NCBI GenBank assembly: GCA_033762625.1
Contig: JANRLI010000005.1
Coordinates: 99,954 to 163,953 of the forward strand
DNA from: Alphaproteobacteria bacterium
Lineage (GTDB): Bacteria; Pseudomonadota; Alphaproteobacteria; UBA9219; RGZA01
DNA: 64,000 nucleotides
Direction of reading: 5' to 3'
Shown here: positions 1-64,000 of the stretch, piece by piece
Position numbering within the stretch: the first letter of the stretch is position 1
How the letters are laid out: each line of letters starts with the position of its first letter
Made by a program: the position numbers and the translations under genes
The notes under the pieces: model-generated
What the model was told of the DNA's origin: nothing
What the model saw: the letters and a program-made list of their open reading frames with translations, nothing else
Database searches by the model: none

Positions 1-231
1 GAATTCGTTTTTGCGTGTGCGTTCGATGCTTTCGGCCCAGTTCAGATTTTGATAATCAACCGTGTGGCCTGCGCTTTCAAAAATGGTTTTTAGGACTTCA
101 ATACCATATCCGGTTTTTTTATCGGCAGCAGCGCAGTTATAGGGGCACCAGATATCGGCGCGAACAGAAATGGGTTCGGCAATTGCCGGCAGCGCCAGCA
201 ACGACAAAAATACAATCAGTAGGCTACGCAT
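1..231 (-). CDS. Periplasmic solute-binding protein (family-3-like), N-terminal part; gene continues beyond the window start
   Basis: My minus-strand translation from the ATG at 231-229 gives MRSLLIVFLSLLALPAIAEPISVRADIWCPYNCAAADKKTGYGIEVLKTIFESAGHTVDYQNLNWAESIERTRKNEF with no stop before position 1. It has a signal peptide and SBP-like N-terminal sequence. Its start overlaps the ETF-QO stop as TAATG. Confidence 0.4.
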   Translation of the reverse strand, partial: MRSLLIVFLSLLALPAIAEPISVRADIWCPYNCAAADKKTGYGIEVLKTIFESAGHTVDYQNLNWAESIERTRKNEF

Positions 232-1895
232 TACATTGCACCGTAATTAGGGCCACCACCACCTTCCGGCGTAACCCAGTTGATATTTTGCATGGGGTCT
301 TTGATATCACAGGTTTTGCAATGAATGCAATTCTGCGCATTGATTTGCAGATGGGGTTTATCATTCGCATCGGTTACAATTTCATAAACTGCCGCCGGGC
401 AATAGCGCGTTTCAGGGCTGGCATAAAGTGCGTGGTTTACATCAATTGCCAGTGCAGGATTTTTCAGTTGCAAATGCACGGGCTGGTCTTCGGCATGATT
501 GGTGCCGGTTAGGGAAACCGATGTCAGACGATCAAAACTGAGAACCCCATCGGGCTTGGGATAATTGATTTTGCTGCATCCTGCCGCTGGTTTAAGCGCA
601 GAGTGGTCAGCACGGTTGTGGAAGGTCCATGGCGCTTTACCCTTCATAATATAGGTATCAAACGCGGCATAAAGCATTCCAAAAAATAAACCGAAATGGA
701 ATGCCGGGCGGATGTTGCGCACTGCTTCCAGTTCTTTCCACAGCCAGCTTTGCTTAATGGCAGCGGTATAGCCCGACACTTCATTGCTGTCATAGCTTTT
801 GTTGAAATGCTCATAAATCGCTTTGGCGGCAACCATGCCGGATTTCATCGCGGTATGATTACCTTTGATTTTGGGCACATTCAAAAAGCCAGCTGCATCA
901 CCAACCAATAAACCGCCGGGGAAAGTCAATTTGGGAATGGATTGAAAGCCGCCCTCGTTGATTGCGCGTGCACCATACGCAATACGTTTGCCGCCTTTTA
1001 GAACTTTGGCAATTGCTGGATGGTGTTTGAAGCGCTGAAATTCTTCGTAGGGTGAAAGATATGGATTTTGATAATCGAGCCCGACAACAAAGCCGATGGA
1101 AACCAGATTTTTTCCATAATGATACATCCATGAACCGCCATAGGTTTTCATATCCATTGGCCAGCCAACCGTATGTGTAATGCTGCCCAGTGTGAAGTTT
1201 TCAGGTGCTATTTCCCATATTTCCTTGATGCCAATGCCATAGGTTTGCGGGTCAACACCATCACGCAAATTGAATTGTTCAAATAGCTGTTTGGTAAGTG
1301 ACCCGCGGCAGCCTTCGGCAAAAATGGTCTGTTTGGCGACCAGTTCCACGCCCGCGGTGAAGCTTTCGGTGCGCTCGCCTTTTTTGGAAATGCCCTGGTC
1401 ACCCGTTGCAACGCCGCGTACACATCCTGTTTCGTCAATCAGCAATTCTGCACCGGCAAAGCCCGGATAAATTTCAACGCCTAACTTTTCAGCCTGCTCA
1501 CCCATCCAGCGTGCAAGCTCGCCAAGGCTGATAATGTAATTGCCTTTGTTGTGCATGGTGGGTGGATTGGGCAATGGAATGGCGATATTTTTGGTAAGGA
1601 ATAAAAATGAATCTTTTTTTGCCTTGGTGGTTAGTGGCGCGCCAAGTTCAGACCAGTTTGGAAACAGCTCTTCAAAGGCGCGTGGTTCAAGCACCGCGCC
1701 AGATAATAAATGCGCGCCGATTTCTGCGCCCTTTTCGATGATGCAAACGGAGAGTTCCTTGTTGTCTTTTGCGGCCAATTGTTTGAGATGAATGGCAGCC
1801 GAAAGCCCTGCCGGACCAGCGCCAACAATTAACACATCATACTCCATGGTCTCGCGGTCAGTCCTGCCGTTGGGGCGCTGCCAATTACCTGTCAT
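231..1895 (-). CDS. Electron-transfer flavoprotein:ubiquinone oxidoreductase (ETF-QO)
   Basis: 554 aa. N-terminal FAD Rossmann motif MEYDVLIVGAGPAGLSAA. C-terminal 4Fe-4S ferredoxin-like cysteines CIHCKTCDIKDP. Length and layout are typical of ETF-QO. Confidence 0.9.
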   Translation of the reverse strand: MTGNWQRPNGRTDRETMEYDVLIVGAGPAGLSAAIHLKQLAAKDNKELSVCIIEKGAEIGAHLLSGAVLEPRAFEELFPNWSELGAPLTTKAKKDSFLFLTKNIAIPLPNPPTMHNKGNYIISLGELARWMGEQAEKLGVEIYPGFAGAELLIDETGCVRGVATGDQGISKKGERTESFTAGVELVAKQTIFAEGCRGSLTKQLFEQFNLRDGVDPQTYGIGIKEIWEIAPENFTLGSITHTVGWPMDMKTYGGSWMYHYGKNLVSIGFVVGLDYQNPYLSPYEEFQRFKHHPAIAKVLKGGKRIAYGARAINEGGFQSIPKLTFPGGLLVGDAAGFLNVPKIKGNHTAMKSGMVAAKAIYEHFNKSYDSNEVSGYTAAIKQSWLWKELEAVRNIRPAFHFGLFFGMLYAAFDTYIMKGKAPWTFHNRADHSALKPAAGCSKINYPKPDGVLSFDRLTSVSLTGTNHAEDQPVHLQLKNPALAIDVNHALYASPETRYCPAAVYEIVTDANDKPHLQINAQNCIHCKTCDIKDPMQNINWVTPEGGGGPNYGAM

Positions 1896-1981
1896 ATCAT
1901 CCTACCAAGGGGGTTAATAAAGATGGGAGATAGCCTGTTTTTTCTATAGGGTTTTCCGGCAGGTAATTTAAACTAGAAACC

Positions 1982-2866
1982 ATGACGGATTCGTTAAACC
2001 CAGAACTAAGCCCATATTCTGCGCTTTCATGGCAATTGGCTATGGGCGTGGATGAAGCGATAGCGGAACAACCCATAGACCGTACGCTGCCAAGCGCGGC
2101 TATATCCGTTATGCCTGCGCAATCTTCAGGAACGGGAATTTCAGAGGGGATTTCAGAAAAGGGTTTTTCAGAAAATTTGGCATGGCAATATGTTGAAGTG
2201 GAGCGCATTGCTTCCTATAAGCCGCCTGTTCACAAGCCCGTTTCCCTCGTTCCGAGTTTTGTTCCAGGCCAAGTACATGCAACGACATTGGACGAGTTGC
2301 GCGCGGAATTGCAGGCGTTTGAAGGATGCGCACTTAAAAAAACATCAAAGAATTTGGTGTTTGCCGATGGCAACCCCCAAGCACGTATCATGATGGTTGG
2401 TGAGGCGCCCGGCGAAGACGAGGACAGGCAGGGATTGCCATTTGTCGGTGTATCCGGAAAATTGCTGGATAAGATGATCGGCTGCATCGGTCTGGACCGC
2501 ACGAATGTGTATATCAGTAATATTGTGCCATGGCGCCCGCCCGGAAACCGCAACCCAACCGATAGCGAAGTGGCGGTATGTTTGCCATTTACCGAAAAGC
2601 ATATCGCGATTGTGAAACCCAAATTTTTAATTCTGCTTGGCGGCGTTGCGGTGAAAAGTCTTTTAAAAAGCAAAGACGGCATTACCAAAATGCGCGGCAA
2701 GCAATTCACCTATACCTATACCGACGTCGTGACCAATGAAGCGGTCACCATCCCCTGTTTTCCGATGTTTCATCCTGCTTATTTATTACGTCAGGCGTCA
2801 CAAAAACGCCTTGCTTGGAACGATTTATTGCTGCTTAAAAAGGCAATTGACGCCAGTGCAAATTAA
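1982..2866 (+). CDS. Uracil-DNA glycosylase, family 4 type, with a ~100 aa N-terminal extension
   Basis: Family-4 UDG motif [17 protein letters not shown] and the downstream HPAYLLR-type motif. The true start may lie further downstream. Confidence 0.75.
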
Positions 2867-2983
2867 CCTTTTGCCGGATAAGATATTGATATTGCACAGG
2901 TAGAAATTTGATAGTTTTTTCGTGCATTTATTATTGTGATTTTACTTGCGCCGCATGAATCCGTTGTTTAAGACGCAGGCATT

Positions 2984-4831
2984 ATGTTGCTTCAACAATC
3001 GAAGCGGCAAGCGCGGGGAACACCGATATTCCGGCGCTTCATACTCGCAATATTAGTTACCCCAATTTTATTGGGCACAGTGCTAAGTCCGGGTATCGCC
3101 GCAGAACCAACAATTTCATTACGCGATTTTAATCTTGGCACGTTTGGTCAAGAAACACTCTCGCACATCCGCACGCTTACGCAGAATTTTCTGGGTAAAC
3201 CCGAACCCGTAGCGGTAACCCATGCTGCTGTCGCGCCGGTCGTAACTGTGCCTACCCGTACATCGACCAAAACACGTAATCTGGTGCGCGGCATGAAACA
3301 GCAGGAAGCGGTTGAAGCCAGCGCGCCGATTCCAGAAATCGCCAAATTGTTGAGCGCAAGGGATGAAAAGAATTACCGTAAATTATTTGCAGCGTTAAAA
3401 GATGGTCGCCTTGATGATGCGCAGGCGATTGTACACGACATAAAAGACGGTGAATTGATTGGCGTTGCACAAGCATTATTCCTGCTGCATCCGCGTAATC
3501 CCAATTTGAAATATGGTGAATTGGCCGAATGGCTGCATCGCTACAACGATTATCCGCAGGCGCAGGATATTTATAAGAAGGCGCTTTCGATGCGCACCGT
3601 CGGTGATACCAAGCTGACGCAGCCGCTACCAGCCAAGATGATTGTCCCGCCAACGGTTGGCAGGCCGATGATGGCGGAAACCCTGGACTGGAAAAAACCG
3701 CGCGGCTTCGCCGTTGAGAACTTATGGCGCACGGGACAGTTTGAAGAGGTTTTGAAAAAGCTTGCTGATCTTGATCTCGCCACAGACGAACCGTTTGAAG
3801 CGTATTATCCCGCATGGGTAAAAGGTCTGTCGGCGTTTGCTGTGCAGGATTATGCCGAAGCATCACGTAATTTCGTAAGTATCGCGAAAGCAGAAAACGT
3901 ACCCGATGTGAACCGAAACGCGGCCGCATTCTGGGCGGCGCGTTCGTTTGAAAAAAGCCTGCAAACCGACTTAGCGGCCTATTATTACGAACAAGCCGCA
4001 TCTGATCCACATAGCTATTACGGCATGCTGGCATCGGCGCGTAAGGCGAGCGATGATAAGGCATTATTGGATGTATGGCGCGAGCCAACACTGACCAAGC
4101 AGCATGTTGCAAAACTAAGCCAAACACGTGCAGGCGCGCGCGGCCTGGCCTTATTGCAAATTGGCGAAAAAGAATTGGCATTACGTGAGCTGCAAAGCCT
4201 TACTTATTCTAAAGAGGGAGATAAACCAGAATTGCAAGATGCGCTGGAAGCATTAAGCGAAGCCGCGGTGTTGCCGAATTTGTCGATGCGCCCGCGTAAG
4301 TTTGCGCGCGGATCTTATCCCGCCTTGCCATGGCAGCCTGCGGGTGGTTTGACATCGGACCCTGCATTGGTGATGGCGATTGCCTGGAATGAATCCCGTT
4401 TCGAGCCAACCGCACGCAGCCCAAGCGGTGCACGCGGTGTTATGCAAATTATGCCGGATACGGCAGAGCGTATCAGTATGGGCAGCAGTGGTAGCTTGTA
4501 TAATCCAACCGCAAATATCGCCATTGGGGATCGGTATATTCAGCATTTGTCCGGCATGTCCGGTATTGATGGAAATCTGTTGCTGATTATTGCGGGCTAT
4601 AATTGCGGCCCGGGCAAAGTGCAGCAATTGTATAATGATGAACGCCACGGGAAAGATCCGTTGCTGTTTATTGAAAGCATGCCGCTGAAAGAAACCCGCG
4701 ATTATGTGCAAAAAGTATTGGCAACCTATGCGTCATACCGTGTTCGTTTTGGAAAGCCACTCGGCGCCATTGCATCGCTTAGCCGCGGCGAATGGCCGAC
4801 ATATGAAATTGTGCGCACGGCCAGCAAATAA
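2984..4831 (+). CDS. Soluble lytic murein transglycosylase (Slt family)
   Basis: 615 aa. Signal peptide, a superhelical N-domain and a C-terminal SLT catalytic motif AIAWNESRFEPTARSPSGARGVMQIMP. Confidence 0.8.
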   Translation: MLLQQSKRQARGTPIFRRFILAILVTPILLGTVLSPGIAAEPTISLRDFNLGTFGQETLSHIRTLTQNFLGKPEPVAVTHAAVAPVVTVPTRTSTKTRNLVRGMKQQEAVEASAPIPEIAKLLSARDEKNYRKLFAALKDGRLDDAQAIVHDIKDGELIGVAQALFLLHPRNPNLKYGELAEWLHRYNDYPQAQDIYKKALSMRTVGDTKLTQPLPAKMIVPPTVGRPMMAETLDWKKPRGFAVENLWRTGQFEEVLKKLADLDLATDEPFEAYYPAWVKGLSAFAVQDYAEASRNFVSIAKAENVPDVNRNAAAFWAARSFEKSLQTDLAAYYYEQAASDPHSYYGMLASARKASDDKALLDVWREPTLTKQHVAKLSQTRAGARGLALLQIGEKELALRELQSLTYSKEGDKPELQDALEALSEAAVLPNLSMRPRKFARGSYPALPWQPAGGLTSDPALVMAIAWNESRFEPTARSPSGARGVMQIMPDTAERISMGSSGSLYNPTANIAIGDRYIQHLSGMSGIDGNLLLIIAGYNCGPGKVQQLYNDERHGKDPLLFIESMPLKETRDYVQKVLATYASYRVRFGKPLGAIASLSRGEWPTYEIVRTASK

Positions 4832-4846
4832 TAAGCGGACGACGAG

Positions 4847-6457
4847 TTAGTATTGCAAATACTTCTTCATTAAATTCAAAAACTTTAACTGGTTTTCTTT
4901 GGCTTTTTCTGTATCGCCTTGCCGTTGATAGAGTTGGCCCATGACTTTATAAGCCTGAAAGAAGTCCGGATTAATTTCTACTGCGCGCTGTAAATGATGC
5001 ATGGCTTGCGGCGCATTAGTGGGCGATATCTTCAGCAGCACTTGCGCGAGATTATAGCGTGTTTGCGCATAGTTATCTTCAATTTCAATTGCGCGGGTGT
5101 AATGCGTGATTGCCGAAGCAGTATCACCTGCATCATCATAAGCCATGGCGATATTGTTATGAACGCGGGCTTTTTCCCCGCCGTTTTTTAGAATGTTCGA
5201 ATAAAACGAAATTGGTGTCGCCCATACCGCGTTTTGCTGATAGGTCAAAATGCCCAACGTGCCAGCGATGATGATGACGACACATAACCCAAGCGTTTGC
5301 GCTGTGTCGGATTTAAGCTGGTTTATCGAATGCACCCCATGTTCGCATAGCGCAAGAAACAGCCCGATGCTTGGCAGATACATCCAATGTTCCAGAAAAA
5401 ATGCGTTTACCGGAATCAATAATCCGGTGTGGAGCAGATGCGCAAAACCAAACCACAAAAGGCCCCATGTGATGCAAACCCATGCCGCGCTGGTCTTCTT
5501 GCGAATGAAGGAATAAAGCACGATAGACGTGCATAATATGAATATTGCAATTCCGATAATAACCTTGATGGATGATGCATCTGCATAAACAGGGAATGCG
5601 CGATCAAAATGCAAATTGGCAGGATAGAAAATAAGCGCAAGATAATCGGGCAGGGTTGCAGCAAAGGTGAAAAACCGGACAAAAAAATGTTCGGTATAGA
5701 TATTTTGTACCTTATAAAAATCGAGACCATTTAGTTTCAAAATCGTCATACGCAGAATAACGTAACCGAGCGCAATGACCCATAACGGCCATGTCTTTAG
5801 ATAAGGGGCGATGGTATGGCGATGTACATCGTTGCGGTAAATACACGCCAACACGAGCAATGGAAAAGCCAGCGCTGTTTCTTTTGATAGCAGCGCAAGG
5901 ATAAATGCGCAGCAGGCAAGCAGCATCGTGCGCCCCGTGATGCCTTGCGTAATAATGGCAAGTCCGCACAGGCAAAAGAAGCTATACAACGTGTCGGCAG
6001 TCGCGCTCATATAGGTGACCGCTTCGGTATGCATGGGATGCAATGCCCATAGCGCGGCGGCGATAAATACGGGCAGGCGCGCCATGCCAAGGCGTAAGCC
6101 CAACACCACCACAAGGCAGGTGTTAAATAGATGCAGAATTAAATTCGGGATATGAAATGCGGGTGCGGATAGCCCCGCCAATTGATGGGTGATGAGATAA
6201 ATCACCGTTTGCAAGGGACGGTAGAATGAATCAATCCCCGCCGCGCCGGATGTGGAGGATGATGTGAATATAAATGGCAAAAACCCGAAGCTGGTCAGGT
6301 AGCGGTTTTTCTGGATAAGAAATTCATCATCGAGCAGGAACGCGTTGTGGAAGATATTGCTATAGGCGGCTAGCACACAGAGCAGCAGCGCGCCAACGCC
6401 TATCGTAATAATGTGCTGCTGGGGGAAAGGCTTTTGCATGCCCCCACTAAGCGGCAC
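4847..6457 (-). CDS. Polytopic membrane glycosyltransferase of GT-C fold (PMT/TMTC-like, DUF1736-type) fused to C-terminal TPR repeats
   Basis: The N-terminal half is multi-TM and carries the characteristic loop motifs LLDDEFLI, YRPLQ, HIPNLILHLFN and HPMHTEAVTY. The C-terminal ~140 aa form TPR repeats (AMAYDDAGDTASAITHYTRAIEI..., AYKVMGQLYQRQGDTEKA). Confidence 0.6.
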   Translation of the reverse strand: MPLSGGMQKPFPQQHIITIGVGALLLCVLAAYSNIFHNAFLLDDEFLIQKNRYLTSFGFLPFIFTSSSTSGAAGIDSFYRPLQTVIYLITHQLAGLSAPAFHIPNLILHLFNTCLVVVLGLRLGMARLPVFIAAALWALHPMHTEAVTYMSATADTLYSFFCLCGLAIITQGITGRTMLLACCAFILALLSKETALAFPLLVLACIYRNDVHRHTIAPYLKTWPLWVIALGYVILRMTILKLNGLDFYKVQNIYTEHFFVRFFTFAATLPDYLALIFYPANLHFDRAFPVYADASSIKVIIGIAIFILCTSIVLYSFIRKKTSAAWVCITWGLLWFGFAHLLHTGLLIPVNAFFLEHWMYLPSIGLFLALCEHGVHSINQLKSDTAQTLGLCVVIIIAGTLGILTYQQNAVWATPISFYSNILKNGGEKARVHNNIAMAYDDAGDTASAITHYTRAIEIEDNYAQTRYNLAQVLLKISPTNAPQAMHHLQRAVEINPDFFQAYKVMGQLYQRQGDTEKAKENQLKFLNLMKKYLQY

Positions 6458-6490
6458 AAATCATTAAAAAAGCCTATATGCATAAAAAAA

Positions 6491-6522
6491 CGCCCCGATT
6501 TTCATAATTAAAAACCGGGGCG
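6491..6522 (-). terminator. Rho-independent terminator downstream of the 6550-7035 gene
   Basis: Hairpin cgccccg(a)tttt...aaaaccggggcg with a 7-bp GC stem. On the minus strand it is followed by a U-run (plus-strand A7 at 6484-6490). Confidence 0.55.
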
Positions 6523-6549
6523 CGGGATAGATAACGCATGTTCAGCGGA

Positions 6550-7035
6550 TTAATCGCTGCTTACGACTTTCCATGAACCATCGGGTTGACGGCAAGCCGT
6601 GCCATAGCTTTGTTCGACATGACCACCCACACGAACATCGCGTTGGTATTCGCGGCAGTAGGGATCATTGGAAATCACGCGGCCCTTTTTTGCGACGACA
6701 GGTGCTTCCTCGTAGTAAACAGGTTCTGGCGGATTAACATACACAACGCGTGTAGATGAGTAGTATGGCGCTGGGTAGTAGTCCGGTTCATAAAAGCGTG
6801 GGCCAACCCAAGGATTGAAATAGGAGCGTTCATAATAGCCACGGTGCCAACCCCCATGATTCCAGCCTTTGTTCCAACCATGATGACCGCCGCGATACCC
6901 CCCGTGATGACCGCGATAATAACCATCACCATCGCCAACCGTGAAACCGAAGCTTACGCTATCAGCAAGCGCAGGAAGTGCGCCGAGGCTGAGAACAGTA
7001 GCGGTAACAAGGGTGAGAATTTTCTTCTTTAACAT
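6550..7035 (-). CDS. Secreted His/Gly/Tyr-rich protein with a 17-kDa-surface-antigen-like two-Cys C-terminal domain
   Basis: Signal peptide MLKKKILTLVTATVLSLGALPALA. Repeat region GHHGGYRGGHHGWNKGWNHGGWHRGYY. C-terminal CREYQRDVRVGGHVEQSYGTACRQPDGSWKVV. Confidence 0.5.
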   Translation of the reverse strand: MLKKKILTLVTATVLSLGALPALADSVSFGFTVGDGDGYYRGHHGGYRGGHHGWNKGWNHGGWHRGYYERSYFNPWVGPRFYEPDYYPAPYYSSTRVVYVNPPEPVYYEEAPVVAKKGRVISNDPYCREYQRDVRVGGHVEQSYGTACRQPDGSWKVVSSD

Positions 7036-7168
7036 TCAAGACCTCCGTAAAGGGACCTTTGGTAAGGAATGGTTTTAGTTGACTGTATGTCTGCGGCGGA
7101 ATAATGGCGAAGAAATTCCCCAATTAAGATAATGTATTAAGATGGCTTATGGATTCGTTCTAAGGCAT

Positions 7169-7203
7169 AAAAAAACGGCGGCGAAGGTTGCCCCACGCCG
7201 CCG
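7169..7203 (-). terminator. Rho-independent terminator downstream of the ydbL-like gene
   Basis: Hairpin cggcggcg-N12-cgccgccg. On the minus strand it is followed by a U-run (plus-strand A7 at 7169-7175). Confidence 0.6.
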
Positions 7204-7223
7204 TATATAATGTGTTGACCTAA

Positions 7224-7541
7224 TTACTTGGTCTTCCAGCTACCGTCAGCAGCCTGATACTTCGCGCCCTTTTCAAGGCCGGCAATGATGGTGCTTGCAA
7301 ATACAGAGCCAACAACGGCAACGCTTTGCCCTTTCTTGGCGGCAACAGCGGCGTATTCAGCTTGGCGTTTGGCATTCACCTGGTCAGCCAAAGCTTGCAC
7401 CGATGGGTCGAGTGCGACCACAAATCCATCAGCCTTTTCACCGATTTGGCCAGCGGCACGGGCGCTGTGCAAATCAGCAAATGCCGGAAGCGCGATGAGG
7501 GAAAAGATAAAAGCAGCGGCGGTAAGGAAACGGTTGTTCAT
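7224..7541 (-). CDS. ydbL: YdbL-like periplasmic protein (DUF1318)
   Basis: Signal peptide. Family motif AAGQIGEKADGFVVALD. Sits in ydbH-ynbE-ydbL order. Confidence 0.6.
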   Translation of the reverse strand: MNNRFLTAAAFIFSLIALPAFADLHSARAAGQIGEKADGFVVALDPSVQALADQVNAKRQAEYAAVAAKKGQSVAVVGSVFASTIIAGLEKGAKYQAADGSWKTK

Positions 7542-7573
7542 ATGATGAGCTCCTTAGTTAAGCGAATGGATGA

Positions 7574-7774
7574 TTAGAAAATATCTTTGTTCTTGGCGAT
7601 AACCTTGCGGGCATCTTGCTGGATTTCAACTTTTACATGCTGTTCGATGTTGACGTTGAGATTGATTTCAATCGGCTTATCGGGCGCTTGCACGGCAACG
7701 GTTGGCGTGCATGCGGCGATGCCGAGTACAACGAGGAGTGCTGGAAGCGCAAGGGCGAGAGATTTATTTTGCAT
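7574..7774 (-). CDS. ynbE: YnbE-like small lipoprotein
   Basis: 66 aa. Lipobox LGIAAC followed by TPTVAVQAPDKPIEINLNVNIEQHVKVEI, matching the YnbE family. Its 11-nt overlap with the upstream gene suggests translational coupling. Confidence 0.7.
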   Translation of the reverse strand: MQNKSLALALPALLVVLGIAACTPTVAVQAPDKPIEINLNVNIEQHVKVEIQQDARKVIAKNKDIF

Positions 7775-9191
7775 GTAGTTCCTGCTTTAAGAACGTGTGG
7801 GGGTCGATAAGGGATAGAATGCTTTGCTGAACGAAGTTTAACAGGTCACCCGTTAAATGCACGTTCAATTTTACAGGACGGCCTTCAACAACATCGGGAT
7901 TGCTTCCTTCAACTGCCATGATCACGGATAATTTATTATCTTTGTCGCTATCCATGCTGATGGATAGAAGCTGATAATGCAAATTCTTCATCACGTCACG
8001 CACAAGGGTGATTTGTTCGTTGTCGCCCGGAATGGTTTCGGGGTTTAGTGAAATAACGCCGGGTTTTTCGTTTGCAAGTTTGCCCTGACCAATTGAAATT
8101 TTACCATCATGTGCGATGGACACAGGAATGCTGCCCGATACATCACCGGTAGCGTTGGTTTCCTTGCCTGTCAGCATCATCATCAACGCATTGACAGGTA
8201 CATGTTCGACATTCAAGGTCACGTGGATATCTGCTTTGCCATTTAAAGGAATGATTGCGTTTTTAACCGATAACACGCCTTTATTCCATGGCATCGCGGC
8301 AGAGATAAGGTGAAATTGTGCCTTTTCTGGAGCGCCAAGCGGGTAACTGAGCTGGAAGGATGAGCGCGTTGTCTTGTCGGCGCTGTCCAAGCGGCCATCC
8401 AGCGTGATGGTGTTGGCGCTCGCTTCAATATTTCCTGAACCGGTAAGTGTTGGAAAAAGATTATCTTGTCCGCGTGTTACAATATTATCGGCTTGCCATG
8501 CACCTTTCCATTTATTGTCGGATGTATCCAATTCCGCTTTCATGTGAATCTGGTCGGCGTTCAAGGTGATGCCCGATGCCTTGAGTTGCGCGTTTTTAGA
8601 AATCACATCAATCATCGCTTCCGGAAATTTCTGGAACATGATGACAAGCGGTGCTTCGGCATTATATGCAGGGGTGGTGACATGCACCGTGCTGTTTTGC
8701 AGTTCGGCTGCGTCAAGGCCGAAGGCGTAAATCTCATCCTTTGTCACCGGAATAACGAGGGGCGCGGGTTTATCGGTTGCGTTTACGCTATGCAGCGCAG
8801 CGCCGTTAAGCAGCCAATTATCAGGGGTTTGCTGCAATTGCATATTCAACCCGCTAAAGGCCAGGTGGTTGACGCGCCCCGCCAGTAAATCACGCGGCGA
8901 GAAGGTGATGGTCATTTTATCAAACAGCGGAGAGGCATCTTTGGATAGACGCAGATTTTCCAGCTGCGCGCTTTGCAGCCCGATATGGGTGATGTCCAGC
9001 GTGGATCCTTCAAAGCCGTTTTGTGCGAGCAGCTCGATAATTTTTTGCTGCGCGATGATTTTCCATGGCACAAAAAGTGCTGCCGCCGCGACCAGCATGA
9101 TGAGCACGGCGGTTGTGAATTTAAGCGGATGTTTTTTGATATGTTTGACTGGCATGAACGTCTTTTGAAAATCTTTGCTGTAATGCAGCAT
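7764..9191 (-). CDS. ydbH: YdbH-like (AsmA-like family) envelope protein, short form
   Basis: 475 aa. N-terminal TM anchor, then a long periplasmic beta-rich region. Placed directly upstream of ynbE-ydbL as in the enterobacterial ydbH-ynbE-ydbL operon. A later start (M13, 9155) is possible. Confidence 0.45.
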   Translation of the reverse strand: MLHYSKDFQKTFMPVKHIKKHPLKFTTAVLIMLVAAAALFVPWKIIAQQKIIELLAQNGFEGSTLDITHIGLQSAQLENLRLSKDASPLFDKMTITFSPRDLLAGRVNHLAFSGLNMQLQQTPDNWLLNGAALHSVNATDKPAPLVIPVTKDEIYAFGLDAAELQNSTVHVTTPAYNAEAPLVIMFQKFPEAMIDVISKNAQLKASGITLNADQIHMKAELDTSDNKWKGAWQADNIVTRGQDNLFPTLTGSGNIEASANTITLDGRLDSADKTTRSSFQLSYPLGAPEKAQFHLISAAMPWNKGVLSVKNAIIPLNGKADIHVTLNVEHVPVNALMMMLTGKETNATGDVSGSIPVSIAHDGKISIGQGKLANEKPGVISLNPETIPGDNEQITLVRDVMKNLHYQLLSISMDSDKDNKLSVIMAVEGSNPDVVEGRPVKLNVHLTGDLLNFVQQSILSLIDPHTFLKQELHAK

Positions 9192-9442
9192 AAGCGAGAA
9201 ATCGGCAAAGGCAAAATGTTATGATGGATGAATGGGTTACCGTAACTGTGTCTTTATCATGTTTTTATGCACTGCAATAACGGCGGTTTTATGCTGCGCT
9301 GCTTCAACGCAGATGCGAGATAACCCTTGTAAAATATGCATAAATTGAAGGTTTGCACCTTCGGTCCTAAGCCGAATTTAATCATGTTTTGTTACGCTTT
9401 GGTTCGCAGCAAATGCGCTGTGTTTCTTATGGAGGAGTACAA

Positions 9443-9847
9443 ATGAGTAAGGTCAATGGTCTTACGGTGCTTATGACTATAGTGGTGCAGCTTATCATTG
9501 GTTACTTGTGGTACGGTTCTTATCTGTTCGGTGATATCATCAAAACAGGCGGCGGACATGCCATCGATTTCTTACAAACCGATGTCACATCCCTATTGTT
9601 ATTGGTATTGAGCAGCTTTGGTCTTACCCACATCCTTGAAGGCGTGGTAAAGCACAATGATGTAAAAGATATCAATGACGGGATTAAAACCGGTCTGACC
9701 TTTGGTATCTTTGGTCTGGGCTTGCCCTTGTTGATGCTCTTGAACCTTATGGGTGTTGCTAAAGTTGCAATGCTTGTAATCTTCATGCACCTTGTGCTGG
9801 TAAGCATTCTTACCACCTTGGTTATCATTAAAACCAAGAAGGATTAA
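9443..9847 (+). CDS. Small integral membrane protein (DUF1761-like)
   Basis: Start chosen at the ATG 5 nt after a GGAGGAG Shine-Dalgarno sequence at 9431-9437. Four predicted TM segments. N-terminal ...LIIGYLWYGSYLFGDII resembles DUF1761. Confidence 0.5.
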   Translation: MSKVNGLTVLMTIVVQLIIGYLWYGSYLFGDIIKTGGGHAIDFLQTDVTSLLLLVLSSFGLTHILEGVVKHNDVKDINDGIKTGLTFGIFGLGLPLLMLLNLMGVAKVAMLVIFMHLVLVSILTTLVIIKTKKD

Positions 9848-9863
9848 TTCTCCGATAGGTACT

Positions 9864-9906
9864 AAACGGGGGCGCTCCTCAATTACTTGGCGCCCCCGTT
9901 TTTTTA
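9864..9906 (+). terminator. Rho-independent, potentially bidirectional terminator
   Basis: Perfect 12-bp stem aaacgggggcgc / gcgcccccgttt with a 14-nt loop, followed by T7. Confidence 0.75.
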
Positions 9907-10176
9907 TGCCTTAATTTAATAATACATCGATTTTTAAACCCCTTATCTGTGCCGTCATTGCCATCTTTTTTGCTGTCTTTATGCAAATTTTATCCAGGCA
10001 TTTCCGGATACCGGGGTGGAAAGCTATACCGGCTACCTGCACAATTGTGGCTCGATTTGTATTCAAATGCACCCTTTGGTTTTTCAGATAAAGCGCATAA
10101 ACTGCCGACGTATTTTGTATAGTGTAAGCGTGACACCCTGACTGCCATCCAAACCTCTCTTAAACTGGCCTAACTC

Positions 10177-11415
10177 ATGAATAGATTTGTTGTTGTTATC
10201 GTGCTGCTCATCATTCTTGGCGGGGGATGGTTTTTGCTGGCGGGGCACAGTGCGGATAAGGCCAAGAATGGCCCGCCTGCGGTAAACGTGGTGACTGCCA
10301 ATGTAGAACAAAAAGATTTGCCGCTGGATTTGAATGTGATTGGCAATGTAGTTGCCAACCAGACTGTTGCGATCAAATCGCGCGTTGATAGCGCGATTAT
10401 GGAAATACATTTCAAAGACGGGGATGAAGTAAAGAAGGGCGATATATTATTCGTGCTGGATCGCCGCACGTTGGAAGCGCAATTGCAATCCCTTAAATCA
10501 AACCTCGCGCGGGACCGTGCGCTTTTGGAAGATGCGCGTATGAAATATAACCGCGCAAAAGATTTAAAACAAAAGGGTTATGAAACGGTTGCCAATTACG
10601 ATACTGCCAAAGCGAACTATGAAAGCCAGCAGGCCAGTGTTGCTGTTGACCAAGCCGCAATTGATAGCGCGAATGTGCAATTGGGTTATACCGTGATTAC
10701 CGCGCCAATTGACGGCAGGGCGGGTACCATCAACCTGACGGTTGGCAATAATGTAAAAGCAAATGATACAACGCCGCTGGTGGTGTTGAACGAGATTAAA
10801 CCCATTCGTGCGCAATTAGCGGTGCCGCAAATCTATCTGGCGGCGCTGCGCAAATCGATGGCCGAGACGATGCCTGAGGTGATCGCGCGGATCGATCATG
10901 ATGAAAATCCGGTCGTTGGCAAGCTGACCTACATTGACAATCAGGTGGATGCCGCCAGTGGTACTTTTGTGGCGCGCGCAACATTTGATAATATGGATGA
11001 GCGGTTATGGCCAGGTATGTTCGTGAATTTGACCGTACGCCTTGGCGTTGAAAAAGGGGCATTGATTATGCCCGAAACAGCAGTACAGCATGGACAAAGC
11101 GGCGATTACTTTTTTGTGATTGCCAATGGAAAGGCTACCAAACAACCCGTAAAGGTCGAGCGTGTGTTTGAAGGCATGGCGGTCATTACTGCCAATGTAA
11201 ACGCCGGTGATGCAGTGGTGGTTGATGGTGCACTGACGCTTAAAGACGGTGATGCTGTTTCGGTGCGTTACCCTGATGTGCCAAAAGAGGCACCCAAACC
11301 AGCAGATAAACCTGCTGAAAAGCCGGCTGAACTTATTCCGTTAGCGCCGACACCGGAAGTGCCCTCCGTTACCGATAAATCCGCAACTGACAAGCCAGCA
11401 CACGCACAACACTAA
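10177..11415 (+). CDS. RND efflux periplasmic adaptor (membrane-fusion protein)
   Basis: 412 aa. N-terminal TM, coiled-coil and lipoyl/beta-barrel motifs (GDILFVLD, GYTVITAPIDG) and a Pro/Ala/Lys-rich C-terminal tail. Located 7 nt upstream of the RND pump. Confidence 0.85.
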   Translation: MNRFVVVIVLLIILGGGWFLLAGHSADKAKNGPPAVNVVTANVEQKDLPLDLNVIGNVVANQTVAIKSRVDSAIMEIHFKDGDEVKKGDILFVLDRRTLEAQLQSLKSNLARDRALLEDARMKYNRAKDLKQKGYETVANYDTAKANYESQQASVAVDQAAIDSANVQLGYTVITAPIDGRAGTINLTVGNNVKANDTTPLVVLNEIKPIRAQLAVPQIYLAALRKSMAETMPEVIARIDHDENPVVGKLTYIDNQVDAASGTFVARATFDNMDERLWPGMFVNLTVRLGVEKGALIMPETAVQHGQSGDYFFVIANGKATKQPVKVERVFEGMAVITANVNAGDAVVVDGALTLKDGDAVSVRYPDVPKEAPKPADKPAEKPAELIPLAPTPEVPSVTDKSATDKPAHAQH

Positions 11416-11421
11416 ATCCTC

Positions 11422-14400
11422 ATGAACATTTCTGAATTTTGTATTCGCCGCCCTGTCTTCACCGTGTTGCTGATGGTGGCACTGTTGGTAGGCGGTATTG
11501 CCGGTTACCGGATGCTGGCAGTCAGTGCATTGCCACGCGTTGATTTTCCAACCATTCAGGTGACGGCGAATTTGCCCGGTGCAAGTCCAAAGACAATGGC
11601 ATCATCCGTTGCAACACCGCTGGAGCGGCAATTTTCGACGATTTCCGGCGTTAGCGCGATGACGTCGACCAGCTTTCTGGGGTCAACGCAAATTACATTA
11701 CAGTTTGATTTAGACAGAAACATCGACGGCGCAGCGCTTGATGTGCAGACAGCGATTTCCGCAACCTTGCGCAAATTGCCCAAGGAAATGACCACGCCGC
11801 CATCTTTCCAGAAGGTAAATCCGGCTGACCAGCCTGTGTTATTCATCGCCGTATCATCCGATACCTTGCCTTTATCGAAAGTGAATGAATATGCCGATAC
11901 CATCATGGCGCAGCGCTTATCGACATTACCGGGCGTGGCGCAGGTTTTGATTTACGGTACGCAAAAATACGCTGTGCGCGTGCAGGTTGATCCCGGCAAG
12001 CTGGCCGCGAATGGATTGTCGATTGACACCATAAGTAATGCCTTGTCATCCGCTGCATCAAATGCGCCCGTTGGGATTATCAGTGGCGCAAAGCAGTTAT
12101 TTAACATCGACATTGCCAATCAACCCAAAGAAGCAAAAGATTTTGGCGAAATCATTGCCATGTGGAAAGACGGCAAGCCGCTGCGCATCAAGGACGTTGC
12201 AACCACTGTGGACAGCGTAGAGGACACGCGCGTTGCCGGTTATTTGAATAGCAAGCAGGCGGTGGTCATCGCCATTCAGCGCCAGCCGGACAGCAACACG
12301 ATTGAAGTGGTTCAAAAGGTACGCGCATTGCTGCCTGTTTTTAAAACCCAAATACCGACAAGTATTGAATTGACGCCCATGTTTGACCGTTCCGTTGCGG
12401 TGCGTGACGCTGTGCATGATGTGCAGTTCACGCTTGGGGTCACGATTGTTCTGGTTGTTCTTGTTATTTTCTTGTTCTTGAAAACCTTGCGCGCGACGAT
12501 GATTCCGGCGCTTGCCGTACCGCTTTCCATCGTCGCGACCTATGGCGTAATGGCGCTATTCGATTTCAGCATCAACAGCATTTCATTGCTCGCCATTACG
12601 TTATGTGTGGGCTTTGTGGTGGATGATGCGATTGTGATGCTTGAAAATATCGTACGGCATATTGAAGAAGGCATGAAGCCGTTTGATGCTGCGATTAAAG
12701 GCTCCAAGGAAATCGGCTTTACGATTATGTCGATTACCTTATCGCTGGTGGCGGTGTTTATTCCTGTATTGTTCATGGGCGGAATTGTGGGGCGCATTTT
12801 CCATGAATTTGCCGTGACCATCAGCATGGCGATTTTAATTTCGGGCTTTATAGCGTTGACGCTGACGCCGATGTTGTGCTCGCGCTTTTTAAAAAATCCA
12901 CGCGAGCATCAACAGAAGGGATATGAGCTCTGGCTCGATAAGATGTTCGACAAGGTACAAGATGCTTATCGTGCATCGCTGGAATTTGTGTTGCAGCACC
13001 AGAAGACGATGTTGCTGGTTACGGTTGCTAGTATTGGCCTTAGCGTTTATTTGTTTGTGGCCGTACAAAAAGGGTTTTTTCCGCTGGAAGACACCGGCTT
13101 TGTCTTTGCGCAAACCGAGGCGGCGCAAGATGTCTCTTACGCGCAAATGCTTGATAAGCAAAAGCGCGTCGCGGCAATTGTGAAAGCAAACCCTTTTGTC
13201 ACAGATGTGTTTTTTGCACTGGGCGGTGGCAGAGGTTCTTATAATACGGGTCGTCTCTTCTTTGGATTAAAACCGCGCAGCGAGCGTCCATCGGCGGCAG
13301 TCATTATGCAGCAGCTGCGTAAATCAACAGCGGCGGTTGAAGGTCTTAAAACCTATATGCAGCCGGTACAGAATTTTTCCATCTCCGGCCGTTTGGCGAA
13401 AAGCCTTTACCAATACACCTTACAAGGAAGCGACCTTGACGGGCTTTATTTGTGGTCTGACAAATTCATGAACGCGATGAGCAGCGATCCGATTTTTCAG
13501 GATGTGACCACCGATTTGCAGCTTAAATCCTTGCAAGCGATTTTGGATGTGCAGGCGGACAAGGCCGCCAGCTATGGCATCACCAATGATATGATCCGCG
13601 ATACCCTATATAAGGCGTATGGCGCTGCGCAGGTGGCAACAATTTACACGCCGAGCAATGATTACGCAGTAATTCTGGAAACCGACGAGAAGTTCCAACA
13701 AACGCCTGAAAATATCGGCCATCTATTCATTCGCGGTACGAACGGCAATGTGCCCTTGTCGGAAATTGCAACGGTGCGCCGCGGTGTTGGCGCGCTTTCC
13801 ATCAATCATCAAGGGCAGCTGCCATCGGTAACGATTTCCTACAATCTTGCGCCCGGAAAATCACTCGGCGAAGCAACGCAAAAGATTGAAGCATTAAAAA
13901 AACAACTGGGGATGCCCGAAAACATAACCGGTAACGCCGCAGGCACTGCGCAGGCTTTTGCGGATTCATCATCCGGGCAGGGGTTGCTGCTATTGCTTGC
14001 AATCATCGTTATCTACATCATTCTAGGCATGTTGTATGAAAGCTTCATTCATCCGATTACCATTCTCTCCGGTTTGCCGTCGGCGGGTATTGGCGCAATT
14101 TTATTCCTGATGCTGTTCGGGATGGATTTGAATGTCATGTCACTGGTGGGGATTGTATTGCTGATTGGTATCGTCAAGAAAAACGCGATTATGATGGTCG
14201 ATTTTGCGATGCAGGAACGGCATGCAGGTAAACCCCCGCATGATGCAATTTACAATGCGTGCTTGATGCGCTTTCGCCCGATTATGATGACGACCTTTGC
14301 CGCGCTGTTCGGCACATTGCCGATTGCGATGGGAATTGGCGCGGGCTCCGAACTACGTCAGCCCCTTGGCATCGCCATTGTGGGCGGGCTTTTGGTCTCG

Positions 14401-14460
14401 CAGCTGCTCACGCTGTACATCACGCCGGTTGTGTATTTATGGCTGGAAAAACGCCGTTAA
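11422..14460 (+). CDS. RND family multidrug efflux permease (AcrB/MexB-like)
   Basis: 1012 aa. 12-TM and two-large-loop architecture. Conserved AcrB TM4 region VGFVVDDAIVMLENIVRH. Confidence 0.9.
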   Translation: MNISEFCIRRPVFTVLLMVALLVGGIAGYRMLAVSALPRVDFPTIQVTANLPGASPKTMASSVATPLERQFSTISGVSAMTSTSFLGSTQITLQFDLDRNIDGAALDVQTAISATLRKLPKEMTTPPSFQKVNPADQPVLFIAVSSDTLPLSKVNEYADTIMAQRLSTLPGVAQVLIYGTQKYAVRVQVDPGKLAANGLSIDTISNALSSAASNAPVGIISGAKQLFNIDIANQPKEAKDFGEIIAMWKDGKPLRIKDVATTVDSVEDTRVAGYLNSKQAVVIAIQRQPDSNTIEVVQKVRALLPVFKTQIPTSIELTPMFDRSVAVRDAVHDVQFTLGVTIVLVVLVIFLFLKTLRATMIPALAVPLSIVATYGVMALFDFSINSISLLAITLCVGFVVDDAIVMLENIVRHIEEGMKPFDAAIKGSKEIGFTIMSITLSLVAVFIPVLFMGGIVGRIFHEFAVTISMAILISGFIALTLTPMLCSRFLKNPREHQQKGYELWLDKMFDKVQDAYRASLEFVLQHQKTMLLVTVASIGLSVYLFVAVQKGFFPLEDTGFVFAQTEAAQDVSYAQMLDKQKRVAAIVKANPFVTDVFFALGGGRGSYNTGRLFFGLKPRSERPSAAVIMQQLRKSTAAVEGLKTYMQPVQNFSISGRLAKSLYQYTLQGSDLDGLYLWSDKFMNAMSSDPIFQDVTTDLQLKSLQAILDVQADKAASYGITNDMIRDTLYKAYGAAQVATIYTPSNDYAVILETDEKFQQTPENIGHLFIRGTNGNVPLSEIATVRRGVGALSINHQGQLPSVTISYNLAPGKSLGEATQKIEALKKQLGMPENITGNAAGTAQAFADSSSGQGLLLLLAIIVIYIILGMLYESFIHPITILSGLPSAGIGAILFLMLFGMDLNVMSLVGIVLLIGIVKKNAIMMVDFAMQERHAGKPPHDAIYNACLMRFRPIMMTTFAALFGTLPIAMGIGAGSELRQPLGIAIVGGLLVSQLLTLYITPVVYLWLEKRR

Positions 14461-14530
14461 TTCAATTTTAAAGGGTCAGGCCGCACCTTTTATATACACC
14501 CACTAAAAGGCCTTTCACCTAGGTAAAATT

Positions 14531-15631
14531 GTGACTGATTTACGCATTTCACAAGTTGATTTAAGCATCGGCGCCGACGAAGCCGAGCTGGTGCAGCAAT
14601 GCATTGATGCGCGCTGGCTATCGGAAGGACCGCATACCAAAGCTTTTGCCGAAAGTTTATTGGCGTTCACGGGTTCCAAATTTTTATCCTTTGCGCCGAA
14701 TGCAACCTTGGGGCTGTATCTGGCATTTCTTGCTTTAGATGCGCCGCCAGGTAGTGAAGTTTTAATTCCGAGTTATACATTCTATGGCTCGGCAACGGCG
14801 GCTGTGTTCGCAGGGCTTAAACCCGTTTTTGTCGATTGCAACCCAAAGACATTCAACAGTGATGTAGAGCATTTCAAGGCTGCGCTAACACCCAATACGC
14901 GGATCATGATGCCGGTGCATATCTATGGGCAATGCGCGGATATGACCGCATTGATGGCCTTTGCCAAGGAACATAAATTACTGGTACTCGAAGATGCTGC
15001 GCAAGCCTTGGGTGCAAAGCATAAAGGCCAACAAGCAGGCACATTTGGCGATATTGGCGTGGTGTCATTCTATTCCGATAAAACCATCACAACCGGCGAA
15101 GGCGGCATGTTGATGACGCAGCGTGAGGATCTGCATGCGAAGATAAGCCTGCTGCGTAACCAAGGCCGCCCGAATGCCGGAACATTCATTCATCCATCCT
15201 TGGGAATGAATTTCAGAATTACGGATATTCAAGCCGCTATTGGCCGCGCACAATTAAAAAAATTCGATGCCATTTATGCGGCCAAGGTTCATAAATGGAA
15301 TTTCTATGCCAACGCATTAAAGGGCGTGGGCGATCTGCGATTCATGGATGTGCATAAGGACAGCAATCTTATTGCCTTCCGTTTTCCGATTTTATCAAAG
15401 CACCGCGATGGCTTGATGAAAGCGATGCAGGATAAAGGTATTCAAACGCGCGGCTTTTTCTACCCCATGCATTTACAACCCAAATTGCGCAGCGAACCCG
15501 CCGCAACACTAGCGAACTGTGAAATGCTGTATGCGGAAGGCCAGTGCCTTCCCATCCATTTCCAGTTGCAAGACAGTGATTTGCAATTCATTTGCGGCAC
15601 CATCAAAGATTATTTCAAGCAAAATAGCTGA
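14531..15631 (+). CDS. DegT/DnrJ/EryC1/StrS-family PLP sugar aminotransferase
   Basis: 366 aa. Family layout with the catalytic-Lys region SFYSDKTITTGEGGML and motif EDAAQALGA. Confidence 0.85.
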   Translation: MTDLRISQVDLSIGADEAELVQQCIDARWLSEGPHTKAFAESLLAFTGSKFLSFAPNATLGLYLAFLALDAPPGSEVLIPSYTFYGSATAAVFAGLKPVFVDCNPKTFNSDVEHFKAALTPNTRIMMPVHIYGQCADMTALMAFAKEHKLLVLEDAAQALGAKHKGQQAGTFGDIGVVSFYSDKTITTGEGGMLMTQREDLHAKISLLRNQGRPNAGTFIHPSLGMNFRITDIQAAIGRAQLKKFDAIYAAKVHKWNFYANALKGVGDLRFMDVHKDSNLIAFRFPILSKHRDGLMKAMQDKGIQTRGFFYPMHLQPKLRSEPAATLANCEMLYAEGQCLPIHFQLQDSDLQFICGTIKDYFKQNS

Positions 15632-15633
15632 AC

Positions 15634-16377
15634 ATGCGCCCTTTCGTGCAGTATTATGATGCCATATATAGCGACAAGGATTACCACGCGGATGCAGAAA
15701 TTTTGCGCGGATTAGTGAAGCATGCGTCGCGCCCAAACATTCTGGAAATTGGCAGCGGTACGGGAAACCAATCATTACAATTATGCAAATGGGCAGATGT
15801 GACCGCGGTTGAAACCGATGCTGACTTTGCAGACGTGATGCAAAAAAAATGCGCCACGCAATCTGCGATTAAACTATTCCAAGGAGATATTGGAAAATTG
15901 GCCGCGCATGGTTTTGATGCCGCCGCGGCGTATTTCCATGTGGTGAATTACATACATGACGCGGATGCGCTTGCGCATTTATTCCGTGAAACCGCAAAAC
16001 GCTTAAAATCCAATGCGCCGTTCCTGTTCGATATGTGGCATGCCGAATGTGTGTTGGCAGACCCTCCACGCGATACAACGCGTAGCAAAGACTTTGATAA
16101 TTATCTGGGCAGTGGAATGGTTGTCCAAACCATTCTGCCGCAACTGGATGTTACAAGCCGTAAGGTAACATTAAATTACAAGATTGTACTTCAGGGTATC
16201 ACGGGCGTAGCGCCATTTACAGAAACGATACGCTTGCATCTGTGGCAGCAGAATGAAATAGTTGGTGTGCTGCAACGTGCGGGATTTACAGACGTGACAT
16301 TTTACGATGGTCGTTCGTATCCGCAGGCAGCAACTCCGCAAAGCTGGGCGCTGTGGGTTACCGCGCGCAAACAATAA
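15634..16377 (+). CDS. Class I SAM-dependent methyltransferase
   Basis: Motif I ILEIGSGTGNQS. Starts 3 nt after the upstream stop. Confidence 0.65.
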   Translation: MRPFVQYYDAIYSDKDYHADAEILRGLVKHASRPNILEIGSGTGNQSLQLCKWADVTAVETDADFADVMQKKCATQSAIKLFQGDIGKLAAHGFDAAAAYFHVVNYIHDADALAHLFRETAKRLKSNAPFLFDMWHAECVLADPPRDTTRSKDFDNYLGSGMVVQTILPQLDVTSRKVTLNYKIVLQGITGVAPFTETIRLHLWQQNEIVGVLQRAGFTDVTFYDGRSYPQAATPQSWALWVTARKQ

Positions 16378-16386
16378 GGGACTAAC

Positions 16387-16926
16387 ATGTTAAAACTCCA
16401 CCTTGGCTGCGGTAAAAAGAAACTGCCCGGATACGTGAATATCGATATTCTGGAAAATTCGGCAGCAGATGTGCATGCGGATTTGCGTGATTTGCCCTAT
16501 AAGCCCGAAAGCGTCGATATGATCTATTCCTGCGCGGCGATTGAACATTTCGGGCGCAATGAATGGATACCGCTGCTGCGCTATTGGGGAAGTTTGTTGA
16601 AACAAGGTGGCATGTTGCGCCTTTCCACCGCTGATTTCGATGCCTGTGTTGAGCAATATAAGCAGGATGAGAATCTACCCCAACTGCTTGGCCTTTTGAT
16701 TGGCGGGCAGAAAGATGATTATGACTGGCACGGCATGATATTCAATTTTGATGTCTTGAAAGCCGGATTAGAGGAAGCAGGATTTAAGGATGTGCGCCGT
16801 TATGATTGGCGCGAAACCGACATCGGTAAGGCAGGCATTGATGATTACAGCCAGGCCTATTTGCCGCATATGGATAAAACCAATGGTCGCTTGATGATGT
16901 TAAATGTGGAAGCCACCAAAAAATGA
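16387..16926 (+). CDS. Small SAM-dependent methyltransferase (type-11-like)
   Basis: LHLGCGKKKLPGYVNIDI ... DMIYSCAAIEHF pattern typical of short glycan-cluster methyltransferases. Confidence 0.55.
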   Translation: MLKLHLGCGKKKLPGYVNIDILENSAADVHADLRDLPYKPESVDMIYSCAAIEHFGRNEWIPLLRYWGSLLKQGGMLRLSTADFDACVEQYKQDENLPQLLGLLIGGQKDDYDWHGMIFNFDVLKAGLEEAGFKDVRRYDWRETDIGKAGIDDYSQAYLPHMDKTNGRLMMLNVEATKK

Positions 16927-18050
16927 AGCCGTACGTCACCATCTCCTTTGCCAATCGCAATGATAATTATGGCGGGTTTTTGGCTGAGCGCATCCAACTG
17001 TTCATTGATTACTACGCGCATTTCGTCAAACGCTGGCCCGACCTGTTTGAATTTGTGATTATTGATTACAACCCGCCTGCAGATAAACCCAAATTACGCG
17101 ATGCATTCGATTGGAGCGTTTTGGGCCATGTGATGTATTGCGAAGTGCCACCGGAAGTACACTTGCAAATTCCGGGCGCCAGTGTGCGCAAGATACAGGA
17201 TTACATCGCCCGAAACATTGGCCTGCGGTATGGCAGCGCACCCTTTGGCATGGTGCTTAATCAGGATATTTTTATCAGCAGTTCCATTTTGGAAGAAATT
17301 TCCAAAAAGCGTTTATCACCATTTCATTTTTATCGCGCCGATCGCTGCGATTTTAATTTAGATCCCTGCAAGGGAAAGCCCGCTGTTGAATTTGAAAAAC
17401 TGGCAGCAGAAAATACATTCGAAGTGCATCGCCGCCATGCCAGCAATTATCATGATATAAGTGTAAAAGTTGCGCCGGAAATATTGGCCAAAAGCGGGTC
17501 CGTTCCCGAACCCGGCGATACGTTAGACCCCAATAATAATGTGATTTATTGCACCTCGACCCGCACCCGCAATATTGAAGATCGATTGCTGTTTGGCAAA
17601 AAAACTGCCGCTGCGAGTGATCATTGGCGCGAGCAATGTTATTTTCACCCTAACTATTATGTGGCGATGTGTTTGCATACCAACGCATCGGGTGATTTTG
17701 TGATTGCGCCGAAGGAAGCATGGGAAAAAATCCACGGTTTTCCGGAAGATCCGAATTTTTATATGCAGACCGATGCCTATGGCGTATTCCAGCTCTTTGC
17801 AGCGGGGTACGATCAGGCGATATTCATGCAACCGCACCGCATTTATCATGCCGACCATGACCGTTCGGGCAGGGCAGGGTTTGTGGAGCCTGAATACATT
17901 GACCATGAAAAGCATTTCAACGAAATATTGAAAGGCAAGGCATCGTTCTGTTTTAATGATGCGAATTGGGGATTAAGCCACTATGCGCTGCGGTTTAAAA
18001 ACCACCCATGCCCAGAAACATTGCCAGCAAATTTCATTGTGGAAAAGTAG
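16923..18050 (+). CDS. Hypothetical protein of unknown function, translationally coupled (ATGA) within the sugar operon
   Basis: 375 aa. No family motif recognised by eye. Codon usage matches neighbours. Start overlaps the upstream stop. Confidence 0.4.
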   Translation: MKPYVTISFANRNDNYGGFLAERIQLFIDYYAHFVKRWPDLFEFVIIDYNPPADKPKLRDAFDWSVLGHVMYCEVPPEVHLQIPGASVRKIQDYIARNIGLRYGSAPFGMVLNQDIFISSSILEEISKKRLSPFHFYRADRCDFNLDPCKGKPAVEFEKLAAENTFEVHRRHASNYHDISVKVAPEILAKSGSVPEPGDTLDPNNNVIYCTSTRTRNIEDRLLFGKKTAAASDHWREQCYFHPNYYVAMCLHTNASGDFVIAPKEAWEKIHGFPEDPNFYMQTDAYGVFQLFAAGYDQAIFMQPHRIYHADHDRSGRAGFVEPEYIDHEKHFNEILKGKASFCFNDANWGLSHYALRFKNHPCPETLPANFIVEK

Positions 18051-18061
18051 TGGAGAAATAA

Positions 18062-18607
18062 ATGACGCATCCCGGTTCAACCTTGGAACACGGCAAGCTA
18101 AAGGTTGAAAAGACCAAGCTGGATGGCGTGTTGCTGATCCATCCGCCTACGCAGTTTTCGGATTTTCGCGGGCAATATGTGGAAACCTATAACCGCGAGC
18201 TTTACCACGCGGCGGGCATTACCGATGATTTTATTCAAGATGACGCATCGATTACCAAGAAACATGTGCTGCGCGGCATTCACGGCGATAATGTTACGGT
18301 GAAAATGATTTCATGCTTGGTGGGTGAAATTTATGTTGTGGTTGTTAATAATGACCCAGCATCGGCACAGTACCGCCAATGGCAAGGCTTCACGATTAAT
18401 GAAACCAATAATTTGCAAATCTATATTCCGCCAAAATTCGGAAATTCATTTGTGGTGTTATCGGATGTAGCGCTATTCCATTACAAACAAACGACGACGT
18501 ATAACCGCGCGGGGCAGTTCACGCTGATGTGGAACGACCCTGCATTGAACATTAAATGGCCGATTGAAAATCCGATATTATCGCAGCGCGATAGCGGAAA
18601 AAGTTAA
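18062..18607 (+). CDS. RmlC-like cupin (dTDP-4-dehydrorhamnose 3,5-epimerase / sugar ketoisomerase family)
   Basis: Motifs FSDFRGQYVETY and VLRGIHGD match the RmlC signatures F-D-RG and lRG-H. Confidence 0.6.
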   Translation: MTHPGSTLEHGKLKVEKTKLDGVLLIHPPTQFSDFRGQYVETYNRELYHAAGITDDFIQDDASITKKHVLRGIHGDNVTVKMISCLVGEIYVVVVNNDPASAQYRQWQGFTINETNNLQIYIPPKFGNSFVVLSDVALFHYKQTTTYNRAGQFTLMWNDPALNIKWPIENPILSQRDSGKS

Positions 18608-18610
18608 ATC

Positions 18611-19324
18611 TTAAATCGCTGCTTCCAGTTGTTCAAAGAAATGCACGAACAGTTCGTGTTCATGCGCGGCCAATTGCGGAATGGTCGCCTGTGCACTCGC
18701 ATCCAAAGCGGTTACGCTATCAAACATCTCTGCAAGATGCAGGTTTTCTTCAGCGATTAGCCCTTTCAGGCTGAGCGTCTTTTGATGCTCATGCAATACG
18801 CTTTGATATAGTCCATACGCCCAATGCGCGCGCAGTTCAATCATCAGCGACACCCATAAATAACACGCATCGTTTTTTTGGGGCGCGGTAATGCTGTGCT
18901 CAATAAAACTATCCAGCTTGCCGAAATACATTTTGGCGGCAGCGGGGGCGAGGGTAGTTGTTGATGAATAATCATCGAGCGGTCGTTTCAAAAGCGCTTC
19001 GGCCTTATGGCTGAAAAAATAGGCGTGGCGTGCTTCTTCCGCCATGTGTTTTAGAACTTCGCTATTCGGACTTTTGGTAATGTGCGAGAGCATGATTTTA
19101 CGGCTGCCAATATGCTCAAGCAGCGACAGCGTATTTAAAAAACGCCCATGCGTTTCATCGTTTTGAATAACGCGGGTAAGGAATGCGCGAAAACGCCCTT
19201 CAAGCGGCTGATTTAAGGCTTCCAGACCCGATAGCATCCAGGGCGTTGCCAATGACGCGTGTGATGCGGGCGAGGTGTTGCTCGCTAATGCAGTAGGGCG
19301 GGAGGACATAAACGGTATCTCCAA
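18611..19324 (-). CDS. Ferritin-like diiron-carboxylate protein (E / ExxH / E / ExxH) at the 3' end of the biotin operon
   Basis: Ligand pattern LLEH ... EEARH ... IELRAH ... EENLH on four predicted helices. Overlaps the bioA 3' end by 38-125 nt depending on start (alternatives 19309 or 19237). Confidence 0.5.
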   Translation of the reverse strand: MEIPFMSSRPTALASNTSPASHASLATPWMLSGLEALNQPLEGRFRAFLTRVIQNDETHGRFLNTLSLLEHIGSRKIMLSHITKSPNSEVLKHMAEEARHAYFFSHKAEALLKRPLDDYSSTTTLAPAAAKMYFGKLDSFIEHSITAPQKNDACYLWVSLMIELRAHWAYGLYQSVLHEHQKTLSLKGLIAEENLHLAEMFDSVTALDASAQATIPQLAAHEHELFVHFFEQLEAAI

Positions 19325-20468
19325 GTGGGCGAAGTAAAATATTGTTCGCTAAAAAATAAGTGTAAAGCTGCGACGCCACAGAAGATAGATAACCTTGCTC
19401 CTTATGGCAAATCTCGAATGCGATGATGGTGCCACATTGGCGCGGATTGCGGATTAACGGGTGGTTTTGCAATTGGTTAAGCTGCGCGGATTGCATGGCG
19501 CAAACATTCTTAATGATGCTGTCGGTATTATTTTCGCGCCATAGTTTGAGATTGGCCAGCGCCGCCGCGCAGGACAACGCATTGCCGGTATAGGATGATG
19601 AATGCCAGAAGGTTTTTGATTTATCTTTTTTATAAAATGCGTTGTAGATGGCATTGCTGCACAAGGTTGCGCCAAGCGGTAACAATCCGCCGGTAATTCC
19701 TTTTGATACGCACATGATATCAGGCGTTATGCCTGCCTGTTCGCACGCAAAACGCGTACCTGTGCGGCCAAAGCCCGTCATCACTTCATCGGCAATTAAA
19801 ATGATGCCATGCGCTGCGCATAAATCGGAAAGCGTTTTCAGAATTTCTGGCGTATACATTTTCATGCCGCCAGCGCCGAGTACCAAAGGTTCAAGAATTA
19901 GCGCGGCAATGTCGCTTCCATTCGTTTTCAATAATGCCTTGAATGCATCAACCATGCTGTTAAACGGCAGACGTTCAACTTTGAATAAAAAGGGTGCGTA
20001 GATTTCATTGAACACAGAAGGCGCGCCCGCAGCCATCGCGCCGAAGGTATCGCCGTGATAACCATGTTCAAGCGCGACAATCGTCTGGCGCGGTTTACCG
20101 TTATGCGCATGAACGCCAATTGCCATTTTCAGAGCTGCTTCAACAGCTGTTGAGCCACTGTCGGACAGGAACACATAGTCAAAAGCGTTATTGGTGAATT
20201 CCAGTAATTCTTTTGCAAGTTCTTCAGCGGGTGCGTGGGTAAAGCCTGCAAAAATCACCTGATCGAGCTTGGCCGCCTGTTCTTGCACGGCGTTGACAAT
20301 CGCGGGGTGGCAATGGCCGTGGGTGTTGACCCACCATGATGAAATGCCGTCGATAATCTCGCGGCCATCCTTGGTATATAGCGATGCGCCTGAAGCGCGA
20401 TCAATGAACACTTCGCTATCTTGCAGCGCGTGCTGGGTAAACGGATGCCAGAGCGGAGAAGGGGTCAT
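19200..20468 (-). CDS. bioA: Adenosylmethionine-8-amino-7-oxononanoate aminotransferase
   Basis: 422 aa class III aminotransferase. BioA N-terminus ...LWHPFTQH. PLP Lys region CVSKGITGG. Confidence 0.9.
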   Translation of the reverse strand: MTPSPLWHPFTQHALQDSEVFIDRASGASLYTKDGREIIDGISSWWVNTHGHCHPAIVNAVQEQAAKLDQVIFAGFTHAPAEELAKELLEFTNNAFDYVFLSDSGSTAVEAALKMAIGVHAHNGKPRQTIVALEHGYHGDTFGAMAAGAPSVFNEIYAPFLFKVERLPFNSMVDAFKALLKTNGSDIAALILEPLVLGAGGMKMYTPEILKTLSDLCAAHGIILIADEVMTGFGRTGTRFACEQAGITPDIMCVSKGITGGLLPLGATLCSNAIYNAFYKKDKSKTFWHSSSYTGNALSCAAALANLKLWRENNTDSIIKNVCAMQSAQLNQLQNHPLIRNPRQCGTIIAFEICHKEQGYLSSVASQLYTYFLANNILLRPLGDTVYVLPPYCISEQHLARITRVIGNALDAIGSGSLKSAA

Positions 20469-21085
20469 ATAAAATCACTTTTATTGAAATTGCTGTTAAA
20501 TAGTTCGGTCAGTGATGCCGCAGAAATTTCGTTAAGTACGGGAATATGGCCCAATAGTTTTGCCATAGAAAAATCGATGATGGTTTTGATGGTGTCCTTG
20601 TTTTCGGGCCCAAGAAAAATGATGCCGTGCAAGGGAATACCATGCACCTTTAGTGCCTGCACGGATAATAAAGTATGATTAATGGTTCCAAGTTCGGTTC
20701 GCGCGCACAGAATAACCGGGGCGTTCATTTGTTTGAACACGTCAATCATCAGCACGGTGCGCGTGACGGGAACCATCAATCCGCCTGCGCCTTCAATCAA
20801 TAACGTGCGCGGTGTATGGGGCGGTTTTAGCTTGGCGATATCAATTACGCGGCCTTCGCTTTCCGCTGCAATATGCGGGGAAGCGGGCATTTCAAAGGAG
20901 TACACTTCATTATGAAAACGGTTGGCGGGAAGTTGGGTGAGTTTGCGCAGTGTGTTGGTGTCGGTTTCCGTGCCGCTTTGAACCGGTTTCCAATAATCGG
21001 CATCAAGCCCAAGCATTAGCATGGCAGAGGTCAGCGTTTTGCCAATGCCCGTTCCGGTTCCTGTGATAATAAATTTTTTGCTCAT
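20465..21085 (-). CDS. bioD: Dethiobiotin synthetase
   Basis: Start placed at M5 (MSKKFIITGTGTGIGKT P-loop), which gives an ATGA overlap with the bioF stop. The stop overlaps the bioA start (ATGA). Confidence 0.85.
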   Translation of the reverse strand: MSKKFIITGTGTGIGKTLTSAMLMLGLDADYWKPVQSGTETDTNTLRKLTQLPANRFHNEVYSFEMPASPHIAAESEGRVIDIAKLKPPHTPRTLLIEGAGGLMVPVTRTVLMIDVFKQMNAPVILCARTELGTINHTLLSVQALKVHGIPLHGIIFLGPENKDTIKTIIDFSMAKLLGHIPVLNEISAASLTELFNSNFNKSDFI

Positions 21086-22170
21086 GCAATTTCCCACAAG
21101 GCTTTGCCAAGCGCGGTTACATCTTCCTTGCGCAAGCTGGCATTGAGCGTGATGCGAAGGCGCGATGAACCATTGGGCACGGTGGGCGGGCGAATGGCGC
21201 GAACATCAAACCCTTTGGCTTGCAAAGCCATGGCTGCGGCCAGCGCTTTTTGCTCCTCCCCCAAAATATAGGGGATGATAGGCGTGGGTGATGGCGGGGA
21301 TGGAAAAACATTGCGCGCCAAATCACACAGCGCGAATAAATAGGCGCGTTGCTCATCAGCAGCGGCGCATAGTTGCAATGCTTTGCTAACCAATAGGGCT
21401 TGCAGCGGCATGGGCGCGGTTGAATAAATGAATGGCCGCGCTTTATTGATAAGGGTTTCTATGATTTCTGAAGATGCGCAAACAAGCGCCCCCGCAACGC
21501 CCAATCCCTTACCGCAGGTATGCAGCGTGATGAGGTTTGGCGAATGCAGCCCAAAGGTCAGCCCTTTGCCTTTTTCACCGAATACACCTGTGGCGTGCGC
21601 TTCATCCACTACCAACATCGCATTATATTTTTTACAAAGGTTGATGAGGTCAGCAAGTGGCGCAAAATCACCATCCATGCTGTAAATGCTTTCCACCACT
21701 ATCCAGCAGGTCTTACCGGAATTATTTTTTAGATTTTCTTCAAATGCATTCACATCATTGTGCGGGATGCGGATATGTTTGGCGGGGTTGCTTTGAATGC
21801 CATCACGCAAACTGGCATGGATAAGCCCATCAAATAAAATTATATCATGCGATGCGGGCAGTGCAGTCATCAGCGCATGGTTTGCCGAAAAACCGCTACT
21901 GAAAAATAATGCCTGCTCACATCCAAAAAATTCTGCGGCTTCATGTTCCAATTGTTCATGCGCGGGATGATTGCCGCGCAGCAGGCGTGAACCGCCCGAA
22001 CCGATATCTAGCCCGTTTTGCAGTGCTTCCATGGCGCAAGCGCGCAGCGCCGGATGCGTTTTAAACCCCAAATAGTCATTCGAAGTAAAATCTATGCCCA
22101 TGGCTGGTGAAAGGGCGCGAAAACGGCCTTCTTCCTTCAGCCTAGACAGGGTTGCAGAGTAACGGTTCAT
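21082..22170 (-). CDS. bioF: 8-amino-7-oxononanoate synthase
   Basis: 362 aa alpha-oxoamine synthase. PLP Lys region HTCGKGLGV. Sits in a bioF-bioD-bioA operon. Confidence 0.85.
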   Translation of the reverse strand: MNRYSATLSRLKEEGRFRALSPAMGIDFTSNDYLGFKTHPALRACAMEALQNGLDIGSGGSRLLRGNHPAHEQLEHEAAEFFGCEQALFFSSGFSANHALMTALPASHDIILFDGLIHASLRDGIQSNPAKHIRIPHNDVNAFEENLKNNSGKTCWIVVESIYSMDGDFAPLADLINLCKKYNAMLVVDEAHATGVFGEKGKGLTFGLHSPNLITLHTCGKGLGVAGALVCASSEIIETLINKARPFIYSTAPMPLQALLVSKALQLCAAADEQRAYLFALCDLARNVFPSPPSPTPIIPYILGEEQKALAAAMALQAKGFDVRAIRPPTVPNGSSRLRITLNASLRKEDVTALGKALWEIA

Positions 22171-22223
22171 GTCCTAATAATAGGGAAACATTTTAAAACC
22201 ATCCAGAACCATTCAATAATCAC

Positions 22224-23198
22224 ATGCCAGATTGCACTATTTCGAATTCACCCACCCGTCATGACTGGACGGTTGCCGAAATTCAGGCTTTGCTTGAATT
22301 GCCGCTGTTTGAATTATTAGACCATGCGCGCGCGGTTCACCGTGCGCATCAGCCGAATGATGTGCAACTTGCAAGTCTGCTTTCGATTAAAACCGGCGGG
22401 TGCCCCGAAGATTGCGGCTATTGCCCGCAAAGTGCGCATCATGCCAAGGAAACCGGTGTTGCCAAAGAACGCCTGATGCAAGTTGATGCCGTATTGGAAA
22501 AAGCACGTGCGGCCAAGGCAGCTGGCGCGGCGCGGTTTTGCATGGGCGCGGCATGGCGCGAAGTTAAAGACGGCGCAGAATTCGATGCGGTATGCAAAAT
22601 GGTCGAAGGCGTGCGCGAATTGGGTATGGAGGCCTGCGTGACCTTGGGCATGCTTAAGCAACATCAGGCTGAAAAACTGAAGGCAGCAGGTCTTACCGCA
22701 TATAACCATAACCTTGATACATCGCCGGAATTTTACGGCAATGTGATAACGACACGTGATTACGATGACCGTTTGCAAACCTTATCGCATGTGCGTGATG
22801 CGGGCATTACGGTATGTTGCGGCGGTATTATCGGCATGGGTGAGACCACGCATGACCGCGCTAGCTTATTGCAGACCCTTTCAAACCTGACGCCGCATCC
22901 CGAAAGTGTGCCCATCAACGCATTGGTTGCTGTGAAAGGAACGCCGCTGGAAAAACAAAAGCCTGTTGATCCAATTGATTTGGTACGCATGGTGGCGGCT
23001 GCACGTATTACCATGCCAAAGGCGCGTGTGCGGCTATCGGCAGGGCGTTCAACTCTGAGCCGCGAAGCGCAGTTATTGTGTTTGCTCGCGGGTGCAAATT
23101 CATTCTTCTACGGCGAAAAACTACTGACCACGCCAAATAACGATACAATTGCTGATCTGGAATTGCTCAAAGTTGCTGGCCTTGCAGCGAGCGCATAA
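22224..23198 (+). CDS. bioB: Biotin synthase (radical SAM)
   Basis: [11 protein letters not shown] radical-SAM cluster motif. Transcribed divergently from bioF. Confidence 0.9.
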
Positions 23199-23210
23199 AA
23201 CCAAGGCATA

Positions 23211-23240
23211 AAAAAAGGGCGGCTAGTGCCGCCCTTTCTA
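23211..23240. terminator. Bidirectional rho-independent terminator between bioB and the convergent downstream gene
   Basis: aaaaaaa-gggcggc-tagt-gccgccc-tttctatt. 7-bp GC stem flanked by an A-run and a T-rich tract. Confidence 0.65.
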
Positions 23241-23255
23241 TTGATACTGTGTAAG

Positions 23256-23843
23256 TTATCCAGCGATGTTTTGCGATACCATGCAATACAGCATTGGCAG
23301 GGACAAAACGAAGTTGGTACGTGAGGCTAGCATCGCGGTGCGGGCAGCCTTTGCTTTTGCTGCATCGTCAACGGTTACGATGCCCAATGCTTTTTGCTGG
23401 TTTGGCCAGATGATAAACCAGACGTTTGCAGCCATAATAAGTGCAAGCCACATGCCGATGCCGATGGTGCGGCTGCCTTCCAGGGTTAGCGCGCTGACGA
23501 GATAACCTTTGATATAGGCAACCAGCAAACCAGTTACAACGGTTGCAAGCGCAGACCAGCGGAACCAGAATAAGGCTTCTGGTGCAATGAATTTGCCAAC
23601 CGCTGGTTTCAGTTCAGCAGGGATTTTCGGCATGGTGGGGATTTGCACAAAGTTGAAGTACCACAGCAAGCCAATCCACAAAATGCCGCATACGACATGC
23701 AGCCACACTGCGACATTGATGTGCAGCGTTACCATTTGTGCGGCGTCATTCATCAGGTTACTGTGCAATCCAAATAATGCTGCAAGGGCCAGCACGACGC
23801 TTAAGCCTAAAGCAGGGTAAAGTTTTTCAAGAATTTTTGTCAT
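23256..23843 (-). CDS. Conserved integral membrane protein of unknown function (HemJ/PuuD-like topology with conserved His/Trp)
   Basis: 195 aa, ~5 TM. Motif HINVAVWLHVVCGILWIGLLWYFNF. Confidence 0.35.
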   Translation of the reverse strand: MTKILEKLYPALGLSVVLALAALFGLHSNLMNDAAQMVTLHINVAVWLHVVCGILWIGLLWYFNFVQIPTMPKIPAELKPAVGKFIAPEALFWFRWSALATVVTGLLVAYIKGYLVSALTLEGSRTIGIGMWLALIMAANVWFIIWPNQQKALGIVTVDDAAKAKAARTAMLASRTNFVLSLPMLYCMVSQNIAG

Positions 23844-23943
23844 GGAAGGAAACCTTCTAAGGGAGGTGGTGGGTGGGGTATAAGAGTATGGGCAAGCCGG
23901 ACTTCGCCGTCAATATGACTAAAAAGCGCATCACGTAATGGGC

Positions 23944-24654
23944 TTAAATAAGGCTTTCAAAATAACTTTTGCGTTCATTAAAATACGACATTAGCGCCGT
24001 GCGTGCATCTTTGGACAGCAGCGATGTGGGCACGAAAATATCTTCTTTCACAACGCGCAGGATTTTTTCATAACCAAGTTGCGCGAGCAGTTCCACAAGA
24101 CCTTCCTGCACGGGCTCGTTTTCACATAATATAACGGGCTGCATGCGGCGCAGTGTTTCAACACCGCCGCGCACGACGTTCAATTCCCAACCCTGCACAT
24201 CCATTTTGATAAAATTAATCTCGGATATCTTAATGCTATCCAGCGTTTTTAAATCGGCGGTGGTGGATGTCGCGCTGCGGTTTTCAAACGTGCCAAATGA
24301 ACCTGCGCCGCTATTGTGCACATCGCCTGGCATGTAAAACGATTTTTGCGTAATGGTATCGGAAAGGCCGAAGGGATAGATAATCGCATTCCTGTCTGCC
24401 AGATTTTTACGCAGACATTCCACATTTTCCTTTCGCGGTTCAAAGCAGATGACTTTTTTGAATACAGTTGAAAGCGGTCGTGCCCATAACCCCACATGTG
24501 CGCCGATATCCAGTGCGCAATTCAGCGGTATATTGATGGCGCGGCAAACGCCCACCCCCATTTCCCGCTGCAAAATTTGGTAATCCCCATGTGCAAGAAA
24601 CGACTGGAAATGCGTTTCATCATCAGGGAAATAATAGCCGTATTCCAATTTCAT
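23944..24654 (-). CDS. FkbM-family SAM methyltransferase
   Basis: ALDIGAHVGLWARPLS ... VICFEP pattern characteristic of FkbM. Confidence 0.65.
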   Translation of the reverse strand: MKLEYGYYFPDDETHFQSFLAHGDYQILQREMGVGVCRAINIPLNCALDIGAHVGLWARPLSTVFKKVICFEPRKENVECLRKNLADRNAIIYPFGLSDTITQKSFYMPGDVHNSGAGSFGTFENRSATSTTADLKTLDSIKISEINFIKMDVQGWELNVVRGGVETLRRMQPVILCENEPVQEGLVELLAQLGYEKILRVVKEDIFVPTSLLSKDARTALMSYFNERKSYFESLI

Positions 24655-24872
24655 TGTGATTCTGGGCGTGTTTTGGCCGGGTTCGCTGCTTTATTAATCA
24701 ATACCATGTTTCTTCGTTATCAGTAGCTTAACAGGGTTGAATGACGAGTATAGTGCATGTGCTGCAATCGCAATAACAGCCTTTTTGTTTTGACTGGAAA
24801 GCTCGGCTAGCCTATAAAAAACCACACTTTGCTTCTAGTGCATGAAGCGCATTTAACATTTATTTATTCTTT

Positions 24873-25724
24873 GTGAGGAAATCAATGAACAAGCTCGAAC
24901 GCCAAATGCTCGACATTCTGAAACAGGGCCGTGATGAATACGGATATCTTGCTGTTAAAGCCGAGTTCGAAGCAGAAGGTACGCGCGTTGAAGAATTGCT
25001 TCGCCTGATTGAAATTGCTCGCAAAGCAAATGTTAAAATCGGTTTGAAAATTGGTGGCTGCGAAGCGATGCGCGATTTGCTGGAATCAAAACAGCTTGGC
25101 GTCGATTACATCATCGCGCCGATGGTTGAAAGCGTTTATGCCTTAAGCAAATTTATTGATTCAAAGAACAAGGTTTATTCGGCAGACGAACAAAAAGACA
25201 CTGACTTCCTGTTCAATCTTGAAACCGAAACGGCTTATGGCCAATTGCAGGGCCTTGCTGATGAAGCACGCAAGCCCGGTGGTTCCAACGGTATTGTGTT
25301 TGGCCGCGTCGATTTCTCCCTCTCCAAGGGATTCTCGCGCGAGGACATCAACGAACAGAAAGTGACCGATTATATTCTTGAAACCGCAAAGGTTTGCAAA
25401 GCCAAGGGCCTTGATCTTGTCGTTGGGGGTGGCGTTTCCATGGATGCTATTTCCGCGCTGCGTCAGGTCAATAAAATCATCCTTACCCGTTTTGAAACCC
25501 GCAAGGTTATTTTTGACGGTAAGGCGATTGAACAAAAAGAAATCGACAGCGGATTGCTGAACGCGGTTCACTTCGAATTGCTATGGCTTCTTAACAAGCG
25601 CGAATATTACGGCGCTATTCAACGTGAAGATGCCAAACGCATCGACATGCTGGAAGCGCGCTGGAAGATTTTGCAGGCCGAAGCAGAAGCGCAAGGCAAG
25701 CCTGCTATCGCCCTTGCATCCTAA
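24873..25724 (+). CDS. TIM-barrel aldolase / citrate-lyase-beta-like protein (HpcH/HpaI-like, tentative)
   Basis: 283 aa. Central motif [12 protein letters not shown] resembles the HpcH/CitE PMVE motif. First gene of a + strand sugar operon. A start at MNKLERQ (24885) is possible. Confidence 0.35.
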
Positions 25725-25733
25725 GCGTGTGCT

Positions 25734-26477
25734 GTGTCAAACAGCGCCACATCATCTGAATTGACCAAAGCCCCGCGGGTGCTGCTGTTTGGCGGCGCAG
25801 GGGCCATTGGCTCTTCGCTTCTTGAAAAATTTCTGGCCGAAGGCTGGCAGGTTATTGCAACCGGCCGACATGCGCCAACTGCGCCTGTTGCTGATGGCGT
25901 GACATGGCTGGAGCTTGACCCGTTTGCTGAAAATTTTGATGGCAGCGCGTTAGATAAGTATGGCCAATTTTCGGCAGTGTGCTGGGCCCAAGGCGCAAAC
26001 ATCAATGATAGCGCCTATGATGTGGATACGCAGCAGCACATGGAATTGTATCGCGCGAATTGTTTGTTTGTGGTGATTACCTTACAAAAATTGCTGAGCC
26101 GTAAACTGCTCTCGGATTCTTCACGTTTGTGCGTCATCAGTTCTATCTGGCAGAATATTGCCCGCCAGAACAAATATTCCTATTGCATCACCAAGGCGGC
26201 TTTGCAGGGGTTAGTGTTATCCGCTGCTGCTGATCTGGCAAGCGATGGCCATTTGATTAATGCGGTATTGCCGGGTGCACTTGATACACCGATGACCCAG
26301 CGGAATTTAAGCCCCGACCAGATCAAGCAACTGGAAACCGCAACCAAATTCAACCGCATGCCGAAGTTAAATGACGTATCGAACCTCGTGTTCCATTTAT
26401 GCTCGCCCAATAACACCGGCATTACCGGCCAATTTATTGCATCGGATTTAGGATATAGCCATGTCCGCATTATCTGA
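25734..26477 (+). CDS. Short-chain dehydrogenase/reductase
   Basis: Rossmann motif LLFGGAGAIGSSL. Catalytic YCITKAAL (YxxxK). Confidence 0.7.
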   Translation: MSNSATSSELTKAPRVLLFGGAGAIGSSLLEKFLAEGWQVIATGRHAPTAPVADGVTWLELDPFAENFDGSALDKYGQFSAVCWAQGANINDSAYDVDTQQHMELYRANCLFVVITLQKLLSRKLLSDSSRLCVISSIWQNIARQNKYSYCITKAALQGLVLSAAADLASDGHLINAVLPGALDTPMTQRNLSPDQIKQLETATKFNRMPKLNDVSNLVFHLCSPNNTGITGQFIASDLGYSHVRII

Positions 26478-26632
26478 GTCTATTTATAATTCAGACTGCG
26501 GCGTTAGCTTTTTGGCGTTTTTTCCGCTTCCGGTGCTCACGTACTTAAACGTACGCTGCGCTCCGGTTCTCAAAAACCACCAAAAATCCTTAGCCGCAGC
26601 AAAATTCTAAACAGACTCATCTGAGAACCACC

Positions 26633-27733
26633 ATGCAGCAAAAATTCTCTATCTCATCATCAACAGGCAACTATGATGTTGAAGTTGCTTCCGGGCTTTA
26701 CCAGCAATTCATGGCGCAGGGCCAGAATCTTATTGCCATCTGCGATGAACGCTTTGCCGCAGATTTTGAAAAGGCAGGCGTAAAGGCGATTGCATTGAGG
26801 TCGGAAGAAACCGTTAAAAGCCTTGATGCCATTCCCGCCATCATCACGCAGTTGCGCAAATTGGGCACCACGCGCGATACCTTATTACTGGCGGTAGGCG
26901 GCGGTATTGTTCAGGATGTTTCCGCGTTTTGCGCAGCGATTTATATGCGGGGTTTAGACTGGATCTATATGCCAACGACCTTGCTTGGCATGGCCGATAG
27001 CTGCATTGGCGGTAAATCATCCATCAATGTCGGTGAATATAAAAATATTGTTGGCACATTTAACCCGCCGCGCCGTGTATTAATTGATCCAGCTTTCACT
27101 GCAACATTAAACGCCGAACAAATCGCTGCTGGCATGATTGAGGCGGCAAAAATCTGTTATTGCCGCGGGCTGGATAGCTGGAATGCGTATATGGCAACCA
27201 CACCATCCGCCACGATGGGTGAGGGCGGGTTTGCGCGCGTTATCGCAACATCCCTTGCTGCCAAGAAATGGTTCATCGAAACCGATGAGTTTGATAAGGG
27301 CGAACGGTTATTGCTTAATTTCGGCCACACCTTTGGCCATGCGTTGGAAGGTGCATCGCATTACCGCGTCAGCCACGGGATTGCAGTGGGCGTGGGGATG
27401 CTATGCGCGCTGGCGCTCGAAGAACGCATGGGTGCAAATTACGCATCGCAGCCGCATGTTGCGGTGATGCGCCAGCATGTTGAAGAATTGTTGGCGCTGG
27501 TAACGGATTTGCCTGCTGCATTGGAAGGCGTAACTGCGCCTGATCTTTTCGACCGTTTTTCATCCGATAAAAAGCATAAGGTTGATGGTTATCGCGTCGT
27601 CGTGGTTGCTGCAGATGGCCGCGCCCAATTAAAGACCTTGCCAAAAAATGATGAAAGCCGCACACATCTCACGGCCGCGATGGAACACGTTCTGACATCG
27701 CTTCGCAAAAAAACCAACCGCGCTGCTGCGTAA
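26633..27733 (+). CDS. 3-dehydroquinate-synthase-family enzyme (sugar-phosphate cyclase superfamily) embedded in the glycan locus
   Basis: GGGIVQDVSAFCAAIYMRGLDWIYMPTTLLGMADSCIGGKSSIN and LNFGHTFGHALE closely follow the DHQS NAD/metal motifs. Confidence 0.75.
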   Translation: MQQKFSISSSTGNYDVEVASGLYQQFMAQGQNLIAICDERFAADFEKAGVKAIALRSEETVKSLDAIPAIITQLRKLGTTRDTLLLAVGGGIVQDVSAFCAAIYMRGLDWIYMPTTLLGMADSCIGGKSSINVGEYKNIVGTFNPPRRVLIDPAFTATLNAEQIAAGMIEAAKICYCRGLDSWNAYMATTPSATMGEGGFARVIATSLAAKKWFIETDEFDKGERLLLNFGHTFGHALEGASHYRVSHGIAVGVGMLCALALEERMGANYASQPHVAVMRQHVEELLALVTDLPAALEGVTAPDLFDRFSSDKKHKVDGYRVVVVAADGRAQLKTLPKNDESRTHLTAAMEHVLTSLRKKTNRAAA

Positions 27734-27751
27734 CTTCCGATAGGACCCCAT

Positions 27752-29524
27752 ATGAAATACAGTGATTTATTGGCTGATTGGCTTGTTGAAGCTGGCTATA
27801 CCACCTGCTTTTTTCTGGCGGGCGGAAACATCATGCACATTCTGGAATCATGCAGCCGCAAGATGAAGATGGTGCCGGTGGTGCATGAAGTGGCGGCGGG
27901 AATTGCGGTTGAGTATTTCAATGAATCCCAAAGAGGGGAAACCAAAAAAAGCGAACGCGCCTTTGCGCTGGTCACCGCTGGGCCAGGCCTTACCAATATT
28001 ATCACCGCCATGGGCGGCGCATATCTTGAATCGCGCGAATTGCTGGTGATTGGTGGGCAGGTAAAAACGGCAGATTTGGCGCGCGGTAAACTGCGCCAGA
28101 ACGGTATTCAGGAAATCGACGGCGTTGCGCTGGCAAAACCGGTTTGTGTGCTATCTACATTAATGGATGATGTTGTTGCGCAGGATAAATTTACCGACAT
28201 GGCAAAAGCGGGTAGCAGCGGCCGCAAGGGGCCGGTGTTTATCGAATTACCGCTGGATATTCAGGCGCGTAATGTTGATGAAAAAACATTAAACAAACCA
28301 ACCACGTCCAAAGCCACATCATTTAATCCGATTGCAAAGGGTGATCTGGAAAAACTGGCAGCGCGCATTAAAGATGCCAAACGTCCTGTATTATTACTGG
28401 GCGGCGGAATCGACCGCGATGTTGCGGCAAGCATCCATTTCGAAAAACTGGGAATTCCCGTGACCACCACATGGAATGGCGCTGACCGTGTGCCGGCGGA
28501 TATGCCAAATTATTTTGGCCGTCCGAACACATGGGGCATGCGTTATTCGAATTTGGTAATGCAGCAAGCGGATGTGCTGGTTGCATTGGGCACACGCCTT
28601 GGCATGCAACAAACCGGATTTAACTGGCAGGAATTTGTGCCCGTTGGAAAAGTCATTCAGGTGGAATGCGATAAAGCCGAATTGGAAAAAGGGCATCCGG
28701 TGGTTGATTGGCCGATTTGCGGCGATGCGAATGAGGTTTTGAAATTTTTAAGCAGCGCAAACCTTGGCGAACATAAAGAATGGATTGACCATTGCCGTTT
28801 AATCAAAAAAGAACTCCCCATGGTGGAGGAAGGCAATACAACAGGTGAAGGATTTATCTCGCCATACCATTTTGTCAGCAAGCTTTCTGCCCTGTGCGAA
28901 AAAGGCGATGTGATTATTCCATGCAGCTCTGGCAGCGCTTTTACCAGCATGATGCAGGTATTTGAATTAAAGCAAGGCCAGCGAATGGTCACCAATAAGG
29001 GCCTCGCATCGATGGGGTATGGGCTTTCCGGCGCGATTGGCGCAGCCATGGCGGCAAATGGCCAACGCACGATTTTGGTGGAAGGTGATGGCGGCTTTTC
29101 GCAAAACATTCAGGAAATCGGCACGGCTGCTGCCAACAAGCTAAACCTCAAAATCTTTATCTATGATGATAATGGTTATGCATCTATTCGTATGACGCAG
29201 AGCAATTATTTTGGTGGCCGCTATGTGGGCTGTGATGGCGCAACGGGTTTGGGTTTGCCACACTGGGCAAAATTATTCTCGGCGTGGGATGTGCCAACAA
29301 TGAATTTAAAACCCGGTTTTGAAAACGATGCCGCGTTCAAAAAAGCCTTTGCTGAAAAAGGTCCGGCTGCTTTTATCGTTCCGGTTGACCCCAAGCAGAC
29401 CTATTTCCCCAAAATTACCAGCCGCGTTACTGAAAGCGGCGGCATGGTATCGAATCCCTTGCACCGGATGTCGCCAGACCTTCCTGAGGCGCAGTATGCC
29501 AGACTTGCCAAATACCTTGCTTAA
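27752..29524 (+). CDS. Thiamine-diphosphate-dependent enzyme of the acetolactate-synthase large-subunit family (YerE-like candidate)
   Basis: 590 aa. N-terminal Pyr domain (TAGPGLTNIITAMGGAY). ThDP-binding motif EGDGGFSQNIQEIGTAA ... YDDNGY. Confidence 0.8.
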   Translation: MKYSDLLADWLVEAGYTTCFFLAGGNIMHILESCSRKMKMVPVVHEVAAGIAVEYFNESQRGETKKSERAFALVTAGPGLTNIITAMGGAYLESRELLVIGGQVKTADLARGKLRQNGIQEIDGVALAKPVCVLSTLMDDVVAQDKFTDMAKAGSSGRKGPVFIELPLDIQARNVDEKTLNKPTTSKATSFNPIAKGDLEKLAARIKDAKRPVLLLGGGIDRDVAASIHFEKLGIPVTTTWNGADRVPADMPNYFGRPNTWGMRYSNLVMQQADVLVALGTRLGMQQTGFNWQEFVPVGKVIQVECDKAELEKGHPVVDWPICGDANEVLKFLSSANLGEHKEWIDHCRLIKKELPMVEEGNTTGEGFISPYHFVSKLSALCEKGDVIIPCSSGSAFTSMMQVFELKQGQRMVTNKGLASMGYGLSGAIGAAMAANGQRTILVEGDGGFSQNIQEIGTAAANKLNLKIFIYDDNGYASIRMTQSNYFGGRYVGCDGATGLGLPHWAKLFSAWDVPTMNLKPGFENDAAFKKAFAEKGPAAFIVPVDPKQTYFPKITSRVTESGGMVSNPLHRMSPDLPEAQYARLAKYLA

Positions 29525-29634
29525 CGCTGGTTTTTAAGGGGCAAAAAGCGCTAAGCGGTGTTTGCCAGCCAGCCTAAATAATGCTATCAAAGCCCCACAA
29601 AAAAGATGGGTAACCGGACGAGCGAGGCAAGGCC

Positions 29635-30480
29635 ATGGAAAGCAAACACAAGGGCATAAAAGCAGTGATTTTGGCGGGCGGCAAAGGTACGCGCCTTTCC
29701 GAAGAAACTGTGTCATTGCCAAAGCCACTGGTTGAAGTTGGCGGTCGCCCCATCCTTTGGCACATCATGAAAATTTATGCCGCGCATGGCATTCGTGATT
29801 TCGTGATTTGCCTTGGCTATAAAGGGTTCAAGATTAAAGAATATTTTTTGAATTATGGCTTGCACAATGTGGACATCAGCGTCGATACGCGTGGTGGCGG
29901 CGTGCAGCTTCATCAAGAATCCCAAGAAGACTGGCATATCACACTTGCTGAAACCGGCGAAGAAACCCAAACCGGTGGCCGTGTGCGCCGTGTACGTCGT
30001 TATCTGGATGATACTCAGCCCTTCTGTTTGACCTATGGTGATGGTGTGGGCGATGTGGATATTTCCAAGAGCATTGAGTTTCATAAGCAACATGGCAAGC
30101 TCGCAACAGTTACCGCTGTGCAACCGCTGGCGCGTTTTGGTTCGCTCGACATTCAGCCCAATGGTTCGGTCAAACAATTCGTTGAAAAACCTGTTACCGA
30201 AAGCGGCCTTATTAATGGCGGGTTCTTTGTATTAAACCCCAAGGTGATTGATTATATCTCCGGCGATGACATGCCGTGGGAACGTGACCCGCTCGAAAAC
30301 ATTGCAAAAGATGGGCAGTTGATGGCGTTTGAACATCACGGATTCTGGCAGCCCATGGATACACTGCGCGACCGCAATCATCTGGATGCGATGTGGGAAA
30401 AAAATAAAGCGCCATGGAAAATCTGGAGCGATGAAAAGCCAAAAGAAATCGCCAATGGTGGCAAGAGGCGTTTTGCATGA
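29635..30480 (+). CDS. rfbF: Glucose-1-phosphate cytidylyltransferase
   Basis: KAVILAGGKGTRLSEETVSLPKPLVEVGGRPILWHIMKIYAAHGIRDFVICLGYKG is near-identical in pattern to RfbF/DdhA. Confidence 0.9.
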   Translation: MESKHKGIKAVILAGGKGTRLSEETVSLPKPLVEVGGRPILWHIMKIYAAHGIRDFVICLGYKGFKIKEYFLNYGLHNVDISVDTRGGGVQLHQESQEDWHITLAETGEETQTGGRVRRVRRYLDDTQPFCLTYGDGVGDVDISKSIEFHKQHGKLATVTAVQPLARFGSLDIQPNGSVKQFVEKPVTESGLINGGFFVLNPKVIDYISGDDMPWERDPLENIAKDGQLMAFEHHGFWQPMDTLRDRNHLDAMWEKNKAPWKIWSDEKPKEIANGGKRRFA

Positions 30481-31601
30481 GCGGTGTAAATCCACACAAG
30501 GATTTTTGGCGCGGCAAGCGCGTATTCCTGACAGGGCATACGGGGTTTAAGGGTGGCTGGCTTGCGCTGTGGCTAAAGCAATTGGGCGCAGTGGTGCATG
30601 GGTTTTCGCTGCAACCACCTACCGTTCCAAATCTCTTTACGCTTGCCAATGTGGAAGGCGCGGTTAGTCATCAGATCGGCGATATCCGTGATGGCGAAAC
30701 ATTAAAAAGCGCAGTAAAGAATTTTAAGCCGGATATCGTGTTGCATTTGGCAGCGCAGCCGATTTTGCGTTTATCTTATGACGAACCCGTTGAAACCTAT
30801 GCAACCAACGTCATGGGTACTGTGCACATGCTGGAAGCGGTGCGCGCGGCGCCATCGGTGCAGGTGACGCTCGTTATCACGACCGATAAATGCTATGAAA
30901 ACCGCGAGCAAATCTGGCCCTATCGTGAAGGCGATGCGATGGGCGGCCATGACCCCTATAGCAGCAGCAAAGGATGCGCAGAACTTGTGGTCTCATCCTA
31001 TGGCCATTCCTATTTCAACAAAGGTGAGCAGGTCATTGCATCTGCCCGCGCCGGCAATGTGATTGGCGGTGGCGATTGGGCACGCGATCGATTGATGACG
31101 GATATCATTGCCGCTGTTGCGCGCGGCCAAAAACCAGTCATTCGTAACCCCGGTGCAATCCGCCCATGGCAACATGTGCTGGAGCCGCTTTCGGGTTATT
31201 TACGCGCTGTAGAAGTGTTGTGGGAGCGTCGCCCGAAAAACGGAGCTGAAGCATGGAATTTTGGGCCGGAATCTGAAAGCGAAGTTTGCGTTGGCGATGT
31301 GGCCAATACGGTTTGTGAATTATGGGGCTTTAAGGCCGGACTTGAAATCACCCCGGATGCCCGCCGTTTGCATGAAGCAACCCTGCTGCGTCTCGATAGC
31401 AGCAAGGCCCGGGTTGAACTAGGCTGGAAGCCACGCCTTACCTTGCATGATGCATTAGCCATGACCGTTGAATGGTATAAGGCGCAGCAGGCAAGCGCGA
31501 ATATGAACACGGTTACCCTTGCCCAAATTCAGGCCTATCACGACAAGATTTCAACTAATGCTGCTGGGCAAGCCCGCCCATTGGCAACCGCTTCTGTTTA
31601 A
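30477..31601 (+). CDS. rfbG: CDP-glucose 4,6-dehydratase
   Basis: GKRVFLTGHTGFKGGWLALWL. Catalytic YSSSKGCAEL. Start overlaps the rfbF stop. Confidence 0.9.
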   Translation: MSGVNPHKDFWRGKRVFLTGHTGFKGGWLALWLKQLGAVVHGFSLQPPTVPNLFTLANVEGAVSHQIGDIRDGETLKSAVKNFKPDIVLHLAAQPILRLSYDEPVETYATNVMGTVHMLEAVRAAPSVQVTLVITTDKCYENREQIWPYREGDAMGGHDPYSSSKGCAELVVSSYGHSYFNKGEQVIASARAGNVIGGGDWARDRLMTDIIAAVARGQKPVIRNPGAIRPWQHVLEPLSGYLRAVEVLWERRPKNGAEAWNFGPESESEVCVGDVANTVCELWGFKAGLEITPDARRLHEATLLRLDSSKARVELGWKPRLTLHDALAMTVEWYKAQQASANMNTVTLAQIQAYHDKISTNAAGQARPLATASV

Positions 31602-31619
31602 ACACTTTAGGAAAAATAA

Positions 31620-32990
31620 ATGAGTACTGCTGCTGCTAAAAAACATGTCTCCCCGCAATTCTCGAATGAAACCAGCGAAGCTGAAGCCCTGCGTACGCAG
31701 ATTTTGGAGCTAACCAAGAGATATGCAGAACTTGCGCATGCGCCAAAACCATTTACTGCTGGTAAATCACCCGTGCCTGTTTCGGGCCGCGTATATGGCG
31801 CCAATGAAATGACCACGCTGGTGGATAGCGCATTGGAATTCTGGCTCACCACGGGTCGTTACAACGACATGTTCGAAGAACGCTTTGGAAAAATTCTGGG
31901 CGTGAATGCAGTTTTAACCTGCAATTCCGGTTCTTCAGCTAACCTTTTGGCTGCAACCGCGCTCACCTCTCATTTGCTTGGCGCGAAGGCATTAAAGCCA
32001 GGCGATGAAGTGATTACCTGCTCAACCGGTTTTCCAACCACCATCAATCCGCTCATCCAAAACGGATTAGTGCCGGTATTTATTGATGTCGATATTCCAA
32101 CCTACAACATTCGCGCCGAACAGATTGAAGCCGCAATAACACCAAAGACCCGCGCCATTATGGTTGCGCATGCCTTGGGTAATCCGTTTGATTTGGATAC
32201 CGTGATGGCGGTAGCCAAGAAACATAATTTATATGTTGTCGAAGATAGCTGCGATGCGTTGGGCGCGACCTATAATGGCAAGATGGTTGGCACGTTTGGC
32301 GATATTGGTACGGTAAGCTTTTATCCTGCACATCATATCACCATGGGTGAGGGCGGTGCGGTTTATACCAACAGCGCAGTGATGAAGCGCATTCTGGAAT
32401 CGGTGCGTGACTGGGGCCGTGATTGCTGGTGCAAGCCGGGCATGGACAATACCTGCAAGAAGCGCTTCGGCTGGCAGTTGGGTGATTTGCCATTTGGCTA
32501 TGACCACAAATATACCTATTCACATATTGGTTATAATTTAAAGATTACCGATATGCAGGCAGCCGTTGGTTATGCCCAGCTTGACCGTCTGGATGATTTT
32601 GTTGCCAAGCGCCGCGCGAACTTCACCTATCTGAAAGCAGGGTTGAAGCAATTTGAAGATGTGCTGATTTTGCCGGAGGCAACGCCGAAATCCGATCCGT
32701 CATGGTTTGGCTTCCCGCTATCGATGCGGGATGGCGCGAAGTTCAAGCGCGATGAATTGCTGGTTTATTTGAATGAAAAGAAAATTGGCACGCGGTTGCT
32801 GTTCGGCGGAAATTTATTACGCCAGCCTTACATGAAAGACCGCCCATACCGTGTTCATGGCGAAACGCCAAATAGCGATAAGGTGATGCGCGATACCTTC
32901 TGGCTGGGCGTTTACCCCGGTATCGGGAATGCCGAAAACGATTATATCGTGGATATGATCGGCGCATTTATCAAAAACGGCGGTAAGTAA
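31620..32990 (+). CDS. rfbH: CDP-4-keto-6-deoxy-D-glucose 3-dehydrase (E1; RfbH/DdhC), a DegT-family PMP enzyme
   Basis: 456 aa. RfbH length and layout. DegT-family fold. Follows rfbF-rfbG. Confidence 0.8.
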
Positions 32991-34012
32991 TGTCCAGCGT
33001 TGCGGGAAGACTGGAATTCCCGACAGCGCTGGCTGAAGTATTACGGGCAAGCCCATGTGATATCGTCATTACTGGTGGCGGCGGGTGGATAGGGCAGGCA
33101 GCGCTTGAAATGTTGGAAAGCGCGCTGGGCGATGATGTATTGAAACGAGTTTCGGTGTTTGGTTCATCTGCGCGTGATTTAACGCTGCGTTCCGGTCGTA
33201 CTATTCCTTGTTTAGCGCTGGAGCATATTCGTGTGCTGGAAGCAGGTCCAAAGCTGTTTTTCCATTGCGCATTCTTGACCAAAGACCGTTTGCTGGGTCA
33301 AAGCGTTGATGCATTCATCGCCGGCAACACGGTGATTAGTGATTGCGTTGCAGCAGCCATTGAACGCAGCGATGCGCGTGGCATCTTTATGCCATCATCC
33401 GGCGCTGTGTATAAGCGCGACCGCTCTGTTCCGCCAAGTGGCGGAACAACCGCGACTACGCGAGAGCTTGATGACGATATGCAGGCTAATCCCTATGGGG
33501 TGATGAAGCATCAGGATGAAGAGCGGTTTTTGCAAATTGCCAAGCAAAAAAACATACCGGCATGTATTCCGCGCCTGTTTAATTTATCTGGCCCGTTCAT
33601 CAATAAAATCGAACTCTATGCACTGGCATCGATGATTGCATCGTGCATGGGCGGAAAGGAAATTACCATCCACGCGCCACACCGTGTTTTTCGTTCATAT
33701 ATTCATGTGGCTGATTTGGTGGCGCTGGGGTTTGCCATGCTGCTCAACTCCAAAAAAGACGATGTGCCTGTGTTTGATACAGCCGGCGAAGAAGTAGTGG
33801 AACTGACCGCGCTTGCCGAAAAAATCCGCGAGGTAATGGGCAAGCCCCAAACGCCAATTTGCCGCCCTCATATCATCACCGATAAAGATGATGTGTATGT
33901 AGGGAATAGCAAGCCGTTTAACCAGATGATGGACCATCACGGATTGACATTACGCAGCATTGATGTGCAAATTCGGGACACCGCCGCCTATCTTGCTAGC
34001 TTAATCAAATGA
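32990..34012 (+). CDS. NAD(P)-dependent sugar epimerase/reductase (extended SDR)
   Basis: CDIVITGGGGWIGQAALEML Rossmann motif. TAATG-coupled to rfbH. Confidence 0.65.
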   Translation: MSSVAGRLEFPTALAEVLRASPCDIVITGGGGWIGQAALEMLESALGDDVLKRVSVFGSSARDLTLRSGRTIPCLALEHIRVLEAGPKLFFHCAFLTKDRLLGQSVDAFIAGNTVISDCVAAAIERSDARGIFMPSSGAVYKRDRSVPPSGGTTATTRELDDDMQANPYGVMKHQDEERFLQIAKQKNIPACIPRLFNLSGPFINKIELYALASMIASCMGGKEITIHAPHRVFRSYIHVADLVALGFAMLLNSKKDDVPVFDTAGEEVVELTALAEKIREVMGKPQTPICRPHIITDKDDVYVGNSKPFNQMMDHHGLTLRSIDVQIRDTAAYLASLIK

Positions 34013-35055
34013 CACCCCAGCTTCCTGACGAACACCAGATTTATCCAGCGGCTTCGAATCCTTTTTATATCGTTGCGCCGCCTTATGTGCGCATATCGGC
34101 GGGTGTTCGCGTGCTGCATTTGCTGTGTCACAGTTTGAATAAGTTGGGTCATACGGCATATTTGCTCATGTACCCTGCGATGCCGTGGCGCGAGCACCAA
34201 ATCTGCCCAGATTTGATGACGCCTGTTTTGAATCACGATATCGTCAAAAGTCATTTTGACCGCGGCCTTACCCCTATCATGGTCTATCCGGAAACGGTAA
34301 CTGGAAATCCATTTAACAGCCCATGCGTTGTGCGGTATGTACTCAATTTCCCGGGATTGCTGGGCGGTGATAAAATATATGCCGAAAATGAATTATGTTT
34401 CAGCTATGGCGAAGTGCTGGCATCGCATACACGCAACCCTACGAATATTTTATTTTTACCAGCGATTGACACGCGTACTTATCACCCGCCTGCGGCGGGA
34501 CAAAAACGCAGCGGCACCTGCTTTTATGCGGATAAATATCAGGTAGCGCATCAAGGCAAGCTATTTGACATTACCAAGGACAGCATCGAAATCACACGAA
34601 ATAAGCCTGATAGCCAAACACCACAGCAAATCGCCGAACTATTCCGCAAAAGCGAATTATTTTACGTGTATGAAAACACCGCGCTGGCAATTGAAGCGGT
34701 GTTGTGCGGTTGCCCGGTTGTGTTTTTACCCAATGAACATCTTAGTGATATGATCGCTGTCAAGGAAATCGGCAAGGATGGGTATGCGTGGGGCGCTGAT
34801 CCTGCTGAAGTTGCCAGAGCAAAGGCAACGGTTGAGCAAGGTGCGCAGAATTATTTAAACAGTTATAAAACCTATTGGGAAGATCTGGATAAATTCATCC
34901 AGCAGTCTAAAGCGCATGTTGCAGGCAAGCCTTATACTACCATGATCACCCTGCCAAATACCTTTGATGTGATACGACAGTCTTATTATGACCGTGGTCC
35001 AGCCCGTTTCTTCCAATTGGTATTACGCCGCCTGCGAGAACTTTTAAAAATATAA
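34009..35055 (+). CDS. Hypothetical protein, possible unclassified glycosyltransferase
   Basis: 348 aa. No recognised motif. ATGA-coupled to the upstream reductase. Confidence 0.35.
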   Translation: MTPQLPDEHQIYPAASNPFYIVAPPYVRISAGVRVLHLLCHSLNKLGHTAYLLMYPAMPWREHQICPDLMTPVLNHDIVKSHFDRGLTPIMVYPETVTGNPFNSPCVVRYVLNFPGLLGGDKIYAENELCFSYGEVLASHTRNPTNILFLPAIDTRTYHPPAAGQKRSGTCFYADKYQVAHQGKLFDITKDSIEITRNKPDSQTPQQIAELFRKSELFYVYENTALAIEAVLCGCPVVFLPNEHLSDMIAVKEIGKDGYAWGADPAEVARAKATVEQGAQNYLNSYKTYWEDLDKFIQQSKAHVAGKPYTTMITLPNTFDVIRQSYYDRGPARFFQLVLRRLRELLKI

Positions 35056-35146
35056 TGGTTTCAGTGACGGTGAAACGATGCTTATCCACAAGCTAATTAA
35101 TAAAATAAAGCCTAAATCAACCCCAAACCCTCATCGCTAATAAGGA

Positions 35147-36214
35147 TTGCACTTACCGCCATATCCTTTAAAAAGAGGGGCTATTCCTCATTTAAATGGC
35201 TTAGATTTCTGTATGACACGCATCTCCGTCTGCACGCCCTGTTTCAATGAACGCGAAAGCATCCGCCGCTGCTATGAGACAGTGCGCAAGGTTTTCGAAG
35301 AAACCATGCCGGATGTCGAGCGCGAACATATTTTTGCGGATAATGGTTCAACCGATGGCACCGTAGAAATTCTGCGCGAAATTGCCGCCAATGATCCATG
35401 CGTCAAAGTCATTCTGAATATGCGCAATTTCGGAATCATTCGCAGTTCCATGAACGGTATTCTTAGCTCGTCAGGCGATGCCGTATTCATGTTCATGCCA
35501 GCCGATTTGCAGGACCCGCCAGAACTGATGCCGCAATTTGTGAAATTGTGGCGTGAAGGGTATGAAGTCGTATATGGCACCCGCGAAATTCGTGAAGAGC
35601 ACCCGCTTATGCGTAGCGTTCGCGAGATGTATTACAAAGTTTTGCGTGCATTTTCCAGTGTCCAGCTGCCAATGAATATCAGTGATTACCAATTGCTGGA
35701 TAAGCGTGTGATTGATGCGATGCGCCAGTTTGATGATGCGTATCCGTTCGTGCGTGCCATGCCGTTTCAATGCACATCGCGTACTATTGCTGTGCCCTAT
35801 ACATGGCGCGCCCGCGCAGCCGGTGTTTCGAAAAACCGCCTTTTTAATCTGATTGATCAAGGGCTAAACGGTTTTATTGCAACAACCCATGTTCCTATTC
35901 GCTTGGCGTTACTGGCAGGCTTTCTAATTTCCGCATGCAGCATTTTGTATGCGGTAGTGAATGTGGTTGGCAGTTTGTTTGCGCCAGAACCGATGGTGGG
36001 CGCGGGTATTCGTACGTTGATTGCAGGTATGTTTTTGTTCAATGGTATAATTTTATTCTTCTTGGGTGTTTTGGGCGAATATGTACTTTCCATTCACCAG
36101 CAAGTGCGCCGCCCGCCGCGCGTCGTTGAACGGGAGCGGATCAATTTCGATACCCCGCCGCGCACCCAGCAAAGTAGTGAAGAAACCGAACAGAAACAAC
36201 GGCGCGCCAGCTAA
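35147..36214 (+). CDS. GT2 polyprenyl-phosphate glycosyltransferase (GtrB/ArnC/DPM1-like) with a C-terminal 2-TM anchor
   Basis: ISVCTPCFNERESI, FADNGSTDGT and DLQDPP GT2 motifs. C-terminal TM pair ...AGMFLFNGIILFFLGVLGEY. An alternative start at 35213 is possible. Confidence 0.8.
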   Translation: MHLPPYPLKRGAIPHLNGLDFCMTRISVCTPCFNERESIRRCYETVRKVFEETMPDVEREHIFADNGSTDGTVEILREIAANDPCVKVILNMRNFGIIRSSMNGILSSSGDAVFMFMPADLQDPPELMPQFVKLWREGYEVVYGTREIREEHPLMRSVREMYYKVLRAFSSVQLPMNISDYQLLDKRVIDAMRQFDDAYPFVRAMPFQCTSRTIAVPYTWRARAAGVSKNRLFNLIDQGLNGFIATTHVPIRLALLAGFLISACSILYAVVNVVGSLFAPEPMVGAGIRTLIAGMFLFNGIILFFLGVLGEYVLSIHQQVRRPPRVVERERINFDTPPRTQQSSEETEQKQRRAS

Positions 36215-36215
36215 G

Positions 36216-36983
36216 ATGGTTATTGTTATTACAGGTGCATCGTCAGGGATTGGTGAAGCGTTATGCTTGCACTATGCCATGCGCGGGAACACCATTTGCC
36301 TGTTGGCACAGAATCTGACGGCGCTGGAAAACGTGGCTGAACGCTGCCGTGCGCAAGGTGCAACGGCGTTTGTATATGGCGCCGATGTCAAGGATGCTCC
36401 AGCGATGCAACGCGCAAGCGAAGCGATAATTCATGAGGCGGGCGTGCCGGATATTGTCATTGCCAATGCTGGTATCCGTATTGAAGACCCCGCAAGCTAT
36501 GTGGGTTCAAATGCTGCCTATGAAATCATGATGGTGAATTATATTGGTGTCATTAATACGTTTGCTACCTTTATTGAGCCTATGAAAAAAAATGGAAAAG
36601 GGCATCTCTGCGCGATTTCAAGCATTGCCGCATACCGCGCTACACCCAACTCGGGCATTTATTCTGCATCAAAAGCGGCGGTAAATTTATGGACCGAAGC
36701 ACTGCGTCTTAAACTTGTGCCACACCATATTCATGTGACCACTGCGGCATCCGGATTTGTGCGCACGGCGATGACCGCTGATTTATCGTTTCATATGCCA
36801 GGCATTTTATCCGCAGCGCAGGCCGCCGCTATTATTTCCAAGGCGATTGCCGATAAAAAAAGCCGCATCATGTTTCCGTGGCAGTCGCGTTTCATCTGGA
36901 GCATGTTTTGCGCGATGCCGGGATGGCTTTACGATGGCGTTATTTTATGTGCCAAAAAATACTGGCCGTCCCGCAACGATTAG
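36216..36983 (+). CDS. Short-chain dehydrogenase/reductase
   Basis: MVIVITGASSGIGEAL with YSASKAAV. The start is 2 nt after the upstream stop. The longer ORF from 36066 overlaps the GT2 gene and is unlikely. Confidence 0.7.
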   Translation: MVIVITGASSGIGEALCLHYAMRGNTICLLAQNLTALENVAERCRAQGATAFVYGADVKDAPAMQRASEAIIHEAGVPDIVIANAGIRIEDPASYVGSNAAYEIMMVNYIGVINTFATFIEPMKKNGKGHLCAISSIAAYRATPNSGIYSASKAAVNLWTEALRLKLVPHHIHVTTAASGFVRTAMTADLSFHMPGILSAAQAAAIISKAIADKKSRIMFPWQSRFIWSMFCAMPGWLYDGVILCAKKYWPSRND

Positions 36984-37005
36984 AAATGCGTAAGGGCTGC
37001 ACGTT

Positions 37006-37881
37006 TTGCATGCAGTGCCGTTAAAAAATCCCGTTTTCTATTATTTTTCCGCTGTTTTGCTTGTAGTTTTGCTAGGCAATTCATACAAAGAAAAATATAC
37101 TTACCGGCTTCTTGGCATCACCGTGATGCTTTTTCCCCTAATGGATGCGCGCTGCTTTATGAAATTCGAAGATTATTCCCATACGTTTTTGCATTTTCAT
37201 ACAACAGAAGTGCCAGCGATATTAAAAAAATACCTTTCGGGCAATGTTGGGCTCGTGGATTTGGGGGCGGGCGATGGCAACTTGCTTATATCCCTAAAAA
37301 CCGCAGGCCTGCTGGATCAGTTTTCCAAAGTTGTTGCCGTTGAACTATCCCAAGAACGCTGCGAGCGGCTTCGCACCTATACCAATTTCAAAGTCATCTG
37401 CGGGGATGCCACCAATGTCAGCGAGCTGGAACCAGAAAGCTTTGATTTTGTTTTATGCACGCAGGTGATCGAACACGTGGATGAAGCCAAACTGCTTGCG
37501 CAAATTTCAAAGCTATTAAAGCCGAATGGTACCGCCTATATCGCATCGCTGATTAAAGAAAAGCATGGCTGGTGGTATTATCGTACGGCGGATGGCAAAT
37601 GGGCATTAGACCCCACCCATTTGCGCGAATATGAATCAGTCGAGCAATATGAAGCAGTGATTAAAAAGGGCGGATTTACCATTGTAGAAACAGTAACCAG
37701 CCGTTTGGAACTTTCAATCATTGAGTTTGTGCTGCGTAGAATTGTCGTTCCGCTGTTCAAGCCGGAGCATATTCACAGCTTCTTTATTCAATATCCATTT
37801 GCAGACTGGATACGCAGGCATTTTAACGTGCGCCCGCCCGGTTACCATATTGTTGAAACCATCGCGAAAAAAGCACAATGA
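37006..37881 (+). CDS. Class I SAM methyltransferase
   Basis: VDLGAGDGNLLISL motif I. The true start may be a downstream internal Met. Confidence 0.6.
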   Translation: MHAVPLKNPVFYYFSAVLLVVLLGNSYKEKYTYRLLGITVMLFPLMDARCFMKFEDYSHTFLHFHTTEVPAILKKYLSGNVGLVDLGAGDGNLLISLKTAGLLDQFSKVVAVELSQERCERLRTYTNFKVICGDATNVSELEPESFDFVLCTQVIEHVDEAKLLAQISKLLKPNGTAYIASLIKEKHGWWYYRTADGKWALDPTHLREYESVEQYEAVIKKGGFTIVETVTSRLELSIIEFVLRRIVVPLFKPEHIHSFFIQYPFADWIRRHFNVRPPGYHIVETIAKKAQ

Positions 37882-38300
37882 ATTTGATAGCATTAAAAGA
37901 AAAAGTGGTAATGCGGTATGCGATGATCGGTGTTGTTAACACTGTGTTCGGGTTCAGTTTTTTCCCTTTTTTCTATTGGCTGTTCCATTCCATTCTGGAA
38001 ATCAATATTCTGGTTACATTAAGCCATTTGTGTTGCGCGTTATTTGCATTTTTTTCTCATAAATATCTGACCTTTCGTTCTGACGAAAAGGTGCATCTGG
38101 AAGGCGGAAAGTTTATCGTAACGCAGGCAATTACATGGACCATCAATATTGCTATGTTGAATGTGGCTATGGCGTTACTTGATTGGAGCCCGTTTGTCCT
38201 GCAAATGCTGATTTCGGTTTTTTTGACGATTAGTAATTATTTTGTTTACAAGTACTTTGTTTTTCTGTCGCCAAAAGGCAAGCCGCGCGAACAGCATTAA
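37878..38300 (+). CDS. gtrA: GtrA-family small membrane protein (polyprenyl-P-sugar flippase family)
   Basis: 140 aa, 4 TM. MRYAMIGVVNTVFGFSFF ... YKYFVF GtrA signature. Confidence 0.75.
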   Translation: MNLIALKEKVVMRYAMIGVVNTVFGFSFFPFFYWLFHSILEINILVTLSHLCCALFAFFSHKYLTFRSDEKVHLEGGKFIVTQAITWTINIAMLNVAMALLDWSPFVLQMLISVFLTISNYFVYKYFVFLSPKGKPREQH

Positions 38301-38330
38301 TCTATTCCACCCCAACCTGAGAATTTCTGA

Positions 38331-40688
38331 ATGTTATCTAGGTTATTTCAAACACTGGCAACCACAGCGGTTTCCAAACTAAGCAAAGCTTATCTGTGGG
38401 TTGGCAGTGCATTCAAGAAACATACCCGATTGTCTGCGGATGATTTAAGCATTGTCGGCGCTTATTGCGCAGCCATGGGCTTGGCAAGCTGGTCTATTTT
38501 CCGTTGGCTGTCGTTTGTTGCAGCGGATATTTCCTTTGAGTGGAATAGCGGTGTTGGCCCCACGCAGATCATCTTTAATACCACATTAATTACTTATGCA
38601 ATTTTGGTGTGTTCGGTAATCGGTCTCGTTGCGTTGCTATGGGTATGCGAAGCGTTACCTTTCATGCGCCGTTTACTGGTACGGCTTGCCAACGCCTGCT
38701 CGGTGCTGCTGTTGCTGTGTTCATGTGCGGCGGTATTTATTACATCTTTGGTAATCGCGCGGATTTATTTTATTATTACATTCCTGGTTTTTGTGCCGCA
38801 TGCGGTGTGCTTCTTTAAAAGTCAGACTGTGATTATGATGAAAAATCATTCCAGTGGCTTTATTCGATATGCCATGCCGTTAGTGTTATTTGTGCCGCTC
38901 GCTCTGGCATTCGCACTTGCCATCAAAGCGTGGTTTCCGGTGCAAATTCCGAATGATTATATTGAAGTAGCCGATACGGTGGTGTTGCATGGAAAGGATA
39001 ATGTGCAAACAAAGACCATTAGCCGCTCCGATGCTGTGGATTGCATGGAGGCGGCCAAGTACCCAGATAGCAATTCAAAATCGAATGGTTCACAACTAAA
39101 GCCGCAGATAAAAAAATCTGCCAAGGATGATGCCAGCATTCCCAGATGCCGTTTTGATATATCGTCAACCCAGTTACAGAAGCTATATGAACCTGTTCTT
39201 AAAACGGGTACATGGCAAGCGCAGGCAGGGCGTTTATTATATCATCACTCGTACGTATTTGTTCCTGCTATTCATGCGCTTCACTATGGGTTGGCGTCAC
39301 CCATTCCTTATCTTTACGGTCTTGGCAACACGTTGTTTCATGCCGCATTGCTGCATCTGACATCGCCTACCCTGACCAGCTATTTTGACACTTACCCGAT
39401 TGCGCAATTGACGGGCATTTTGTGTATTATGTTATTGATTTCGTATATCTCGCGTAACAGCTATGCGGCCGTGGCCGGGTTAAGCGTTGTACTCGTTGCC
39501 TTGTTTCAGTTGAAGTTTGAATTTGTGTTATTGCCACCTGGCTTTAGCCCGCTGCGCTATGCGGGGTTGGCACTGCAAGTTGCATCGATTTTTCTTTTAT
39601 TCCGAGGGACCTCGCTTTTACGCCCGTTTGGCATGATGCTGGCGCTTGCAGCCTCATTTTTCTGGAATGCAGAATATGCGATGATTGGCGCTGTTGGGCA
39701 GGGCATGGCATTGGTATCGCCGCAATACCGAATATCCGCATGGGGGCGTTTTGGCTTTCTGGGCTTGGCAGCATTGATCGCTGTTGGCGGCATGGTTGGA
39801 AATGGCTGGTATTCTACAGGTTACTTGCAGGGAATGGCGTTGGGGCTGTTTGGCCTTTTCCCGATGTTACCGACGAACTATTTCCTGGTGCTTTGCGCGC
39901 TGGTTGCTACGGGAATTGGGTTGCTTATATATGCGACAAAGCAATTTACGGCTAGTGAAGCGATGGCCCGCCTATGCGTGTTGCCTATTATGGCGTTATT
40001 GGTTGTTAAGTTCCTTTTCTATGCATTGGCCGTACATCTTTTCTATAGCATGATGTTTATAGTGCCGCTCGTACTGACATATATTGATTGGTCGAACCGT
40101 CGTCATTCATCGGTGACTGTTAACCGCCGCTGGATGGAGGCATCATTTGCGGCTAGTTTCGCGTTGCTGGCCTTTATTAACTCCATTACCTATTATTCAA
40201 GCGCACTTAAGTTCCGTGAAATCATGTCGGATCCATTTGGCACTTATCAGTGGTCAGGAATTGGCGAGCACTTTAACACCAATATTCCCCCTGAACCGAT
40301 TGTTAGCCGCGTTGAAGCGGTGCGCTCACAATTGCGTGCGGGGGATAGAGTGTTGTTCCTGTCGCCGTTTGATCATCTGCTATCCTTTTATACCAATCCC
40401 CAGCATTACTGCGGACATTTTGAAATCGTGTTAAACCCAATAACAACAAAAATGGTGCGGTCACTTGTGGACTGTGCGCGTGATTCCACGCAGCTGTTAA
40501 TAGTATATGACGAGGCGGAAAGATACGCATGTCCTGATGGATGGCGCGCGCAGTATTATGATAGGCCTTCATGCGAGTATAAACGAAATCTCAAGCAAAA
40601 CGCGCTGACCATATTACGCGCGCTGGGTGATGATATTGTTCCGGTCACAAAAATCGGGCCGCTTACTTTTTACCGAAAAAACCATTAA
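38331..40688 (+). CDS. Large polytopic membrane protein (>=12 TM) with a C-terminal soluble domain; candidate GT-C glycosyltransferase
   Basis: 785 aa. Hydrophobic throughout with a ~170 aa hydrophilic C-terminus. Sits immediately after gtrA. Confidence 0.45.
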   Translation: MLSRLFQTLATTAVSKLSKAYLWVGSAFKKHTRLSADDLSIVGAYCAAMGLASWSIFRWLSFVAADISFEWNSGVGPTQIIFNTTLITYAILVCSVIGLVALLWVCEALPFMRRLLVRLANACSVLLLLCSCAAVFITSLVIARIYFIITFLVFVPHAVCFFKSQTVIMMKNHSSGFIRYAMPLVLFVPLALAFALAIKAWFPVQIPNDYIEVADTVVLHGKDNVQTKTISRSDAVDCMEAAKYPDSNSKSNGSQLKPQIKKSAKDDASIPRCRFDISSTQLQKLYEPVLKTGTWQAQAGRLLYHHSYVFVPAIHALHYGLASPIPYLYGLGNTLFHAALLHLTSPTLTSYFDTYPIAQLTGILCIMLLISYISRNSYAAVAGLSVVLVALFQLKFEFVLLPPGFSPLRYAGLALQVASIFLLFRGTSLLRPFGMMLALAASFFWNAEYAMIGAVGQGMALVSPQYRISAWGRFGFLGLAALIAVGGMVGNGWYSTGYLQGMALGLFGLFPMLPTNYFLVLCALVATGIGLLIYATKQFTASEAMARLCVLPIMALLVVKFLFYALAVHLFYSMMFIVPLVLTYIDWSNRRHSSVTVNRRWMEASFAASFALLAFINSITYYSSALKFREIMSDPFGTYQWSGIGEHFNTNIPPEPIVSRVEAVRSQLRAGDRVLFLSPFDHLLSFYTNPQHYCGHFEIVLNPITTKMVRSLVDCARDSTQLLIVYDEAERYACPDGWRAQYYDRPSCEYKRNLKQNALTILRALGDDIVPVTKIGPLTFYRKNH

Positions 40689-40706
40689 TCATATGGAAAG
40701 CATGCG

Positions 40707-42320
40707 ATGTCAGGCATAACGACGCTCCCTCGCAAATGGATATGGTTCTGGATTACAGCACTGCTTGTTGCGGGTTCGGTAGCGGTTTGGCATCACATGC
40801 CCATCATGCCGGATGAAATTGCCATACGCGTTCAAGCGGGCAGATTTATTCAGGATCAGGGAATGGCAACCGGGCTTTTCGCATTATGTGCCAACCGGTT
40901 GCAAGCCGTACCGGGGATTTTTATTCCTTCAGCATGGCTATTATCATTGGGCGATCTCGCTTTCTCGCCGATTGATTTGCGCGTTATATCCATTAGCGCC
41001 TTGGTGTTATGCGCTGTTATTGCAATGCGGGGTGCTTTTAAAAATGCCAATCATGCAGCAATGCTTTGGATGGTTGCTGCATTTTTGGGTGTATCCGGTT
41101 CAACGCTGGTATTTTTCCGCTTCGAAGTTTTTTTGATCATCCATCTTTGCTTGTGTATGACAGCGTTACAGGTGCTCAAAAAAAATCAACCTGGAATCTT
41201 GCATCTGGTGTTAACAGGCGCGCTGCTTTTTAGCCTGCTCACCATGGGGTATGTTCACCCGCAAGCATTTCTGTTTATCCCTTTAACTGCTTATTTGTGC
41301 TACAGGCTAATATGTGGAACGCGTATTGACGTGGTTAAACTGTTTATTGGTCTTGCGCTGTTTGCAGGTATCGCGGTGACCATTCATTTCTTTTTTCAAT
41401 TGTCATGCGTTGGACATAAAGAAATCGAAATCTTTTGGGGTGAAATGATTTTTGATATGTCGCGATTGGTATCGGCTGATTTTTTCAATATTATAAAAGA
41501 AAAATTCAAGCTCTTTGCATTTTCATTTACATACAACGATTCCTATACCATCGGCTATTTGCCAGGCATTACCAAGGATATGTTTGCAGCGCGAGGCATT
41601 CTAAATGCGGCTATTGTTATTGGTTTGTTGATGGTGATGGTAACAGGCGTAATGCTGGGATGCGCCTATGTATATCGCTTTGTTGCAATATACATCCTGC
41701 GCCGTCAACAACCGGCAGGGTTTGATTTGGATGCCGCGGTAGGATTCAGTTTTATCTTTTTTCCTTCGCTGTTTTATTTACTTTACGATGCGCATCTTTA
41801 TTTTTACCGGTCTTTTATCATAAATTTTTTATTCGTTATTGCTGTGGTCATCGGCCTTTCCACGATTGATAACAAACTACTCAAGACAATAACTGCCTAC
41901 GCGGGAGGGGTTTTATGTCTTGTTTGTGCATTTTCCATTTACACAAATTTTGCCTATTTTTATAAACCCATACAAACCTATGAGGGCCCTTCTGCATCGC
42001 TAGATCGCGATTGGGCACACGCACCTGAACGGCTAAACCGTTTTGCCCAGAGCTGCGGGATTGATTTGACCAAAGGCGGCGGGATTATTGATGATGTTAC
42101 CTATGAGGGGGTGAAGCAGTACCCGCGTGTCTATCAAATTACCTACCTTGGGCTACAAATGGGGCTTGCTAAGATAAAGCCTGAAACGGTAATAACCACT
42201 TTAAAGCCTAATTATGTATTGGCGCGCTGCAGCGAAATGGAAGCGATAGGGCTTGGTTGGCCGGCTGATAAGCAAGAAGGCGATCTTTGCTGTAAACGCT
42301 ATAGCCCCGCGTCAGAATAA
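40707..42320 (+). CDS. Polytopic membrane protein, candidate GT-C glycosyltransferase (GtrC-like)
   Basis: 537 aa, multi-TM. Acidic first-loop motif MPDEIAIR typical of GT-C catalytic DE/DD loops. Confidence 0.45.
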   Translation: MSGITTLPRKWIWFWITALLVAGSVAVWHHMPIMPDEIAIRVQAGRFIQDQGMATGLFALCANRLQAVPGIFIPSAWLLSLGDLAFSPIDLRVISISALVLCAVIAMRGAFKNANHAAMLWMVAAFLGVSGSTLVFFRFEVFLIIHLCLCMTALQVLKKNQPGILHLVLTGALLFSLLTMGYVHPQAFLFIPLTAYLCYRLICGTRIDVVKLFIGLALFAGIAVTIHFFFQLSCVGHKEIEIFWGEMIFDMSRLVSADFFNIIKEKFKLFAFSFTYNDSYTIGYLPGITKDMFAARGILNAAIVIGLLMVMVTGVMLGCAYVYRFVAIYILRRQQPAGFDLDAAVGFSFIFFPSLFYLLYDAHLYFYRSFIINFLFVIAVVIGLSTIDNKLLKTITAYAGGVLCLVCAFSIYTNFAYFYKPIQTYEGPSASLDRDWAHAPERLNRFAQSCGIDLTKGGGIIDDVTYEGVKQYPRVYQITYLGLQMGLAKIKPETVITTLKPNYVLARCSEMEAIGLGWPADKQEGDLCCKRYSPASE

Positions 42321-42323
42321 ACC

Positions 42324-43022
42324 ATGACCAAAAAAGTCGCCATCGTTCAGTCAAATTACATCCCCTGGAAGGGATTTTTTGACATGATTGCCGCAGTAGA
42401 TGAATTCATTTTATATGATGATATGCAATTCACGCGGCGGGACTGGCGCAACCGTAACCAGATTAAAACCCCGCAGGGGCTTTCATGGCTATCGGTACCT
42501 GTCCAGTCCAAAGGAAAGTACGACCAAAAAATCAGGGATACGGAAATCGATGGGACGGATTGGGCTGCATCGCATTGGAAGTCCATATCGCTTAACTATG
42601 CGCGCGCACCGCATTTCAAGGAAATCGCCGAATGGTTGCAACCCATTTACCAGCAGCAGACATTCACCAATCTGTCCGTTTTGAACCGCACCTTGATTGA
42701 AGCGGTGTGTAACTATCTTAGTATTAAAACTGTCATTAAAAATTCATGGGATTATAAATTAATAGACGGAAAAACCGAACGCCTTGCCGATTTATGCAAA
42801 CAGGCGGGTGGCAGTGAATATATCTCTGGCCCTGCGGCCAAAGACTATATCGATGATACGGTTTTCGCCCATTACGCCATTAAACTGACGTGGTTTGACT
42901 ACCAAGGGTACAGCGAATATCCTCAGCTTTGGGGTGATTTTGCGCATAATGTGAGCATTGTCGATCTGCTGTTTAATTGTGGCAAAGATGCCCCGCGCTA
43001 TATGAGGTTTGTCAAATCATGA
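42324..43022 (+). CDS. WbqC-like family protein
   Basis: [45 protein letters not shown] matches the WbqC family N-terminus. Confidence 0.75.
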
Positions 43023-43968
43023 AGCTATCCCCATGAAACTATCGATTGTTGCCACGCTTTATAAATCGAGCGCGTATATTGATGCGTTCCACCAGCGGTG
43101 CAGCGCGGTTGCCACGGCCTATGCAGGCGATGACTACGAAATCGTACTAGTCAATGATGGCTCGCCTGATGATAGCTTGCAGCGCGCAATTGCCCTTTCG
43201 CAAAAGGATGCGCATGTGGTGGTGGTTGATTTGTCGCGTAATTTTGGTCACCACAAGGCAATGATGACTGGCCTTGCGCAGGCAAAAGGTGAGCGCATTT
43301 TTTTAATCGACAGCGATTTGGAAGAAGAACCTGAATGGTTGTCGTTATTCCAAGCGCAAATGGATGCTGAAGATTGCGACGTTGTGTTTGGCGTTCAGGA
43401 AAAACGCAAAGGCAACTGGCTTGAGCAATGTTCAGGCCCTGTCTATTACAGCATCTTCCGCTTGTTCACTGGTATCAATCAGCCAGATAATATCGTAACC
43501 GCACGCCTGATGACGCGCCGTTATGTCGATGCGCTGCTGCTGCATAAGGAGCGCGAGCTCAATATCGGCGGTTTGTGGATTATCACCGGCTTTAAGCAGA
43601 CAACACAGGTTGTCAAAAAGCACGAAACCAGCCCCACTACGTATTCGATTGCGCATAAGGTGGGCCATTTGGTCAATGCGGTAACATCGTTCAGCAGCAT
43701 GCCGTTGGTATTCACCTTTTATGCCGGGCTTTTCATTTCATTTGGCGCGCTGGTTTATATCGCGCATCTTGTCATTCATTATCTGTTTGGATCCGCGCCG
43801 CCCGATGGCTATACATCCATCATTGCATCGATCTGGCTGTTTTCTGGGCTGATTATTTTCTTTCTTGGGGTGCAGGGAATTTATATCTCCAAACTGTTTA
43901 TGGAAGTGAAGCAGCGCCCCTATACCATCATCCGCCGCATCTATGGCCGCAACAACGGAGGCGGCTAA
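43009..43968 (+). CDS. GT2 polyprenyl-phosphate glycosyltransferase (GtrB/ArnC-like) with a C-terminal TM anchor
   Basis: [23 protein letters not shown] and DSDLEE motifs. C-terminal TM pair. The likely real start is at 43033 (MKLSIV). Confidence 0.8.
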
Positions 43969-44597
43969 TGTCCAGCGCTTCCAAGCTTGCGGATGTTGCA
44001 ACCTATTACACAGAAAAACTGACCGCGCACGGGCAAACTGCGCGCGGCGTTGATTGGAATGGTGAAGAAAGCCAGAACCTGCGCTTCACGCAGCTGTGCA
44101 AAATTATTGATCCGGAATTGAAGGATTTTTCAATCAATGATCTGGGGTGCGGCTATGCCGCGCTTGTAGATTTTTTGGTACAGCGCCATCCGCATTTCTC
44201 GTATAACGGGTTTGACGTATCGCAAGCGATGCTGGATGCCGCGATGGAACGCCATAAGGGTAAGCCAACTATTCGTTTTGGGTTGGCAGATAAGCCGGAC
44301 GCTGTAGCCGATTATGGTATTGCCAGCGGCATTTTTAATGTGCGGTTGAAACAGACTGATGCCGAGTGGCTTCAGCATTTTGAAGCGACGCTGGATGAAT
44401 TGAACCGTACCAGCCGCCGCGGGTTTGCATTCAATGCGCTCACATCCTATTCCGATGCCGATAAAATGCGCGAAAACCTTTATTACGCATCCCCTGCGAC
44501 AATTTTTGACATATGCAAGAAGCGCTATTCCCGTAATGTTGCGCTTTTGCATGATTATGATCTTTACGAATTCACGATTTTGGTGAGGAAAGCATGA
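43968..44597 (+). CDS. Class I SAM methyltransferase
   Basis: INDLGCGYAALVDFL motif I. TAATG-coupled. Confidence 0.55.
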   Translation: MSSASKLADVATYYTEKLTAHGQTARGVDWNGEESQNLRFTQLCKIIDPELKDFSINDLGCGYAALVDFLVQRHPHFSYNGFDVSQAMLDAAMERHKGKPTIRFGLADKPDAVADYGIASGIFNVRLKQTDAEWLQHFEATLDELNRTSRRGFAFNALTSYSDADKMRENLYYASPATIFDICKKRYSRNVALLHDYDLYEFTILVRKA

Positions 44598-46504
44598 CAA
44601 TTGAAGCAACGCTTCTGTTTTTAGTGACCCTGGTTGCATGTTACATCGCTGTTCGCAAAAGCGTTGCCTTGCAAGGATTGTCCGTTCGGTTTGCCGATGT
44701 TCTTCAGCGCCGCGCTTTTCCCGCGCCATCGGATTTTGAGCATATCAAATTTGCGTTTCTGCGCATCATTTTTGGCGGATTATTGTTGAACCGCGCAGTT
44801 CAGATATTCATTTATATGTTGCCGGAAGAATATGGAACCGCGGCTGGCCTGTGCGCAATCGCTACTATTGTTTCAGCGGTATTTGTTATGGTTGGCCTCT
44901 TCACGCAGTGGTCGTTGGTTTTTTCGATGGGTTTCCTGTGGCAAACCAGCGAAGGAATTTTAAAAAACTCTACCCTTGGCAATGATATTGCTGCGGCGCT
45001 GAGCCTTTTATTATTGCTTACCAGCGCAGGAAAGTTTTTGTCGGTAGATGGTTGGATACTGAGCCGATTGAAAAACAAATCATGGTGCAATTTGCTGCTT
45101 TATGATCATGACATTCCCAGCAAACGTACCATCGCCCTTGCCAAATTCGTATCGTTGTTTGCTTATTTTTTGGTATGTGTATTTTCCATCTGCGTGCATT
45201 TGCATGAATCCGCATGGATGACAGGGGTGGCTGGCCCTTATCTGCTCAGCAATAATTTTATGACTGCGCCGCATGAATTCTTCACACAATTATTTGTGCA
45301 ATATCCGATTGCAGTCATTATCGCCAAATTCTCCCTTTGGGTGATGATGGTGTGGTATCCCACCATTATTCCGTTTGTGTTAATGGGCGGGATATTCCGG
45401 TGGTATATTGTGTATTGGGGCTTGGCGTTTTTGATCTTGTCGTCATTCGTATTGCAACTTGGCTCCCTTGCCGAATTTGAATTTGTGTTCTGGGCGGGGA
45501 TTTTCTGGGCCAATACTGCCCTTGATAGTCGAAAAAAACTATCTGTCTATTATGACGACACCTGCAACTTATGTGACCGCACGGTGCTGGTCATTACTGT
45601 GCTGGATATTTTCAATCGTGTGGCACTGCGTCCGTTATCAAAACATACTGAAGAATTGCGCAGTTATGGCATAAGCCATGAAGCCGCGATGCAAAATCTT
45701 TATGGTATTCAGGAAGAAAACGGCACAGCCAAACCCGGCACAGTCACTTCGGGTACGGTAAAATTCGGATATGATTTTTATATCATGCTGGCAAAGAACC
45801 TGTTCCTGTTGTGGCCGGTTTTGCCATTCTTGTATTTAGGTAAAATTCTGCTGATTGGCCCTGCCATTTACAGCCTTGTTGCCCAAAAACGCCATGCCAT
45901 GTTTGGGGTATGCAAACTTCCCACCAAGAAAGTAGAACGCAGCGCGCCCGTTACTTCAGATAAATTGCCGATTGCGGGTAACGCCGTTGTGTTGCATGTG
46001 ATGTTGATGGCTTTGTGCTATATCGTAGCCATTCCGTATCCTTATCTTAATATTCAGGGCTTTGATAATATTGGCGCGAAAGCGGCAGCATTTTACGGGA
46101 TTGCGCCGATTAATGTCTTTAACCGCGAAGATCTGCGTATGGCCGAAAACTGGTTCACGCTGCGTGATATTAAAAATGATAGCATGGTGCCGTTATTTGC
46201 CAAGGATGGATCACGCTTGCGCATGCACCGTTCTGATCGTGTTTATTTTGGCCATACGTTACTTTTCCGCAGATCGGTCATCGATAAAGAAGGATGTTTC
46301 TTTAATGAATGGCAGGCGCAGATGGAATACCTATCGAAGGTTTATCTGCATAGTATCAATGCACCTGCTGGTACATATCCATTTGAATATGTACAGTATA
46401 AACAACCCTTACCCAACGATGCCAAGGTGAACATAGGCGAATACGTATTGGAGCCCGTTACCACCCCATGCACAAAGACTTATGATATAGATTACAAACC
46501 ATGA
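44594..46504 (+). CDS. Fusion membrane protein: N-terminal HTTM domain plus DCC-family (DUF393) thiol-disulfide oxidoreductase-like domain, then a C-terminal soluble domain
   Basis: HTTM signature FAFLRIIFGGLLLNRAVQ with ~8 TM. DUF393 motif VYYDDTCNLCDRTVLVITVLDIFNRVALRPL. ATGA-coupled on both sides. Confidence 0.6.
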   Translation: MTIEATLLFLVTLVACYIAVRKSVALQGLSVRFADVLQRRAFPAPSDFEHIKFAFLRIIFGGLLLNRAVQIFIYMLPEEYGTAAGLCAIATIVSAVFVMVGLFTQWSLVFSMGFLWQTSEGILKNSTLGNDIAAALSLLLLLTSAGKFLSVDGWILSRLKNKSWCNLLLYDHDIPSKRTIALAKFVSLFAYFLVCVFSICVHLHESAWMTGVAGPYLLSNNFMTAPHEFFTQLFVQYPIAVIIAKFSLWVMMVWYPTIIPFVLMGGIFRWYIVYWGLAFLILSSFVLQLGSLAEFEFVFWAGIFWANTALDSRKKLSVYYDDTCNLCDRTVLVITVLDIFNRVALRPLSKHTEELRSYGISHEAAMQNLYGIQEENGTAKPGTVTSGTVKFGYDFYIMLAKNLFLLWPVLPFLYLGKILLIGPAIYSLVAQKRHAMFGVCKLPTKKVERSAPVTSDKLPIAGNAVVLHVMLMALCYIVAIPYPYLNIQGFDNIGAKAAAFYGIAPINVFNREDLRMAENWFTLRDIKNDSMVPLFAKDGSRLRMHRSDRVYFGHTLLFRRSVIDKEGCFFNEWQAQMEYLSKVYLHSINAPAGTYPFEYVQYKQPLPNDAKVNIGEYVLEPVTTPCTKTYDIDYKP

Positions 46505-47166
46505 AACAAAAGCTGGTCATCTTTGGAGCAGGAGAGATTGCGCAATTGGCGCATTATTACTTCACGCATGATAGCGATTATGAAGTCGTGGCGTTTACGG
46601 CTGATAGCGCCTTTATCAAAGAGCCCGTATTCTGCGGATTACCCGTGGTGGCGTTTGAAGAAGTCGCACAGATTTACCCGCCATCCACCCATGATTTTTT
46701 TGTGGCGCTCAGCTATTCCAAATTGAATTTGCTTCGTAAGGACAAATACCTTGCCGCAAAGGCAAAGGGCTATCGGCTCGCCAGCTATATCAGCCCCAAG
46801 GCGAGTGTGTTGAATGATGGCCGTATTGGGGAAAATTGCTTTGTTTTTGAGGACAACACCATCCAGCCTTTTGCGCATATCGGCAATAACGTGACGTTAT
46901 GGAGTGGTAATCATATTGGCCATCATTCAACGATTAAAGACCATAGTTTCATTTCTTCGCATGTGGTGGTGTCGGGCGGTGTAGTGATTGGCGAGCAATG
47001 CTTTATCGGCGTCAACGCCACGCTTCGTGACCACATCACGATTGGTGATCGCTGCGTTATCGGGGCTGGCGCTATTCTTCTTTCCAATGCGGAAGCCGAA
47101 GGCGTTTATATGGGCAGTGAAACGGAACGCTCCAAAGTGCCCAGTACACGCTTGAAAGCCATATAG
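46501..47166 (+). CDS. NeuD/PglD-family sugar N-acetyltransferase (hexapeptide repeat)
   Basis: N-terminus KLVIFGAGEIAQLAHYYFTHDSDYEVVAFTAD is NeuD-like. C-terminal left-handed beta-helix hexapeptide repeats. Confidence 0.8.
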   Translation: MKQKLVIFGAGEIAQLAHYYFTHDSDYEVVAFTADSAFIKEPVFCGLPVVAFEEVAQIYPPSTHDFFVALSYSKLNLLRKDKYLAAKAKGYRLASYISPKASVLNDGRIGENCFVFEDNTIQPFAHIGNNVTLWSGNHIGHHSTIKDHSFISSHVVVSGGVVIGEQCFIGVNATLRDHITIGDRCVIGAGAILLSNAEAEGVYMGSETERSKVPSTRLKAI

Positions 47167-48078
47167 ATGGGTGCGTGGAAAAAACTTGGAAAGCTGTATT
47201 CCTTGCCGGAAGGCGGGGTGCACCCCAAACTTCTTTCCCATACCGCCAACCCGTTGCCTGTATTGCTGGATGGCGATGTCTATCGCATTTTTTACAGTAG
47301 CCGCGATAAGGATAACCGTTCATCTGTTGGCGCGGTAGATATGGATATTGTGAAGCGCAGCGTGGTGCGTGAGCACACCGAGCCGCTTTTCGAAGTTGGC
47401 GAAAAGGGCAGTTTCTATGAAGCAGGCGTCAGCATCGGCAATTGTTATGAAGCAGACGGAAAAACCTACATGCTGTTTATGGGCTGGCAAAATCCGGATG
47501 GCGGGCATTGGCGCGGCGATATAGGACGTTTGCGTGTTATGCCAGATTTGTCATTACAGCTTGATAGTGCGCAGCCGTTTATGGGCGTTGATGCGATTGA
47601 TCCCATCAGCCTTTCATATCCTTGGGTGATTAAAAACGCGGATGGCAGTTATTCCATGTGGTACGGTTCCACGCAAAGCTGGGATGCAGGAAATGGTGAA
47701 ATGCTGCATGTAATTAATGGCGCGTCATCACATGATGGCCATAACTGGAAACGTGAAGGATTGGCGGTTCCATACCAGTTGGGTGTGGCGCAGGCATTTT
47801 CGCGGCCCACGGTCGCGCGGGATGAACATGGCTATAAAATGTGGTTTTCATACCGCAGCGGTGCAGGCGAGACGTACCGTATTGGGTGCGCGTCGAGCAA
47901 GGATACTAAGGAATGGAAATTGGCGTTAGACCAATCGGGGATTGATGTTTCAACCGATGGCTGGGATAGCGAGATGATTGAATATCCCTTTGTTTTTGAC
48001 CACAAGGGCCAGCGTTATATGCTGTATAACGGTAACGGATACGGGAAAACCGGTTTTGGTCTGGCAGTGCAGGTATGA
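47167..48078 (+). CDS. Five-bladed beta-propeller protein, GH130/DUF377-like (putative glycosidase or glycoside phosphorylase), tentative
   Basis: N-terminal NP...DG.YRIFYS motif and repeated W/Y-rich blades. Starts immediately after the NeuD stop. Confidence 0.4.
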   Translation: MGAWKKLGKLYSLPEGGVHPKLLSHTANPLPVLLDGDVYRIFYSSRDKDNRSSVGAVDMDIVKRSVVREHTEPLFEVGEKGSFYEAGVSIGNCYEADGKTYMLFMGWQNPDGGHWRGDIGRLRVMPDLSLQLDSAQPFMGVDAIDPISLSYPWVIKNADGSYSMWYGSTQSWDAGNGEMLHVINGASSHDGHNWKREGLAVPYQLGVAQAFSRPTVARDEHGYKMWFSYRSGAGETYRIGCASSKDTKEWKLALDQSGIDVSTDGWDSEMIEYPFVFDHKGQRYMLYNGNGYGKTGFGLAVQV

Positions 48079-48479
48079 ACGAAGCATTGAATATAAAAGC
48101 AACGGCAATACAGTTCGTGCGTTATGCCATGGTGGGGCTTGTTTCCAATGTAATGGGTTATCTGATCTATTTGCTGGTAACCTATCTGGGTATGGCTCCA
48201 AAAATTGCAATGACTTTTTTATATGGAGTTGGTGTGACCATCAGCTTCTTCGGCAACCGCTATTTGGTGTTTGCGGATGGCGGCAGATTGAAAACAACGG
48301 GCATTAAATTCATAGCGGCTTATCTCATCGGGTATTTTTTGAACCTTTCGCTGTTAATTGTGTTTGTTGACCAGATGGGGTATCCGCATCAAATCGTGCA
48401 GGCAATTGCAATTTGCGTTGTTGCGGTATTTCTGTTCTGTGCGCTTAAAGTTTTTGTCTTTAAAAAGGATGCGCCATGA
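48075..48479 (+). CDS. gtrA: GtrA-family small membrane protein (second copy)
   Basis: 134 aa, 4 TM. VRYAMVGLVSNVMGYLIYLLV ... NRYLVF. Confidence 0.7.
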   Translation: MNEALNIKATAIQFVRYAMVGLVSNVMGYLIYLLVTYLGMAPKIAMTFLYGVGVTISFFGNRYLVFADGGRLKTTGIKFIAAYLIGYFLNLSLLIVFVDQMGYPHQIVQAIAICVVAVFLFCALKVFVFKKDAP

Positions 48480-49348
48480 AACGGTGTTTAGCATGCGGTG
48501 GATATTATAATTCCACTTACCCAAATTGCCCGCAATGCCACGTAAAACCCCAATTAATAGATGGATTTGAAGCGCATGCCCCAGCTTTCGCGCGTGAAAG
48601 CAGCGGGTTCAAGCCAGAATATTTCTCCGAGTTGGCCAAGCTTGAAGCCGCCAATTTCTGGTTTAAATCGCGTAACGCGATACTTGTATGGGCGTTAAAA
48701 ACCTATGCGCAGGTTTTTGGCTCGTTCCTTGAAATTGGTTGTGGCACGGCGTTTGTATTGTCCGGAATTGCTGCGGTATTTCCAAATGCCAAATTATTTG
48801 GCAGTGAAATTTTAACCGCAGGCCTCGGTTTTGCTGCGCAGCGTTTGCCCCAGGCAAAATTCATGCAGATGGATGCGCGTGATATTCCGTTTAAAGACGA
48901 GTTTGATGTGATAGGCGCATTCGATGTGCTTGAACATATTGAAGAAGACCAACAAGTGCTGGCGCAAATTCATCAGGCCTTAAAGCCGCAGGGTATTGTT
49001 ATGCTGACTGTGCCGCAGCATGAATGGCTGTGGAGTGCAGCAGATGAATATGCCTGCCATGTGCGCCGCTATACACGTGAAGAAATTGAAACCAAGGTAA
49101 AAAAAGCAGGCTTCAAAATTTTGCGCAGCACGTCATTTATTACAGTATTGCTGCCCGCCATGATGGCTTCGCGCCTGTTGTCAAACAAAGTACCCGTAAA
49201 GGAATATGATGCGCAGGCGGAGCTACGACTGCCCCAATACGTCAATTCATTGTTTTTATTGCTTTTAAATTGCGAGCTGGCCCTGATTAAATTAGGCATT
49301 AATCTGCCGATTGGTGGATCACGGCTAGTGGTCGCCAAACGTATCTAA
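48476..49348 (+). CDS. SAM methyltransferase with an N-terminal CxxC...CxxC zinc ribbon
   Basis: CLACGGYYNSTYPNCPQC, then LEIGCGTAFVL motif I. Confidence 0.65.
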   Translation: MKRCLACGGYYNSTYPNCPQCHVKPQLIDGFEAHAPAFARESSGFKPEYFSELAKLEAANFWFKSRNAILVWALKTYAQVFGSFLEIGCGTAFVLSGIAAVFPNAKLFGSEILTAGLGFAAQRLPQAKFMQMDARDIPFKDEFDVIGAFDVLEHIEEDQQVLAQIHQALKPQGIVMLTVPQHEWLWSAADEYACHVRRYTREEIETKVKKAGFKILRSTSFITVLLPAMMASRLLSNKVPVKEYDAQAELRLPQYVNSLFLLLLNCELALIKLGINLPIGGSRLVVAKRI

Positions 49349-49364
49349 TTTTCGGAGTTGTGTT

Positions 49365-50498
49365 ATGGCGCCATCCCGCATTCCCTTTAACCTGCCGCAC
49401 ATGACGGGCAAGGAAATGGAATATATTGCGCAATCGCATCGCAATGGAAAATTGGCAGGTGATGGCCCTTTTACCAAGCAATGTCATGGTTGGCTCGAAC
49501 AACGCACAGGTTCTGCTAAAGCATTACTGACCCATTCCTGTACGGCTGCGTTGGAAATGGCGGCGTTGCTTTTGGATATTCGGCCGGGTGATGAAATCAT
49601 CATGCCGTCTTATACCTTTGTGTCGACGGCTAATGCATTCGTACTGCGCGGCGGTGTACCGGTGTTTGTCGATATCCGGCCCGATACACTGAATTTAAAT
49701 GAAAACTTAATTGAAGAAGCAATTACGCCGCGCACGCGCGCAATCGTACCCGTGCATTATGCCGGTGTTGCATGCGAGATGGATGCAATTATGGGTATTG
49801 CAAAAAAGCACAAACTTGCTGTGGTTGAAGATGCAGCACAGGGGGTGATGGCAAGCTATAAGGGTAGAGCGCTGGGCAGCATCGGCGATTTGGGGGCATA
49901 TAGTTTTCATGAAACCAAGAATGTTATTTCGGGCGAAGGCGGCGCATTGCTGGTCAACCGTCCGGATATGCAGCTGCGCGCAGAAATCATCCGTGAAAAA
50001 GGAACAGATCGCAGCCGTTTTTTCCGCGGTGAAGTTGATAAATATACATGGCAGGAAGTAGGATCATCATTCTTGCCCGGCGAGTTGATTGCTGCATTCT
50101 TATGGGCCCAATTCGAACAGGCCGATGAAATTACCAAAGGCCGTATGGAGGCATGGAATTATTACCATGACCAGCTATCACACTTGGAAGGCAAAGGCGT
50201 ATTACGGCGTCCACTCATTCCTAACGCATGCCAGCATAATGCCCATATGTATTATGTTTTGCTGGCTGAAGGCATTGACCGTCAGTACGTGCTGAACGAA
50301 TTTAAAAAACAAGATATTTCCTGCGTATTCCATTATGTGCCGCTGCATTCATCGCCTGCTGGTTTGAAATATGGCCGTGCGCATGGTGAATTGAATGTCA
50401 CGGATAAACAGGCTGAACGGTTAGTACGCTTGCCGTTATGGGTTGGGTTAAGCCGCGCACAACAAGATAATGTGATTGATATTTTAAAAGCGCTTTGA
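49365..50498 (+). CDS. DegT/DnrJ/EryC1-family aminotransferase (WecE/ArnB-like 4-amino sugar transaminase)
   Basis: 377 aa. ...SFHETKNVISGEGGALLV catalytic Lys region and EDAAQGVMA motif. Confidence 0.85.
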   Translation: MAPSRIPFNLPHMTGKEMEYIAQSHRNGKLAGDGPFTKQCHGWLEQRTGSAKALLTHSCTAALEMAALLLDIRPGDEIIMPSYTFVSTANAFVLRGGVPVFVDIRPDTLNLNENLIEEAITPRTRAIVPVHYAGVACEMDAIMGIAKKHKLAVVEDAAQGVMASYKGRALGSIGDLGAYSFHETKNVISGEGGALLVNRPDMQLRAEIIREKGTDRSRFFRGEVDKYTWQEVGSSFLPGELIAAFLWAQFEQADEITKGRMEAWNYYHDQLSHLEGKGVLRRPLIPNACQHNAHMYYVLLAEGIDRQYVLNEFKKQDISCVFHYVPLHSSPAGLKYGRAHGELNVTDKQAERLVRLPLWVGLSRAQQDNVIDILKAL

Positions 50499-50559
50499 TG
50501 GGCGCTTATCGGGTTTATTTGGTCAACGGATGCAACAGCGTTGCTCAACGCGTATAAAA

Positions 50560-50633
50560 TGGTTGGGGGACGTGGATTCGAACCACGGTAAACAGAGTCA
50601 GAGTCTGTTGTCCTACCGCTAGACGATCCCCCA
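50560..50633 (-). tRNA. tRNA-Gln (anticodon CUG)
   Basis: Manual fold of the minus strand: UGGGGGA acceptor with a U1:A72 pair, D-arm GUCU/GGAC, anticodon stem ACAGA/UCUGU with loop CUCUGAC, T-arm CGUGG-UUCGAAU-CCACG, discriminator A and encoded CCA. Confidence 0.85.
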
Positions 50634-50673
50634 ATTGGGTCAAAGTTTACGCGCAGATGGGCCGAAGCCAAAC

Positions 50674-50925
50674 CTATTTTTTGCCGGTTGTTTTATCATA
50701 CACATATCCAGCGCCAGCGCCCACTGCGCCGCCAATGGCCGCGCCACACGCAACACAGCCGCCTGTCATTACCGTCACGGCTGCGCCAGTTCCTGCGCCA
50801 ATTGCACCGCCGGAAAGGGTGCGTTGCTGCGTTGTGTTCATATCGCTGCAAGCAGTCAGGCCAACCAAAACAGTTACAAGTAAAGCCATGGCGCGAATGC
50901 TGCGTGAAGTGAATATCGAATTCAT
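50674..50925 (-). CDS. Glycine-zipper lipoprotein (17 kDa surface antigen / Slp-like)
   Basis: Lipobox LTAC. Gly-zipper GAIGAGTGAAVTVMTGGCVACGAAIGGAVGAGAGY. Confidence 0.6.
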   Translation of the reverse strand: MNSIFTSRSIRAMALLVTVLVGLTACSDMNTTQQRTLSGGAIGAGTGAAVTVMTGGCVACGAAIGGAVGAGAGYVYDKTTGKK

Positions 50926-51097
50926 AATAAACCTCTTATAGGTTAATAATCATAAGGCTGGGATGATGGATCTAAAATTAACCGAAAATCGTTTTTAAAA
51001 CAATGTCCATTCAGCGATTTGCATTAGTTCTATAAATACATTGAAAATTCCGTTATGAATTCTGTATCTAAAATATCAATTAAGGCAGCACGACATT

Positions 51098-51856
51098 ATG
51101 GCAGGCAAGCCTCCAAAACATAACGGGAAAAAAGCCGGATCAAAAAGTAAAAGCGCTGCAAAGCTTGGCACCAGTTCCGGGCGCCATTTGAATGTGCGCG
51201 TCAAGAAAGCCAAGAAACTGAGCAATTCATCGGTGCGATGGTTGTCACGCCAACTGAATGACCCATATGTTCATGCCGCCAAGCGCGATGGATATCGTTC
51301 CCGCGCCGCTTATAAACTGCTGCAACTGGATGAAAAATTTTCACTCGTAAAGCCTGGCATGCGCATCATTGATTTAGGCGCGGCGCCCGGCGGGTGGAGC
51401 CAAGTATTATCTGAGATTGTGTTCAAGCAGAATAAGCAAGACAAGGTCAGCCAGATTATTGCGCTGGATATTTTGCCGATGGAACCACTTACCCATGTCA
51501 CCGTGTTCCACGCCGATTTCACAGCAGATGATGCGCCGGAGAAAATCCGCGGCGCATTAAATGGCAAGGCTGATTTGGTGTTAAGCGATATGGCCGCGCC
51601 TACCACCGGGCATAATGCGACCGACCATTTGCGGATTATCGGCCTTGCGGAACTTGCCTATGATTTTGCGCGTTCCGTGCTTGCACCAAACGGCGCGTTT
51701 GTATGCAAGCTGTTTCAAGGTGGTGCGGATAAGGATTTATTGGCGGTTTTGAAAAAAGATTTTGCCAGCGTCAAACACGCCAAACCTGCTGCATCACGCA
51801 GTGATAGTGCGGAAACTTACGTTGTAGCACAGGGCTTTAGGGGCATATCCGAATAA
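51098..51856 (+). CDS. rlmE: 23S rRNA (uridine2552-2'-O)-methyltransferase RlmE/FtsJ with a basic N-terminal extension
   Basis: SRQLNDPYVHAAKRDGYRSRAAYKLLQLDEKF and IDLGAAPGGWSQV motifs. Confidence 0.85.
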   Translation: MAGKPPKHNGKKAGSKSKSAAKLGTSSGRHLNVRVKKAKKLSNSSVRWLSRQLNDPYVHAAKRDGYRSRAAYKLLQLDEKFSLVKPGMRIIDLGAAPGGWSQVLSEIVFKQNKQDKVSQIIALDILPMEPLTHVTVFHADFTADDAPEKIRGALNGKADLVLSDMAAPTTGHNATDHLRIIGLAELAYDFARSVLAPNGAFVCKLFQGGADKDLLAVLKKDFASVKHAKPAASRSDSAETYVVAQGFRGISE

Positions 51857-51931
51857 TTTGTGAAACGCTGCTTTTTCGCTTTTACTTTCGTTTAAACTCG
51901 CTATATTCGCGAAGGATATGGAGAGATTTAG

Positions 51932-53410
<1,479 letters not shown>

Positions 53411-53415
53411 TCCAG

Positions 53416-54729
53416 ATGAAAGACGGTGCCCAACTCCAAGCCATCATGGATGTGCTGCTGGAAATCAACGATGCTGACCAGCCAGCCGATGCCACGATAG
53501 CCAAGTATTTTCGTGGACATCGTTATATTGGCTCCAAAGACCGCGCAAAGATTTCATCTGCGCTTTACGAGATTCTTCGCCATACGTACCGCCTGAATTG
53601 GTGGGTGGATGAGCTGATGGACGGAAAGCTGTCGGCCGAAGAACGTATTCGCGGCGTGATGATTGCGTTTTTATCGCTCCTTAAAAAATATCCCGCTGAA
53701 GCGGTTACGGCGGTGTTTTCGGGCGGTAAATACGCCCCTGCCGCATTGGAAGATAATGAAGCCGCGTTTCTGAAAAAGCTGGAAGGACGTACACTTGTTC
53801 ACCCCAAGATGAGTGATAGTGTTCGTTTGGAATGCCCGCCATGGGCGTATGGCCTTATGAAGCCTACTTATGGCGATGCATTAGACGATGAAATGCAGGC
53901 GATGCAGGAGCCTGCCAGCGTTGATATCCGCATCAATCCCATCAAAACCAACCGTGATGATGTGCTCCAAGAACTTAGCGCGGCAGATATAAAGGCGAAG
54001 GCAACACCGTTTTCGCCACTTGGCATTCGTGTAGAAGGCCGCCCGTCCTTATCGCAAATGGCACTGTTCAAGGATGGCCGCATTGAAGTGCAGGATGAAG
54101 GCTCGCAAATTCTATCACTCATGCTGGATGCAAAAAGCGGTATGAGTGTTGTAGATTTTTGCGCAGGCGCAGGCGGCAAGACATTGGCGATTGCAGCCGC
54201 GATGAATAATAAAGGCCGCGTAGTGGCTTGCGATGTGGCTGGCAACCGTTTGGAAAAGGCAAAATTACGCTTCCGCCGCGCGGGTCTGCATAATATCGAA
54301 ACCCATGAACTGAAAAACGAGAATGACCAATGGGTCAAACACAATTCGGGAAAATATGACCGTGTGTTAATTGATGCGCCATGCAGTGGCACGGGTACAT
54401 GGCGGCGTAACCCCGATGCGCGCTGGAAACAGCTTGGCCCGTCCTTGGATGATTTATTGGCTATGCAGGGCCGTATTTTGAATTCAGCATCACGACTTGT
54501 GAAAACAGGCGGGCGGTTGGTGTATGCGACGTGCTCGATGCTTCGGGAAGAAAACCAGAAACAGGTTTCAGCATTTCTTGAAAACAATCCTTCATTCAAA
54601 CTGGTGCCGCTCGATATTGCCATGCCTGCACAGCTTAAGAAATTGGCGAAGGGGGAGATGTTAGTGCTCACCCCCGCGCGGCATAAAACCGATGGGTTCT
54701 TTGCGGCAGTCTTGGAACGCGTGGCTTAA
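53416..54729 (+). CDS. rsmB: 16S rRNA m5C methyltransferase (RsmB/Sun family)
   Basis: VVDFCAGAGGKT SAM motif. Catalytic DAPCSGTG and ATCS Cys motifs. Confidence 0.8.
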   Translation: MKDGAQLQAIMDVLLEINDADQPADATIAKYFRGHRYIGSKDRAKISSALYEILRHTYRLNWWVDELMDGKLSAEERIRGVMIAFLSLLKKYPAEAVTAVFSGGKYAPAALEDNEAAFLKKLEGRTLVHPKMSDSVRLECPPWAYGLMKPTYGDALDDEMQAMQEPASVDIRINPIKTNRDDVLQELSAADIKAKATPFSPLGIRVEGRPSLSQMALFKDGRIEVQDEGSQILSLMLDAKSGMSVVDFCAGAGGKTLAIAAAMNNKGRVVACDVAGNRLEKAKLRFRRAGLHNIETHELKNENDQWVKHNSGKYDRVLIDAPCSGTGTWRRNPDARWKQLGPSLDDLLAMQGRILNSASRLVKTGGRLVYATCSMLREENQKQVSAFLENNPSFKLVPLDIAMPAQLKKLAKGEMLVLTPARHKTDGFFAAVLERVA

Positions 54730-54738
54730 GCAGTTTGA

Positions 54739-55857
54739 TTAAGCAGCCAGTGCGTCTTCCGCCGTCTGGTAACTCTTGTTCAAAGCTTCGGCTACTTCCT
54801 TATGGGTCACTTTGCCTTTGGAAATGTTAAGGCCTTTGCGGAAGCCGGCATTTTCAAGCAAGGCCAGTTTGTAGCCCTTATTTGCCAAGGCCAGAACATA
54901 AGGCAATGTCGCGTTATTGAGCGCAAAGGTGGATGTACGCGCAACGGCGCCCGGCATATTGGCAACACAGTAATGAATGACACCGTCAATCGTATAGATG
55001 GGGTCGGCATGTGTAGTTGCTTTTGATGTTTCAAAGCAGCCGCCTTGGTCAATTGAAACGTCAACCAGCACGGAGCCTTTTTTCATCTGGCTAATCATAT
55101 CGCGCGTGATAAGGCGTGGTGCAGCAGCGCCTGGCACCAATACCGCACCAATGACAAGGTCAGCTTCCAATGCATAACGCTCAATCGCGTGGTCGGTTGC
55201 GTAAACCGTGCTGATGGATGCACCAAAGAACATATCCAGTTCTTTCATGCGTTCGTTTGATTTTTCAATCACGGTTACATGTGCGCCCATGCCGATGGCA
55301 ACTTTAGCTGCATTGGTTCCAACTACGCCGCCACCCAGCACAACTACGTTACCCGCATTCACGCCCGGTACGCCTGATAATAAAACGCCGCGCCCGCCAT
55401 ATGTTTTTTCAAGGTAATGCGCGCCTGCTTGAATGCTCATGCGGCCTGCGACCTCCGACATCGGAGCCAAGAGGGGTAATCGGCCGCGTTCGTCGGTGAC
55501 GGTTTCATAAGCAATAGCTATGCAGCCTGATTCCATCAGCATCATCGCCTGTTGTGGATCTGGCGCAAGATGCAGATAGGTGAACAGAATTTGACCTTCG
55601 CGCAGCATTTTGCATTCGCCGGGTTGTGGTTCCTTTACCTTCACAATCATATCGGCGCGTTTGAAGATTTCAGCGGCGGAACCCACCATTTCTGCGCCTG
55701 CTTTAATATAATCAGCATCATCAAGACCGATGGATGTACCAGCATCCGTTTGCACAATCACCTTGTGGCCATGCTTGATACATTCGCGCACCGCGGCAGG
55801 GGTAAGGCCAACGCGGTATTCGTGGTTCTTAATCTCTTTTGGAACGCCAATTAACAT
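54739..55857 (-). CDS. ald: Alanine dehydrogenase
   Basis: MLIGVPKEIKNHEYRVGLTP N-terminus. VVVLGGGVVGTNAA NAD motif. Confidence 0.9.
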   Translation of the reverse strand: MLIGVPKEIKNHEYRVGLTPAAVRECIKHGHKVIVQTDAGTSIGLDDADYIKAGAEMVGSAAEIFKRADMIVKVKEPQPGECKMLREGQILFTYLHLAPDPQQAMMLMESGCIAIAYETVTDERGRLPLLAPMSEVAGRMSIQAGAHYLEKTYGGRGVLLSGVPGVNAGNVVVLGGGVVGTNAAKVAIGMGAHVTVIEKSNERMKELDMFFGASISTVYATDHAIERYALEADLVIGAVLVPGAAAPRLITRDMISQMKKGSVLVDVSIDQGGCFETSKATTHADPIYTIDGVIHYCVANMPGAVARTSTFALNNATLPYVLALANKGYKLALLENAGFRKGLNISKGKVTHKEVAEALNKSYQTAEDALAA

Positions 55858-55879
55858 CGTCAGGGTCTCCTATTGCTTG

Positions 55880-56743
55880 TTATTTTTTGGGTATGAAATT
55901 CAGAACAAATTTGATCATGGTTGGCATAAGCGTGGGTCGGATCAACCGCGCATCAAACGGCGCCATGCGCTTATCGTTTTCCGACAGGCAAAGCTCCAGA
56001 AATTCGCGCACATTAAAATCTGCTGCGAAATTCTGTCCGCCTGCGGCAACAAAATTATCGCTGCCGCTTGCAGCATCACCCGCGATATCAAGACGGCCAA
56101 AGGCATTTAATAGCAGTGCGCCAATGCAGCGAATACGGAAGATGATGCGGTCAATTAAGGATTTATTGGCGGCCTGCCATGCTACCCAGTTCACAAAAAA
56201 CAGGATATGACGGCCTTCCTCGCGGATAACGGGTTCAAAGGTATCTACCAGTGCAGGCGGAAAAAAACCGGAGCGCTTGGCAAGTTCGAACAGACCAAAT
56301 GCAAAAAAGCTGTCAAAGCATTCACCATACCCCGTGCGCAGGAACGCCCATTCAGGATCTTTATCAGCTTTGTATTCAGGTTCGGGTTTTAAGGTGATGC
56401 CATAGGCATTGATCATGTGTTCCAGCACATGTTTATGACGCGCTTCTTCGAACGCGTTCAGTGCTACGGCTTCTTTCAGCAAGGTGTCATTCAATGTATC
56501 GGCAAGGCGTTGCACGCGAATGGATGCAAAGCCTTCGGTTTGCACGGCCACATCCCAAAAGGGCAGCGATGTAATGCGTTGCAACGCATCGGGCTCCAGT
56601 TTTGGCCATTCGATAACCGCCGGCTTATACGCATCGAAGGTATCCAGCAGCATGCGGCAAAAGGCGTGCTTATGCTCGGGAGAGCCGATCTTTAGAGGTG
56701 GCTGGGTGGGGATTTCGTGGACTGAAAACGCGGCGTGGGACAT
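55880..56743 (-). CDS. Ferritin-like diiron-carboxylate protein (second E/ExxH/E/ExxH protein in the window)
   Basis: QTEGF ... EEARHKH ... FELAK ... EEGRHILFF ligand pattern. 22 nt upstream of ald on the same strand. Confidence 0.5.
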   Translation of the reverse strand: MSHAAFSVHEIPTQPPLKIGSPEHKHAFCRMLLDTFDAYKPAVIEWPKLEPDALQRITSLPFWDVAVQTEGFASIRVQRLADTLNDTLLKEAVALNAFEEARHKHVLEHMINAYGITLKPEPEYKADKDPEWAFLRTGYGECFDSFFAFGLFELAKRSGFFPPALVDTFEPVIREEGRHILFFVNWVAWQAANKSLIDRIIFRIRCIGALLLNAFGRLDIAGDAASGSDNFVAAGGQNFAADFNVREFLELCLSENDKRMAPFDARLIRPTLMPTMIKFVLNFIPKK

Positions 56744-56872
56744 AAGAAACCTCGTCTATGGATGATGGGCGAATTAAGGCCAATTTGCTTTTAAATGCAA
56801 TCGTTAATGTTTAGGCCTTTTTTAATCGATAAGCACTTGCCAATTAAGGGTTTGCGAGCCACATAATGTCGC

Positions 56873-57349
56873 ATGACCACACGATTATCCATCTTCAGCA
56901 GCCCTTTATTGCTTGGCTTTGACCAGTTCGAACGCACCCTTGAGCGATGCACCAAGGGTAGCGATAGTTATCCGCCCTATAATATCGAGCAGACAGGCGA
57001 GCATACGTTGCGCATTACCTTGGCGGTGGCCGGTTTTGGTATGGACGATTTATCGGTGCACACCGAAGACAGCCAATTGGTCATTCGCGGACGCGCGCGC
57101 GAAGAATCTTCCCCAGACCCGCAGCGGATTTTTTTGCATAAGGGAATCGCCGCGCGCCAATTCCAGCGGATCTTTGTGCTAGCGGAAGGCATCGAAATTG
57201 GTGCCGCATATCTTGATAATGGCCTTCTGAATATTGATTTGCGCCGCCCGGTGGTTGAACCAAAAATCCAGTCGATTCCCATTACCAAAGGCCACACGCC
57301 GTCAAATAACCGGGTTTCCATCAAGACCGACCATAACAACGAACGCTGA
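56873..57349 (+). CDS. Hsp20/alpha-crystallin small heat-shock protein
   Basis: 158 aa. YNIEQTGEHTLRITLAVAGF ... LLNIDL alpha-crystallin domain. Confidence 0.85.
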   Translation: MTTRLSIFSSPLLLGFDQFERTLERCTKGSDSYPPYNIEQTGEHTLRITLAVAGFGMDDLSVHTEDSQLVIRGRAREESSPDPQRIFLHKGIAARQFQRIFVLAEGIEIGAAYLDNGLLNIDLRRPVVEPKIQSIPITKGHTPSNNRVSIKTDHNNER

Positions 57350-57484
57350 GTTCATCAGTGTTTACGCATGTATATAACCCAGTCTTGTGGCAGTTAATCT
57401 TCTGTTAAGAATACTGAAACGGTCTTTAATCATTCATTATCTTCTATGGGCTTAGAATACGTCCTTCAACGATTGAGGGTGTTC

Positions 57485-57718
57485 ATGAGCCGTGATCTGC
57501 CAAGCAAGAACAGTGAATTGAAAAAAACAATTTCACGCCAAGACTTTAACAGTTTTGGCCTTGAAGATATGGCTTACGTCAAGACCGTTGATGTTGAAGG
57601 ACAAAAATTGCATGCCGTGCATGCGGCAGACGGCACACCACTTACCGTCATCAACACGCGCGATTTGGCATTTGCCACCGTGCGCCAGCACGAGATGGAA
57701 CCACTGTCGGTTCACTAG
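57485..57718 (+). CDS. DUF1150-family small protein
   Basis: Start placed at MSRDLP after a GAGGGTG Shine-Dalgarno sequence. Motif ...FGLEDMAYVKTV... matches the alphaproteobacterial DUF1150 partner of hsp20. Confidence 0.6.
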   Translation: MSRDLPSKNSELKKTISRQDFNSFGLEDMAYVKTVDVEGQKLHAVHAADGTPLTVINTRDLAFATVRQHEMEPLSVH

Positions 57719-57737
57719 GGCGTTTGCCCGTTTCACG

Positions 57738-58409
57738 TTATTGATTGGTTACGAAATATACGCCAGGTATAGTGAAATGTGTATTTGGCGCTGCCAGGCA
57801 TGTTCCCAAATCGATTTTAAACTGCTTGGAAAGTTTCGCGTTTTCTTTTTCGGTCATTTCCGACCAATAGACACCGCCATTTAAATCAACCGCCACAGCA
57901 AGAAAGGCGAGCGATGTTTCATCGCGCTTCAAAAAATCCTTGATAAAGGTGCCGCGGTCAAAGCGCAAATAGCTTTTGGTTGTATTAAACGGTTTGGTCA
58001 TTCCCGAGCGTTCAAACACAGAATTTTCATGGCTGAGGCACAGATAACCCGCGCGGCCCGAGCGTACAACTTCATAGAAATTTGATTTACGTTCCCATGC
58101 AGGCATTTCAACCGCAAGGTAAGCAATGGCACTGACGATGCCAACCCACACCAACGGATTTTTTGCGTATTTAAGGCCAATGCGTTTGACGTTGGCAAAT
58201 AGCTGGTCCTTGTTGATTTCAATCTTTGGCAATTCGACAGGTTTTTTGGGAGCAGGTTTTGCTGCTGCTTTCTTGGTACCGACTTTTTTCGGGACCGTTT
58301 TTTTATCTTTAGTTGGCGGCTTCCACATTCTTTTCGCCTTCCGAAAGCAGGGCGTAGAGAGCCTTGGCATCGCTGGCAGCGCGTAACTTGTCGCAGAACG
58401 CCTTTTCAC
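57738..58409 (-). CDS. Hypothetical protein with a Lys/Pro-rich N-terminus and a single TM
   Basis: 223 aa ORF. The start is probably internal (MWKPP, ~58328). No family recognised. Confidence 0.35.
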   Translation of the reverse strand: MKRRSATSYALPAMPRLSTPCFRKAKRMWKPPTKDKKTVPKKVGTKKAAAKPAPKKPVELPKIEINKDQLFANVKRIGLKYAKNPLVWVGIVSAIAYLAVEMPAWERKSNFYEVVRSGRAGYLCLSHENSVFERSGMTKPFNTTKSYLRFDRGTFIKDFLKRDETSLAFLAVAVDLNGGVYWSEMTEKENAKLSKQFKIDLGTCLAAPNTHFTIPGVYFVTNQ

Positions 58410-58791
58410 GGAACATACGGCTTATTTTGGCAAGTGCTTTTAAATGGTCTGCGCCGGCATCATGGGGTGCAAGCAGCATAAACAACAAATCAACGGGCTT
58501 TTCATCTATCGCTTCGAAATCAATCGGCTGCGATAAACGGGCAAAGAACCCGAATACTTTATCGGTGTTTTCAACCTTGCCATGTGGAATGGCAATGCCG
58601 TGGCCGACGCCAGTTGTGCCCAGTTTTTCACGGGCAAATAGCACATCAAACACCACATGTTCGGAAAGACCTGTAATCGGCGCTGCGAGCTTTGCAAGTT
58701 CGTGTAGCGCCTGTTTTTTATTCTCGACATCCAGATTGGCAAGAATATGCCCTTCACGAATAAGGCCATCGTTTGGTTCACGTTTGGTCAT
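58309..58791 (-). CDS. ptsN: PTS IIA-Ntr nitrogen regulatory protein
   Basis: Phosphorylation-site region GTTGVGHGIAIPHG. Start placed at MTKREPND. Confidence 0.8.
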   Translation of the reverse strand: MTKREPNDGLIREGHILANLDVENKKQALHELAKLAAPITGLSEHVVFDVLFAREKLGTTGVGHGIAIPHGKVENTDKVFGFFARLSQPIDFEAIDEKPVDLLFMLLAPHDAGADHLKALAKISRMFREKAFCDKLRAASDAKALYALLSEGEKNVEAAN

Positions 58792-58857
58792 GATTTTCTT
58801 TTCCGGGTTTTTGTTTTCGGATGTTTCTTGTTTGCGTGCGAGCATGGAACACCGTTT

Positions 58858-59511
58858 TTATTTCTTTGACGCAGTGTTTTGGGGGGCGTTGGCGGGGTCA
58901 ACCCAGCCAATATGTCCATCGGCGCGGCGATAAACCATGTTCAGCTTGCCATGCGCGCGATTGTTGAAAAGTAATGCTGGCAATTCAGCCAAATCAAGCT
59001 TCATCACTGCTTCGCTGACGGTGAGATGTTCAATATTGGTGGTGGTTTCTGCAACAATAAGCGGGGTGTGCGCCTCGTTGGCAGCGCCGGATTCTTCGTT
59101 CTCAGGATTTAAAACATATTTACGCGCAACCATCGCTTCAAAGGCGGCGTGCTTGTCACCTTGATGTTGGTGCATATCAAGCAACCGCTTTTTATGGCGA
59201 GAGAGACGCTTGGCGATACGGCCAGCTGCTTCATCAAAAGCGGGATAAGGATCATTCGCCGCGTAATTGCTTTGCAACATAATGCCCCGTGCGGCATGTA
59301 CGGAAATGTCGGCGCGGTACAAATGGGCCTCGCGCGAGAATACAACGGTGGCATCAAGGGGAGTATTGAAATACTTGCTTACCACATCGGACAGATGCTG
59401 CTGGACGTGCTGGCGAAGGCTGTCGCCGACATCAATCTGTTTGCCTTTGACTTGAATCTTCAATTCGGTTGGCGCTGCGTCGTTATCTGGCAGTTGTGCA
59501 TGTGTCGTCAT
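58858..59511 (-). CDS. hpf: Ribosome hibernation-promoting factor, long form
   Basis: 217 aa. N-terminal S30AE domain (LKIQVKGKQIDVGDSLRQHV) plus a C-terminal dimerisation domain. Confidence 0.85.
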   Translation of the reverse strand: MTTHAQLPDNDAAPTELKIQVKGKQIDVGDSLRQHVQQHLSDVVSKYFNTPLDATVVFSREAHLYRADISVHAARGIMLQSNYAANDPYPAFDEAAGRIAKRLSRHKKRLLDMHQHQGDKHAAFEAMVARKYVLNPENEESGAANEAHTPLIVAETTTNIEHLTVSEAVMKLDLAELPALLFNNRAHGKLNMVYRRADGHIGWVDPANAPQNTASKK

Positions 59512-59774
59512 TGGTTTTTTAGACCCTTCTTATTGAAATCAATGATGGATGTTGGATTGACCCCCGCCGTGCTTTTTTAAAATGTGCAACCGATGAGGTT
59601 GGAATAAGCGGCTGGGTTCGTGGGGTAACAGGTCAATAATGTTTTCATGCCAGTATGATGCTGCGAATGCGAAAAGCTGTCAAGAAAACTATCTTTTTCA
59701 TGGTTATTTTAGGCTTAATCATTAGAACAAAAGCAGATAATTCGCCTGATAAAAGCTGTGCATAAAATAAATGA

Positions 59775-61277
59775 TTAGATTTTAATACGCTTTTCGCGGC
59801 GGCGTTGCGCAGACGTTGCGATGTGCATGGCTTCACGGTATTTCGCAACGGTGCGGCGTGCAATTTCGACGCCTTCACGTTTTAGAATTTTTACCAAATC
59901 CTCATCCGATAAAACAGCGTTTGGTGTTTCACCTTCAATCAATGCCTTAATTCTGTGGCGAACGGATTCGGCAGAATGGGCGCTTAAGCCAGAGCACCCA
60001 TTAATCGAAACCGAGAAGAAGTATTTAAGTTCAAACATGCCACGCGGCGTTGCAATGTATTTATTGGATGTTACGCGGCTGACCGTGGATTCATGCATGC
60101 CGATGATGCTCGCAATATCGCGAAGAGTCATGGGTTTCAAAAATTCAACGCCGTGCTGGAAGAACATGTCTTGCTGCCGCACGATTTCGCTAGCAACTTT
60201 CAAAATAGTGGTGGCGCGTTGATGAAGGGCGCGCACCAGCCAGTTAGCCGATTGTACGCGTTCGGATAAGTAATCCTTTTCCTGCTTCTTGATAACCTGA
60301 CCTTGTACTTTTGATAAATAGCTTTCGTTAATCAGAACGCGGGGTAATGTTTCCTGATTGAGTTCAATCACCCAGCCTTTGGCGGCAGAGCCACGCATCA
60401 ACACATCAGGAATGATGGTTGGCGCGGTATCATGATCGAACGCCAGCGCTGGCTTTGGGTTGAGGCAGCGGATTTCGCTGACCATTTCTGCAAAATCCTC
60501 GGCATCCACACCGCACAACTTCATCAATTTGTCTTTTTCGCGCGCTGCCAATAGATCAAGGTGTTCGACCATGGCTTGCATCGCGGGATCAAAGCGGCCT
60601 TTTTCCTTCAATTGCAGGGCAAGGCATTCTTTTAAATTGCGGGCGAAAATACCAACGGGTTCGAATTTTTGCAGACGGAGCAATACATCTTCAATTTTTT
60701 GTACTTCACAGCCGAGTTTTTCTGCCATCAGCTTGATGTCAGCGGTCATATAACCGGCTTCATCAAGGCTATCCATGAGCATAAGCGCAATCATGCGTTC
60801 GCGCTGGTCAACCACATCCAGCTGCATCTGGCCCATCAAATGGTCGCGCAGGCTAACGCCGTGGGAAAGCGTGCTTTCATGTTCGCCCGCATCTTCATTA
60901 CGGCCATCATGTCCAGCGCTACGGCTTTGGGAAGAAAGGTTCCATGACCCTTCATCGCTGCTATCTTCGCTTGTACTTTCATAGTTACCCTGATCGCTGG
61001 CTTTATCGGCAGCAATAATTTTACCATCATCTTTTATTTCTTCTCCGGCATCATTTTCAAAGGCTGCATCAAATGATGTGTCGTCCGCCTTTTCCAATAA
61101 AGGATTTTTTTCCATTTCGGTTTCGAGGTAGCTGGATAATTCGATATTGGACATTTGTAGAAGTTTAATCGCCTGCTGCAGCTGGGGGGTCATCACCAGG
61201 TTTTGCTGGAGAGCCTGCGAGCCACGCATTTCCATACGGGGATTATGTGCTTGAGGGTTACCTTGAGGGCTAGCCAT
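59775..61277 (-). CDS. rpoN: RNA polymerase sigma-54 factor
   Basis: 500 aa. Gln-rich N-terminus, an acidic region and the C-terminal RpoN box ARRTVAKYRE. Confidence 0.95.
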   Translation of the reverse strand: MASPQGNPQAHNPRMEMRGSQALQQNLVMTPQLQQAIKLLQMSNIELSSYLETEMEKNPLLEKADDTSFDAAFENDAGEEIKDDGKIIAADKASDQGNYESTSEDSSDEGSWNLSSQSRSAGHDGRNEDAGEHESTLSHGVSLRDHLMGQMQLDVVDQRERMIALMLMDSLDEAGYMTADIKLMAEKLGCEVQKIEDVLLRLQKFEPVGIFARNLKECLALQLKEKGRFDPAMQAMVEHLDLLAAREKDKLMKLCGVDAEDFAEMVSEIRCLNPKPALAFDHDTAPTIIPDVLMRGSAAKGWVIELNQETLPRVLINESYLSKVQGQVIKKQEKDYLSERVQSANWLVRALHQRATTILKVASEIVRQQDMFFQHGVEFLKPMTLRDIASIIGMHESTVSRVTSNKYIATPRGMFELKYFFSVSINGCSGLSAHSAESVRHRIKALIEGETPNAVLSDEDLVKILKREGVEIARRTVAKYREAMHIATSAQRRREKRIKI

Positions 61278-61323
61278 GACGATTTCCGGTTTCTATGCAA
61301 GAATTGTTCCAATTCGGAAAATC

Positions 61324-62121
61324 TTACAGACGAAACCTTTCGCCAAGGTAAACACGGCGCACATCGTCATGGGCAATAATTGCCGATGGTGCGCCTTCCA
61401 TCAGCACTTTTCCATCGTGAATAATGGTTGCGCGATCAACTAAATCAAGGGTTTCCCGCACATTGTGGTCGGTAATCAGAACGCCAATACCCCGGGCCTT
61501 TAAATGCAAAATAAGTTCACGAATATCGGAAATCGCAATCGGGTCGATACCTGCCAAGGGTTCATCCAGCAGGATGAAGCTGGGGCGGGTGGCAAGGGCC
61601 CGCGCGATTTCAACGCGGCGGCGTTCACCCCCCGACAGTGCAAGTGCAGGTGCACGGCGAAGATGCGTAATGGAAAATTCGGCCAATAAACTATCCAGCA
61701 TCGCTTCGCGGCGGTGTTGGTCTTTTTCATGGATTTCAAGAACGGAGCGCAGATTATTCTCAACATTCATCCCGCGGAAAATGGATGCTTCCTGCGGCAG
61801 ATAACTGATACCCAAACGTGCGCGGCGATACATGGGAAGGCCGGTGATGTCATGGCCATCTAATGTCATAATGCCTGCATCAGCATTAATAAGGCCGGTT
61901 AGAATATAAAAGAAAGTTGTCTTACCCGCGCCGTTTGGCCCCAGCAGGCCCACAATTTCACCGCGCTGCACATCAAGGCTTACATCGCGCAGGACAGGGC
62001 GGTTTTTATAATGTTTGGCGATATTGAATGCCGCTAAGCCCGGTGTGTCGCTGACAATCGGCAGCGCATCGGTGGTAATCTCGCCATGCTTGTCTTTTAA
62101 GTATATGGGTTTGATGTTCAT
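61324..62121 (-). CDS. lptB: LPS export ABC transporter ATP-binding protein
   Basis: Walker [10 protein letters not shown]. Signature [15 protein letters not shown]. Sits immediately upstream of rpoN. Confidence 0.9.
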
Positions 62122-62123
62122 GG

Positions 62124-63047
62124 CTATGGCTTATCGCTTGGCTGTACCGGTTTGCCCTTGGCGGAGCGGATAAGCGCATGCACGCGGCCCTTGCCGGTAT
62201 TCATAATTTTACTGGTGCCGGTTTTGAAATTTGCTTCGACCTTATCACCCTTCAGTTGATTGGAACCTTGGGTAATAAATACATTACCATTCAGCGTAGC
62301 GGTGTTGGGTGTTACGTAATAGATGGCCTGGTCACAGATTACGACATCCTTGGCAGACGTAATATGGACATTCCCATTCGCGGTCATCGTGTCCGCTTCC
62401 AATTCGCCCTTTGCATTCTTTTTGAATTGAGAGATTAATTCATTGGCATGCACTTGGCGGCCTTCACGTACCGCGAGCGCATCGCCCTTGGCAATCGCAC
62501 GGTTTTCAATTTCCCAATATTCAAGGCTATCACGTGCCGTAACGGTATCGGTTGCGGTTTGGAATTTCAGATTATCGCCGCGCAAAATAGCCTTGCGGGT
62601 GTCGATATCATATTCGGCTGTCTGGCCAATAGCCGTTTGTGTTTTGCCCGTTACCTTTACGCCGCCTTCGGCTGTTAAGCGCCATACTTCGCTGGAGCCA
62701 TCGGGTTTCTTGCGGTCATAGGCTTTTAAAACATCCGCTTCAATCATGACATCGCCCTTTTTGGCTTTGGCGTGACCCGAAGCAATATAAACACGCTCCT
62801 GTTCATGCCATTCAAGGCTTTTATCGGCGGTGATATCAATCGCATCATCGCCCGCTTTGCCGCCAAACAGATTAGGTGCAGGTTGTTTATTGGCTGGTGC
62901 GGGGGATTGTGATGCGAGAGGCGCATCAGCAGGCGCGGGAATAAATGCAGCATCGGGCTGGCTGGTTGCGCCTTTTACCGGTGGCACAGGCTCCGCATTT
63001 AACGGAAGTGCAATCAGCATCAAAGCAAGAAGTAAAAAATAATTCAT
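62124..63047 (-). CDS. lptA: LptA-like periplasmic LPS transport protein (OstA-like N-terminal jellyroll)
   Basis: Signal peptide. OstA-like repeats. Position between lptC and lptB. Confidence 0.7.
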
Positions 63048-63050
63048 CGG

Positions 63051-63779
63051 TTATGGCTTGGATGCTGGCTGCGCTGGTTGAACGGGTGTTGCTGGCGTGG
63101 GTACATTTTGCCCTTGATTGCTTATAGAAGGCAAGCCACCACCTGATGAACCGCTACCCATCTTTAATTTTGCCGATGTTTGGCCTGTGAATATAATGGT
63201 TTTGCCACCATCAATCGCTTTAAATCCTTCGCCTTTTACTTCGCCGAAATTGCCCTGAAGGGTAACGGGTTTGTTACCTTCGGCATTTTTGCTGTTCATA
63301 TCAATATGCGCTTCTTCGGTCGTAAAGGTCGTGCCATCGCTATGGCGAAGGACGATTCCTTTTTGAACATTCAGCGTGCCGCTTTTTTCATTGTATTGCG
63401 CGCCTTTGCCTTCGGCATCAAGGGTTTTGCCGTTATCCAAATCAATTCGTGCTTTGGGGTTTGATAAATCGGTAACGCCTGCGGCATTGGGTTGCTGGCG
63501 CGCGGTATCCGCTTTTACTTCATAAGGGCGGTTTTGCGCATCATGACTTGTGTAAACAGGCGCCACCATAGCGGCATCCATTGCAGTTAATTTTTTTGGT
63601 TCAACATTACTGCCATTTACATTCGGCAGGACAACCAGCACCAATAAAATGCATGCAGCGGAAATGGGCAGGATAAGTTTAAGGCTGCCCACAATACGGC
63701 TATAGCGCGTGATGGCGCCCGCACTTACGACACGGGTTTCCGGCATCAACCAGTCTGTCTTGGGGGTGTCATCGGTCAT
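63051..63779 (-). CDS. lptC: LptC-like inner-membrane-anchored LPS transport protein
   Basis: Single N-terminal TM plus a beta-jellyroll region. Ser/Gly/Pro-rich tail. Synteny supports the call. Confidence 0.55.
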   Translation of the reverse strand: MTDDTPKTDWLMPETRVVSAGAITRYSRIVGSLKLILPISAACILLVLVVLPNVNGSNVEPKKLTAMDAAMVAPVYTSHDAQNRPYEVKADTARQQPNAAGVTDLSNPKARIDLDNGKTLDAEGKGAQYNEKSGTLNVQKGIVLRHSDGTTFTTEEAHIDMNSKNAEGNKPVTLQGNFGEVKGEGFKAIDGGKTIIFTGQTSAKLKMGSGSSGGGLPSISNQGQNVPTPATPVQPAQPASKP

Positions 63780-64000
63780 TTAACCAATACCTGCCTTTAA
63801 CAAATCATGCATGCGGATAATGCCCTGCACCGCATTTTTTTCATCCAGCACGAAAAAGCTGGTGACTTTCTTTTCATTCATCTTGCCCAATGCTTCGACG
63901 GCTAAGGCATGCGGCCCGATGGTTTTGGGGGCGCGTGTCATGATGTCCTGCGCTGTAAGCTGCAATAAATTATCTTTCATATGACGTCGCAAGTCGCCAT
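63780..64000 (-). CDS. kdsD: Arabinose-5-phosphate isomerase KdsD/KpsF, C-terminal CBS region only (gene runs off the window end)
   Basis: C-terminal ...AQDIMTRAPKTIGPHALAVEALGKMNEKKVTSFFVLDEKNAVQGIIRMHDLLKAG. The reading frame stays open to position 64000. It sits upstream of lptC as in many Proteobacteria. Confidence 0.6.
   Translation of the reverse strand, partial: GDLRRHMKDNLLQLTAQDIMTRAPKTIGPHALAVEALGKMNEKKVTSFFVLDEKNAVQGIIRMHDLLKAGIG

Follow-up and report, generated by a model that had tools for sequence, protein, structure and literature searches.

The locus considered here raises the question of whether a protein that databases name 'tetratricopeptide repeat protein' is a glycosyltransferase and, if so, which sugar donor and which acceptor it would use. 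Within the 64-kb window, by which we mean the whole stretch of DNA analysed, the initial annotation had drawn attention to an open reading frame at 4847..6457 on the minus strand, proposing that it encodes a TMTC/PMT-like GT-C enzyme with a TPR tail, fed by polyprenyl-phosphate-sugar modules in the same window. The frame is real, and the ORF listing gives it 536 aa when counted from a GTG at 6457. A 100% identical NCBI protein from an Alphaproteobacteria MAG begins 6 codons downstream of the GTG, at the ATG at 6439 (MQKPF, 530 aa), and a G-rich, SD-like stretch precedes this ATG. We place the gene at 4847..6439, with its TAA stop at 4847-4849, and use the 530-aa numbering except where stated; all features of the gene given below lie on the minus strand.

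Profile searches identified the tail of the protein. In Pfam and NCBIfam only TPR families matched, namely TPR_1 (E=1.3e-13, aa ~427-522), TPR_17 and TPR_11 in Pfam, and no Pfam GT-C model was matched; a result of TPR alone is insufficient for classifying the membrane domain. DUF1736 (PF08409) and PMT (PF02366) gave no match at E<=1 in the target or in 24 relatives, the scan of family members being run on a TPR-free alignment. PMT_2 (PF13231) was matched by 9 of the 24 relatives, with a best E of 2.3e-7, and by the target not at all at E<=1. Precomputed Pfam assignments for 120 homologues likewise lacked DUF1736, and searches of PDB sequences with phmmer and the family profile returned TPR proteins or one spurious phycobilisome-linker match, and nothing else. 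The initial annotation had named the lack of a significant PMT or DUF1736 hit as grounds for abandoning its assignment and, taken literally, that is what the Pfam search returned for this protein; of the models it had named for a search, TPR matched the target and DUF1736 and PMT_2 did not.

The membrane domain is, nonetheless, homologous over its whole length to that of TMTC1-4, the ER protein O-mannosyltransferases for cadherins (CAZy GT105), with HMM E-values down to 2.5e-36 and an hhalign value of 99.1%. The two share the DD, YRP, [FY]HxxNxxLH, HPxHTEAV and KE[T/Q] motifs, the acidic residues of motifs M3 and M5, and the PV..E..Y.PS and [QR]NxxW motifs. The target is genuine but unremarkable, one of a very large bacterial family that is kin to the animal TMTC protein O-mannosyltransferases. 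The number of cluster representatives among bacterial relatives exceeds 100,000 at E<=1e-3 and is ~12,800 at E<=1e-30, so the protein is a new member of a superfamily that is already known.

All of the motifs quoted in the initial annotation are present (DDEF 43-46, RPLQ 80-83, H102..N105..LH109 and HPMHTEAV 140-147, in the 536-aa numbering) and, judged by sequence, these loop motifs are far from chance. An alignment of 116 homologues, 37-82% identical to the window protein, contains 21 invariant columns, among them D37, D38, R74, P75, Q77, H96, H103, P135, E139, K186, E187, H351 and Y354. When read against TMTC motifs M1-M7 (DD; SHKSYRP; RxD; KE[T/Q]xxT; DW; PxxP; ERxxY; Eisenhaber et al. 2021), M1 is complete, as is the KE[T/Q] core of M4, whose last T is not conserved. 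M1 corresponds to D37-D38 (6326..6331), which falls on the DD of genuine TMTCs in the alignment and sits between TM1 and TM2 in the first extracytoplasmic loop, predicted to be periplasmic; following the role assigned to this pair in TMTC (PMC7801869), it is predicted to be the catalytic, acceptor-binding acidic pair. M4 corresponds to K186-E187-T188 (5876..5884), where K186 and E187 are invariant and in TMTC register. By the roles modelled for TMTC in the same study (PMC7801869), K186 is predicted to contact the phosphate and E187 to be a metal ligand.

The remaining motifs are kept in part. Only YRP is retained from M2, in Y73-R74-P75-L-Q77 (6209..6223), which is in register with SHKSYRP and in which R74, P75 and Q77 are invariant; the SHKS of TMTC gives way to (D)SF in the target. 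H134-PMHTEAV-141 (6017..6040) is near-verbatim TMTC HPIHTEAV, and just after it T147-A-D149 (5993-6001) preserves the acidic residue of M3 alone, with R replaced by T. The periplasmic loop EL4, R255...T258...P264.Y266...P273..L276-H277-x-D279-R280 (5600..5677), aligns with real TMTCs as the homologue of their DUF1736 loop, shorter and diverged; R255, Y266 and P273 are invariant among the 116 homologues, and the acidic residue of M5 is kept with W changed to R (DW to [D/E]R). M6 and M7 align with P343-VNAFFL-E350-H351-W-M-Y354-LPS (5369..5413; PV....ERxxY.PS in TMTC), in which P, E and Y are retained and R becomes H (ER to EH). The residues given catalytic, metal or phosphate roles by TMTC modelling, namely D37/D38, K186/E187, E350, Y354 and an acidic residue at position 279, are invariant in the bacterial family.

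Topology points the same way. The target has a polytopic membrane module with a conserved GT-C core fold (aa 1-405, 5225..6439), for which the helix map of the model gives 11 predicted TM helices. Lys and Arg account for 7/36 residues inside versus 8/154 outside, and the positive-inside rule predicts a cytoplasmic N-terminus and a TPR domain on the outer face, the arrangement described for TMTC1-4 (11 TM helices, N-terminus in, TPR out; PMC7801869). The C-terminal periplasmic TPR domain (aa 406-530, 4850..5224) comprises seven helices, or ~3 TPRs, and its matches among PDB entries include consensus TPR proteins and the TPRs of OGT. Its array is short: the tail spans ~112-125 aa, with a family-wide median of 112 aa, whereas TMTC arrays have ~8-12 TPRs and tails of up to 481 aa (TMTC3 set). 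A second difference is that every full-length real TMTC retrieved has DUF1736. In sum, the original proposal of a TMTC-like GT-C enzyme with TPRs is supported in part: TMTC homology and the TPR tail stand, and the assignment to the DUF1736/PMT models does not.

Other GT-C systems offer further comparisons. TfpW, the Pseudomonas aeruginosa pilin D-arabinofuranosyl O-glycosyltransferase, is a GT-C protein of the inner membrane whose N-terminus is cytoplasmic and whose C-terminal TPR domain is periplasmic. It has 11 predicted TM helices, needs a DDx motif in its first periplasmic loop for function, and transfers a lipid-linked sugar to pilin (bioRxiv 10.1101/2020.04.19.049825). The likeness to the target is drawn from this architecture; TfpW is larger (646 aa), and tfpW lies directly downstream of pilA, whereas the target has no pilin-like gene nearby. 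TMEM260 (GT117, DUF2723) is a protein-specific O-mannosyltransferase that combines an 11-TM GT-C domain with C-terminal TPR-like repeats and has distant bacterial homologues (PMC10214176). Membership in DUF2723 was considered and rejected, as the Pfam scan (E<=1) matched no family member to it and sequence similarity favours TMTC. In contrast to PMT/POMT (GT39) and actinobacterial Pmt, the target lacks PF02366, an MIR domain and, in the model, a beta-trefoil, and carries a TPR tail instead; HMMER comparison of its family with PDB PMT sequences found no similarity, and the likeness is that of the generic GT-C fold alone. ArnT (GT83) and the GtrC-type/GT136 three-component systems modify lipid A or polysaccharides from genes normally clustered with a GT2 and a flippase, a clustering that the target gene does not show.

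From these comparisons we consider it fairly probable that the gene, standing alone, encodes an inner-membrane TMTC-like (CAZy GT105-like) GT-C enzyme that moves a sugar from undecaprenyl phosphate to a hydroxyl, most probably one on secreted or periplasmic proteins. Such an enzyme would bind, on the periplasmic side of the membrane surface, a monosaccharide carried by polyprenyl (undecaprenyl) phosphate, and would deliver it in an inverting reaction to a hydroxyl of an acceptor recruited by the TPR domain. Because the host is bacterial, the carrier must be of the undecaprenyl type, unlike the dolichol of TMTC, and the sugar may not be mannose, since TMTC positions modelled as mannose contacts differ systematically (SHKS to xSF; M3 R to T). 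By analogy, the acceptor would most probably be Ser/Thr of secreted or periplasmic proteins: TMTC1-4, TMEM260 and TfpW all have the GT-C plus TPR layout, and the TPRs of TMEM260 and TMTC have been proposed to recruit protein clients (PMC10214176). In several lineages secreted repeat proteins are encoded beside family genes; those at two of the related loci, L038 (Paraburkholderia ultramafica LMG 28614) and L033, are homologous and Thr/Ser-rich.

A lesser but serious possibility is that the same enzyme class, using the same donor, modifies an envelope lipid or glycan. Candidates would include lipid A or the LPS core, as for ArnT, a side chain of O-antigen or EPS, as for GtrC-type enzymes, and a peptidoglycan-linked polymer, with the TPR domain serving as a docking or glycan-binding module. 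However, glycan- or lipid-modifying GT-C enzymes usually have non-TPR periplasmic domains, and the closest relatives of known function (TMTC1-4) and the architectural analogues (TMEM260, TfpW) all modify proteins. Furthermore, the target gene lies outside both glycan clusters of the window, and neither the protein nor its family has sequence-level similarity to ArnT.

The donor is probably a polyprenyl-phosphate-linked sugar, a reading indirectly supported by the neighbours of related genes. Across lineages, polyprenyl-phosphate-sugar-synthase-like GT2 genes are the sole recurring glycan-related neighbour. They are enriched at positions adjacent to family genes (9/142 versus 5/692; odds ratio 9.3, p=9e-5, for loci that are not phylogenetically independent), and no GT2 lies nearby in 69 of 79 related loci. 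In some loci the stop codon of the GT2 overlaps the start of the family gene (ATGA), and at one locus the neighbour is a GT2-GtrA fusion. The best NCBIfam matches of the family-adjacent GT2 proteins are AglJ, Dol-P-hexose transferase and PpgS. For the target, whose gene stands alone, the lipid-linked donor would be supplied from another locus, the most plausible source being an AglJ/Dpm1-like polyprenyl-phosphate-hexose synthase such as those found beside family members in other lineages.

The initial annotation had instead assigned donor synthesis and flipping to the window's own GtrB-like and GtrA proteins, with the target as the acceptor-side transferase. The genes themselves exist. Two GtrB-like GT2 genes with C-terminal TM helices (35147-36214 and 43009-43968) and two GtrA genes (37878-38300 and 48075-48479; PF04138, E=7e-13 and 2e-18) lie in a plus-strand glycan cluster at 35147..48479. 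Their presence in the same 64-kb window as the target would fit such a pathway, as would the enrichment of GT2 or GtrA-type genes beside family members elsewhere, and periplasmic Und-P-sugars diffuse in the membrane, so that gene linkage is not strictly needed. We nevertheless regard this coupling as unlikely, and it should not be assumed. The modules are 29-42 kb from the target, the nearest on the opposite strand, with housekeeping genes in between, and the cluster has its own GT-C gene at 40707-42320, encoding a 537-aa protein that is GT-C by fold and rarer than the target's family. Distance, strand, a terminator upstream of the target and the separate GT-C in the cluster all set the gene apart from the clustering of Gtr three-component systems. 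The window's GtrB-like GT2 proteins are also of a different subtype from the AglJ/Dol-P-hexose-synthase-like GT2 proteins adjacent to family genes, and a donor pathway elsewhere, not specifically the two Gtr modules, is the arrangement we prefer. Two membrane proteins of the cluster, of 537 aa and 785 aa, were considered as paralogues of the target and rejected (hhalign probability <1%).

The immediate neighbours of the target encode an SLT transglycosylase, a small secreted protein and YdbL/YnbE/YdbH, among which there is no glycan link. This synteny is kept in close relatives only, and distant family members occur in unrelated contexts; YdbH/YnbE/YdbL and SLT were rejected as functional partners on these grounds. 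An intrinsic-terminator-like hairpin, with a 15-bp stem containing 7 GC pairs followed by T7 (6483..6523, minus strand), was found by scanning and reading the sequence, and it sits between the upstream gene for a 161-aa secreted protein and the target start codon. Scanning for promoters ahead of the target gave no sigma-70-like site. The 161-aa protein, which is Gly/His/Tyr-rich, was rejected as a dedicated acceptor: it adjoins the target in the two closest relatives only, a strong terminator separates the genes, and it is not Ser/Thr-rich.

It is highly improbable that the target is, in keeping with its database name, a non-catalytic TPR scaffold with a membrane domain that anchors it or binds lipid-linked glycans without transfer. 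In favour of this reading, Pfam and NCBIfam report nothing but TPR families, and PIG-U offers a precedent for a non-enzymatic GT-C fold. Against it, the putative catalytic, metal and phosphate residues (D37, D38, K186, E187, E350, Y354 and others) show no variation in 116 sequences that are just 37-82% identical to the window protein, and the TMTC O-mannosyltransferases keep them too.

The label 'tetratricopeptide repeat protein' thus conceals an enzyme. Protein O-mannosylation by TMTC has been known only since 2017, when it was found in animals. A literature search found no experimental study of a member of the bacterial TMTC-like lineage, and prokaryotic relatives of TMTC have been mentioned only in passing (PMC7801869). 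To this the present analysis adds that these bacterial relatives make up a very large family, conserve catalytic motifs with TMTC and have a recurrent genomic link to polyprenyl-phosphate-hexose synthases. If a member glycosylates proteins, it would represent a new general route of O-glycosylation in Gram-negative bacteria and a tractable model for the TMTC mechanism and for substrate recognition by TPRs, and it would inform the origin of the eukaryotic pathway. We suggest, more tentatively, that the short-TPR bacterial TMTC-like family might constitute an unrecognised, widespread system of periplasmic protein O-glycosylation, in which Und-P-hexose donates a single sugar to secreted repeat or adhesin-like proteins, and that it could also be the prokaryotic lineage behind eukaryotic TMTC. 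The short-TPR family is common in uncultivated Alphaproteobacteria and Bdellovibrionota, often with several paralogues per genome. Within the same reading, eukaryotic TMTC, responsible for cadherin O-mannosylation, may have descended through the alphaproteobacterial ancestor of mitochondria.

The target gene lies on the minus strand, where its longest open reading frame (4847..6457) starts at a GTG and encodes 536 aa. The start used by NCBI, an ATG at 6439 with a G-rich, SD-like stretch just 5′ of it, gives a 530-aa product, whose residue numbers are used here. This form is 100% identical to an Alphaproteobacteria MAG protein which NCBI names 'tetratricopeptide repeat protein', and nothing more. 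The motifs DDEF, RPLQ, H..N..LH and HPMHTEAV reported in the initial annotation were all found, and their coordinates were verified. In alignments of 116–121 homologues with 37–82% identity to the target protein, D37, D38, G65, R74, P75, Q77, H96, H103, W131, P135, E139, K186, E187, R255, Y266, P273, W329, H351, Y354, N403 and W406 are invariant, and, judged by these columns, the motifs are not a chance occurrence. The C-terminal TPRs were likewise confirmed (TPR_1, E=1.3e-13, aa about 427–522). At E≤1, Pfam and NCBIfam searches with the protein returned TPR families only and no PMT, PMT_2 or DUF1736, an outcome which the initial annotation, read literally, had counted against its own proposal. 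PDB sequences searched with phmmer and with the family profile yielded TPR proteins or noise and nothing else. When TPR tails were removed from 24 relatives, PMT_2 was matched by 9 (best E=2.3e-7), and DUF1736 and PMT by 0; some relatives carry the JGI name 'protein O-mannosyl-transferase'.

Given an alignment of 116 sequences, AlphaFold2 modelled the target with very high confidence (pLDDT 96.4, pTM 0.94). The model has 11 long membrane helices, juxtamembrane helices in outer loops 1 and 4, and a final set of seven helices corresponding to about 3 TPRs. The fold is thereby established as GT-C, although on its own it does not point to PMT rather than to ArnT or the oligosaccharyltransferases, since their scores are nearly tied. 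With helix boundaries taken from the model, K+R density is 7/36 in predicted cytoplasmic loops versus 8/154 in predicted periplasmic loops. This bias supports a predicted topology in which the chain starts in the cytoplasm, crosses the membrane with 11 TM helices and exposes every conserved loop, together with the TPR domain, to the periplasm, which is the topology of TMTC and of TfpW, the Pseudomonas aeruginosa pilin D-Araf O-glycosyltransferase.

As a comparison sequence we used human TMTC3 up to residue 442. All 19 published TMTC3 positions fell on the correct residues in it, and a database query with this sequence retrieved named TMTC3 proteins with up to 96% identity, all containing PF08409. 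An alignment of the target's bacterial family without TPRs matched it in hhalign with 99.1% probability (E=8.9e-19, 386 aligned columns), and by this sequence comparison the family is specifically TMTC-like. Seven TMTC motifs, M1–M7, have been described with residue numbers (Eisenhaber et al. 2021, PMC7801869), and we aligned the bacterial family to real TMTCs. Common to both are the DD of M1, the loop motif [FY]HxxNxxLH, and HPIHTEAV, which reads HPxHTEAV in bacteria. Only YRP is shared in M2 (SHKSYRP in TMTC, (D)SFYRP in bacteria). The acidic residue is kept in M3, where RxD/E becomes TAD with replacement of R by T, and in M5, where DW becomes [D/E]R. M4, KE[T/Q]xxT in TMTC, is reduced to KET, its last T not being conserved; M6/M7 change from PV....ERxxY.PS to PV....EHWxY.PS, with R replaced by H; and the C-terminal RNxDW corresponds to QNxxW. 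The bacterial family does have a loop homologous to DUF1736, but it is shorter than in TMTC, and for this reason there is no Pfam DUF1736 match. The tail after the membrane domain is uniformly short in the bacterial branch (median 112 aa), and reaches up to 481 aa in the TMTC3 set. The original description of a TMTC-like GT-C enzyme with TPRs is thus correct by way of motifs rather than an HMM match, while DUF1736 membership fails.

When 1.84 billion sequences representing clusters at 50% identity were searched exhaustively with the HMM, the family had 103,378 matches at E≤1e-3, 74,637 at E≤1e-10 and 12,799 at E≤1e-30. The target protein belongs to a bacterial branch, very large and uncharacterised, of a kind of enzyme that is already known; recognising it usefully corrects the annotation and offers a reasonable lead for experiments, but comes as no surprise. 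TMTC constitutes GT105, and TMEM260 (GT117) is another GT-C + TPR O-mannosyltransferase (PMC10214176). Prokaryotic members appear in a passing remark ('homologues even among prokaryotes', PMC7801869), and TMTC-like genes of protists have been discussed (PMC8724618). A full-text literature search found no experimental study of any bacterial TMTC-like member. Among bacterial proteins studied by experiment, TfpW is the closest analogue in architecture; it combines 11 TM helices with a TPR domain in the periplasm, depends on a DDx motif that is essential, and O-glycosylates pilin with D-Araf (bioRxiv 10.1101/2020.04.19.049825).

An SLT lytic transglycosylase gene (2984-4831) converges on the target, and 15 bp separate the two stop codons. 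The next gene upstream on the minus strand (6550-7035) encodes 161 aa with a signal peptide; this product has no Pfam match, is rich in Gly, Tyr, His, Arg and Pro, and carries two Cys close to the C-terminus. At the end of this gene, a hairpin resembling a strong terminator (6483-6523, minus strand; 15-bp stem followed by T7) is located 25-45 nt 5′ of the target start codon. Further upstream on the same strand are DUF1318/YdbL (7224-7541), a small ORF whose counterpart in the relative with 81% identity is a PF13617 lipoprotein (YnbE-like), and a YdbH-like gene (7764-9191); the 7224-9191 segment is an AsmA-family ydbH-ynbE-ydbL-type envelope lipid-transport operon. None of the immediate neighbours (SLT, 161-aa protein, YdbL, YdbH-like) is a glycan gene. 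The order YdbH, YnbE, YdbL, small secreted protein, target, convergent SLT is kept in relatives with 81% and 73% identity. YdbH/YnbE/YdbL accompany the family gene in close relatives only, and the 161-aa protein gene in the two closest; more distant members occupy unrelated contexts.

The initial annotation proposed that the target is fed by the window's Gtr modules. These are present as described: two GT2 proteins whose C-terminal TM helices are GtrB-like (35147-36214 and 43009-43968) and two GtrA-family proteins (37878-38300, PF04138 E=7e-13; 48075-48479, PF04138 E=2e-18). They lie on the opposite strand, 29-42 kb away, beyond an RND efflux pair, a first sugar-gene group (14.5-18.6 kb), a biotin operon and a large sugar-nucleotide pathway. 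The 35-50 kb cluster also encodes three large polytopic membrane proteins of 785, 537 and 636 aa, none with a Pfam match. The Gtr cluster holds a complete local three-component set of GtrB-like GT2, GtrA and GT-C, so the main reason to recruit the distant target is gone; supply by these modules is unsupported, and less likely given the cluster's own GT-C enzyme. The 785-aa protein (38331-40688, plus strand) has a ~145-aa hydrophilic loop and a C-terminal soluble domain, and the 636-aa protein (44594-46504, plus strand) contains an internal DCC1-like thiol-disulfide oxidoreductase domain (aa 318-438). The 537-aa and 785-aa proteins were rejected as TMTC-like (hhalign probability below 1%). The sugar-nucleotide pathway (24873-35055, plus strand) has unusual members, comprising an HpcH-like aldolase, a short-chain dehydrogenase, a DHQ-synthase-like enzyme, a 590-aa TPP-dependent enzyme, a nucleotidyltransferase, a 4,6-dehydratase, a 456-aa DegT-family enzyme and epimerases, and may resemble dideoxy or branched-chain sugar pathways. 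Two soluble proteins on the minus strand lack Pfam matches: one of 237 aa (18611-19324), in the stretch that separates the first sugar-gene group from the biotin operon, and one of 287 aa (55880-56743).

Our comparative set comprised 88 family genes at 79 loci in GTDB species genomes, mostly Alphaproteobacteria/Rhodospirillales and Bdellovibrionota MAGs, with a few members from Patescibacteria, an Acidobacteriaceae MAG, archaeal-labelled bins and Paraburkholderia ultramafica. Unbiased clustering of the three genes on either side recovered housekeeping synteny inside sublineages (AspRS, PleD-like, PolA, PdxA). The sole glycan-related neighbour family recurring across lineages was GT2, at 10 loci and mostly at position ±1. 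A GT2 HMM matched 9/142 adjacent genes versus 5/692 genes ≥3 positions away (odds ratio 9.3, one-sided Fisher p=9e-5, with loci that are not independent). At least five distinct arrangements occur. In Bdellovibrionota, the TGA of an upstream ~244-aa GT2 gene, closest to AglJ/Dol-P-hexose synthase, overlaps the ATG of the family gene (ATGA; L051, L058, L083, around 4978 and 9971), which indicates translational coupling. The others are convergent genes of ~240 aa, versions of ~340-410 aa with C-terminal TM helices, a GT2-GtrA fusion, and a GT2 with a nearby GtrA gene (L087). These adjacent GT2s come closest to AglJ, Dol-P-hexose transferase and PpgS, all polyprenyl-phosphate sugar synthases, with every match under the equivalog cut-off; the window's two GT2s, unlike them, are most similar to PgfS and ArnC.

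Multiple copies of the family gene are common, as tandem or near-tandem paralogues (L021, L036, L037, L049, L059, L068, L069, L076, L087) or, in several MAGs, as two or three copies on different contigs. By analogy with TMTC1-4, this suggests that acceptor specificity may have diversified. The P. ultramafica gene is flanked (L038, 11780-18232) by transposase-like and group-II-intron reverse transcriptase-like genes, recognised from their sequences only, which suggests horizontal acquisition.

Besides its fold, the target's TMTC homology, invariant acidic and basic outer-loop residues and predicted periplasmic TPR domain are established. Residue roles can be proposed from TMTC and ArnT models (PMC7801869). 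D37 and D38 could act on the acceptor hydroxyl or on a metal, a divalent metal would be bound by E187 and by acidic residue 279, and K186, H351 and Y354 would contact the phosphate of the polyprenyl-P-sugar. The YRP and HPxHTEAV loops might form a dome over the sugar, and the TPR domain could recruit the acceptor. The sugar may differ from mannose, because TMTC positions modelled as mannose contacts are substituted. Analogy with TMTC, TMEM260 and TfpW leads us to favour a protein as the probable acceptor; a glycan or lipid in its place is the less likely alternative.

A further, anecdotal pointer to a protein acceptor is that secreted repeat proteins are found beside some family genes. In P. 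ultramafica, a secreted Thr/Ser/Gly-rich repeat protein with Laminin_G_3 (L038, 8131-9750, minus strand) is encoded 179 bp from the TMTC-like gene, and its homologue (E=4e-70) in an unrelated Alphaproteobacteria MAG (L033, 9548-11938, plus strand) lies 8 bp from one; both are candidate acceptor substrates. In MAGs of Rhodospirillaceae and Bdellovibrionales, Gly-rich (24% Gly), Cys-containing secreted proteins with no Pfam match are repeatedly encoded directly beside family genes (L048, L049, L052, L054; for example L052, 4500-5657, minus strand), and possibly represent either acceptors or mere lineage synteny. A beta-helix protein is found beside one further family copy.

Follow-up and report, generated by a model that had tools for sequence, protein, structure and literature searches.

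A 64,000-nt stretch of contig JANRLI010000005.1 (assembly GCA_033762625.1, Alphaproteobacteria bacterium, UBA9219/RGZA01 lineage), which we call the window, carries a biotin operon whose last gene probably encodes a divergent ortholog of BioE, an enzyme that makes a pimeloyl thioester and thereby starts biotin synthesis. We place the probability of this reading at roughly 80%. The original prediction regarded such a route to the biotin precursor as previously undescribed, a claim that is superseded by two papers of December 2025 on the BioE pathway (PMC12704756, PMC12915131). The kind of pathway is thus already published, and what is new is its occurrence in a class described as using BioZ.

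BioE of Elizabethkingia meningoseptica (EmBioE) and Chryseobacterium indologenes (CiBioE) was published in December 2025 as a ferritin-like non-heme diiron oxygenase that cuts C14-C18 acyl-CoA/ACP at C7-C8, yielding pimeloyl-CoA/ACP and a Cn-7 acid (PMC12704756). It complements E. coli delta-bioC/H only with O2 present, each of its ligands (E26, E53, H56, E125, E155 and H158 in EmBioE) is essential in mutagenesis, and it is regulated by the MocR-type repressor BioL (PMC12704756). The Chlamydia psittaci enzyme (CpBioE), from the same month, is monomeric and ACP-specific and lacks BioL (PMC12915131). Activity has been demonstrated for EmBioE, CiBioE and CpBioE only (PMC12704756, PMC12915131), and a census at >40% identity to EmBioE placed BioE only in Bacteroidota families, Burkholderiaceae and Chlamydiaceae (PMC12915131). 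Neither PMC12704756 nor PMC12915131 mentions an alphaproteobacterial BioE. Alphaproteobacteria are described there and elsewhere as BioZ users (PMC12704756, PMC12915131, PMC7645780, PMC8024396), with a bioBFDAZ operon published for some of them (PMC7645780, PMC8024396).

Operon organization and gene boundaries

The operon has the order bioF-bioD-bioA-[ferritin-like gene], all on the minus strand, with bioB divergent from it (Table 1). The open reading frames and the family scores of the biotin genes bear out the operon as it had been read from the sequence, and a ferritin-like frame closes it and overlaps the 3' end of bioA. The one biotin gene that falls short of a strict threshold is bioF, which scores 360 bits against an equivalog cut-off of 426 for TIGR00858; its product is the presumed consumer of the pimeloyl thioester.

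Table 1. Coordinates of the biotin genes and of the BioE-like gene's predicted features in the 64,000-nt window.
Feature	Position in window	Strand	Basis or remark
Candidate BioE-like ferritin-like diiron oxygenase CDS	18611..19237	-	208 aa from ATG 19237, stop codon included
Span of the six predicted iron-ligand codons	18739..19119	-	Alignment with EmBioE ligands
First bases of ligand codons	E41 19117, E68 19036, H71 19027, E134 18838, E164 18748, H167 18739	-	
Arg46-Lys47 motif codons	start 19102 and 19099	-	
bioA (adenosylmethionine-8-amino-7-oxononanoate transaminase)	19200..20468	-	TIGR00508 521 bits, NF004624 548 bits; both above cut-off
bioD (dethiobiotin synthase)	20465..21097	-	TIGR00347 128 bits (cut-off 83); PF13500
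bioF (8-amino-7-oxononanoate synthase), first gene of the operon	21082..22170	-	Top family TIGR00858, E 1e-107; operon position agrees
bioF/bioB divergent intergenic region, 53 nt	22171..22223	.	Presumed promoter and regulatory region, from position only
bioB (biotin synthase), divergent from the operon	22224..23198	+	TIGR00433 390 bits (cut-off 225); Radical_SAM and BATS domains

The length of the protein needed revision. The open reading frame listing does contain the 237-aa frame first reported (18611..19324, minus strand, from TTG), but the coding sequence likely begins at ATG 19237, giving 208 aa, rather than at TTG 19324. NCBI annotates this MAG protein in its 208-aa form (P0001, 100% identical), and ATG 19237 is kept in the four closest genomes. 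A start there also gives the first three ligands the numbers E41/E68/H71, the same as in the published numbering of Chlamydia psittaci BioE. The open frame reaches upstream of ATG 19237, to an ATG at 19309 as well as to TTG 19324, and ATG 19309 has a GGAGA motif 8 nt upstream. Conservation of that codon is uninformative on the start, because it sits inside the conserved bioA motif GDTVYVLPPY, and ATG 19237 remains the likely choice of the two.

With translation starting at ATG 19237, the gene shares 38 nt with bioA (19200-19237) and not 125 nt, and a comparable overlap is visible in most related loci. The original prediction took the overlap as an indication of co-translation; the overlap itself stands, and it suggests translational coupling of the bioA 3' end to the start of the BioE-like gene rather than indicating it. 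Searches for regulatory signals were negative: the bioB/bioF intergenic region contains no BioR box (TTATMKATAA), one-mismatch matches to this box number 5 in the whole 64-kb window, where 6 would be expected, and the promoter and terminator hits counted over positions 18300-23400 are about as many as in shuffled sequence (within about 1 sd).

Ligands, motifs and predicted fold

The BioE-like protein belongs to no Pfam or NCBIfam family, and its sole match, to the aldehyde decarbonylase models, is below threshold (14.5 bits for PF11266, cut-off 28; 14.4 bits for TIGR04059, cut-off 222.65). Its ligand set of the form E, ExxH, E, ExxH consists of E41, E68-x-x-H71, E134 and E164-x-x-H167 in the 208-aa numbering. 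All six residues are invariant in an alignment of 33 alphaproteobacterial homologs, each 44-87% identical to the window protein, so that the diiron motif proposed at the outset is real. The same alignment holds H30, H42, H64, E193 and an S45-R46-K47 motif invariant.

An AlphaFold2 model built on the family alignment is all helical (pLDDT 92.3, pTM 0.90) and places the ligands on four separate predicted helices (27-51, 59-83, 121-150 and 158-178). The model is nearest to aldehyde-deformylating-oxygenase-like proteins, as has been reported for BioE, and when the family profile is searched against PDB sequences the cyanobacterial-type enzyme cADO ranks first (E 0.0045). The protein is thus predicted to have a ferritin-like helical bundle fold with cADO as its nearest neighbor among solved structures, and cADO has been named as the closest structurally characterized relative of BioE (PMC12704756).

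Matches of the model to the ferritin superfamily in Foldseek are only weak, and they bear on a quite different reading, in which the gene would encode a generic ferritin-like protein (a rubrerythrin, a bacterioferritin or a Dps-like iron/peroxide-stress protein) that lies beside bioA by chance. The weak matches do include bacterioferritins and Dps-like proteins, and some automatic annotations of family members say 'rubrerythrin' or 'bacterioferritin'. Against this, all Foldseek E-values to ferritins exceed 0.1, and neither Pfam nor NCBIfam returns a rubrerythrin or ferritin match at E up to 0.1; membership in the rubrerythrins, named beforehand as an outcome that would count against the idea, thus finds no Pfam match. 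The gene neighborhoods described below leave this reading with a negligible probability.

Homology to characterized BioE

Searching the family profile against 1.84 billion representative proteins returned 687 clusters at 50% identity (E <= 0.001). The alphaproteobacterial profile matches a protein of Sphingobacterium oryzagri (P0232) with an E-value of 3e-39, and this protein carries its ligands exactly at the EmBioE positions. A homology search seeded with P0232 led in turn to E. meningoseptica proteins, including P0327, in which residues L22, F24, E26, R31, K32, E53, H56, R87, Q88, H91, E125, E155 and H158 agree with the numbering in the papers. The P0327 locus has the published layout, with bioE-bioF-bioD divergent from a GntR-plus-aminotransferase gene (bioL) and bioB-bioA coming next. 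Since both residue numbering and locus match the publication, P0327 is EmBioE or trivially different from it.

The window protein is 29% identical to EmBioE over 199 residues (BLASTP, E 8e-26) and 31% identical to the Sphingobacterium BioE (E 1e-29), and profile-profile comparison of the alphaproteobacterial with the Bacteroidota BioE family in hhalign gives 99.9% probability (E 6e-35, 198 columns). Ligands E26/E53/H56/E125/E155/H158 of EmBioE align with E41/E68/H71/E134/E164/H167 and are invariant across both clades. The same invariance holds for R46-K47 (EmBioE R31-K32) and for the pocket residues L37, Y126 and I133 (EmBioE L22, Y117 and I124). This homology lends support to the original idea of a diiron oxidase that would supply the pimeloyl moiety by cleaving an acyl-ACP, in analogy to the P450 BioI. 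Beyond the ligands, H30, H64 and E193 are invariant residues common to the two distant clades.

The match is less complete at the positions proposed to contact the CoA/ACP phosphopantetheine headgroup, which in EmBioE are F24, R31, K32, R87, Q88 and H91. R87 is replaced conservatively by K102 in the window protein, and three contacts are not kept (F24 to L39, Q88 to M103, H91 to G106). CpBioE likewise differs at several of the headgroup positions (K102, Y103, D106).

In an alternative reading, the protein would be a diiron oxygenase of the BioE family that serves biotin synthesis but acts on another substrate or by other chemistry. The acyl chain might differ in length or carrier or be unsaturated or hydroxylated, or the product might be free pimelate that needs activation. 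The divergence from characterized BioEs is high (28-31% identity, below the >40% cut-off of the published census), the altered headgroup contacts are accompanied by a shorter inter-helix linker, and a conserved N-terminal PW-x-x-SG motif sets the alphaproteobacterial clade apart from the Bacteroidota BioEs, in which it is missing. Precedent exists within the family: carrier specificity is not the same in EmBioE and CpBioE, nor is oligomeric state, the former being dimeric and the latter monomeric (PMC12915131). However, the window protein keeps the ligands and the R-K motif of EmBioE as well as its pocket residues (here L37, Y126 and I133), and neither a pimelate-CoA ligase (BioW) nor any other accessory gene is recurrent in 80 related loci. 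The place beside bioF, bioD and bioA is also that expected of a direct supplier of the BioF substrate. We regard this explanation as improbable. A functionally distinct subfamily, in which the divergent clade as a whole would differ from the three characterized BioEs in substrate, carrier or reaction outcome, is an unlikely proposition as well.

Gene neighborhood across genomes

A scan of one genome per GTDB species identified 145 genomes that encode a relative of the window protein. The best 80 of these 145 loci were used for synteny; all are alphaproteobacterial by record title, and they come from Micavibrio, Defluviicoccus, Asticcacaulis, Caulobacteraceae, Nitrospirillum, Rhizomicrobium/Micropepsaceae and unclassified Rhodospirillales. 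Each was tested by tblastn with the BioB, BioF, BioD and BioA proteins of the window, and 78 hold enough upstream sequence to be informative. Of these 78, 75 have bioA upstream of the BioE-like gene, directly so in nearly all cases and otherwise within about 1 kb, and the usual order is bioB-F-D-A-X, where X is the BioE-like gene. In the remaining three, two from Nitrospirillum and one from Rhizomicrobium, the gene has no bio genes beside it. Recurrent neighbors at the 80 loci resemble dnaA, dnaN and recF, as judged by reading their sequences.

Distant members of the family behave similarly. Four of the five sampled lie in bio operons (bioB-F-D-X-A twice, bioA-X once and bioB-F-D-A-X once), and the fifth, P0200, does not adjoin bio genes. 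The check proposed with the original prediction, whether the family tracks bio operons, thus came out in its favor. Because the link to bioA is seen in 75 of 78 genomes, and again in distant clades, it is not a matter of chance, and together with the BioE homology this synteny effectively refutes the identification as a rubrerythrin or ferritin.

With 687 clusters and at least 145 alphaproteobacterial species genomes, the BioE family looks much broader than reported. The clade spans Micavibrio, Defluviicoccus, Asticcacaulis and other lineages of Rhodospirillales or Caulobacterales type, and BioE-type pimelate synthesis may extend far more widely than has been described.

Other sources of pimelate

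As the original prediction stated for the operon, no bioC, bioH, bioG, bioZ, bioW or bioI gene is present, and the same now holds for the whole 64-kb window, in which most substantial open reading frames were compared with Pfam or NCBIfam. Among these frames there is likewise no FabH/BioZ, no BioH/G/J/K/V-type hydrolase, no P450 and no BioW. Six candidates for BioC (15634-16377, 16387-16926, 23944-24654, 37006-37881, 43968-44597 and 48476-49348) were rejected as methyltransferases that score far below the BioC cut-off, most of them in polysaccharide clusters. The best scores with the BioC model (cut-off 185 bits) were 55 and 34 bits, for two generic SAM methyltransferases in a polysaccharide cluster. 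Around the 80 related loci, bioC, bioH, bioZ, bioW and bioI do not recur, and clustering of open reading frames revealed no recurrent FabH-like, methyltransferase, hydrolase, P450, ligase or GntR family.

These results bear on a further explanation, in which the protein would be an accessory factor for a late step of biotin synthesis, for instance one that assists BioB or BioA in an iron- or oxygen-related way, while the pimeloyl moiety comes from bioZ or bioC/bioH elsewhere in the genome. The part of this genome visible for other pimelate routes is only the 64 kb of the window, mycobacteria have BsaP, an auxiliary protein for BioB (cited in PMC12704756), and in the published account BioZ is the enzyme that alphaproteobacteria use (PMC7645780). 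On the other side, the protein has strong homology to an enzyme whose formation of the pimeloyl moiety has been demonstrated, and it keeps every catalytic ligand; the gene fills the bioZ slot of the published bioBFDAZ operon, and no FabH-like gene recurs in the 80 loci. We consider a role as accessory factor very unlikely.

The gene sits in the slot of bioZ, at the 3' end of bioFDA, and from this operon position we infer that the BioE-like protein replaces BioZ as the source of pimelate in this lineage.

Proposed mechanism and significance

By analogy with characterized BioE, the enzyme would bind a long-chain (about C14-C18) saturated acyl-ACP, possibly an acyl-CoA, from fatty-acid synthesis, with its diiron site held by the predicted ligands E41, E68, H71, E134, E164 and H167. 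With O2 and a cellular reductant, the C7-C8 bond would then be oxidized and cleaved, releasing pimeloyl-ACP/CoA and a free Cn-7 fatty acid, again as for the characterized enzymes. BioF would use the pimeloyl thioester in a condensation with alanine, leaving biotin to be completed by BioA, BioD and BioB.

What the loci themselves establish is that a clade 28-31% identical to known BioEs sits in the bioZ operon position among alphaproteobacteria, with relatives in at least 145 species, and that more divergent members occupy other bio gene orders. Should the activity be as proposed, annotation of the biotin pathway would need a BioE model, as the Pfam and NCBIfam copies searched hold none and the genes are now labeled 'hypothetical'. 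O2-dependent and O2-independent pimelate routes could also be mapped against lifestyle across the class, and H30, H64 and E193 would, along with the ligands, be targets for dissecting the ten-electron mechanism of BioE.

Comparison with known systems

The window protein shares with the BioE of E. meningoseptica and C. indologenes (PMC12704756) full-length homology, all six ligands and the R-K motif after the first ligand. Within the helix pairs the ligands are spaced by 27 and 30 residues, in EmBioE as in the window protein. Further features in common with EmBioE are the pocket L, Y and I, a cADO-like ferritin fold (predicted for the window protein), a gene inside the bio cluster and no other pimelate gene nearby. 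Differences lie in the low identity (28-29%), in about 15 extra N-terminal residues in the window protein, in a linker between helices 3 and 4 that is 6-9 residues shorter than in characterized BioEs, and in gene position, the gene being the last of bioF-D-A-E here but the first of bioE-F-D in E. meningoseptica. The hosts differ as well, an alphaproteobacterium here as opposed to Bacteroidota for EmBioE and CiBioE. A gene for the MocR-type repressor BioL is adjacent in E. meningoseptica, whereas no GntR/MocR gene lies next to the window operon or recurs in the 80 related loci; because BioL is also absent in Chlamydia (PMC12915131), bioL does not define BioE itself.

The comparison with CpBioE of Chlamydia psittaci (PMC12915131) was made by its published numbering, as none of the homologs collected matches the published residue positions. 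The first three ligands, E41, E68 and H71, are numbered identically in the two proteins, which are for that reason of equal N-terminal length, while the second-half ligands (E140/E170/H173 in CpBioE, E134/E164/H167 here) are offset by 6 residues. Both genes lie in a compact bio gene cluster without bioL.

Other enzymes invite comparison by fold or by role. cADO (PF11266) has marginal sequence similarity to the window protein, but its reaction turns a fatty aldehyde into an alkane by removal of C1, and bio operons do not contain its gene. BioI of Bacillus subtilis is a cytochrome P450 (CYP107H1) with a heme-thiolate cofactor and the P450 fold, and has no homology to the window protein. BioZ, a FabH-like 3-ketoacyl-ACP synthase III (PMC7645780, PMC8024396), has the same slot (last, after bioA), occurs in the same class and has the role of pimeloyl-ACP supplier that we propose for the window protein. 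The two are nevertheless unrelated in fold and chemistry, BioZ having a thiolase fold and condensing glutaryl-CoA with malonyl-ACP, and the window protein being a predicted four-helix-bundle diiron oxygenase. Correspondingly, the BioE route needs O2, whereas the BioZ route depends on lysine catabolism.

Genomic setting of the bio operon

Judged by sequence, the biotin operon with its BioE-like gene (predicted diiron oxygenase), in the order bioB-F-D-A-BioE, seems in many Micavibrio-like genomes to lie between dnaA and dnaN-recF, within the gene cluster usual for a chromosome origin; this arrangement was noted in loci L006, L007, L013, L016, L020 and about 30 more. Among the best 80 of 145 genomes, 37 loci have a DnaN-like ORF of 371 aa 3′ of the BioE-like gene, 25 have a RecF-like ORF on that side, and 23 have a DnaA-like ORF ahead of bioB, with all three identities assigned by eye, without a family search.

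In the window, the operon is enclosed by a large sugar-nucleotide/polysaccharide (O-antigen-like) region. This region encodes DegT-type aminotransferases, a dTDP-sugar 3,5-epimerase and CDP-glucose synthesis genes, together with glycosyltransferases, WbqC, a NeuD-type acetyltransferase and several methyltransferases. On its right-hand side the operon has as neighbours the epimerase and two ORFs of 375 and 179 aa, all kept in three of the closest genomes (L002-L004). Four sizeable ORFs of the region, the 375-aa ORF among them, had no Pfam family at E-values up to 1e-5 (up to 0.1 for the 375-aa ORF). A 195-aa membrane protein that matches PF06181 (urate oxidase N-terminal domain) at E 1e-14 adjoins bioB and is kept at the same position in the four closest genomes (L001, with equivalents in L002-L004). 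An ordinary gene cluster elsewhere in the window holds rpoN (sigma-54) and the gene for an S30AE-family ribosome hibernation factor, together with lptB, an LptA-like gene and lptC.

Coordinates of features in the window and in related loci
Locus	Position	Feature
Window	14531-18607	Polysaccharide region
Window	23944-50498	Polysaccharide region
Window	16923-18050	375-aa ORF, no Pfam match
Window	34009-35055	348-aa ORF, no Pfam match
Window	38331-40688	785-aa ORF, no Pfam match
Window	40707-42320	537-aa ORF, no Pfam match
Window	23256-23843 (-)	195-aa membrane protein
L001	4653-5240	195-aa membrane protein
Window	58858-63779	rpoN-lpt cluster
L006	2207-3643	Example ORF, apparent origin-type arrangement
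L007	10688-11803	Example ORF, apparent origin-type arrangement
L007	11804-12949	Example ORF, apparent origin-type arrangement
L062	10001-10600	BioE-like gene, Nitrospirillum amazonense
L068	10001-10603	BioE-like gene, Nitrospirillum
L072	10001-10585	BioE-like gene, Rhizomicrobium
L081	6001-6645	P0200 gene
L036	5948-6547	TetR-like gene
L037	4724-5341	TetR-like gene
L042	5340-5975	TetR-like gene
L055	5385-6035	TetR-like gene

Variation within the BioE-like family

P0004 and P0009, both closely related to the window protein (83-87% identical in alignment A1), carry an insertion of 19-24 residues (…SLCERSPVASEH…) in the loop preceding the third ligand helix, placed between the third and fourth helices at about columns 199-222 of A1. 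The window protein lacks this insertion.

Some members of the wider family may have no link to biotin synthesis. No bio gene was found within 10 kb on either side of the BioE-like genes of L062, L068 and L072, and the distant member P0200, which retains the ligand motif, is flanked by chemotaxis genes and a pyridine-nucleotide disulfide oxidoreductase rather than bio genes. At L062, reading by eye suggests that the convergent neighbour of the BioE-like gene is an alpha/beta hydrolase, with a GHSLGG motif, and that the next gene beyond it is a TetR-like regulator.

A candidate regulator within the operon

Four Micavibrio-like loci have a TetR-family-like regulator gene inserted on the opposite strand between bioB and bioF. 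It might control the operon locally where a genome has neither BioL, the MocR-type repressor beside bioE in Elizabethkingia, nor an evident BioR site.

Follow-up and report, generated by a model that had tools for sequence, protein, structure and literature searches.

A set of genes has already been tied to caryophyllose, a sugar that carries a 1,3,4,5-tetrahydroxyhexyl branch (PMC5706390), in the LOS locus of Mycobacterium marinum. As annotated in RefSeq, this locus encodes a “3-dehydroquinate synthase family protein” (MMAR_2329), a member of the aldolase/citrate lyase family (MMAR_2331), a ThDP-binding enzyme (MMAR_2332), a GT2 (MMAR_2333), RfbF (MMAR_2334), RfbH (MMAR_2335) and RfbG (MMAR_2336) (supplement of PMC12395582). 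Mutants in MMAR_2331, MMAR_2332 and MMAR_2333 accumulate LOS-II* without caryophyllose (PMC5706390; PMC9306805), and losing only the aldolase is enough to abolish the branched sugar (PMC5706390). MMAR_2332 and ErwE use gamma-hydroxy 2-keto acids produced by aldolases, and a published, partly tested role of an HpcH-type aldolase beside a ThDP enzyme is to provide the synthesis of erwiniose, caryophyllose and gastriose with long, functionalised 2-keto acids as donors (PMC9306805).

The window analysed here, a stretch of 64,000 nucleotides from an uncultured alphaproteobacterium, holds a further example of this gene set: nine co-directional and tightly packed genes (A to I, + strand, 24873-35055; Table 1), whose spacing of -4 to +155 bp throughout fits a single operon. 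Our favoured reading, with moderate confidence, is that this operon makes a CDP-activated caryophyllose-type sugar, a C12 cell-surface sugar in which a 3,6-dideoxyhexose bears a long polyhydroxyalkyl branch at C4. Such a product is not an unprecedented class of sugar; the addition here would be the route to the side-chain donor, with the phosphate removed by a DHQS-type elimination without ring closure, and the locus thereby suggests a new role, open to testing, for an enzyme resembling dehydroquinate synthase. A previous sequence-only reading had proposed a yersiniose-type C-branched synthesis, of which the CDP-3,6-dideoxyhexose arm with a YerE-type carboligase stands, but the product to be expected is of the caryophyllose type and not yersiniose. 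The four enzymes that it placed upstream of the rfb genes (ThDP enzyme, DHQS-superfamily enzyme, SDR and HpcH-like TIM barrel) are all present at the coordinates it gave, as is the NAD-dependent reductase downstream of RfbH, and its idea that the extra genes mean a more elaborate branched sugar agrees with the same families in the M. marinum caryophyllose locus. Its statement that the DHQS-like and aldolase-like genes have no role in known dideoxyhexose pathways overstates the novelty, given the published role of the aldolase (PMC9306805) and the presence of MMAR_2329 in the caryophyllose locus (PMC12395582).

Table 1. Genes of the operon and its surroundings (positions in the window).
Gene	Assignment	Position	Strand	Evidence
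	FkbM-type methyltransferase, divergent from the operon	23944..24654	-	Pfam PF05050, 59.8 bits
A	Aldolase-like PEP/pyruvate-binding TIM barrel (class II pyruvate aldolase-like)	24873..25724	+	PF03328, 20.5 bits; AF2/Foldseek
B	Classical short-chain dehydrogenase/reductase (SDR)	25734..26477	+	PF13561/PF00106
C	DHQS-superfamily enzyme, not an AroB equivalog	26633..27733	+	PF01761 + PF24621
D	YerE-like ThDP-dependent carboligase	27752..29524	+	Three ThDP domains
E	Glucose-1-phosphate cytidylyltransferase (RfbF/DdhA)	29635..30480	+	TIGR02623
F	CDP-glucose 4,6-dehydratase (RfbG/DdhB)	30477..31601	+	TIGR02622
G	CDP-4-keto-6-deoxyglucose 3-dehydrase E1 (RfbH/DdhC)	31620..32990	+	NF011936
H	Extended-SDR NAD(P)-dependent reductase	32990..34012	+	PF01370 (NAD-dependent epimerase/dehydratase fold), 70 bits
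I	Orphan family, GT-B glycosyltransferase fold	34009..35055	+	AF2 model + Foldseek
J	GT2 of PgfS/ArnC/GtrB type (polyprenyl-phosphate sugar synthase-like)	35147..36214	+	PF00535
M	GtrA-family small membrane protein	37878..38300	+	PF04138, 49 bits
N	785-aa polytopic membrane protein	38331..40688	+	At least 9 hydrophobic segments

The sugar acceptor arm is the most conventional part of the operon. As first read, genes E, F and G are rfbF, rfbG and rfbH, and all three exceed the cut-offs of the curated NCBIfam models (TIGR02623, 402 bits against 300; TIGR02622, 474 against 278; NF011936, 731 against 423). Moreover, the solved E1 dehydrase of Yersinia pseudotuberculosis (3bcx/3bb8, 656 bits) can be aligned with RfbH from end to end; RfbH retains His-His in place of the Schiff-base lysine and keeps the iron-sulfur motif C-X-C-X7-C. 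With these identities shown by sequence comparison, and a chemistry established for the families, RfbF, RfbG and RfbH/E1 convert glucose-1-phosphate into CDP-4-keto-3,6-dideoxy-D-glucose. A Fer2/FNR-type E3 (ddhD) was found neither by Pfam among the scanned ORFs of at least 150 aa of the 64 kb window nor by scanning the window together with 168 related loci for motifs, which bears out the earlier remark that the locus has none, and E3 is as a rule missing from this cassette. With no E3 encoded, the electron donor of E1 would come from elsewhere. Yersinia, unlike this cassette, encodes E3 (ddhD) in its cluster; here the turnover of E1 would depend on a reductase encoded outside the cassette.

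The block A-B-C-D is found in hundreds of genomes from several phyla, usually with the reductase and often with rfbFGH and a polyprenyl-phosphate-type GT2. Among its carriers are members of the Acidobacteria, of the Alpha-, Beta- and Gammaproteobacteria and of the Actinobacteriota; those in culture include Terriglobus saanensis, T. roseus, Granulicella rosea, Thiobacillus denitrificans ATCC 25259 and Trinickia acidisoli. Of 46 loci from species-level genomes in which the DHQS-like gene is flanked by 8 kb or more on both sides, all have the SDR next to this gene, 43 keep the order aldolase-SDR-DHQS, and 45 have the ThDP gene no more than 10 kb away; 42 of the 46 carry H or, in Acidobacteria, another extended SDR with the cassette, and 30 a J-like GT2 within 10 kb. 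The arrangement is far beyond chance. The sequence-only reading had named the case that would speak against its own proposal, a housekeeping IlvB and AroB present by chance; we take it as one of genes that happen to adjoin an O-antigen cluster, and give it a probability next to nil. D and C are indeed members of the superfamilies of acetolactate synthase and DHQ synthase, but their best scores against the respective models (D, 245 bits against a cut-off of 538; C, 247 against 305 for aroB) leave both under all equivalog cut-offs, neither ilvN, ilvC nor other aro genes are among the scanned ORFs of the window, and the same arrangement is kept in genome after genome. The synteny data led us to reject it.

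The aldolase-like protein A, whose true start is likely the ATG at 24885 (279 aa), scores below the Pfam cut-off of 25 for PF03328 (HpcH/HpaI), a domain precomputed for most of its homologues, one of which (P0121) is 100% identical and named “aldolase”. Its AF2 model (pLDDT 90) is predicted as a class-II-aldolase-like TIM barrel, with Foldseek matches to HpcH/HpaI aldolases, SbnG, malyl-CoA lyase and the pyruvate kinase barrel. The peptides VHFELL and RWKVLN, encoded by qPCR primers for MMAR_2331, match residues 232-237 (6/6) and 263-268 (4/6) of A, in order; the primer peptides of MMAR_2329 gave no convincing match to C. In Trinickia acidisoli, of the genus that now includes the caryophyllose type organism B. 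caryophylli, an aldolase 70% identical to A lies inside the same cassette. For B, NCBIfam gives only generic SDR matches, and a YxxxK and a glycine-rich motif are visible in its sequence.

C, with 409 relatives in species genomes, carries both DHQ-synthase domains, and its nearest NCBIfam model is TIGR04425, named a cyclizing phospholyase (282 bits, under the cut-off of 400). Comparison with solved DHQS shows that the motifs holding the metal, phosphate and carboxylate residues are conserved, all catalytic residues of a true dehydroquinate synthase are retained, and these motifs are invariant within the family of C; the residues concerned are, in A. nidulans numbering, R130, D146, K152, N162, E194, K197, K250, R264, N268, H271, H275, H287 and K356.

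From these assignments we infer a donor route in which A would add pyruvate to an aldehyde that bears a phosphate, in the simplest case D-erythrose 4-phosphate, to give a DAHP-like 3-deoxyheptulosonate 7-phosphate. On this substrate C would stop halfway through the dehydroquinate synthase reaction: it would oxidise C5 with NAD+, expel the phosphate by beta-elimination, carry out the re-reduction and release 3,7-dideoxy-hept-2,6-diulosonate with no carbocycle formed. B would then reduce the remaining C6 ketone to 4,5,6-trihydroxy-2-oxoheptanoate, a 6'-deoxy branch donor and the exact one for a 1,3,4,5-tetrahydroxyhexyl branch. The caryophyllose branch has a 2'-CH2, which corresponds to the methyl of pyruvate, as well as three hydroxyls and a CH3 at its end; this fits what a phosphate elimination followed by a ketone reduction would leave.

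The same end product could be reached in another order, with C and B acting ahead of A. They would oxidise a tetrose 4-phosphate at C2, eliminate the phosphate, re-reduce and then reduce the 3-ketone, and the resulting 4-deoxytetrose (2,3-dihydroxybutanal) would be joined to pyruvate by A. We regard this as unlikely. In its favour, known HpcH-family aldolases use unphosphorylated aldehydes. Moreover, the aldolases of M. marinum and R. palustris were proposed to condense pyruvate with a free aldehyde, compound 28 (PMC9306805). Against it, C keeps the motifs of the two binders of the DAHP C1-carboxylate (K250 and R264 equivalents) together with the pyranose- and metal-binding set, and these motifs point to a 3-deoxy-2-ulosonate, not a four-carbon aldose, as the substrate.

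The removal of the phosphate by B and C is also suggested by metagenome loci centred on the aldolase: of the 25 with sufficient flanking sequence, 15 contain B, C and D, 7 contain a HAD phosphatase and D without B or C, and none has both. By gene content the phosphatase replaces B and C in the loci of the second kind. Two different HAD subfamilies occupy the position beside the aldolase. This mutual exclusivity fits the other order equally well, although the phosphatase gene follows the aldolase gene in HAD-type loci, which weakly favours the aldol addition coming first. For a genuine cyclase such a replacement would be senseless. That C closes a ring, so that A, B and C build a dehydroquinate- or quinate-like carbocycle either within the sugar (as in caryose or bradyrhizose) or as a separate substituent, we hold to be improbable, in spite of the complete set of DHQS motifs, the name of TIGR04425 and the occurrence of the carbocyclic sugars caryose and bradyrhizose in related bacteria. 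Ring closure would use up the 2-keto group needed by the ThDP enzyme, a dTDP-glucose dehydratase is reported to be the core of the cluster of photosynthetic Bradyrhizobium, and Bradyrhizobium is not among the 80 matches listed in the genome search for relatives of C. Furthermore, the characterised relatives of D take 2-keto acid donors (PMC9306805), and the M. marinum locus, with the same families by annotation, gives the acyclic caryophyllose (PMC5706390).

D scores under the cut-offs of all acetolactate-synthase models. As the earlier reading anticipated, it is closer to YerE-like enzymes, its best solved relatives being JanthE (8rph, 279 bits) and PpYerE (5ahk, 203 bits), above E. coli AHAS I (187 bits). 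Its homologues at 62-65% identity number in the thousands across phyla. The ThDP enzyme of Sphingomonas-type loci shares no more than about 33% identity with D, a sign that the cassette varies. By analogy with the enzymes of M. marinum and Pectobacterium, D would decarboxylate the long 2-keto acid, 4,5,6-trihydroxy-2-oxoheptanoate, and add its C6 acyl unit to the C4 ketone of CDP-4-keto-3,6-dideoxyglucose. H has only weak solved relatives and no close characterised one; its position suggests that it would then reduce the new C1' ketone of the branch, as YerF does. A plain yersiniose, with D using pyruvate like YerE, H as YerF, and A, B and C unrelated and merely linked, is quite improbable: D is YerE-like, and JanthE and MyGE accept pyruvate in vitro, but A-B-C-D form one block across phyla with genes overlapping or nearly abutting, the aldolase is by itself indispensable for the M. 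marinum sugar (PMC5706390), and ErwE, from an aldolase-containing cluster, rejects pyruvate (PMC9306805).

Transfer of the caryophyllose-type sugar could involve I, J, M and N. I, which comes after H in proteobacterial loci, has no sequence match in Pfam, NCBIfam or PDB, profile search included, and its 518 homologues are all named “hypothetical”; the top 50 Foldseek matches of its AF2 model (pLDDT 89) are all GT-B glycosyltransferases, which makes it a candidate transferase that would use the CDP-activated sugar directly. Alternatively or additionally, J, GtrA and N would hand the sugar over, by way of a polyprenyl-phosphate carrier, to an acceptor in the periplasm that is probably LPS. J matches the NCBIfam models PgfS (176 bits) and ArnC-type (116 bits), both under their cut-offs. 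The GtrA family of M is the flippase-type partner of GtrB-like GT2, and in Terriglobus saanensis, too, the GT2 is followed by GtrA. N matched no Pfam family and has a homologue after the GT2 in one other locus (L015); it might be a periplasmic (GT-C-like) transferase completing a GtrA/GtrB/GtrC-type trio. The FkbM-type methyltransferase is possibly a tailoring (O-methylation) enzyme of uncertain membership in the system; a PF05050 gene sits at the equivalent place in two related loci (L001 and L002), and the cluster proposed in R. palustris likewise contains a SAM methyltransferase (PMC9306805).

Compared with the M. marinum locus MMAR_2329-MMAR_2336, the window has by annotation the same DHQS, aldolase, ThDP, GT2 and RfbF/H/G families in one locus (the link at the level of sequence being the aldolase peptides only), with J as the counterpart by family of MMAR_2333 and a WbqC-family gene nearby in both. 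However, the order in M. marinum is DHQS, 2330, aldolase, ThDP, GT2 and rfb genes, the window adds the GT-B protein I, GtrA and the large membrane protein, and the Gram-negative host makes LPS, rather than an acyltrehalose lipooligosaccharide, the probable acceptor. The yersiniose A pathway of Yersinia pseudotuberculosis (DdhA-D, YerE, YerF) shares the acceptor arm, as well as the attack of a ThDP carboligase on the C4 ketone followed by a reductase, whereas YerE uses pyruvate to give a two-carbon branch, without aldolase, DHQS-like gene or small SDR. In the erwiniose cluster of Pectobacterium atrosepticum (ErwE, ErwF, ErwI, ErwJ) a YerE-like enzyme likewise couples an aldolase-made gamma-hydroxy 2-keto acid to a dideoxy keto sugar, but the aldolase there is BphI-type, with an acetaldehyde dehydrogenase as its partner and a C4 branch as the outcome, and here it is HpcH-like, with a DHQS-like enzyme plus an SDR as partners. 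C has the fold and the NAD+/metal active-site motifs of AroB and the sugar phosphate cyclases (DOIS, EEVS, DDGS), including the residues that bind the carboxylate and phosphate of DAHP; it differs in not being an AroB equivalog by score, in lying always in a glycan cluster beside an SDR and an aldolase, and in its proposed product, an open-chain ThDP donor, for which ring closure would be suppressed. Finally, a PgfS/ArnC-type GT2, a GtrA-family protein and a large polytopic protein in a row recall the GtrA/GtrB/GtrC and ArnC/ArnT-type systems, from which the window differs in a large membrane protein of no recognisable family and in a donor that would be a CDP-activated C12 sugar.

The nine genes of the operon lie on the + strand within 24873-35055, with intergenic gaps of -4 to +155 bp. 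The widest gap, of 155 bp (26478-26632), separates the short-chain dehydrogenase/reductase (SDR) gene B from the dehydroquinate-synthase-like (DHQS-like) gene C, which overlap by about 17 bp in most relatives. A scan of 23800-38400 returned fewer promoter-like sites than in shuffled sequences and an average number of terminators. Upstream of the operon there is a divergent FkbM methyltransferase gene, followed by the biotin operon, whereas downstream, on the same strand, come the glycosyltransferase gene J, an SDR, a methyltransferase, the GtrA gene M and two polytopic membrane proteins (785 and 537 aa), and sugar-modifying genes extend to about 50.5 kb. By analogy with a proposal for the Rhodopseudomonas palustris cluster, the FkbM enzyme may O-methylate the branched sugar. 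With rpoN, lptB, lptA and lptC at the window end, the glycan clusters lie in a chromosomal neighbourhood linked to LPS. The closest genomes in a species-genome scan with the DHQS-like family, at 87-88% identity, were MAGs of uncultured Rhodospirillales and Alphaproteobacteria.

Features of the operon, its surroundings and related loci (window positions, unless a locus is named)
Feature	Position	Strand	Remarks
Small separate sugar cluster	14531-18607		upstream of the biotin operon; DegT aminotransferase, two methyltransferase-like genes, unassigned 375-aa protein, RmlC-like dTDP-sugar isomerase/epimerase
FkbM-family methyltransferase	23944-24654	-	position kept in related loci L001 and L002
A, aldolase-like protein	24873-25724	+	start probably ATG 24885, because the database homologue P0121, 100% identical, has 279 aa
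B, SDR	25734-26477	+	
C, DHQS-like protein	26633-27733	+	
D, ThDP enzyme	27752-29524	+	
E, F, G: RfbF, RfbG, RfbH	29635-32990	+	
H, extended SDR	32990-34012	+	
I	34009-35055	+	no sequence-family match
J / M / N	35147-40688	+	PgfS/ArnC-type GT2; GtrA; 785 aa, at least 9 hydrophobic segments, no known family
Second polytopic protein	40707-42320	+	537 aa
Glycan genes	42324-50498		WbqC family, GT2, methyltransferases, hexapeptide acyltransferase, unassigned 303-aa protein, DegT aminotransferase; 636-aa membrane protein with internal DCC1-like thiol-disulfide oxidoreductase domain
rpoN, lptB, lptA, lptC	59775-63779	-	window end
HAD-type loci without B and C	L123 8792-9487; L006 6009-6908; L099, L118, L127, L130, L133, L147		HAD adjoins the aldolase gene
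Abi_2 (abortive-infection) gene	L002 (GCA_041917755.1) 9042-9986		between DHQS-like and ThDP genes; near-identical Logan contig L001 without it

The dideoxyhexose arm that the sequence-only reading had recognised is firmly assigned, since its three enzymes all pass curated equivalog cut-offs: RfbF (TIGR02623, 402 bits; cut-off 300), RfbG (TIGR02622, 474 bits; cut-off 278) and RfbH (NF011936, 731 bits; cut-off 423). RfbH, a PMP enzyme, also aligns over its full length with the crystallised Yersinia E1 dehydrase (3bcx, 656 bits). It retains the His-His that stands where other enzymes have the Schiff-base lysine, as well as the C-X-C-X7-C cysteine motif of a [2Fe-2S] cluster, a motif whose presence means that this E1 needs electrons. 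The same reading had noted that an E3 (ddhD) partner is lacking, and we found none either: Pfam models gave zero Fer2/FNR-type iron-sulfur flavoprotein reductases among the scanned window ORFs, and a ferredoxin-plus-FNR motif scan gave zero matches in the window and 168 related loci. The spinosyn enzyme SpnQ has been reported to take its electrons from a general ferredoxin/flavodoxin reductase system, and by analogy such a system is the likely electron source here.

The ThDP enzyme D contains all three ThDP domains, and it misses the cut-off of every acetolactate synthase model of NCBIfam (the best, TIGR00118, at 245 bits against 538), so that it is an acetolactate-synthase-like protein, as had been described, and not an IlvB equivalog. 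The DHQS-like protein C is likewise a member of its superfamily and not an AroB equivalog (TIGR01357, 247 bits; cut-off 305). These scores, together with the lack of an ilvN gene for the regulatory subunit among the scanned window ORFs and the conservation of the cassette across genomes, refute the idea of housekeeping ilvB and aroB genes brought here by chance. Among solved structures, D is closest to JanthE (8rph, 279 bits), a YerE-like enzyme (PMC12188165), followed by PpYerE from Pseudomonas protegens (5ahk, 203 bits) and Escherichia coli AHAS I (187 bits). The proposed comparison with YerE thus places D, by score, nearer to characterised YerE-like enzymes than to AHAS, with a modest margin. 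Homologues of D are counted in thousands, at 62-65% identity and in unrelated phyla, and exact-sequence look-ups for D and for P0121 found no record.

What such an enzyme could use as donor is indicated by the work on ErwE, MMAR_2332 and MyGE, where YerE-like enzymes of aldolase-containing clusters were found to take long gamma-hydroxy 2-keto acids and not pyruvate (Steitz et al., PMC9306805). The same authors proposed that erwiniose, caryophyllose and gastriose share one scheme, in which the keto acid comes from an aldolase and is coupled by the ThDP enzyme to CDP-4-keto-3,6-dideoxyglucose, after which a YerF-like reductase completes the branch; the scheme is silent on the origin of the aldehyde partner (PMC9306805). 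From its linkage to rfbFGH and from these published relatives, D would carboligate a 2-keto acid donor onto the ketone of CDP-4-keto-3,6-dideoxyglucose.

The aldolase-like protein A scores 20.5 with PF03328, under the gathering cut-off of 25, and its family profile found no solved relative among PDB sequences. Its AF2 model (pLDDT 90) is a TIM barrel of the PEP/pyruvate-binding superfamily, for which Foldseek returned HpcH/HpaI aldolases, SbnG and malyl-CoA lyase, with the pyruvate kinase barrel matched about as well as these. In C, the motifs that hold the metal-, phosphate- and DAHP C1 carboxylate-binding residues of DHQS can be aligned with those of four solved DHQS and do not vary within the family; we take these residues to be the equivalents of R130, D146, K152, N162, E194, K197, K250, R264, N268, H271, H275, H287 and K356 in the numbering of the Aspergillus nidulans enzyme. 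The conservation of these motifs implies that the substrate of C should be a 3-deoxy-2-ulosonate phosphate.

We propose a route where A would join pyruvate and a tetrose 4-phosphate into 3-deoxyheptulosonate 7-phosphate, and C would eliminate the phosphate through the DHQS-type sequence of oxidation, beta-elimination and re-reduction, without ring closure, to release 3,7-dideoxy-hept-2,6-diulosonate. B would then reduce the ketone to 4,5,6-trihydroxy-2-oxoheptanoate, D would couple this acid to the CDP keto sugar and H would reduce the resulting C1' ketone. The branch of caryophyllose is a 1,3,4,5-tetrahydroxyhexyl group (PMC5706390). Its 2' position is a CH2, as the pyruvate methyl would give in the proposed route, and its terminal CH3 is the outcome expected of a DHQS-type phosphate elimination once the 6-ketone has been reduced. 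3,7-Dideoxy-hept-2,6-diulosonate is known as a stable metabolite, which the archaeal type II dehydroquinate synthase takes as its substrate, and this stability makes its release by C without ring closure chemically reasonable. Going by nomenclature alone, the 4',5' D-erythro configuration in the published names of caryophyllose fits an origin from erythrose 4-phosphate, and a 3' configuration that is the reverse of C4 in DAHP would account for the use of a dedicated aldolase rather than borrowed DAHP. We put forward, as a hypothesis drawn from sequence comparison, that C could be the first member of the DHQS superfamily to act as a non-cyclizing phosphate lyase. The same product would arise if C and B acted first, turning a tetrose phosphate into a 4-deoxytetrose then used by A; this order seems unlikely, though it deserves consideration, and the carboxylate-binding residues conserved in C argue mildly against it.

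The phosphate must evidently be removed, either by hydrolysis or through B and C, and a set of metagenome contigs centred on the aldolase gene, an unbiased sample of 25 loci with enough flank, suggests that both solutions exist. Fifteen of these loci carry B, C and D, seven have a HAD phosphatase and D in the absence of B and C, two have D only and one has B and C only, so that HAD and B+C never coincide (0/25). The HAD proteins beside the aldolase belong to two different subfamilies that share the same slot, and none was found in 46 DHQS-centred loci. We hypothesise that which of the two a locus has, B+C or a HAD phosphatase, determines if its branch carries a terminal CH3 or CH2OH; given this mutual exclusion, HAD-type loci are predicted to make the variant ending in CH2OH.

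This alternation also bears on a reading in which C closes the ring and the cassette makes a sugar, or a sugar substituent, with a dehydroquinate-derived carbocycle. If true, it would offer a way to build carbocyclic sugars of bacteria, such as caryose or bradyrhizose, for which we know of no genes. We regard it as very improbable: ring closure would destroy the 2-keto group that D requires, the Mycobacterium marinum product is acyclic, and a phosphatase could not replace a cyclase, yet HAD occupies the place of B and C. We pursued the link to bradyrhizose and caryose, and both cluster content and genome matches leave it with a low probability, as the bradyrhizose paper reports a cluster of 11 genes, built around a dTDP-glucose dehydratase, in which the cassette families are not mentioned, and no Bradyrhizobium appears among the 80 genome matches listed (of 409 DHQS-like relatives).

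The non-cyclizing route concerns a cassette that is widely distributed. A pattern scan with the DHQS-like family over 185,579 species genomes gave 409 relatives. The cassette itself is found in 409 or more genomes at species level and in over 560 metagenome contigs, and it is particularly frequent in Sphingomonas, Caulobacter, Acidobacteriaceae from soil and uncultured Alphaproteobacteria. The run of aldolase, SDR, DHQS, ThDP and reductase genes was present in all four neighbourhoods of D homologues viewed (an alphaproteobacterial MAG, Terriglobus saanensis, GCA_030012885.1 and a Solirubrobacterales MAG). Across the 46 fetched DHQS-centred loci whose flanks reach at least 8 kb in both directions, B always adjoins the DHQS-like gene (46/46) and the order A-B-C is kept in 43, with a ThDP gene within 10 kb in 45, a reductase in 42 and a J-like GT2 in 30; 31 loci have at least one of rfbF, rfbG and rfbH, and 22 have the full set. 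The apparent loss of the ThDP gene in two loci of the A-B-C-H-I layout (L081 and L088) proved to be an artefact of the 10 kb flank, as a locus with the same layout (L169) carries a ThDP gene 59% identical to D past the wzm/wzt transporter genes. Nine loci of Sphingomonas or Rhizobium type (L019, L020, L022, L026, L027, L044, L060, L080 and L083) keep A-B-C, with a ThDP enzyme about 32-34% identical to D placed after GT2 and reductase genes, and RfbH is often absent nearby; in these loci the acceptor or the donor may differ.

In proteobacterial versions of the cassette, H is followed by I, whose 518 homologues are all named hypothetical and which found no Pfam, NCBIfam or PDB sequence match, even with a profile. 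Thiobacillus denitrificans Tbd_1883 is one member, and the L169 contig encodes a protein identical to it. The AF2 model of I (pLDDT 89) retrieved GT-B transferases as all top 50 Foldseek matches in the PDB (best E 5e-8, TM about 0.45-0.49), so this prediction points to a GT-B glycosyltransferase fold with two Rossmann-like domains. J, the GtrA protein and the 785-aa protein N look like a GtrB/GtrA/GtrC-type three-component system for periplasmic glycosylation. The clusters of L001/L002, L088 and L169 also carry ABC-transporter (wzm/wzt) genes.

To our knowledge, C12 sugars of the caryophyllose type are known only from a few bacteria, namely M. marinum, Burkholderia/Trinickia caryophylli and R. 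palustris, in which they influence how the immune system recognises the cell surface. The wide distribution of the cassette implies that long-branched dideoxyhexoses are probably common, unrecognised surface components. New here are the breadth of this distribution, the alternation of B+C with HAD phosphatases, with a hydroxylated branch variant predicted for the HAD-type loci, the fold assignment of I and the hypothesis of a DHQS-like phosphate lyase, by which the dehydroquinate synthase superfamily is predicted to include a new activity that does not cyclize. Moreover, there is demand for ThDP enzymes of the YerE-like family as biocatalysts in making chiral tertiary alcohols, a field where knowledge of the natural donor would be of help.

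The closest known system is the lipooligosaccharide (LOS) locus of M. marinum, where mutants in MMAR_2331 (aldolase family), MMAR_2332 (ThDP) and MMAR_2333 (GT2) all halt at LOS-II*, without caryophyllose (PMC5706390, PMC9306805). RefSeq product names in a supplementary expression table give MMAR_2333 as GT2, MMAR_2335 as RfbH and MMAR_2336 as CDP-glucose 4,6-dehydratase (PMC12395582). The M. marinum genes (MMAR_2329 and MMAR_2331-2336) and the window share the DHQS, aldolase/citrate-lyase, ThDP, GT2, RfbF, RfbG and RfbH families, a comparison made at the level of annotation except for two aldolase peptides. These peptides, VHFELL and RWKVLN, are encoded by the qPCR primers of MMAR_2331 (PMC12395582) and match A at 232-237 (6/6) and 263-268 (4/6), in the correct order and with a spacing of 31 residues, with RW.VLN as the family consensus at the second site; the primer peptides of MMAR_2329 gave no convincing match to C. 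An aldolase 70% identical to A, in the same cassette, occurs in Trinickia acidisoli, whose genus now holds Burkholderia caryophylli. By annotated family, J, the GtrA protein and the 785-aa protein parallel the GT2 MMAR_2333 and the GT87 protein MMAR_2327, the M. marinum locus includes a WbqC-family gene (MMAR_2325), as does the window, and its PhyH-family gene (MMAR_2314) has a counterpart after the GT2 gene in L001/L002. A plain yersiniose pathway with unrelated neighbours has hardly any likelihood, as neither the block conserved across phyla nor the M. marinum aldolase mutant fits it. The more elaborate branched sugar of the sequence-only reading holds, in view of a cassette with aldolase and DHQS-like genes, but it is not without precedent, since the caryophyllose locus has the same families; our literature search found no paper naming both caryophyllose and dehydroquinate synthase. 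We assign the locus to the caryophyllose-type clusters already known for acyl-branched 3,6-dideoxyhexoses, and its product, as predicted by analogy with M. marinum, is most likely a 3,6-dideoxy-4-C-(1,3,4,5-tetrahydroxyhexyl)hexose.

Follow-up and report, generated by a model that had tools for sequence, protein, structure and literature searches.

What is made by a tightly packed run of sugar-modification genes in an alphaproteobacterium known from a metagenome-assembled genome (MAG), and what is the role of the 636-aa membrane protein encoded in its midst? The window is the whole 64,000-nt stretch of DNA that was analysed, and all coordinates are numbered along it. A first-pass annotation had regarded the genes at 42324-50498 as not belonging to a described system. 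We consider it probable that they form a module for a lipid-linked N-acyl-amino sugar, that this module is homologous to the LOS-IV capping genes of Mycobacterium marinum, and that the 636-aa protein is an accessory of it.

The interval 42324-50498 is filled by nine co-directional ORFs, all on the + strand, and their translational coupling, as noted in the first-pass annotation, is real. Four junctions are ATGA overlaps (209-aa methyltransferase/636-aa gene, 636-aa gene/NeuD-type gene, propeller/GtrA, and GtrA/290-aa methyltransferase), the GT2 and 209-aa methyltransferase genes share a TAATG, the NeuD-type and propeller genes meet at TAGATG, and the remaining genes are separated by gaps of at most 16 nt. 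A gene for a GT-C-fold protein (40707-42320, + strand) stops 3 nt upstream of the WbqC gene. The earlier statement that no GT-C protein lies inside the module was literally correct, but the module had been drawn too tightly, and the best explanation of 40707-50498 is a single ten-gene "three-component" extracytoplasmic glycosylation module. Its upstream neighbor is a sister module (26633-40688, + strand), whose genes encode, in order, an AroB-like protein, a YerE-like TPP enzyme, RfbF, RfbG, RfbH, an epimerase/reductase, a 348-aa protein, a second PgfS/ArnC-type GT2, an SDR, a methyltransferase, a second GtrA and a 785-aa polytopic protein. Downstream, the array of glycan genes ends at a tRNA-Gln(CTG) gene (50560-50633, - strand; ARAGORN), beyond which lie housekeeping genes.

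The last gene of the module encodes a dTDP-4-amino-4,6-dideoxy-hexose (WecE-type) aminotransferase (49365-50498; TIGR02379, 645 bits; NF008687, 619 bits), which NCBI names a Fuc4N transaminase (galactose-configured). Candidate tailoring proteins include a NeuD/PglB/VioB-type sugar N-acyltransferase (46501-47166; TIGR03570, 188 bits) and a WbqC-family protein (42324-43022; PF08889, 278 bits), for which a profile search gave no PDB relative. Two class I SAM methyltransferases are encoded here, one of 209 aa (43968-44597; Methyltransf_25/12/11) and one of 290 aa (48476-49348; Methyltransf_23/11/12/25), the latter being kept in most cassettes; a third that had been counted earlier (37006-37881) belongs to the upstream module. 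The 303-aa protein at 47167-48078 is a five-bladed beta-propeller with partial profile matches to GH117 (2e-8), GH130 phosphorylases (5e-8, 1e-5), GH43 and GH32. The GH117 matches are as good as those to GH130, and these profiles place the protein in the GH43/32/117/130 superfamily only, which is the level at which the former label "GH130-like" holds. It is presumably cytoplasmic, since it has no hydrophobic N-terminal segment.

The remaining three proteins of the core cassette are those expected to handle the lipid-linked sugar. The polyprenyl-phosphate GT2 (43033-43968; PF00535; GtrB/ArnC/PgfS type, LosA-like) matches PgfS (E 5.6e-47) and ArnC (E 2.5e-32) along its entire length and has two C-terminal TM helices (residues 233-251 and 270-288). 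Its scores fall below the equivalog cutoffs, so it is not itself PgfS or ArnC. Its start is ATG 43033, as supported by the NCBI record (311 aa); TTG 43009 was rejected as a start. GtrA (48075-48479; PF04138, 67.3 bits; cutoff 26.1) is a small membrane protein and putative lipid-linked-sugar flippase. The GT-C-fold glycosyltransferase (537 aa, polytopic), proposed as the terminal transferase, has both the GT-C fold and an acidic motif in the first extracytoplasmic loop; it has no Pfam match, and its family is unclassified. HMM searches thus bore out the earlier calls of WbqC, GT2, DCC, NeuD, GtrA and aminotransferase. The idea that a 4-amino sugar is made, loaded on polyprenyl phosphate and flipped agrees well with the WecE-type transaminase, the PgfS/ArnC-type GT2 with its TM helices, and GtrA.

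Judged by sequence homology, these genes correspond, in a proteobacterium, to the M. marinum LOS-IV capping genes (losA/MMAR_2313, WbqC and MMAR_2318-2323). The LOS cluster of M. marinum contains homologues of ten window genes, namely losA, WbqC, MMAR_2318-2323, the TPP enzyme and the DHQS-like gene; the M. marinum gene identities were fixed via accessions, NCBI names and locus L135. In tblastn comparisons of the window with the LOS-IV set, identities were 30-71%, with at least 58% of the length aligned and full-length alignments for most. The acyltransferase is 71% identical to MMAR_2321 and the aminotransferase 71% to M. marinum WecE (MMAR_2320), followed by the WbqC protein (64%), the 209-aa methyltransferase (60%, MMAR_2322), the GT2 (47%, to the GT2 at the losA position), the 636-aa protein (41%, MMAR_2323), the propeller (38%, MMAR_2318) and the GT-C protein (30%, MMAR_2319). 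In the upstream module, the TPP enzyme and the DHQS-like protein are 50% and 35% identical, respectively, to proteins encoded in the LOS (caryophyllose) region of M. marinum, and in both organisms this branched-sugar module adjoins the LOS-IV set. The gene order differs; the window adds an in-line GtrA and the 290-aa methyltransferase, whereas M. marinum adds ABM, PhyH, LCM and TetR genes.

This homology connects the window to published phenotypes and does not support the view that the system had not been described. LOS-IV is lost on loss of MMAR_2318, MMAR_2319, wecE or MMAR_2321 (PMC4703794; PMC5706390), MMAR_2318 being required for LOS-IV (PMC4703794) and MMAR_2321 deletion abolishing it (PMC5706390), so that LOS-IV-negative mutants are on record for four of the ten homologues. 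For losA a LOS defect is reported, and an mmar_2323 transposon mutant was recovered in the same Dictyostelium screen; in the literature surveyed, we found no LOS phenotype for an MMAR_2323 mutant. Extracytoplasmic formation of LOS-IV has also been published: its terminal sugar is an N-acyl-4-amino-4,6-dideoxy-galactose, pyrrolidone-acylated and added outside the cytoplasm, and conversion of LOS-III to LOS-IV requires prior MmpL12 export, with polyprenol-dependent GT2s invoked (PMC12507525; PMC4403928). A synthetic LOS-IV fragment that matches the natural NMR spectrum carries a 2'-carboxy-3'-hydroxy-4'-methoxy-1',3'-dimethyl-5'-oxopyrrolidine-2'-carboxamide. The acyl group thus holds a gem-dicarboxylated (aminomalonate-type) carbon. 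According to Rombouts 2010, the LOS-IV acyl sugars reportedly exist as diastereoisomers.

The module also resembles the three-component glycosylation systems GtrA/GtrB/GtrC, ArnC/ArnEF/ArnT, PpgS/Rv3632/Rv3779 and CsbB/GtcA/YfhO, all of which, like the window, combine a GT2 synthase, a small membrane protein and a GT-C. In the Arn system, as here, a DegT-family aminotransferase supplies a 4-amino sugar. Unlike these systems, the window would use a dTDP-derived 4-amino-4,6-dideoxyhexose, has an extensive predicted acyl tailoring set (WbqC, two methyltransferases and the propeller) and encodes a GT-C from an unclassified family without a Pfam match. Nor do they have anything equivalent to its carboxylase-like accessory enzyme.

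This accessory is the three-part, 636-aa membrane protein of the MMAR_2323 family (44594-46504, + strand), which comprises a GGCX/HTTM-like polytopic domain (residues 1-305; 44594-45508), a DCC1-like thiol-disulfide oxidoreductase domain (residues 318-438; 45545-45907; PF04134, 52.2 bits against a cutoff of 27.8), a TM helix (residues 460-479) and a C-terminal alpha/beta domain (residues 490-636; 46061-46501; AF2 secondary structure). The only PDB match of its structural model is human vitamin-K gamma-carboxylase (GGCX), and the HTTM domain of the first-pass annotation is thus upheld by predicted fold but not by Pfam. The HTTM/VKG_Carbox models gave no match to the N-terminal part at E<=10 and matched 0 of 26 family members at E<=1; a PDB profile search with the protein was empty. 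The fold is shared with GGCX/HTTM enzymes, but there is no HMM-level similarity. The DCC domain, with the motif D-D-T-C-N-L-C-D (D321, D322, C324 and C327 conserved in the family), occurs in 25 of 26 homologues and is predicted to be cytoplasmic by the positive-inside rule. The C-terminal domain, which is probably periplasmic, is conserved through the family and kept in a variant lacking the DCC domain (L099).

LOS-IV chemistry suggests, by analogy, what such a protein may do. GGCX produces a malonate-type carbon and its bacterial relative MloH carboxylates an aspartyl alpha-carbon, and the gem-dicarboxylated carbon of the LOS-IV acyl group suggests a glycan-directed carboxylase. It has also been predicted independently that an HTTM-DCC protein with a TM-DUF5819 partner mimics the whole of GGCX (bioRxiv 10.64898/2026.08.19.745780). 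The 636-aa protein differs from GGCX in its inserted, probably cytoplasmic DCC domain, and the surroundings of its gene point to a glycan pathway, not to a peptide or polyketide substrate. In a weak hhalign alignment to GGCX (probability 3-5%), the FRxxFG and SVDG motifs are kept and W208 pairs with W223; the catalytic K218 is replaced by L203, K217 by the invariant H202, N159 by N130 and H160 by D131. Carboxylation specifically can be put forward only tentatively.

A somewhat doubtful alternative is that the protein tailors the sugar without carboxylating it, either with its GGCX-like domain serving as base or oxidase in a different reaction (acyl ring closure, epimerisation or hydroxymethyl-to-carboxyl oxidation) or as a polyprenyl-binding scaffold whose DCC domain does thiol chemistry. 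In its favor, Lys218 and probably His160 of GGCX are not conserved in the weak alignment, and the family instead has an invariant His202/Glu205/Trp208 cluster. The vitamin-K tunnel of GGCX holds an isoprenyl tail, so the fold could bind undecaprenyl chains. A Leptospira GGCX orthologue is said to epoxidise vitamin K without carboxylating. Many hosts of the gene (Pseudomonas, Rhizobium) are ubiquinone-only and are not known to have menaquinone, which also counts against the carboxylase reading. No particular alternative reaction is positively supported, however, and among the chemical features of LOS-IV only the gem-dicarboxy carbon fits what HTTM enzymes are known to do.

Less likely still is a housekeeping role in general membrane redox reactions or quinone handling, with the protein hitch-hiking in some copies of a mobile glycan cassette and leaving the sugar untouched. 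The core cassette is widespread in metagenomes, and the 636-aa gene is present in only about 10% of cassettes (2/19 to 3/28 of the metagenome loci whose flanks were long enough). About 12 genomes with full 10-kb flanks carry the gene on its own. Pseudomonas, Neorhizobium, Hyphomicrobium, Variovorax and Bosea have no cassette within 10 kb of it, and its neighbors are unrelated genes such as those for GTP cyclohydrolase I and glutaredoxin (Pseudomonas) or DoxX and Rdx (Neorhizobium). Moreover, it is 41-48% conserved across phyla, compared with 60-85% for cassette enzymes. Against this, 25 of 46 species-level genome loci of its homologues have the 209-aa methyltransferase/NeuD genes within 10 kb, most of them together with WbqC, GT2 and propeller. 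The linked homologues among these 46 loci come from Alpha-, Beta- and Gammaproteobacteria and Chloroflexota; a linked mycobacterial example was obtained in separate look-ups, outside the 46-locus count. The position of the gene varies (between the 209-aa methyltransferase and NeuD genes, upstream of GT-C/WbqC, or downstream), which is hard to square with a single inherited accident, and one relative has tandem paralogues inside its cassette. Both junctions of the gene in the window are ATGA overlaps. Finally, the family is small (133 representatives at E<=1e-30 among 1.84 billion), so chance adjacency to the cassette is improbable. The first-pass annotation had taken absence of the HTTM-DCC gene from orthologous clusters as the sign of a passenger, and about 90% of orthologous cassettes do lack it; however, over half of the loci that carry the gene have the cassette nearby, in varying arrangement, and the gene is therefore an optional accessory of the cassette and not a random passenger.

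An ordinary cytoplasmic O-antigen or capsule cluster, with a chain-building GT2 and export by Wzx/Wzy or ABC proteins encoded elsewhere, is very improbable: WecE, the NeuD-type acetyltransferase and WbqC are typical of O-antigen clusters, and the related locus L005 has an ABC2_membrane + ABC_tran pair between the two modules, but a search found no Wzx, Wzy, Wzm or Wzt family among the genes at 26633-50498, the full-length alignment and paired C-terminal helices of the GT2 are those of polyprenyl-phosphate glycosyltransferases, GtrA and the GT-C fold are present, and the counterpart step in M. marinum is extracytoplasmic (PMC12507525).

For the lipid-linked amino-sugar module, we infer the following order of substrates. 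WecE would convert dTDP-4-keto-6-deoxyglucose to dTDP-4-amino-4,6-dideoxyhexose, after which the NeuD-type acyltransferase, WbqC, the two methyltransferases and the cytoplasmic propeller would build an elaborate N-acyl group. The GT2 would then put the sugar on polyprenyl phosphate, with GtrA assisting flipping. As an optional tailoring enzyme, the 636-aa protein, with the putative active site of its GGCX-like domain at the periplasmic interface, may use membrane quinol and O2 to generate a strong base that deprotonates, and probably carboxylates, an N-acyl carbon on the flipped lipid-linked sugar or the product, giving a gem-dicarboxy carbon as in LOS-IV; its DCC domain may re-reduce the quinone as a built-in VKOR analogue. 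The GT-C protein would move the sugar to a surface glycolipid or LPS acceptor at the outer face of the cytoplasmic membrane. In M. marinum this acceptor is a trehalose lipooligosaccharide, which is not expected in the alphaproteobacterial host, so the acceptor there is probably a different one.

The interval 42324-50498 is packed with nine forward-strand ORFs with hardly any intergenic DNA between them, and the translational coupling described in the first-pass annotation is confirmed: there are four ATGA overlaps, one TAATG and one TAGATG junction, and the other gaps do not exceed 16 nt. Searches of Pfam and NCBIfam bore out most of the gene composition proposed earlier. They identified WbqC (42324-43022; 278 bits), a family-2 glycosyltransferase, GT2 (43033-43968), that aligns end to end with the PgfS and ArnC models, a small class I methyltransferase, MT209 (43968-44597), a DCC1-like domain (residues 318-438) within a 636-aa protein (44594-46504), a NeuD/PglB/VioB acyltransferase (46501-47166), GtrA (48075-48479), a second methyltransferase, MT290 (48476-49348), and a WecE-type dTDP-4-amino-4,6-dideoxyhexose transaminase (49365-50498; 645 bits), all on the forward strand; the interval thus holds two methyltransferases, not the three that had been counted. 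The GT2, whose true start is the ATG at 43033, carries two C-terminal TM helices, as in polyprenyl-phosphate glycosyltransferases. A PDB sequence-profile search with WbqC came back empty, and the NCBI annotation of the alphaproteobacterial source MAG is consistent with the domain assignments.

The cassette had also been described as having no obvious terminal GT-C transferase inside it, but a 537-aa ORF with a GT-C fold (40707-42320) ends only 3 nt before WbqC. The protein has no match in Pfam or NCBIfam, even at E<=10; its AlphaFold model, built with nine homologues, reached pLDDT 82. P35-D36-E37, directly behind TM1, is invariant in the family, and one homologue is labelled RgtA/B/C/D-like by its source. 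In other cassettes, the gene immediately upstream of WbqC encodes a polytopic protein of 520-660 aa with a D-E motif behind TM1. Across loci these proteins form at least three families (at least two besides that of the window) with no mutual relation detectable by BLAST, hmmsearch or hhalign, and those from other loci have no significant Pfam match. Such sequence-unrelated families would fit acceptor-specific transferases, the GT-C fold having been tested and demonstrated in the window's family only.

A mycobacterial homologue match led to the lipooligosaccharide (LOS) cluster of Mycobacterium marinum, whose genes were identified from NCBI names and from the order of the accessions ACC40767-40772. 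The counterparts are MMAR_2318 (propeller; 38% identity to the window's, which lies at 47167-48078), MMAR_2319 (GT-C; 30%), MMAR_2320 or wecE (71%), MMAR_2321 (N-acyltransferase; 71%), MMAR_2322 (methyltransferase; 60%) and MMAR_2323 (636-aa protein; 41%). The region also contains a WbqC 64% identical to the window's and, at the losA position, a GT2 47% identical to the window GT2, its gene number being taken from gene order. LOS-IV is lost in MMAR_2318, MMAR_2319, wecE and MMAR_2321 mutants, and LOS-III build-up was reported for the first three (PMC4703794; PMC5706390). An mmar_2323 transposon mutant came out of the same Dictyostelium screen, where its LOS profile was unreported. Export of LOS-III by MmpL12 must precede LOS-IV formation, and DPM-like GT2s are thought to provide its polyprenol-linked donors (PMC12507525; PMC4403928). 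The MMAR_2319-family GT-C is likely the transferase for the terminal-sugar step. Given these mutants and the extracytoplasmic formation of LOS-IV, the logic of the window's pathway has already been proposed, with genetic support, in mycobacteria. The earlier reading of an amino sugar that is made, loaded onto undecaprenyl-P and flipped was right in its logic, and the accompanying claim of an undescribed system was not. Judged by sequence, the window cassette is the proteobacterial version of the mycobacterial pathway. Clustered at 90% identity, the NeuD-type acyltransferase of M. marinum falls together with 74-155-aa M. tuberculosis fragments annotated as DegT or TDP-4-oxo-6-deoxy-D-glucose transaminase, and MMAR_2318 is given as an Rv1502 homologue; decayed cassette remnants thus seem to be kept in M. 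tuberculosis.

A second forward-strand, three-component module of the same logic lies upstream (26633-40688). It encodes an AroB-like protein, a YerE-like TPP enzyme, RfbF, RfbG and RfbH (CDP-3,6-dideoxyhexose chemistry), an epimerase/reductase, its own PgfS/ArnC-type GT2 accompanied by an SDR, a methyltransferase and a second GtrA, and a 785-aa polytopic protein for which Pfam and NCBIfam gave nothing even at E<=10. Its TPP enzyme shares 50% identity with the one encoded in the caryophyllose region of M. marinum, a hint at a branched sugar of the yersiniose/caryophyllose type; a DHQS-like gene of the LOS region is 35% identical to its window counterpart, and the upstream module has its parallel in the branched sugar of this type on the M. 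marinum LOS glycolipid. As called mechanically, from a GTG at 36066, the SDR ORF shares 149 nt (36066-36214) with the GT2 ahead of it. Since its adh_short match begins only with residue 52, translation probably starts about 45-50 codons further in. Neither Wzx/Wzy nor ABC exporter families were found within 26.6-50.5 kb of the window. A third sugar-modification group (10177-18607) comprises a DegT aminotransferase, two methyltransferases, a dTDP-sugar 3,5-epimerase-like gene and a 1012-aa ORF, and biotin synthesis genes (BioA/BioF/BioB-like; 19200-23198) sit between it and the main array. Directly behind the last cassette gene, the array is terminated by a reverse-strand tRNA-Gln(CTG) (50560-50633), followed by a small glycine/alanine-rich lipoprotein-like ORF (50674-50925, reverse strand) and housekeeping genes. 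An acquired island might end at the tRNA and the lipoprotein-like ORF; no clear GC break is seen in the composition profile.

How tightly the 636-aa gene is bound to the cassette was examined in both directions. The forward scan of species-representative genomes yielded 47 loci, 46 with a full or partial 636-aa homologue and one matching the DCC domain only; mycobacterial loci were obtained by separate look-ups. MT209 and NeuD lie within 10 kb of the homologue in 25 of the 46, mostly with WbqC, GT2 and propeller too, and these loci cover Alpha-, Beta- and Gammaproteobacteria and Chloroflexota. The gene varies in position: some loci have it between MT209 and NeuD, others ahead of the GT-C/WbqC pair and others again downstream. 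In about a dozen homologue loci the flanks are complete but free of the cassette. In the reverse scan, a propeller profile searched against metagenomes gave 80 loci, 37 of them with at least 5 kb upstream; among these 37, NeuD and WbqC each occur in 36, MT209 in 34 and GT2 in 30. The 636-aa gene itself is present in only 2/19 to 3/28 metagenome cassette loci with adequate two-sided flanks, plus one DCC-less variant. The core cassette is thus common, and the GGCX-like gene is an accessory that need not be present but strongly prefers this cassette. The 636-aa family itself is small, counting 133 representatives (E<=1e-30) among 1.84 billion. Identities across phyla are 60-85% for cassette enzymes and 40-48% for the 636-aa protein, and both are plasmid-borne in Rhizobium sp. 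YTU87027 and Roseobacter sp. S98, observations compatible with horizontal cassette spread. In a related alphaproteobacterial MAG (L005), the cassette contains a tandem pair of paralogues of the 636-aa protein (10001-13780), with 59% and 48% identity to the window protein. This MAG also has a PhyH dioxygenase and one more methyltransferase, and its two sugar modules have an ABC2/ABC_tran pair between them.

The DCC1-like domain is the sole Pfam-visible part of the 636-aa protein, although the family is conserved across phyla along its entire length. Its HTTM part and C-terminal domain gave nothing in Pfam/NCBIfam even at E<=10, the HTTM and DUF5819 models matched neither it nor any of 25 homologues, and a PDB sequence-profile search with the family was empty. 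A model from 26 sequences (pLDDT 88.9) had fourteen entries of human vitamin-K gamma-carboxylase (GGCX) as its only Foldseek matches in PDB at E<0.01 (probability 1.0), so the HTTM call made earlier is right at the level of fold, though no HTTM model supports it at the level of sequence. Aligned to the verified GGCX sequence by hhalign, at a probability (3-5%) too weak to decide catalytic residues, the family keeps FRxxFG-like and SVDG motifs and pairs Trp208 with Trp223, with Leu203 opposite Lys218, the catalytic residue, and invariant His202 opposite Lys217 (GGCX assignments from PMC12647623). By the positive-inside rule, the CxxC-containing DCC domain is probably cytoplasmic and the C-terminal alpha/beta domain, behind TM helix 460-479, probably periplasmic. 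Two-gene pairs of HTTM-DCC and TM-DUF5819 proteins are predicted to mimic entire GGCX and MloH (bioRxiv 10.64898/2026.08.19.745780); the order of parts equals that found here, but here it is a single chain with no DUF5819 match. A cassette-linked relative (L099, 3497-5146) has the HTTM-like and C-terminal domains without DCC (profile matches 33-310 and 463-611 only), so the DCC part is dispensable in at least one lineage.

The LOS-IV terminal sugar is alpha-4-amino-4,6-dideoxy-Gal with a pyrrolidone acyl group (PMC5706390). We took the acyl structure from the name of a protected fragment in the total-synthesis supplement; after deprotection it is 2'-carboxy-3'-hydroxy-4'-methoxy-1',3'-dimethyl-5'-oxopyrrolidine-2'-carboxamide (PMC7821131), a name by which the amide carbonyl and a free carboxyl both sit on C2', which is thus an aminomalonate-type carbon. 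GGCX makes Gla (PMC12647623) and MloH performs aspartyl alpha-carboxylation (bioRxiv 10.64898/2026.08.19.745780); known HTTM enzymes thus produce carbons of exactly this type. Carboxylation of N-acetyl to N-malonyl (cf. E. coli K10 Qui4NMal) was considered and dropped, as LOS-IV homology offers a better-founded target.

We therefore put forward, tentatively and as a rather doubtful reading, that the MMAR_2323/window family is the first in the vitamin-K-carboxylase superfamily to act on a glycan: a one-polypeptide vitamin K cycle (catalytic HTTM, VKOR-like DCC) carboxylating an N-acyl carbon on the outer side of the cytoplasmic membrane and yielding the aminomalonate-type carbon of the LOS-IV pyrrolidone. 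The substrate would be an amino sugar on a polyprenyl carrier, modified at a carbon acid of its N-acyl group, and the enzyme, acting at the outer face, would install the C2' carboxyl or provide the strong base for a ring-forming step; the cytoplasmic DCC domain may recycle the quinone as a VKOR analogue, and the two cassette methyltransferases may make the N-methyl and O-methyl. Against the proposal stand the non-conservation of Lys218 in the weak hhalign alignment, the lack of HMM similarity and the absence of the gene from most cassettes, which under the carboxylase proposal would make a descarboxy variant. Many hosts of the family, such as Pseudomonas and Rhizobium, are ubiquinone-only organisms not known to have menaquinone, which also counts against it.

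What is new here is that a GGCX-like/DCC enzyme is placed in a glycan pathway with a specific candidate reaction. An anonymous cassette that is widespread in the environment is linked to a mycobacterial surface sugar of defined chemistry and immunological activity, and bacterial HTTM-DCC proteins gain a concrete, cheaply testable substrate hypothesis. If the proposal is true, the origin of the unusual gem-dicarboxy pyrrolidone in LOS-IV would be explained, and vitamin-K-type carboxylation would reach beyond proteins and peptides to glycans.
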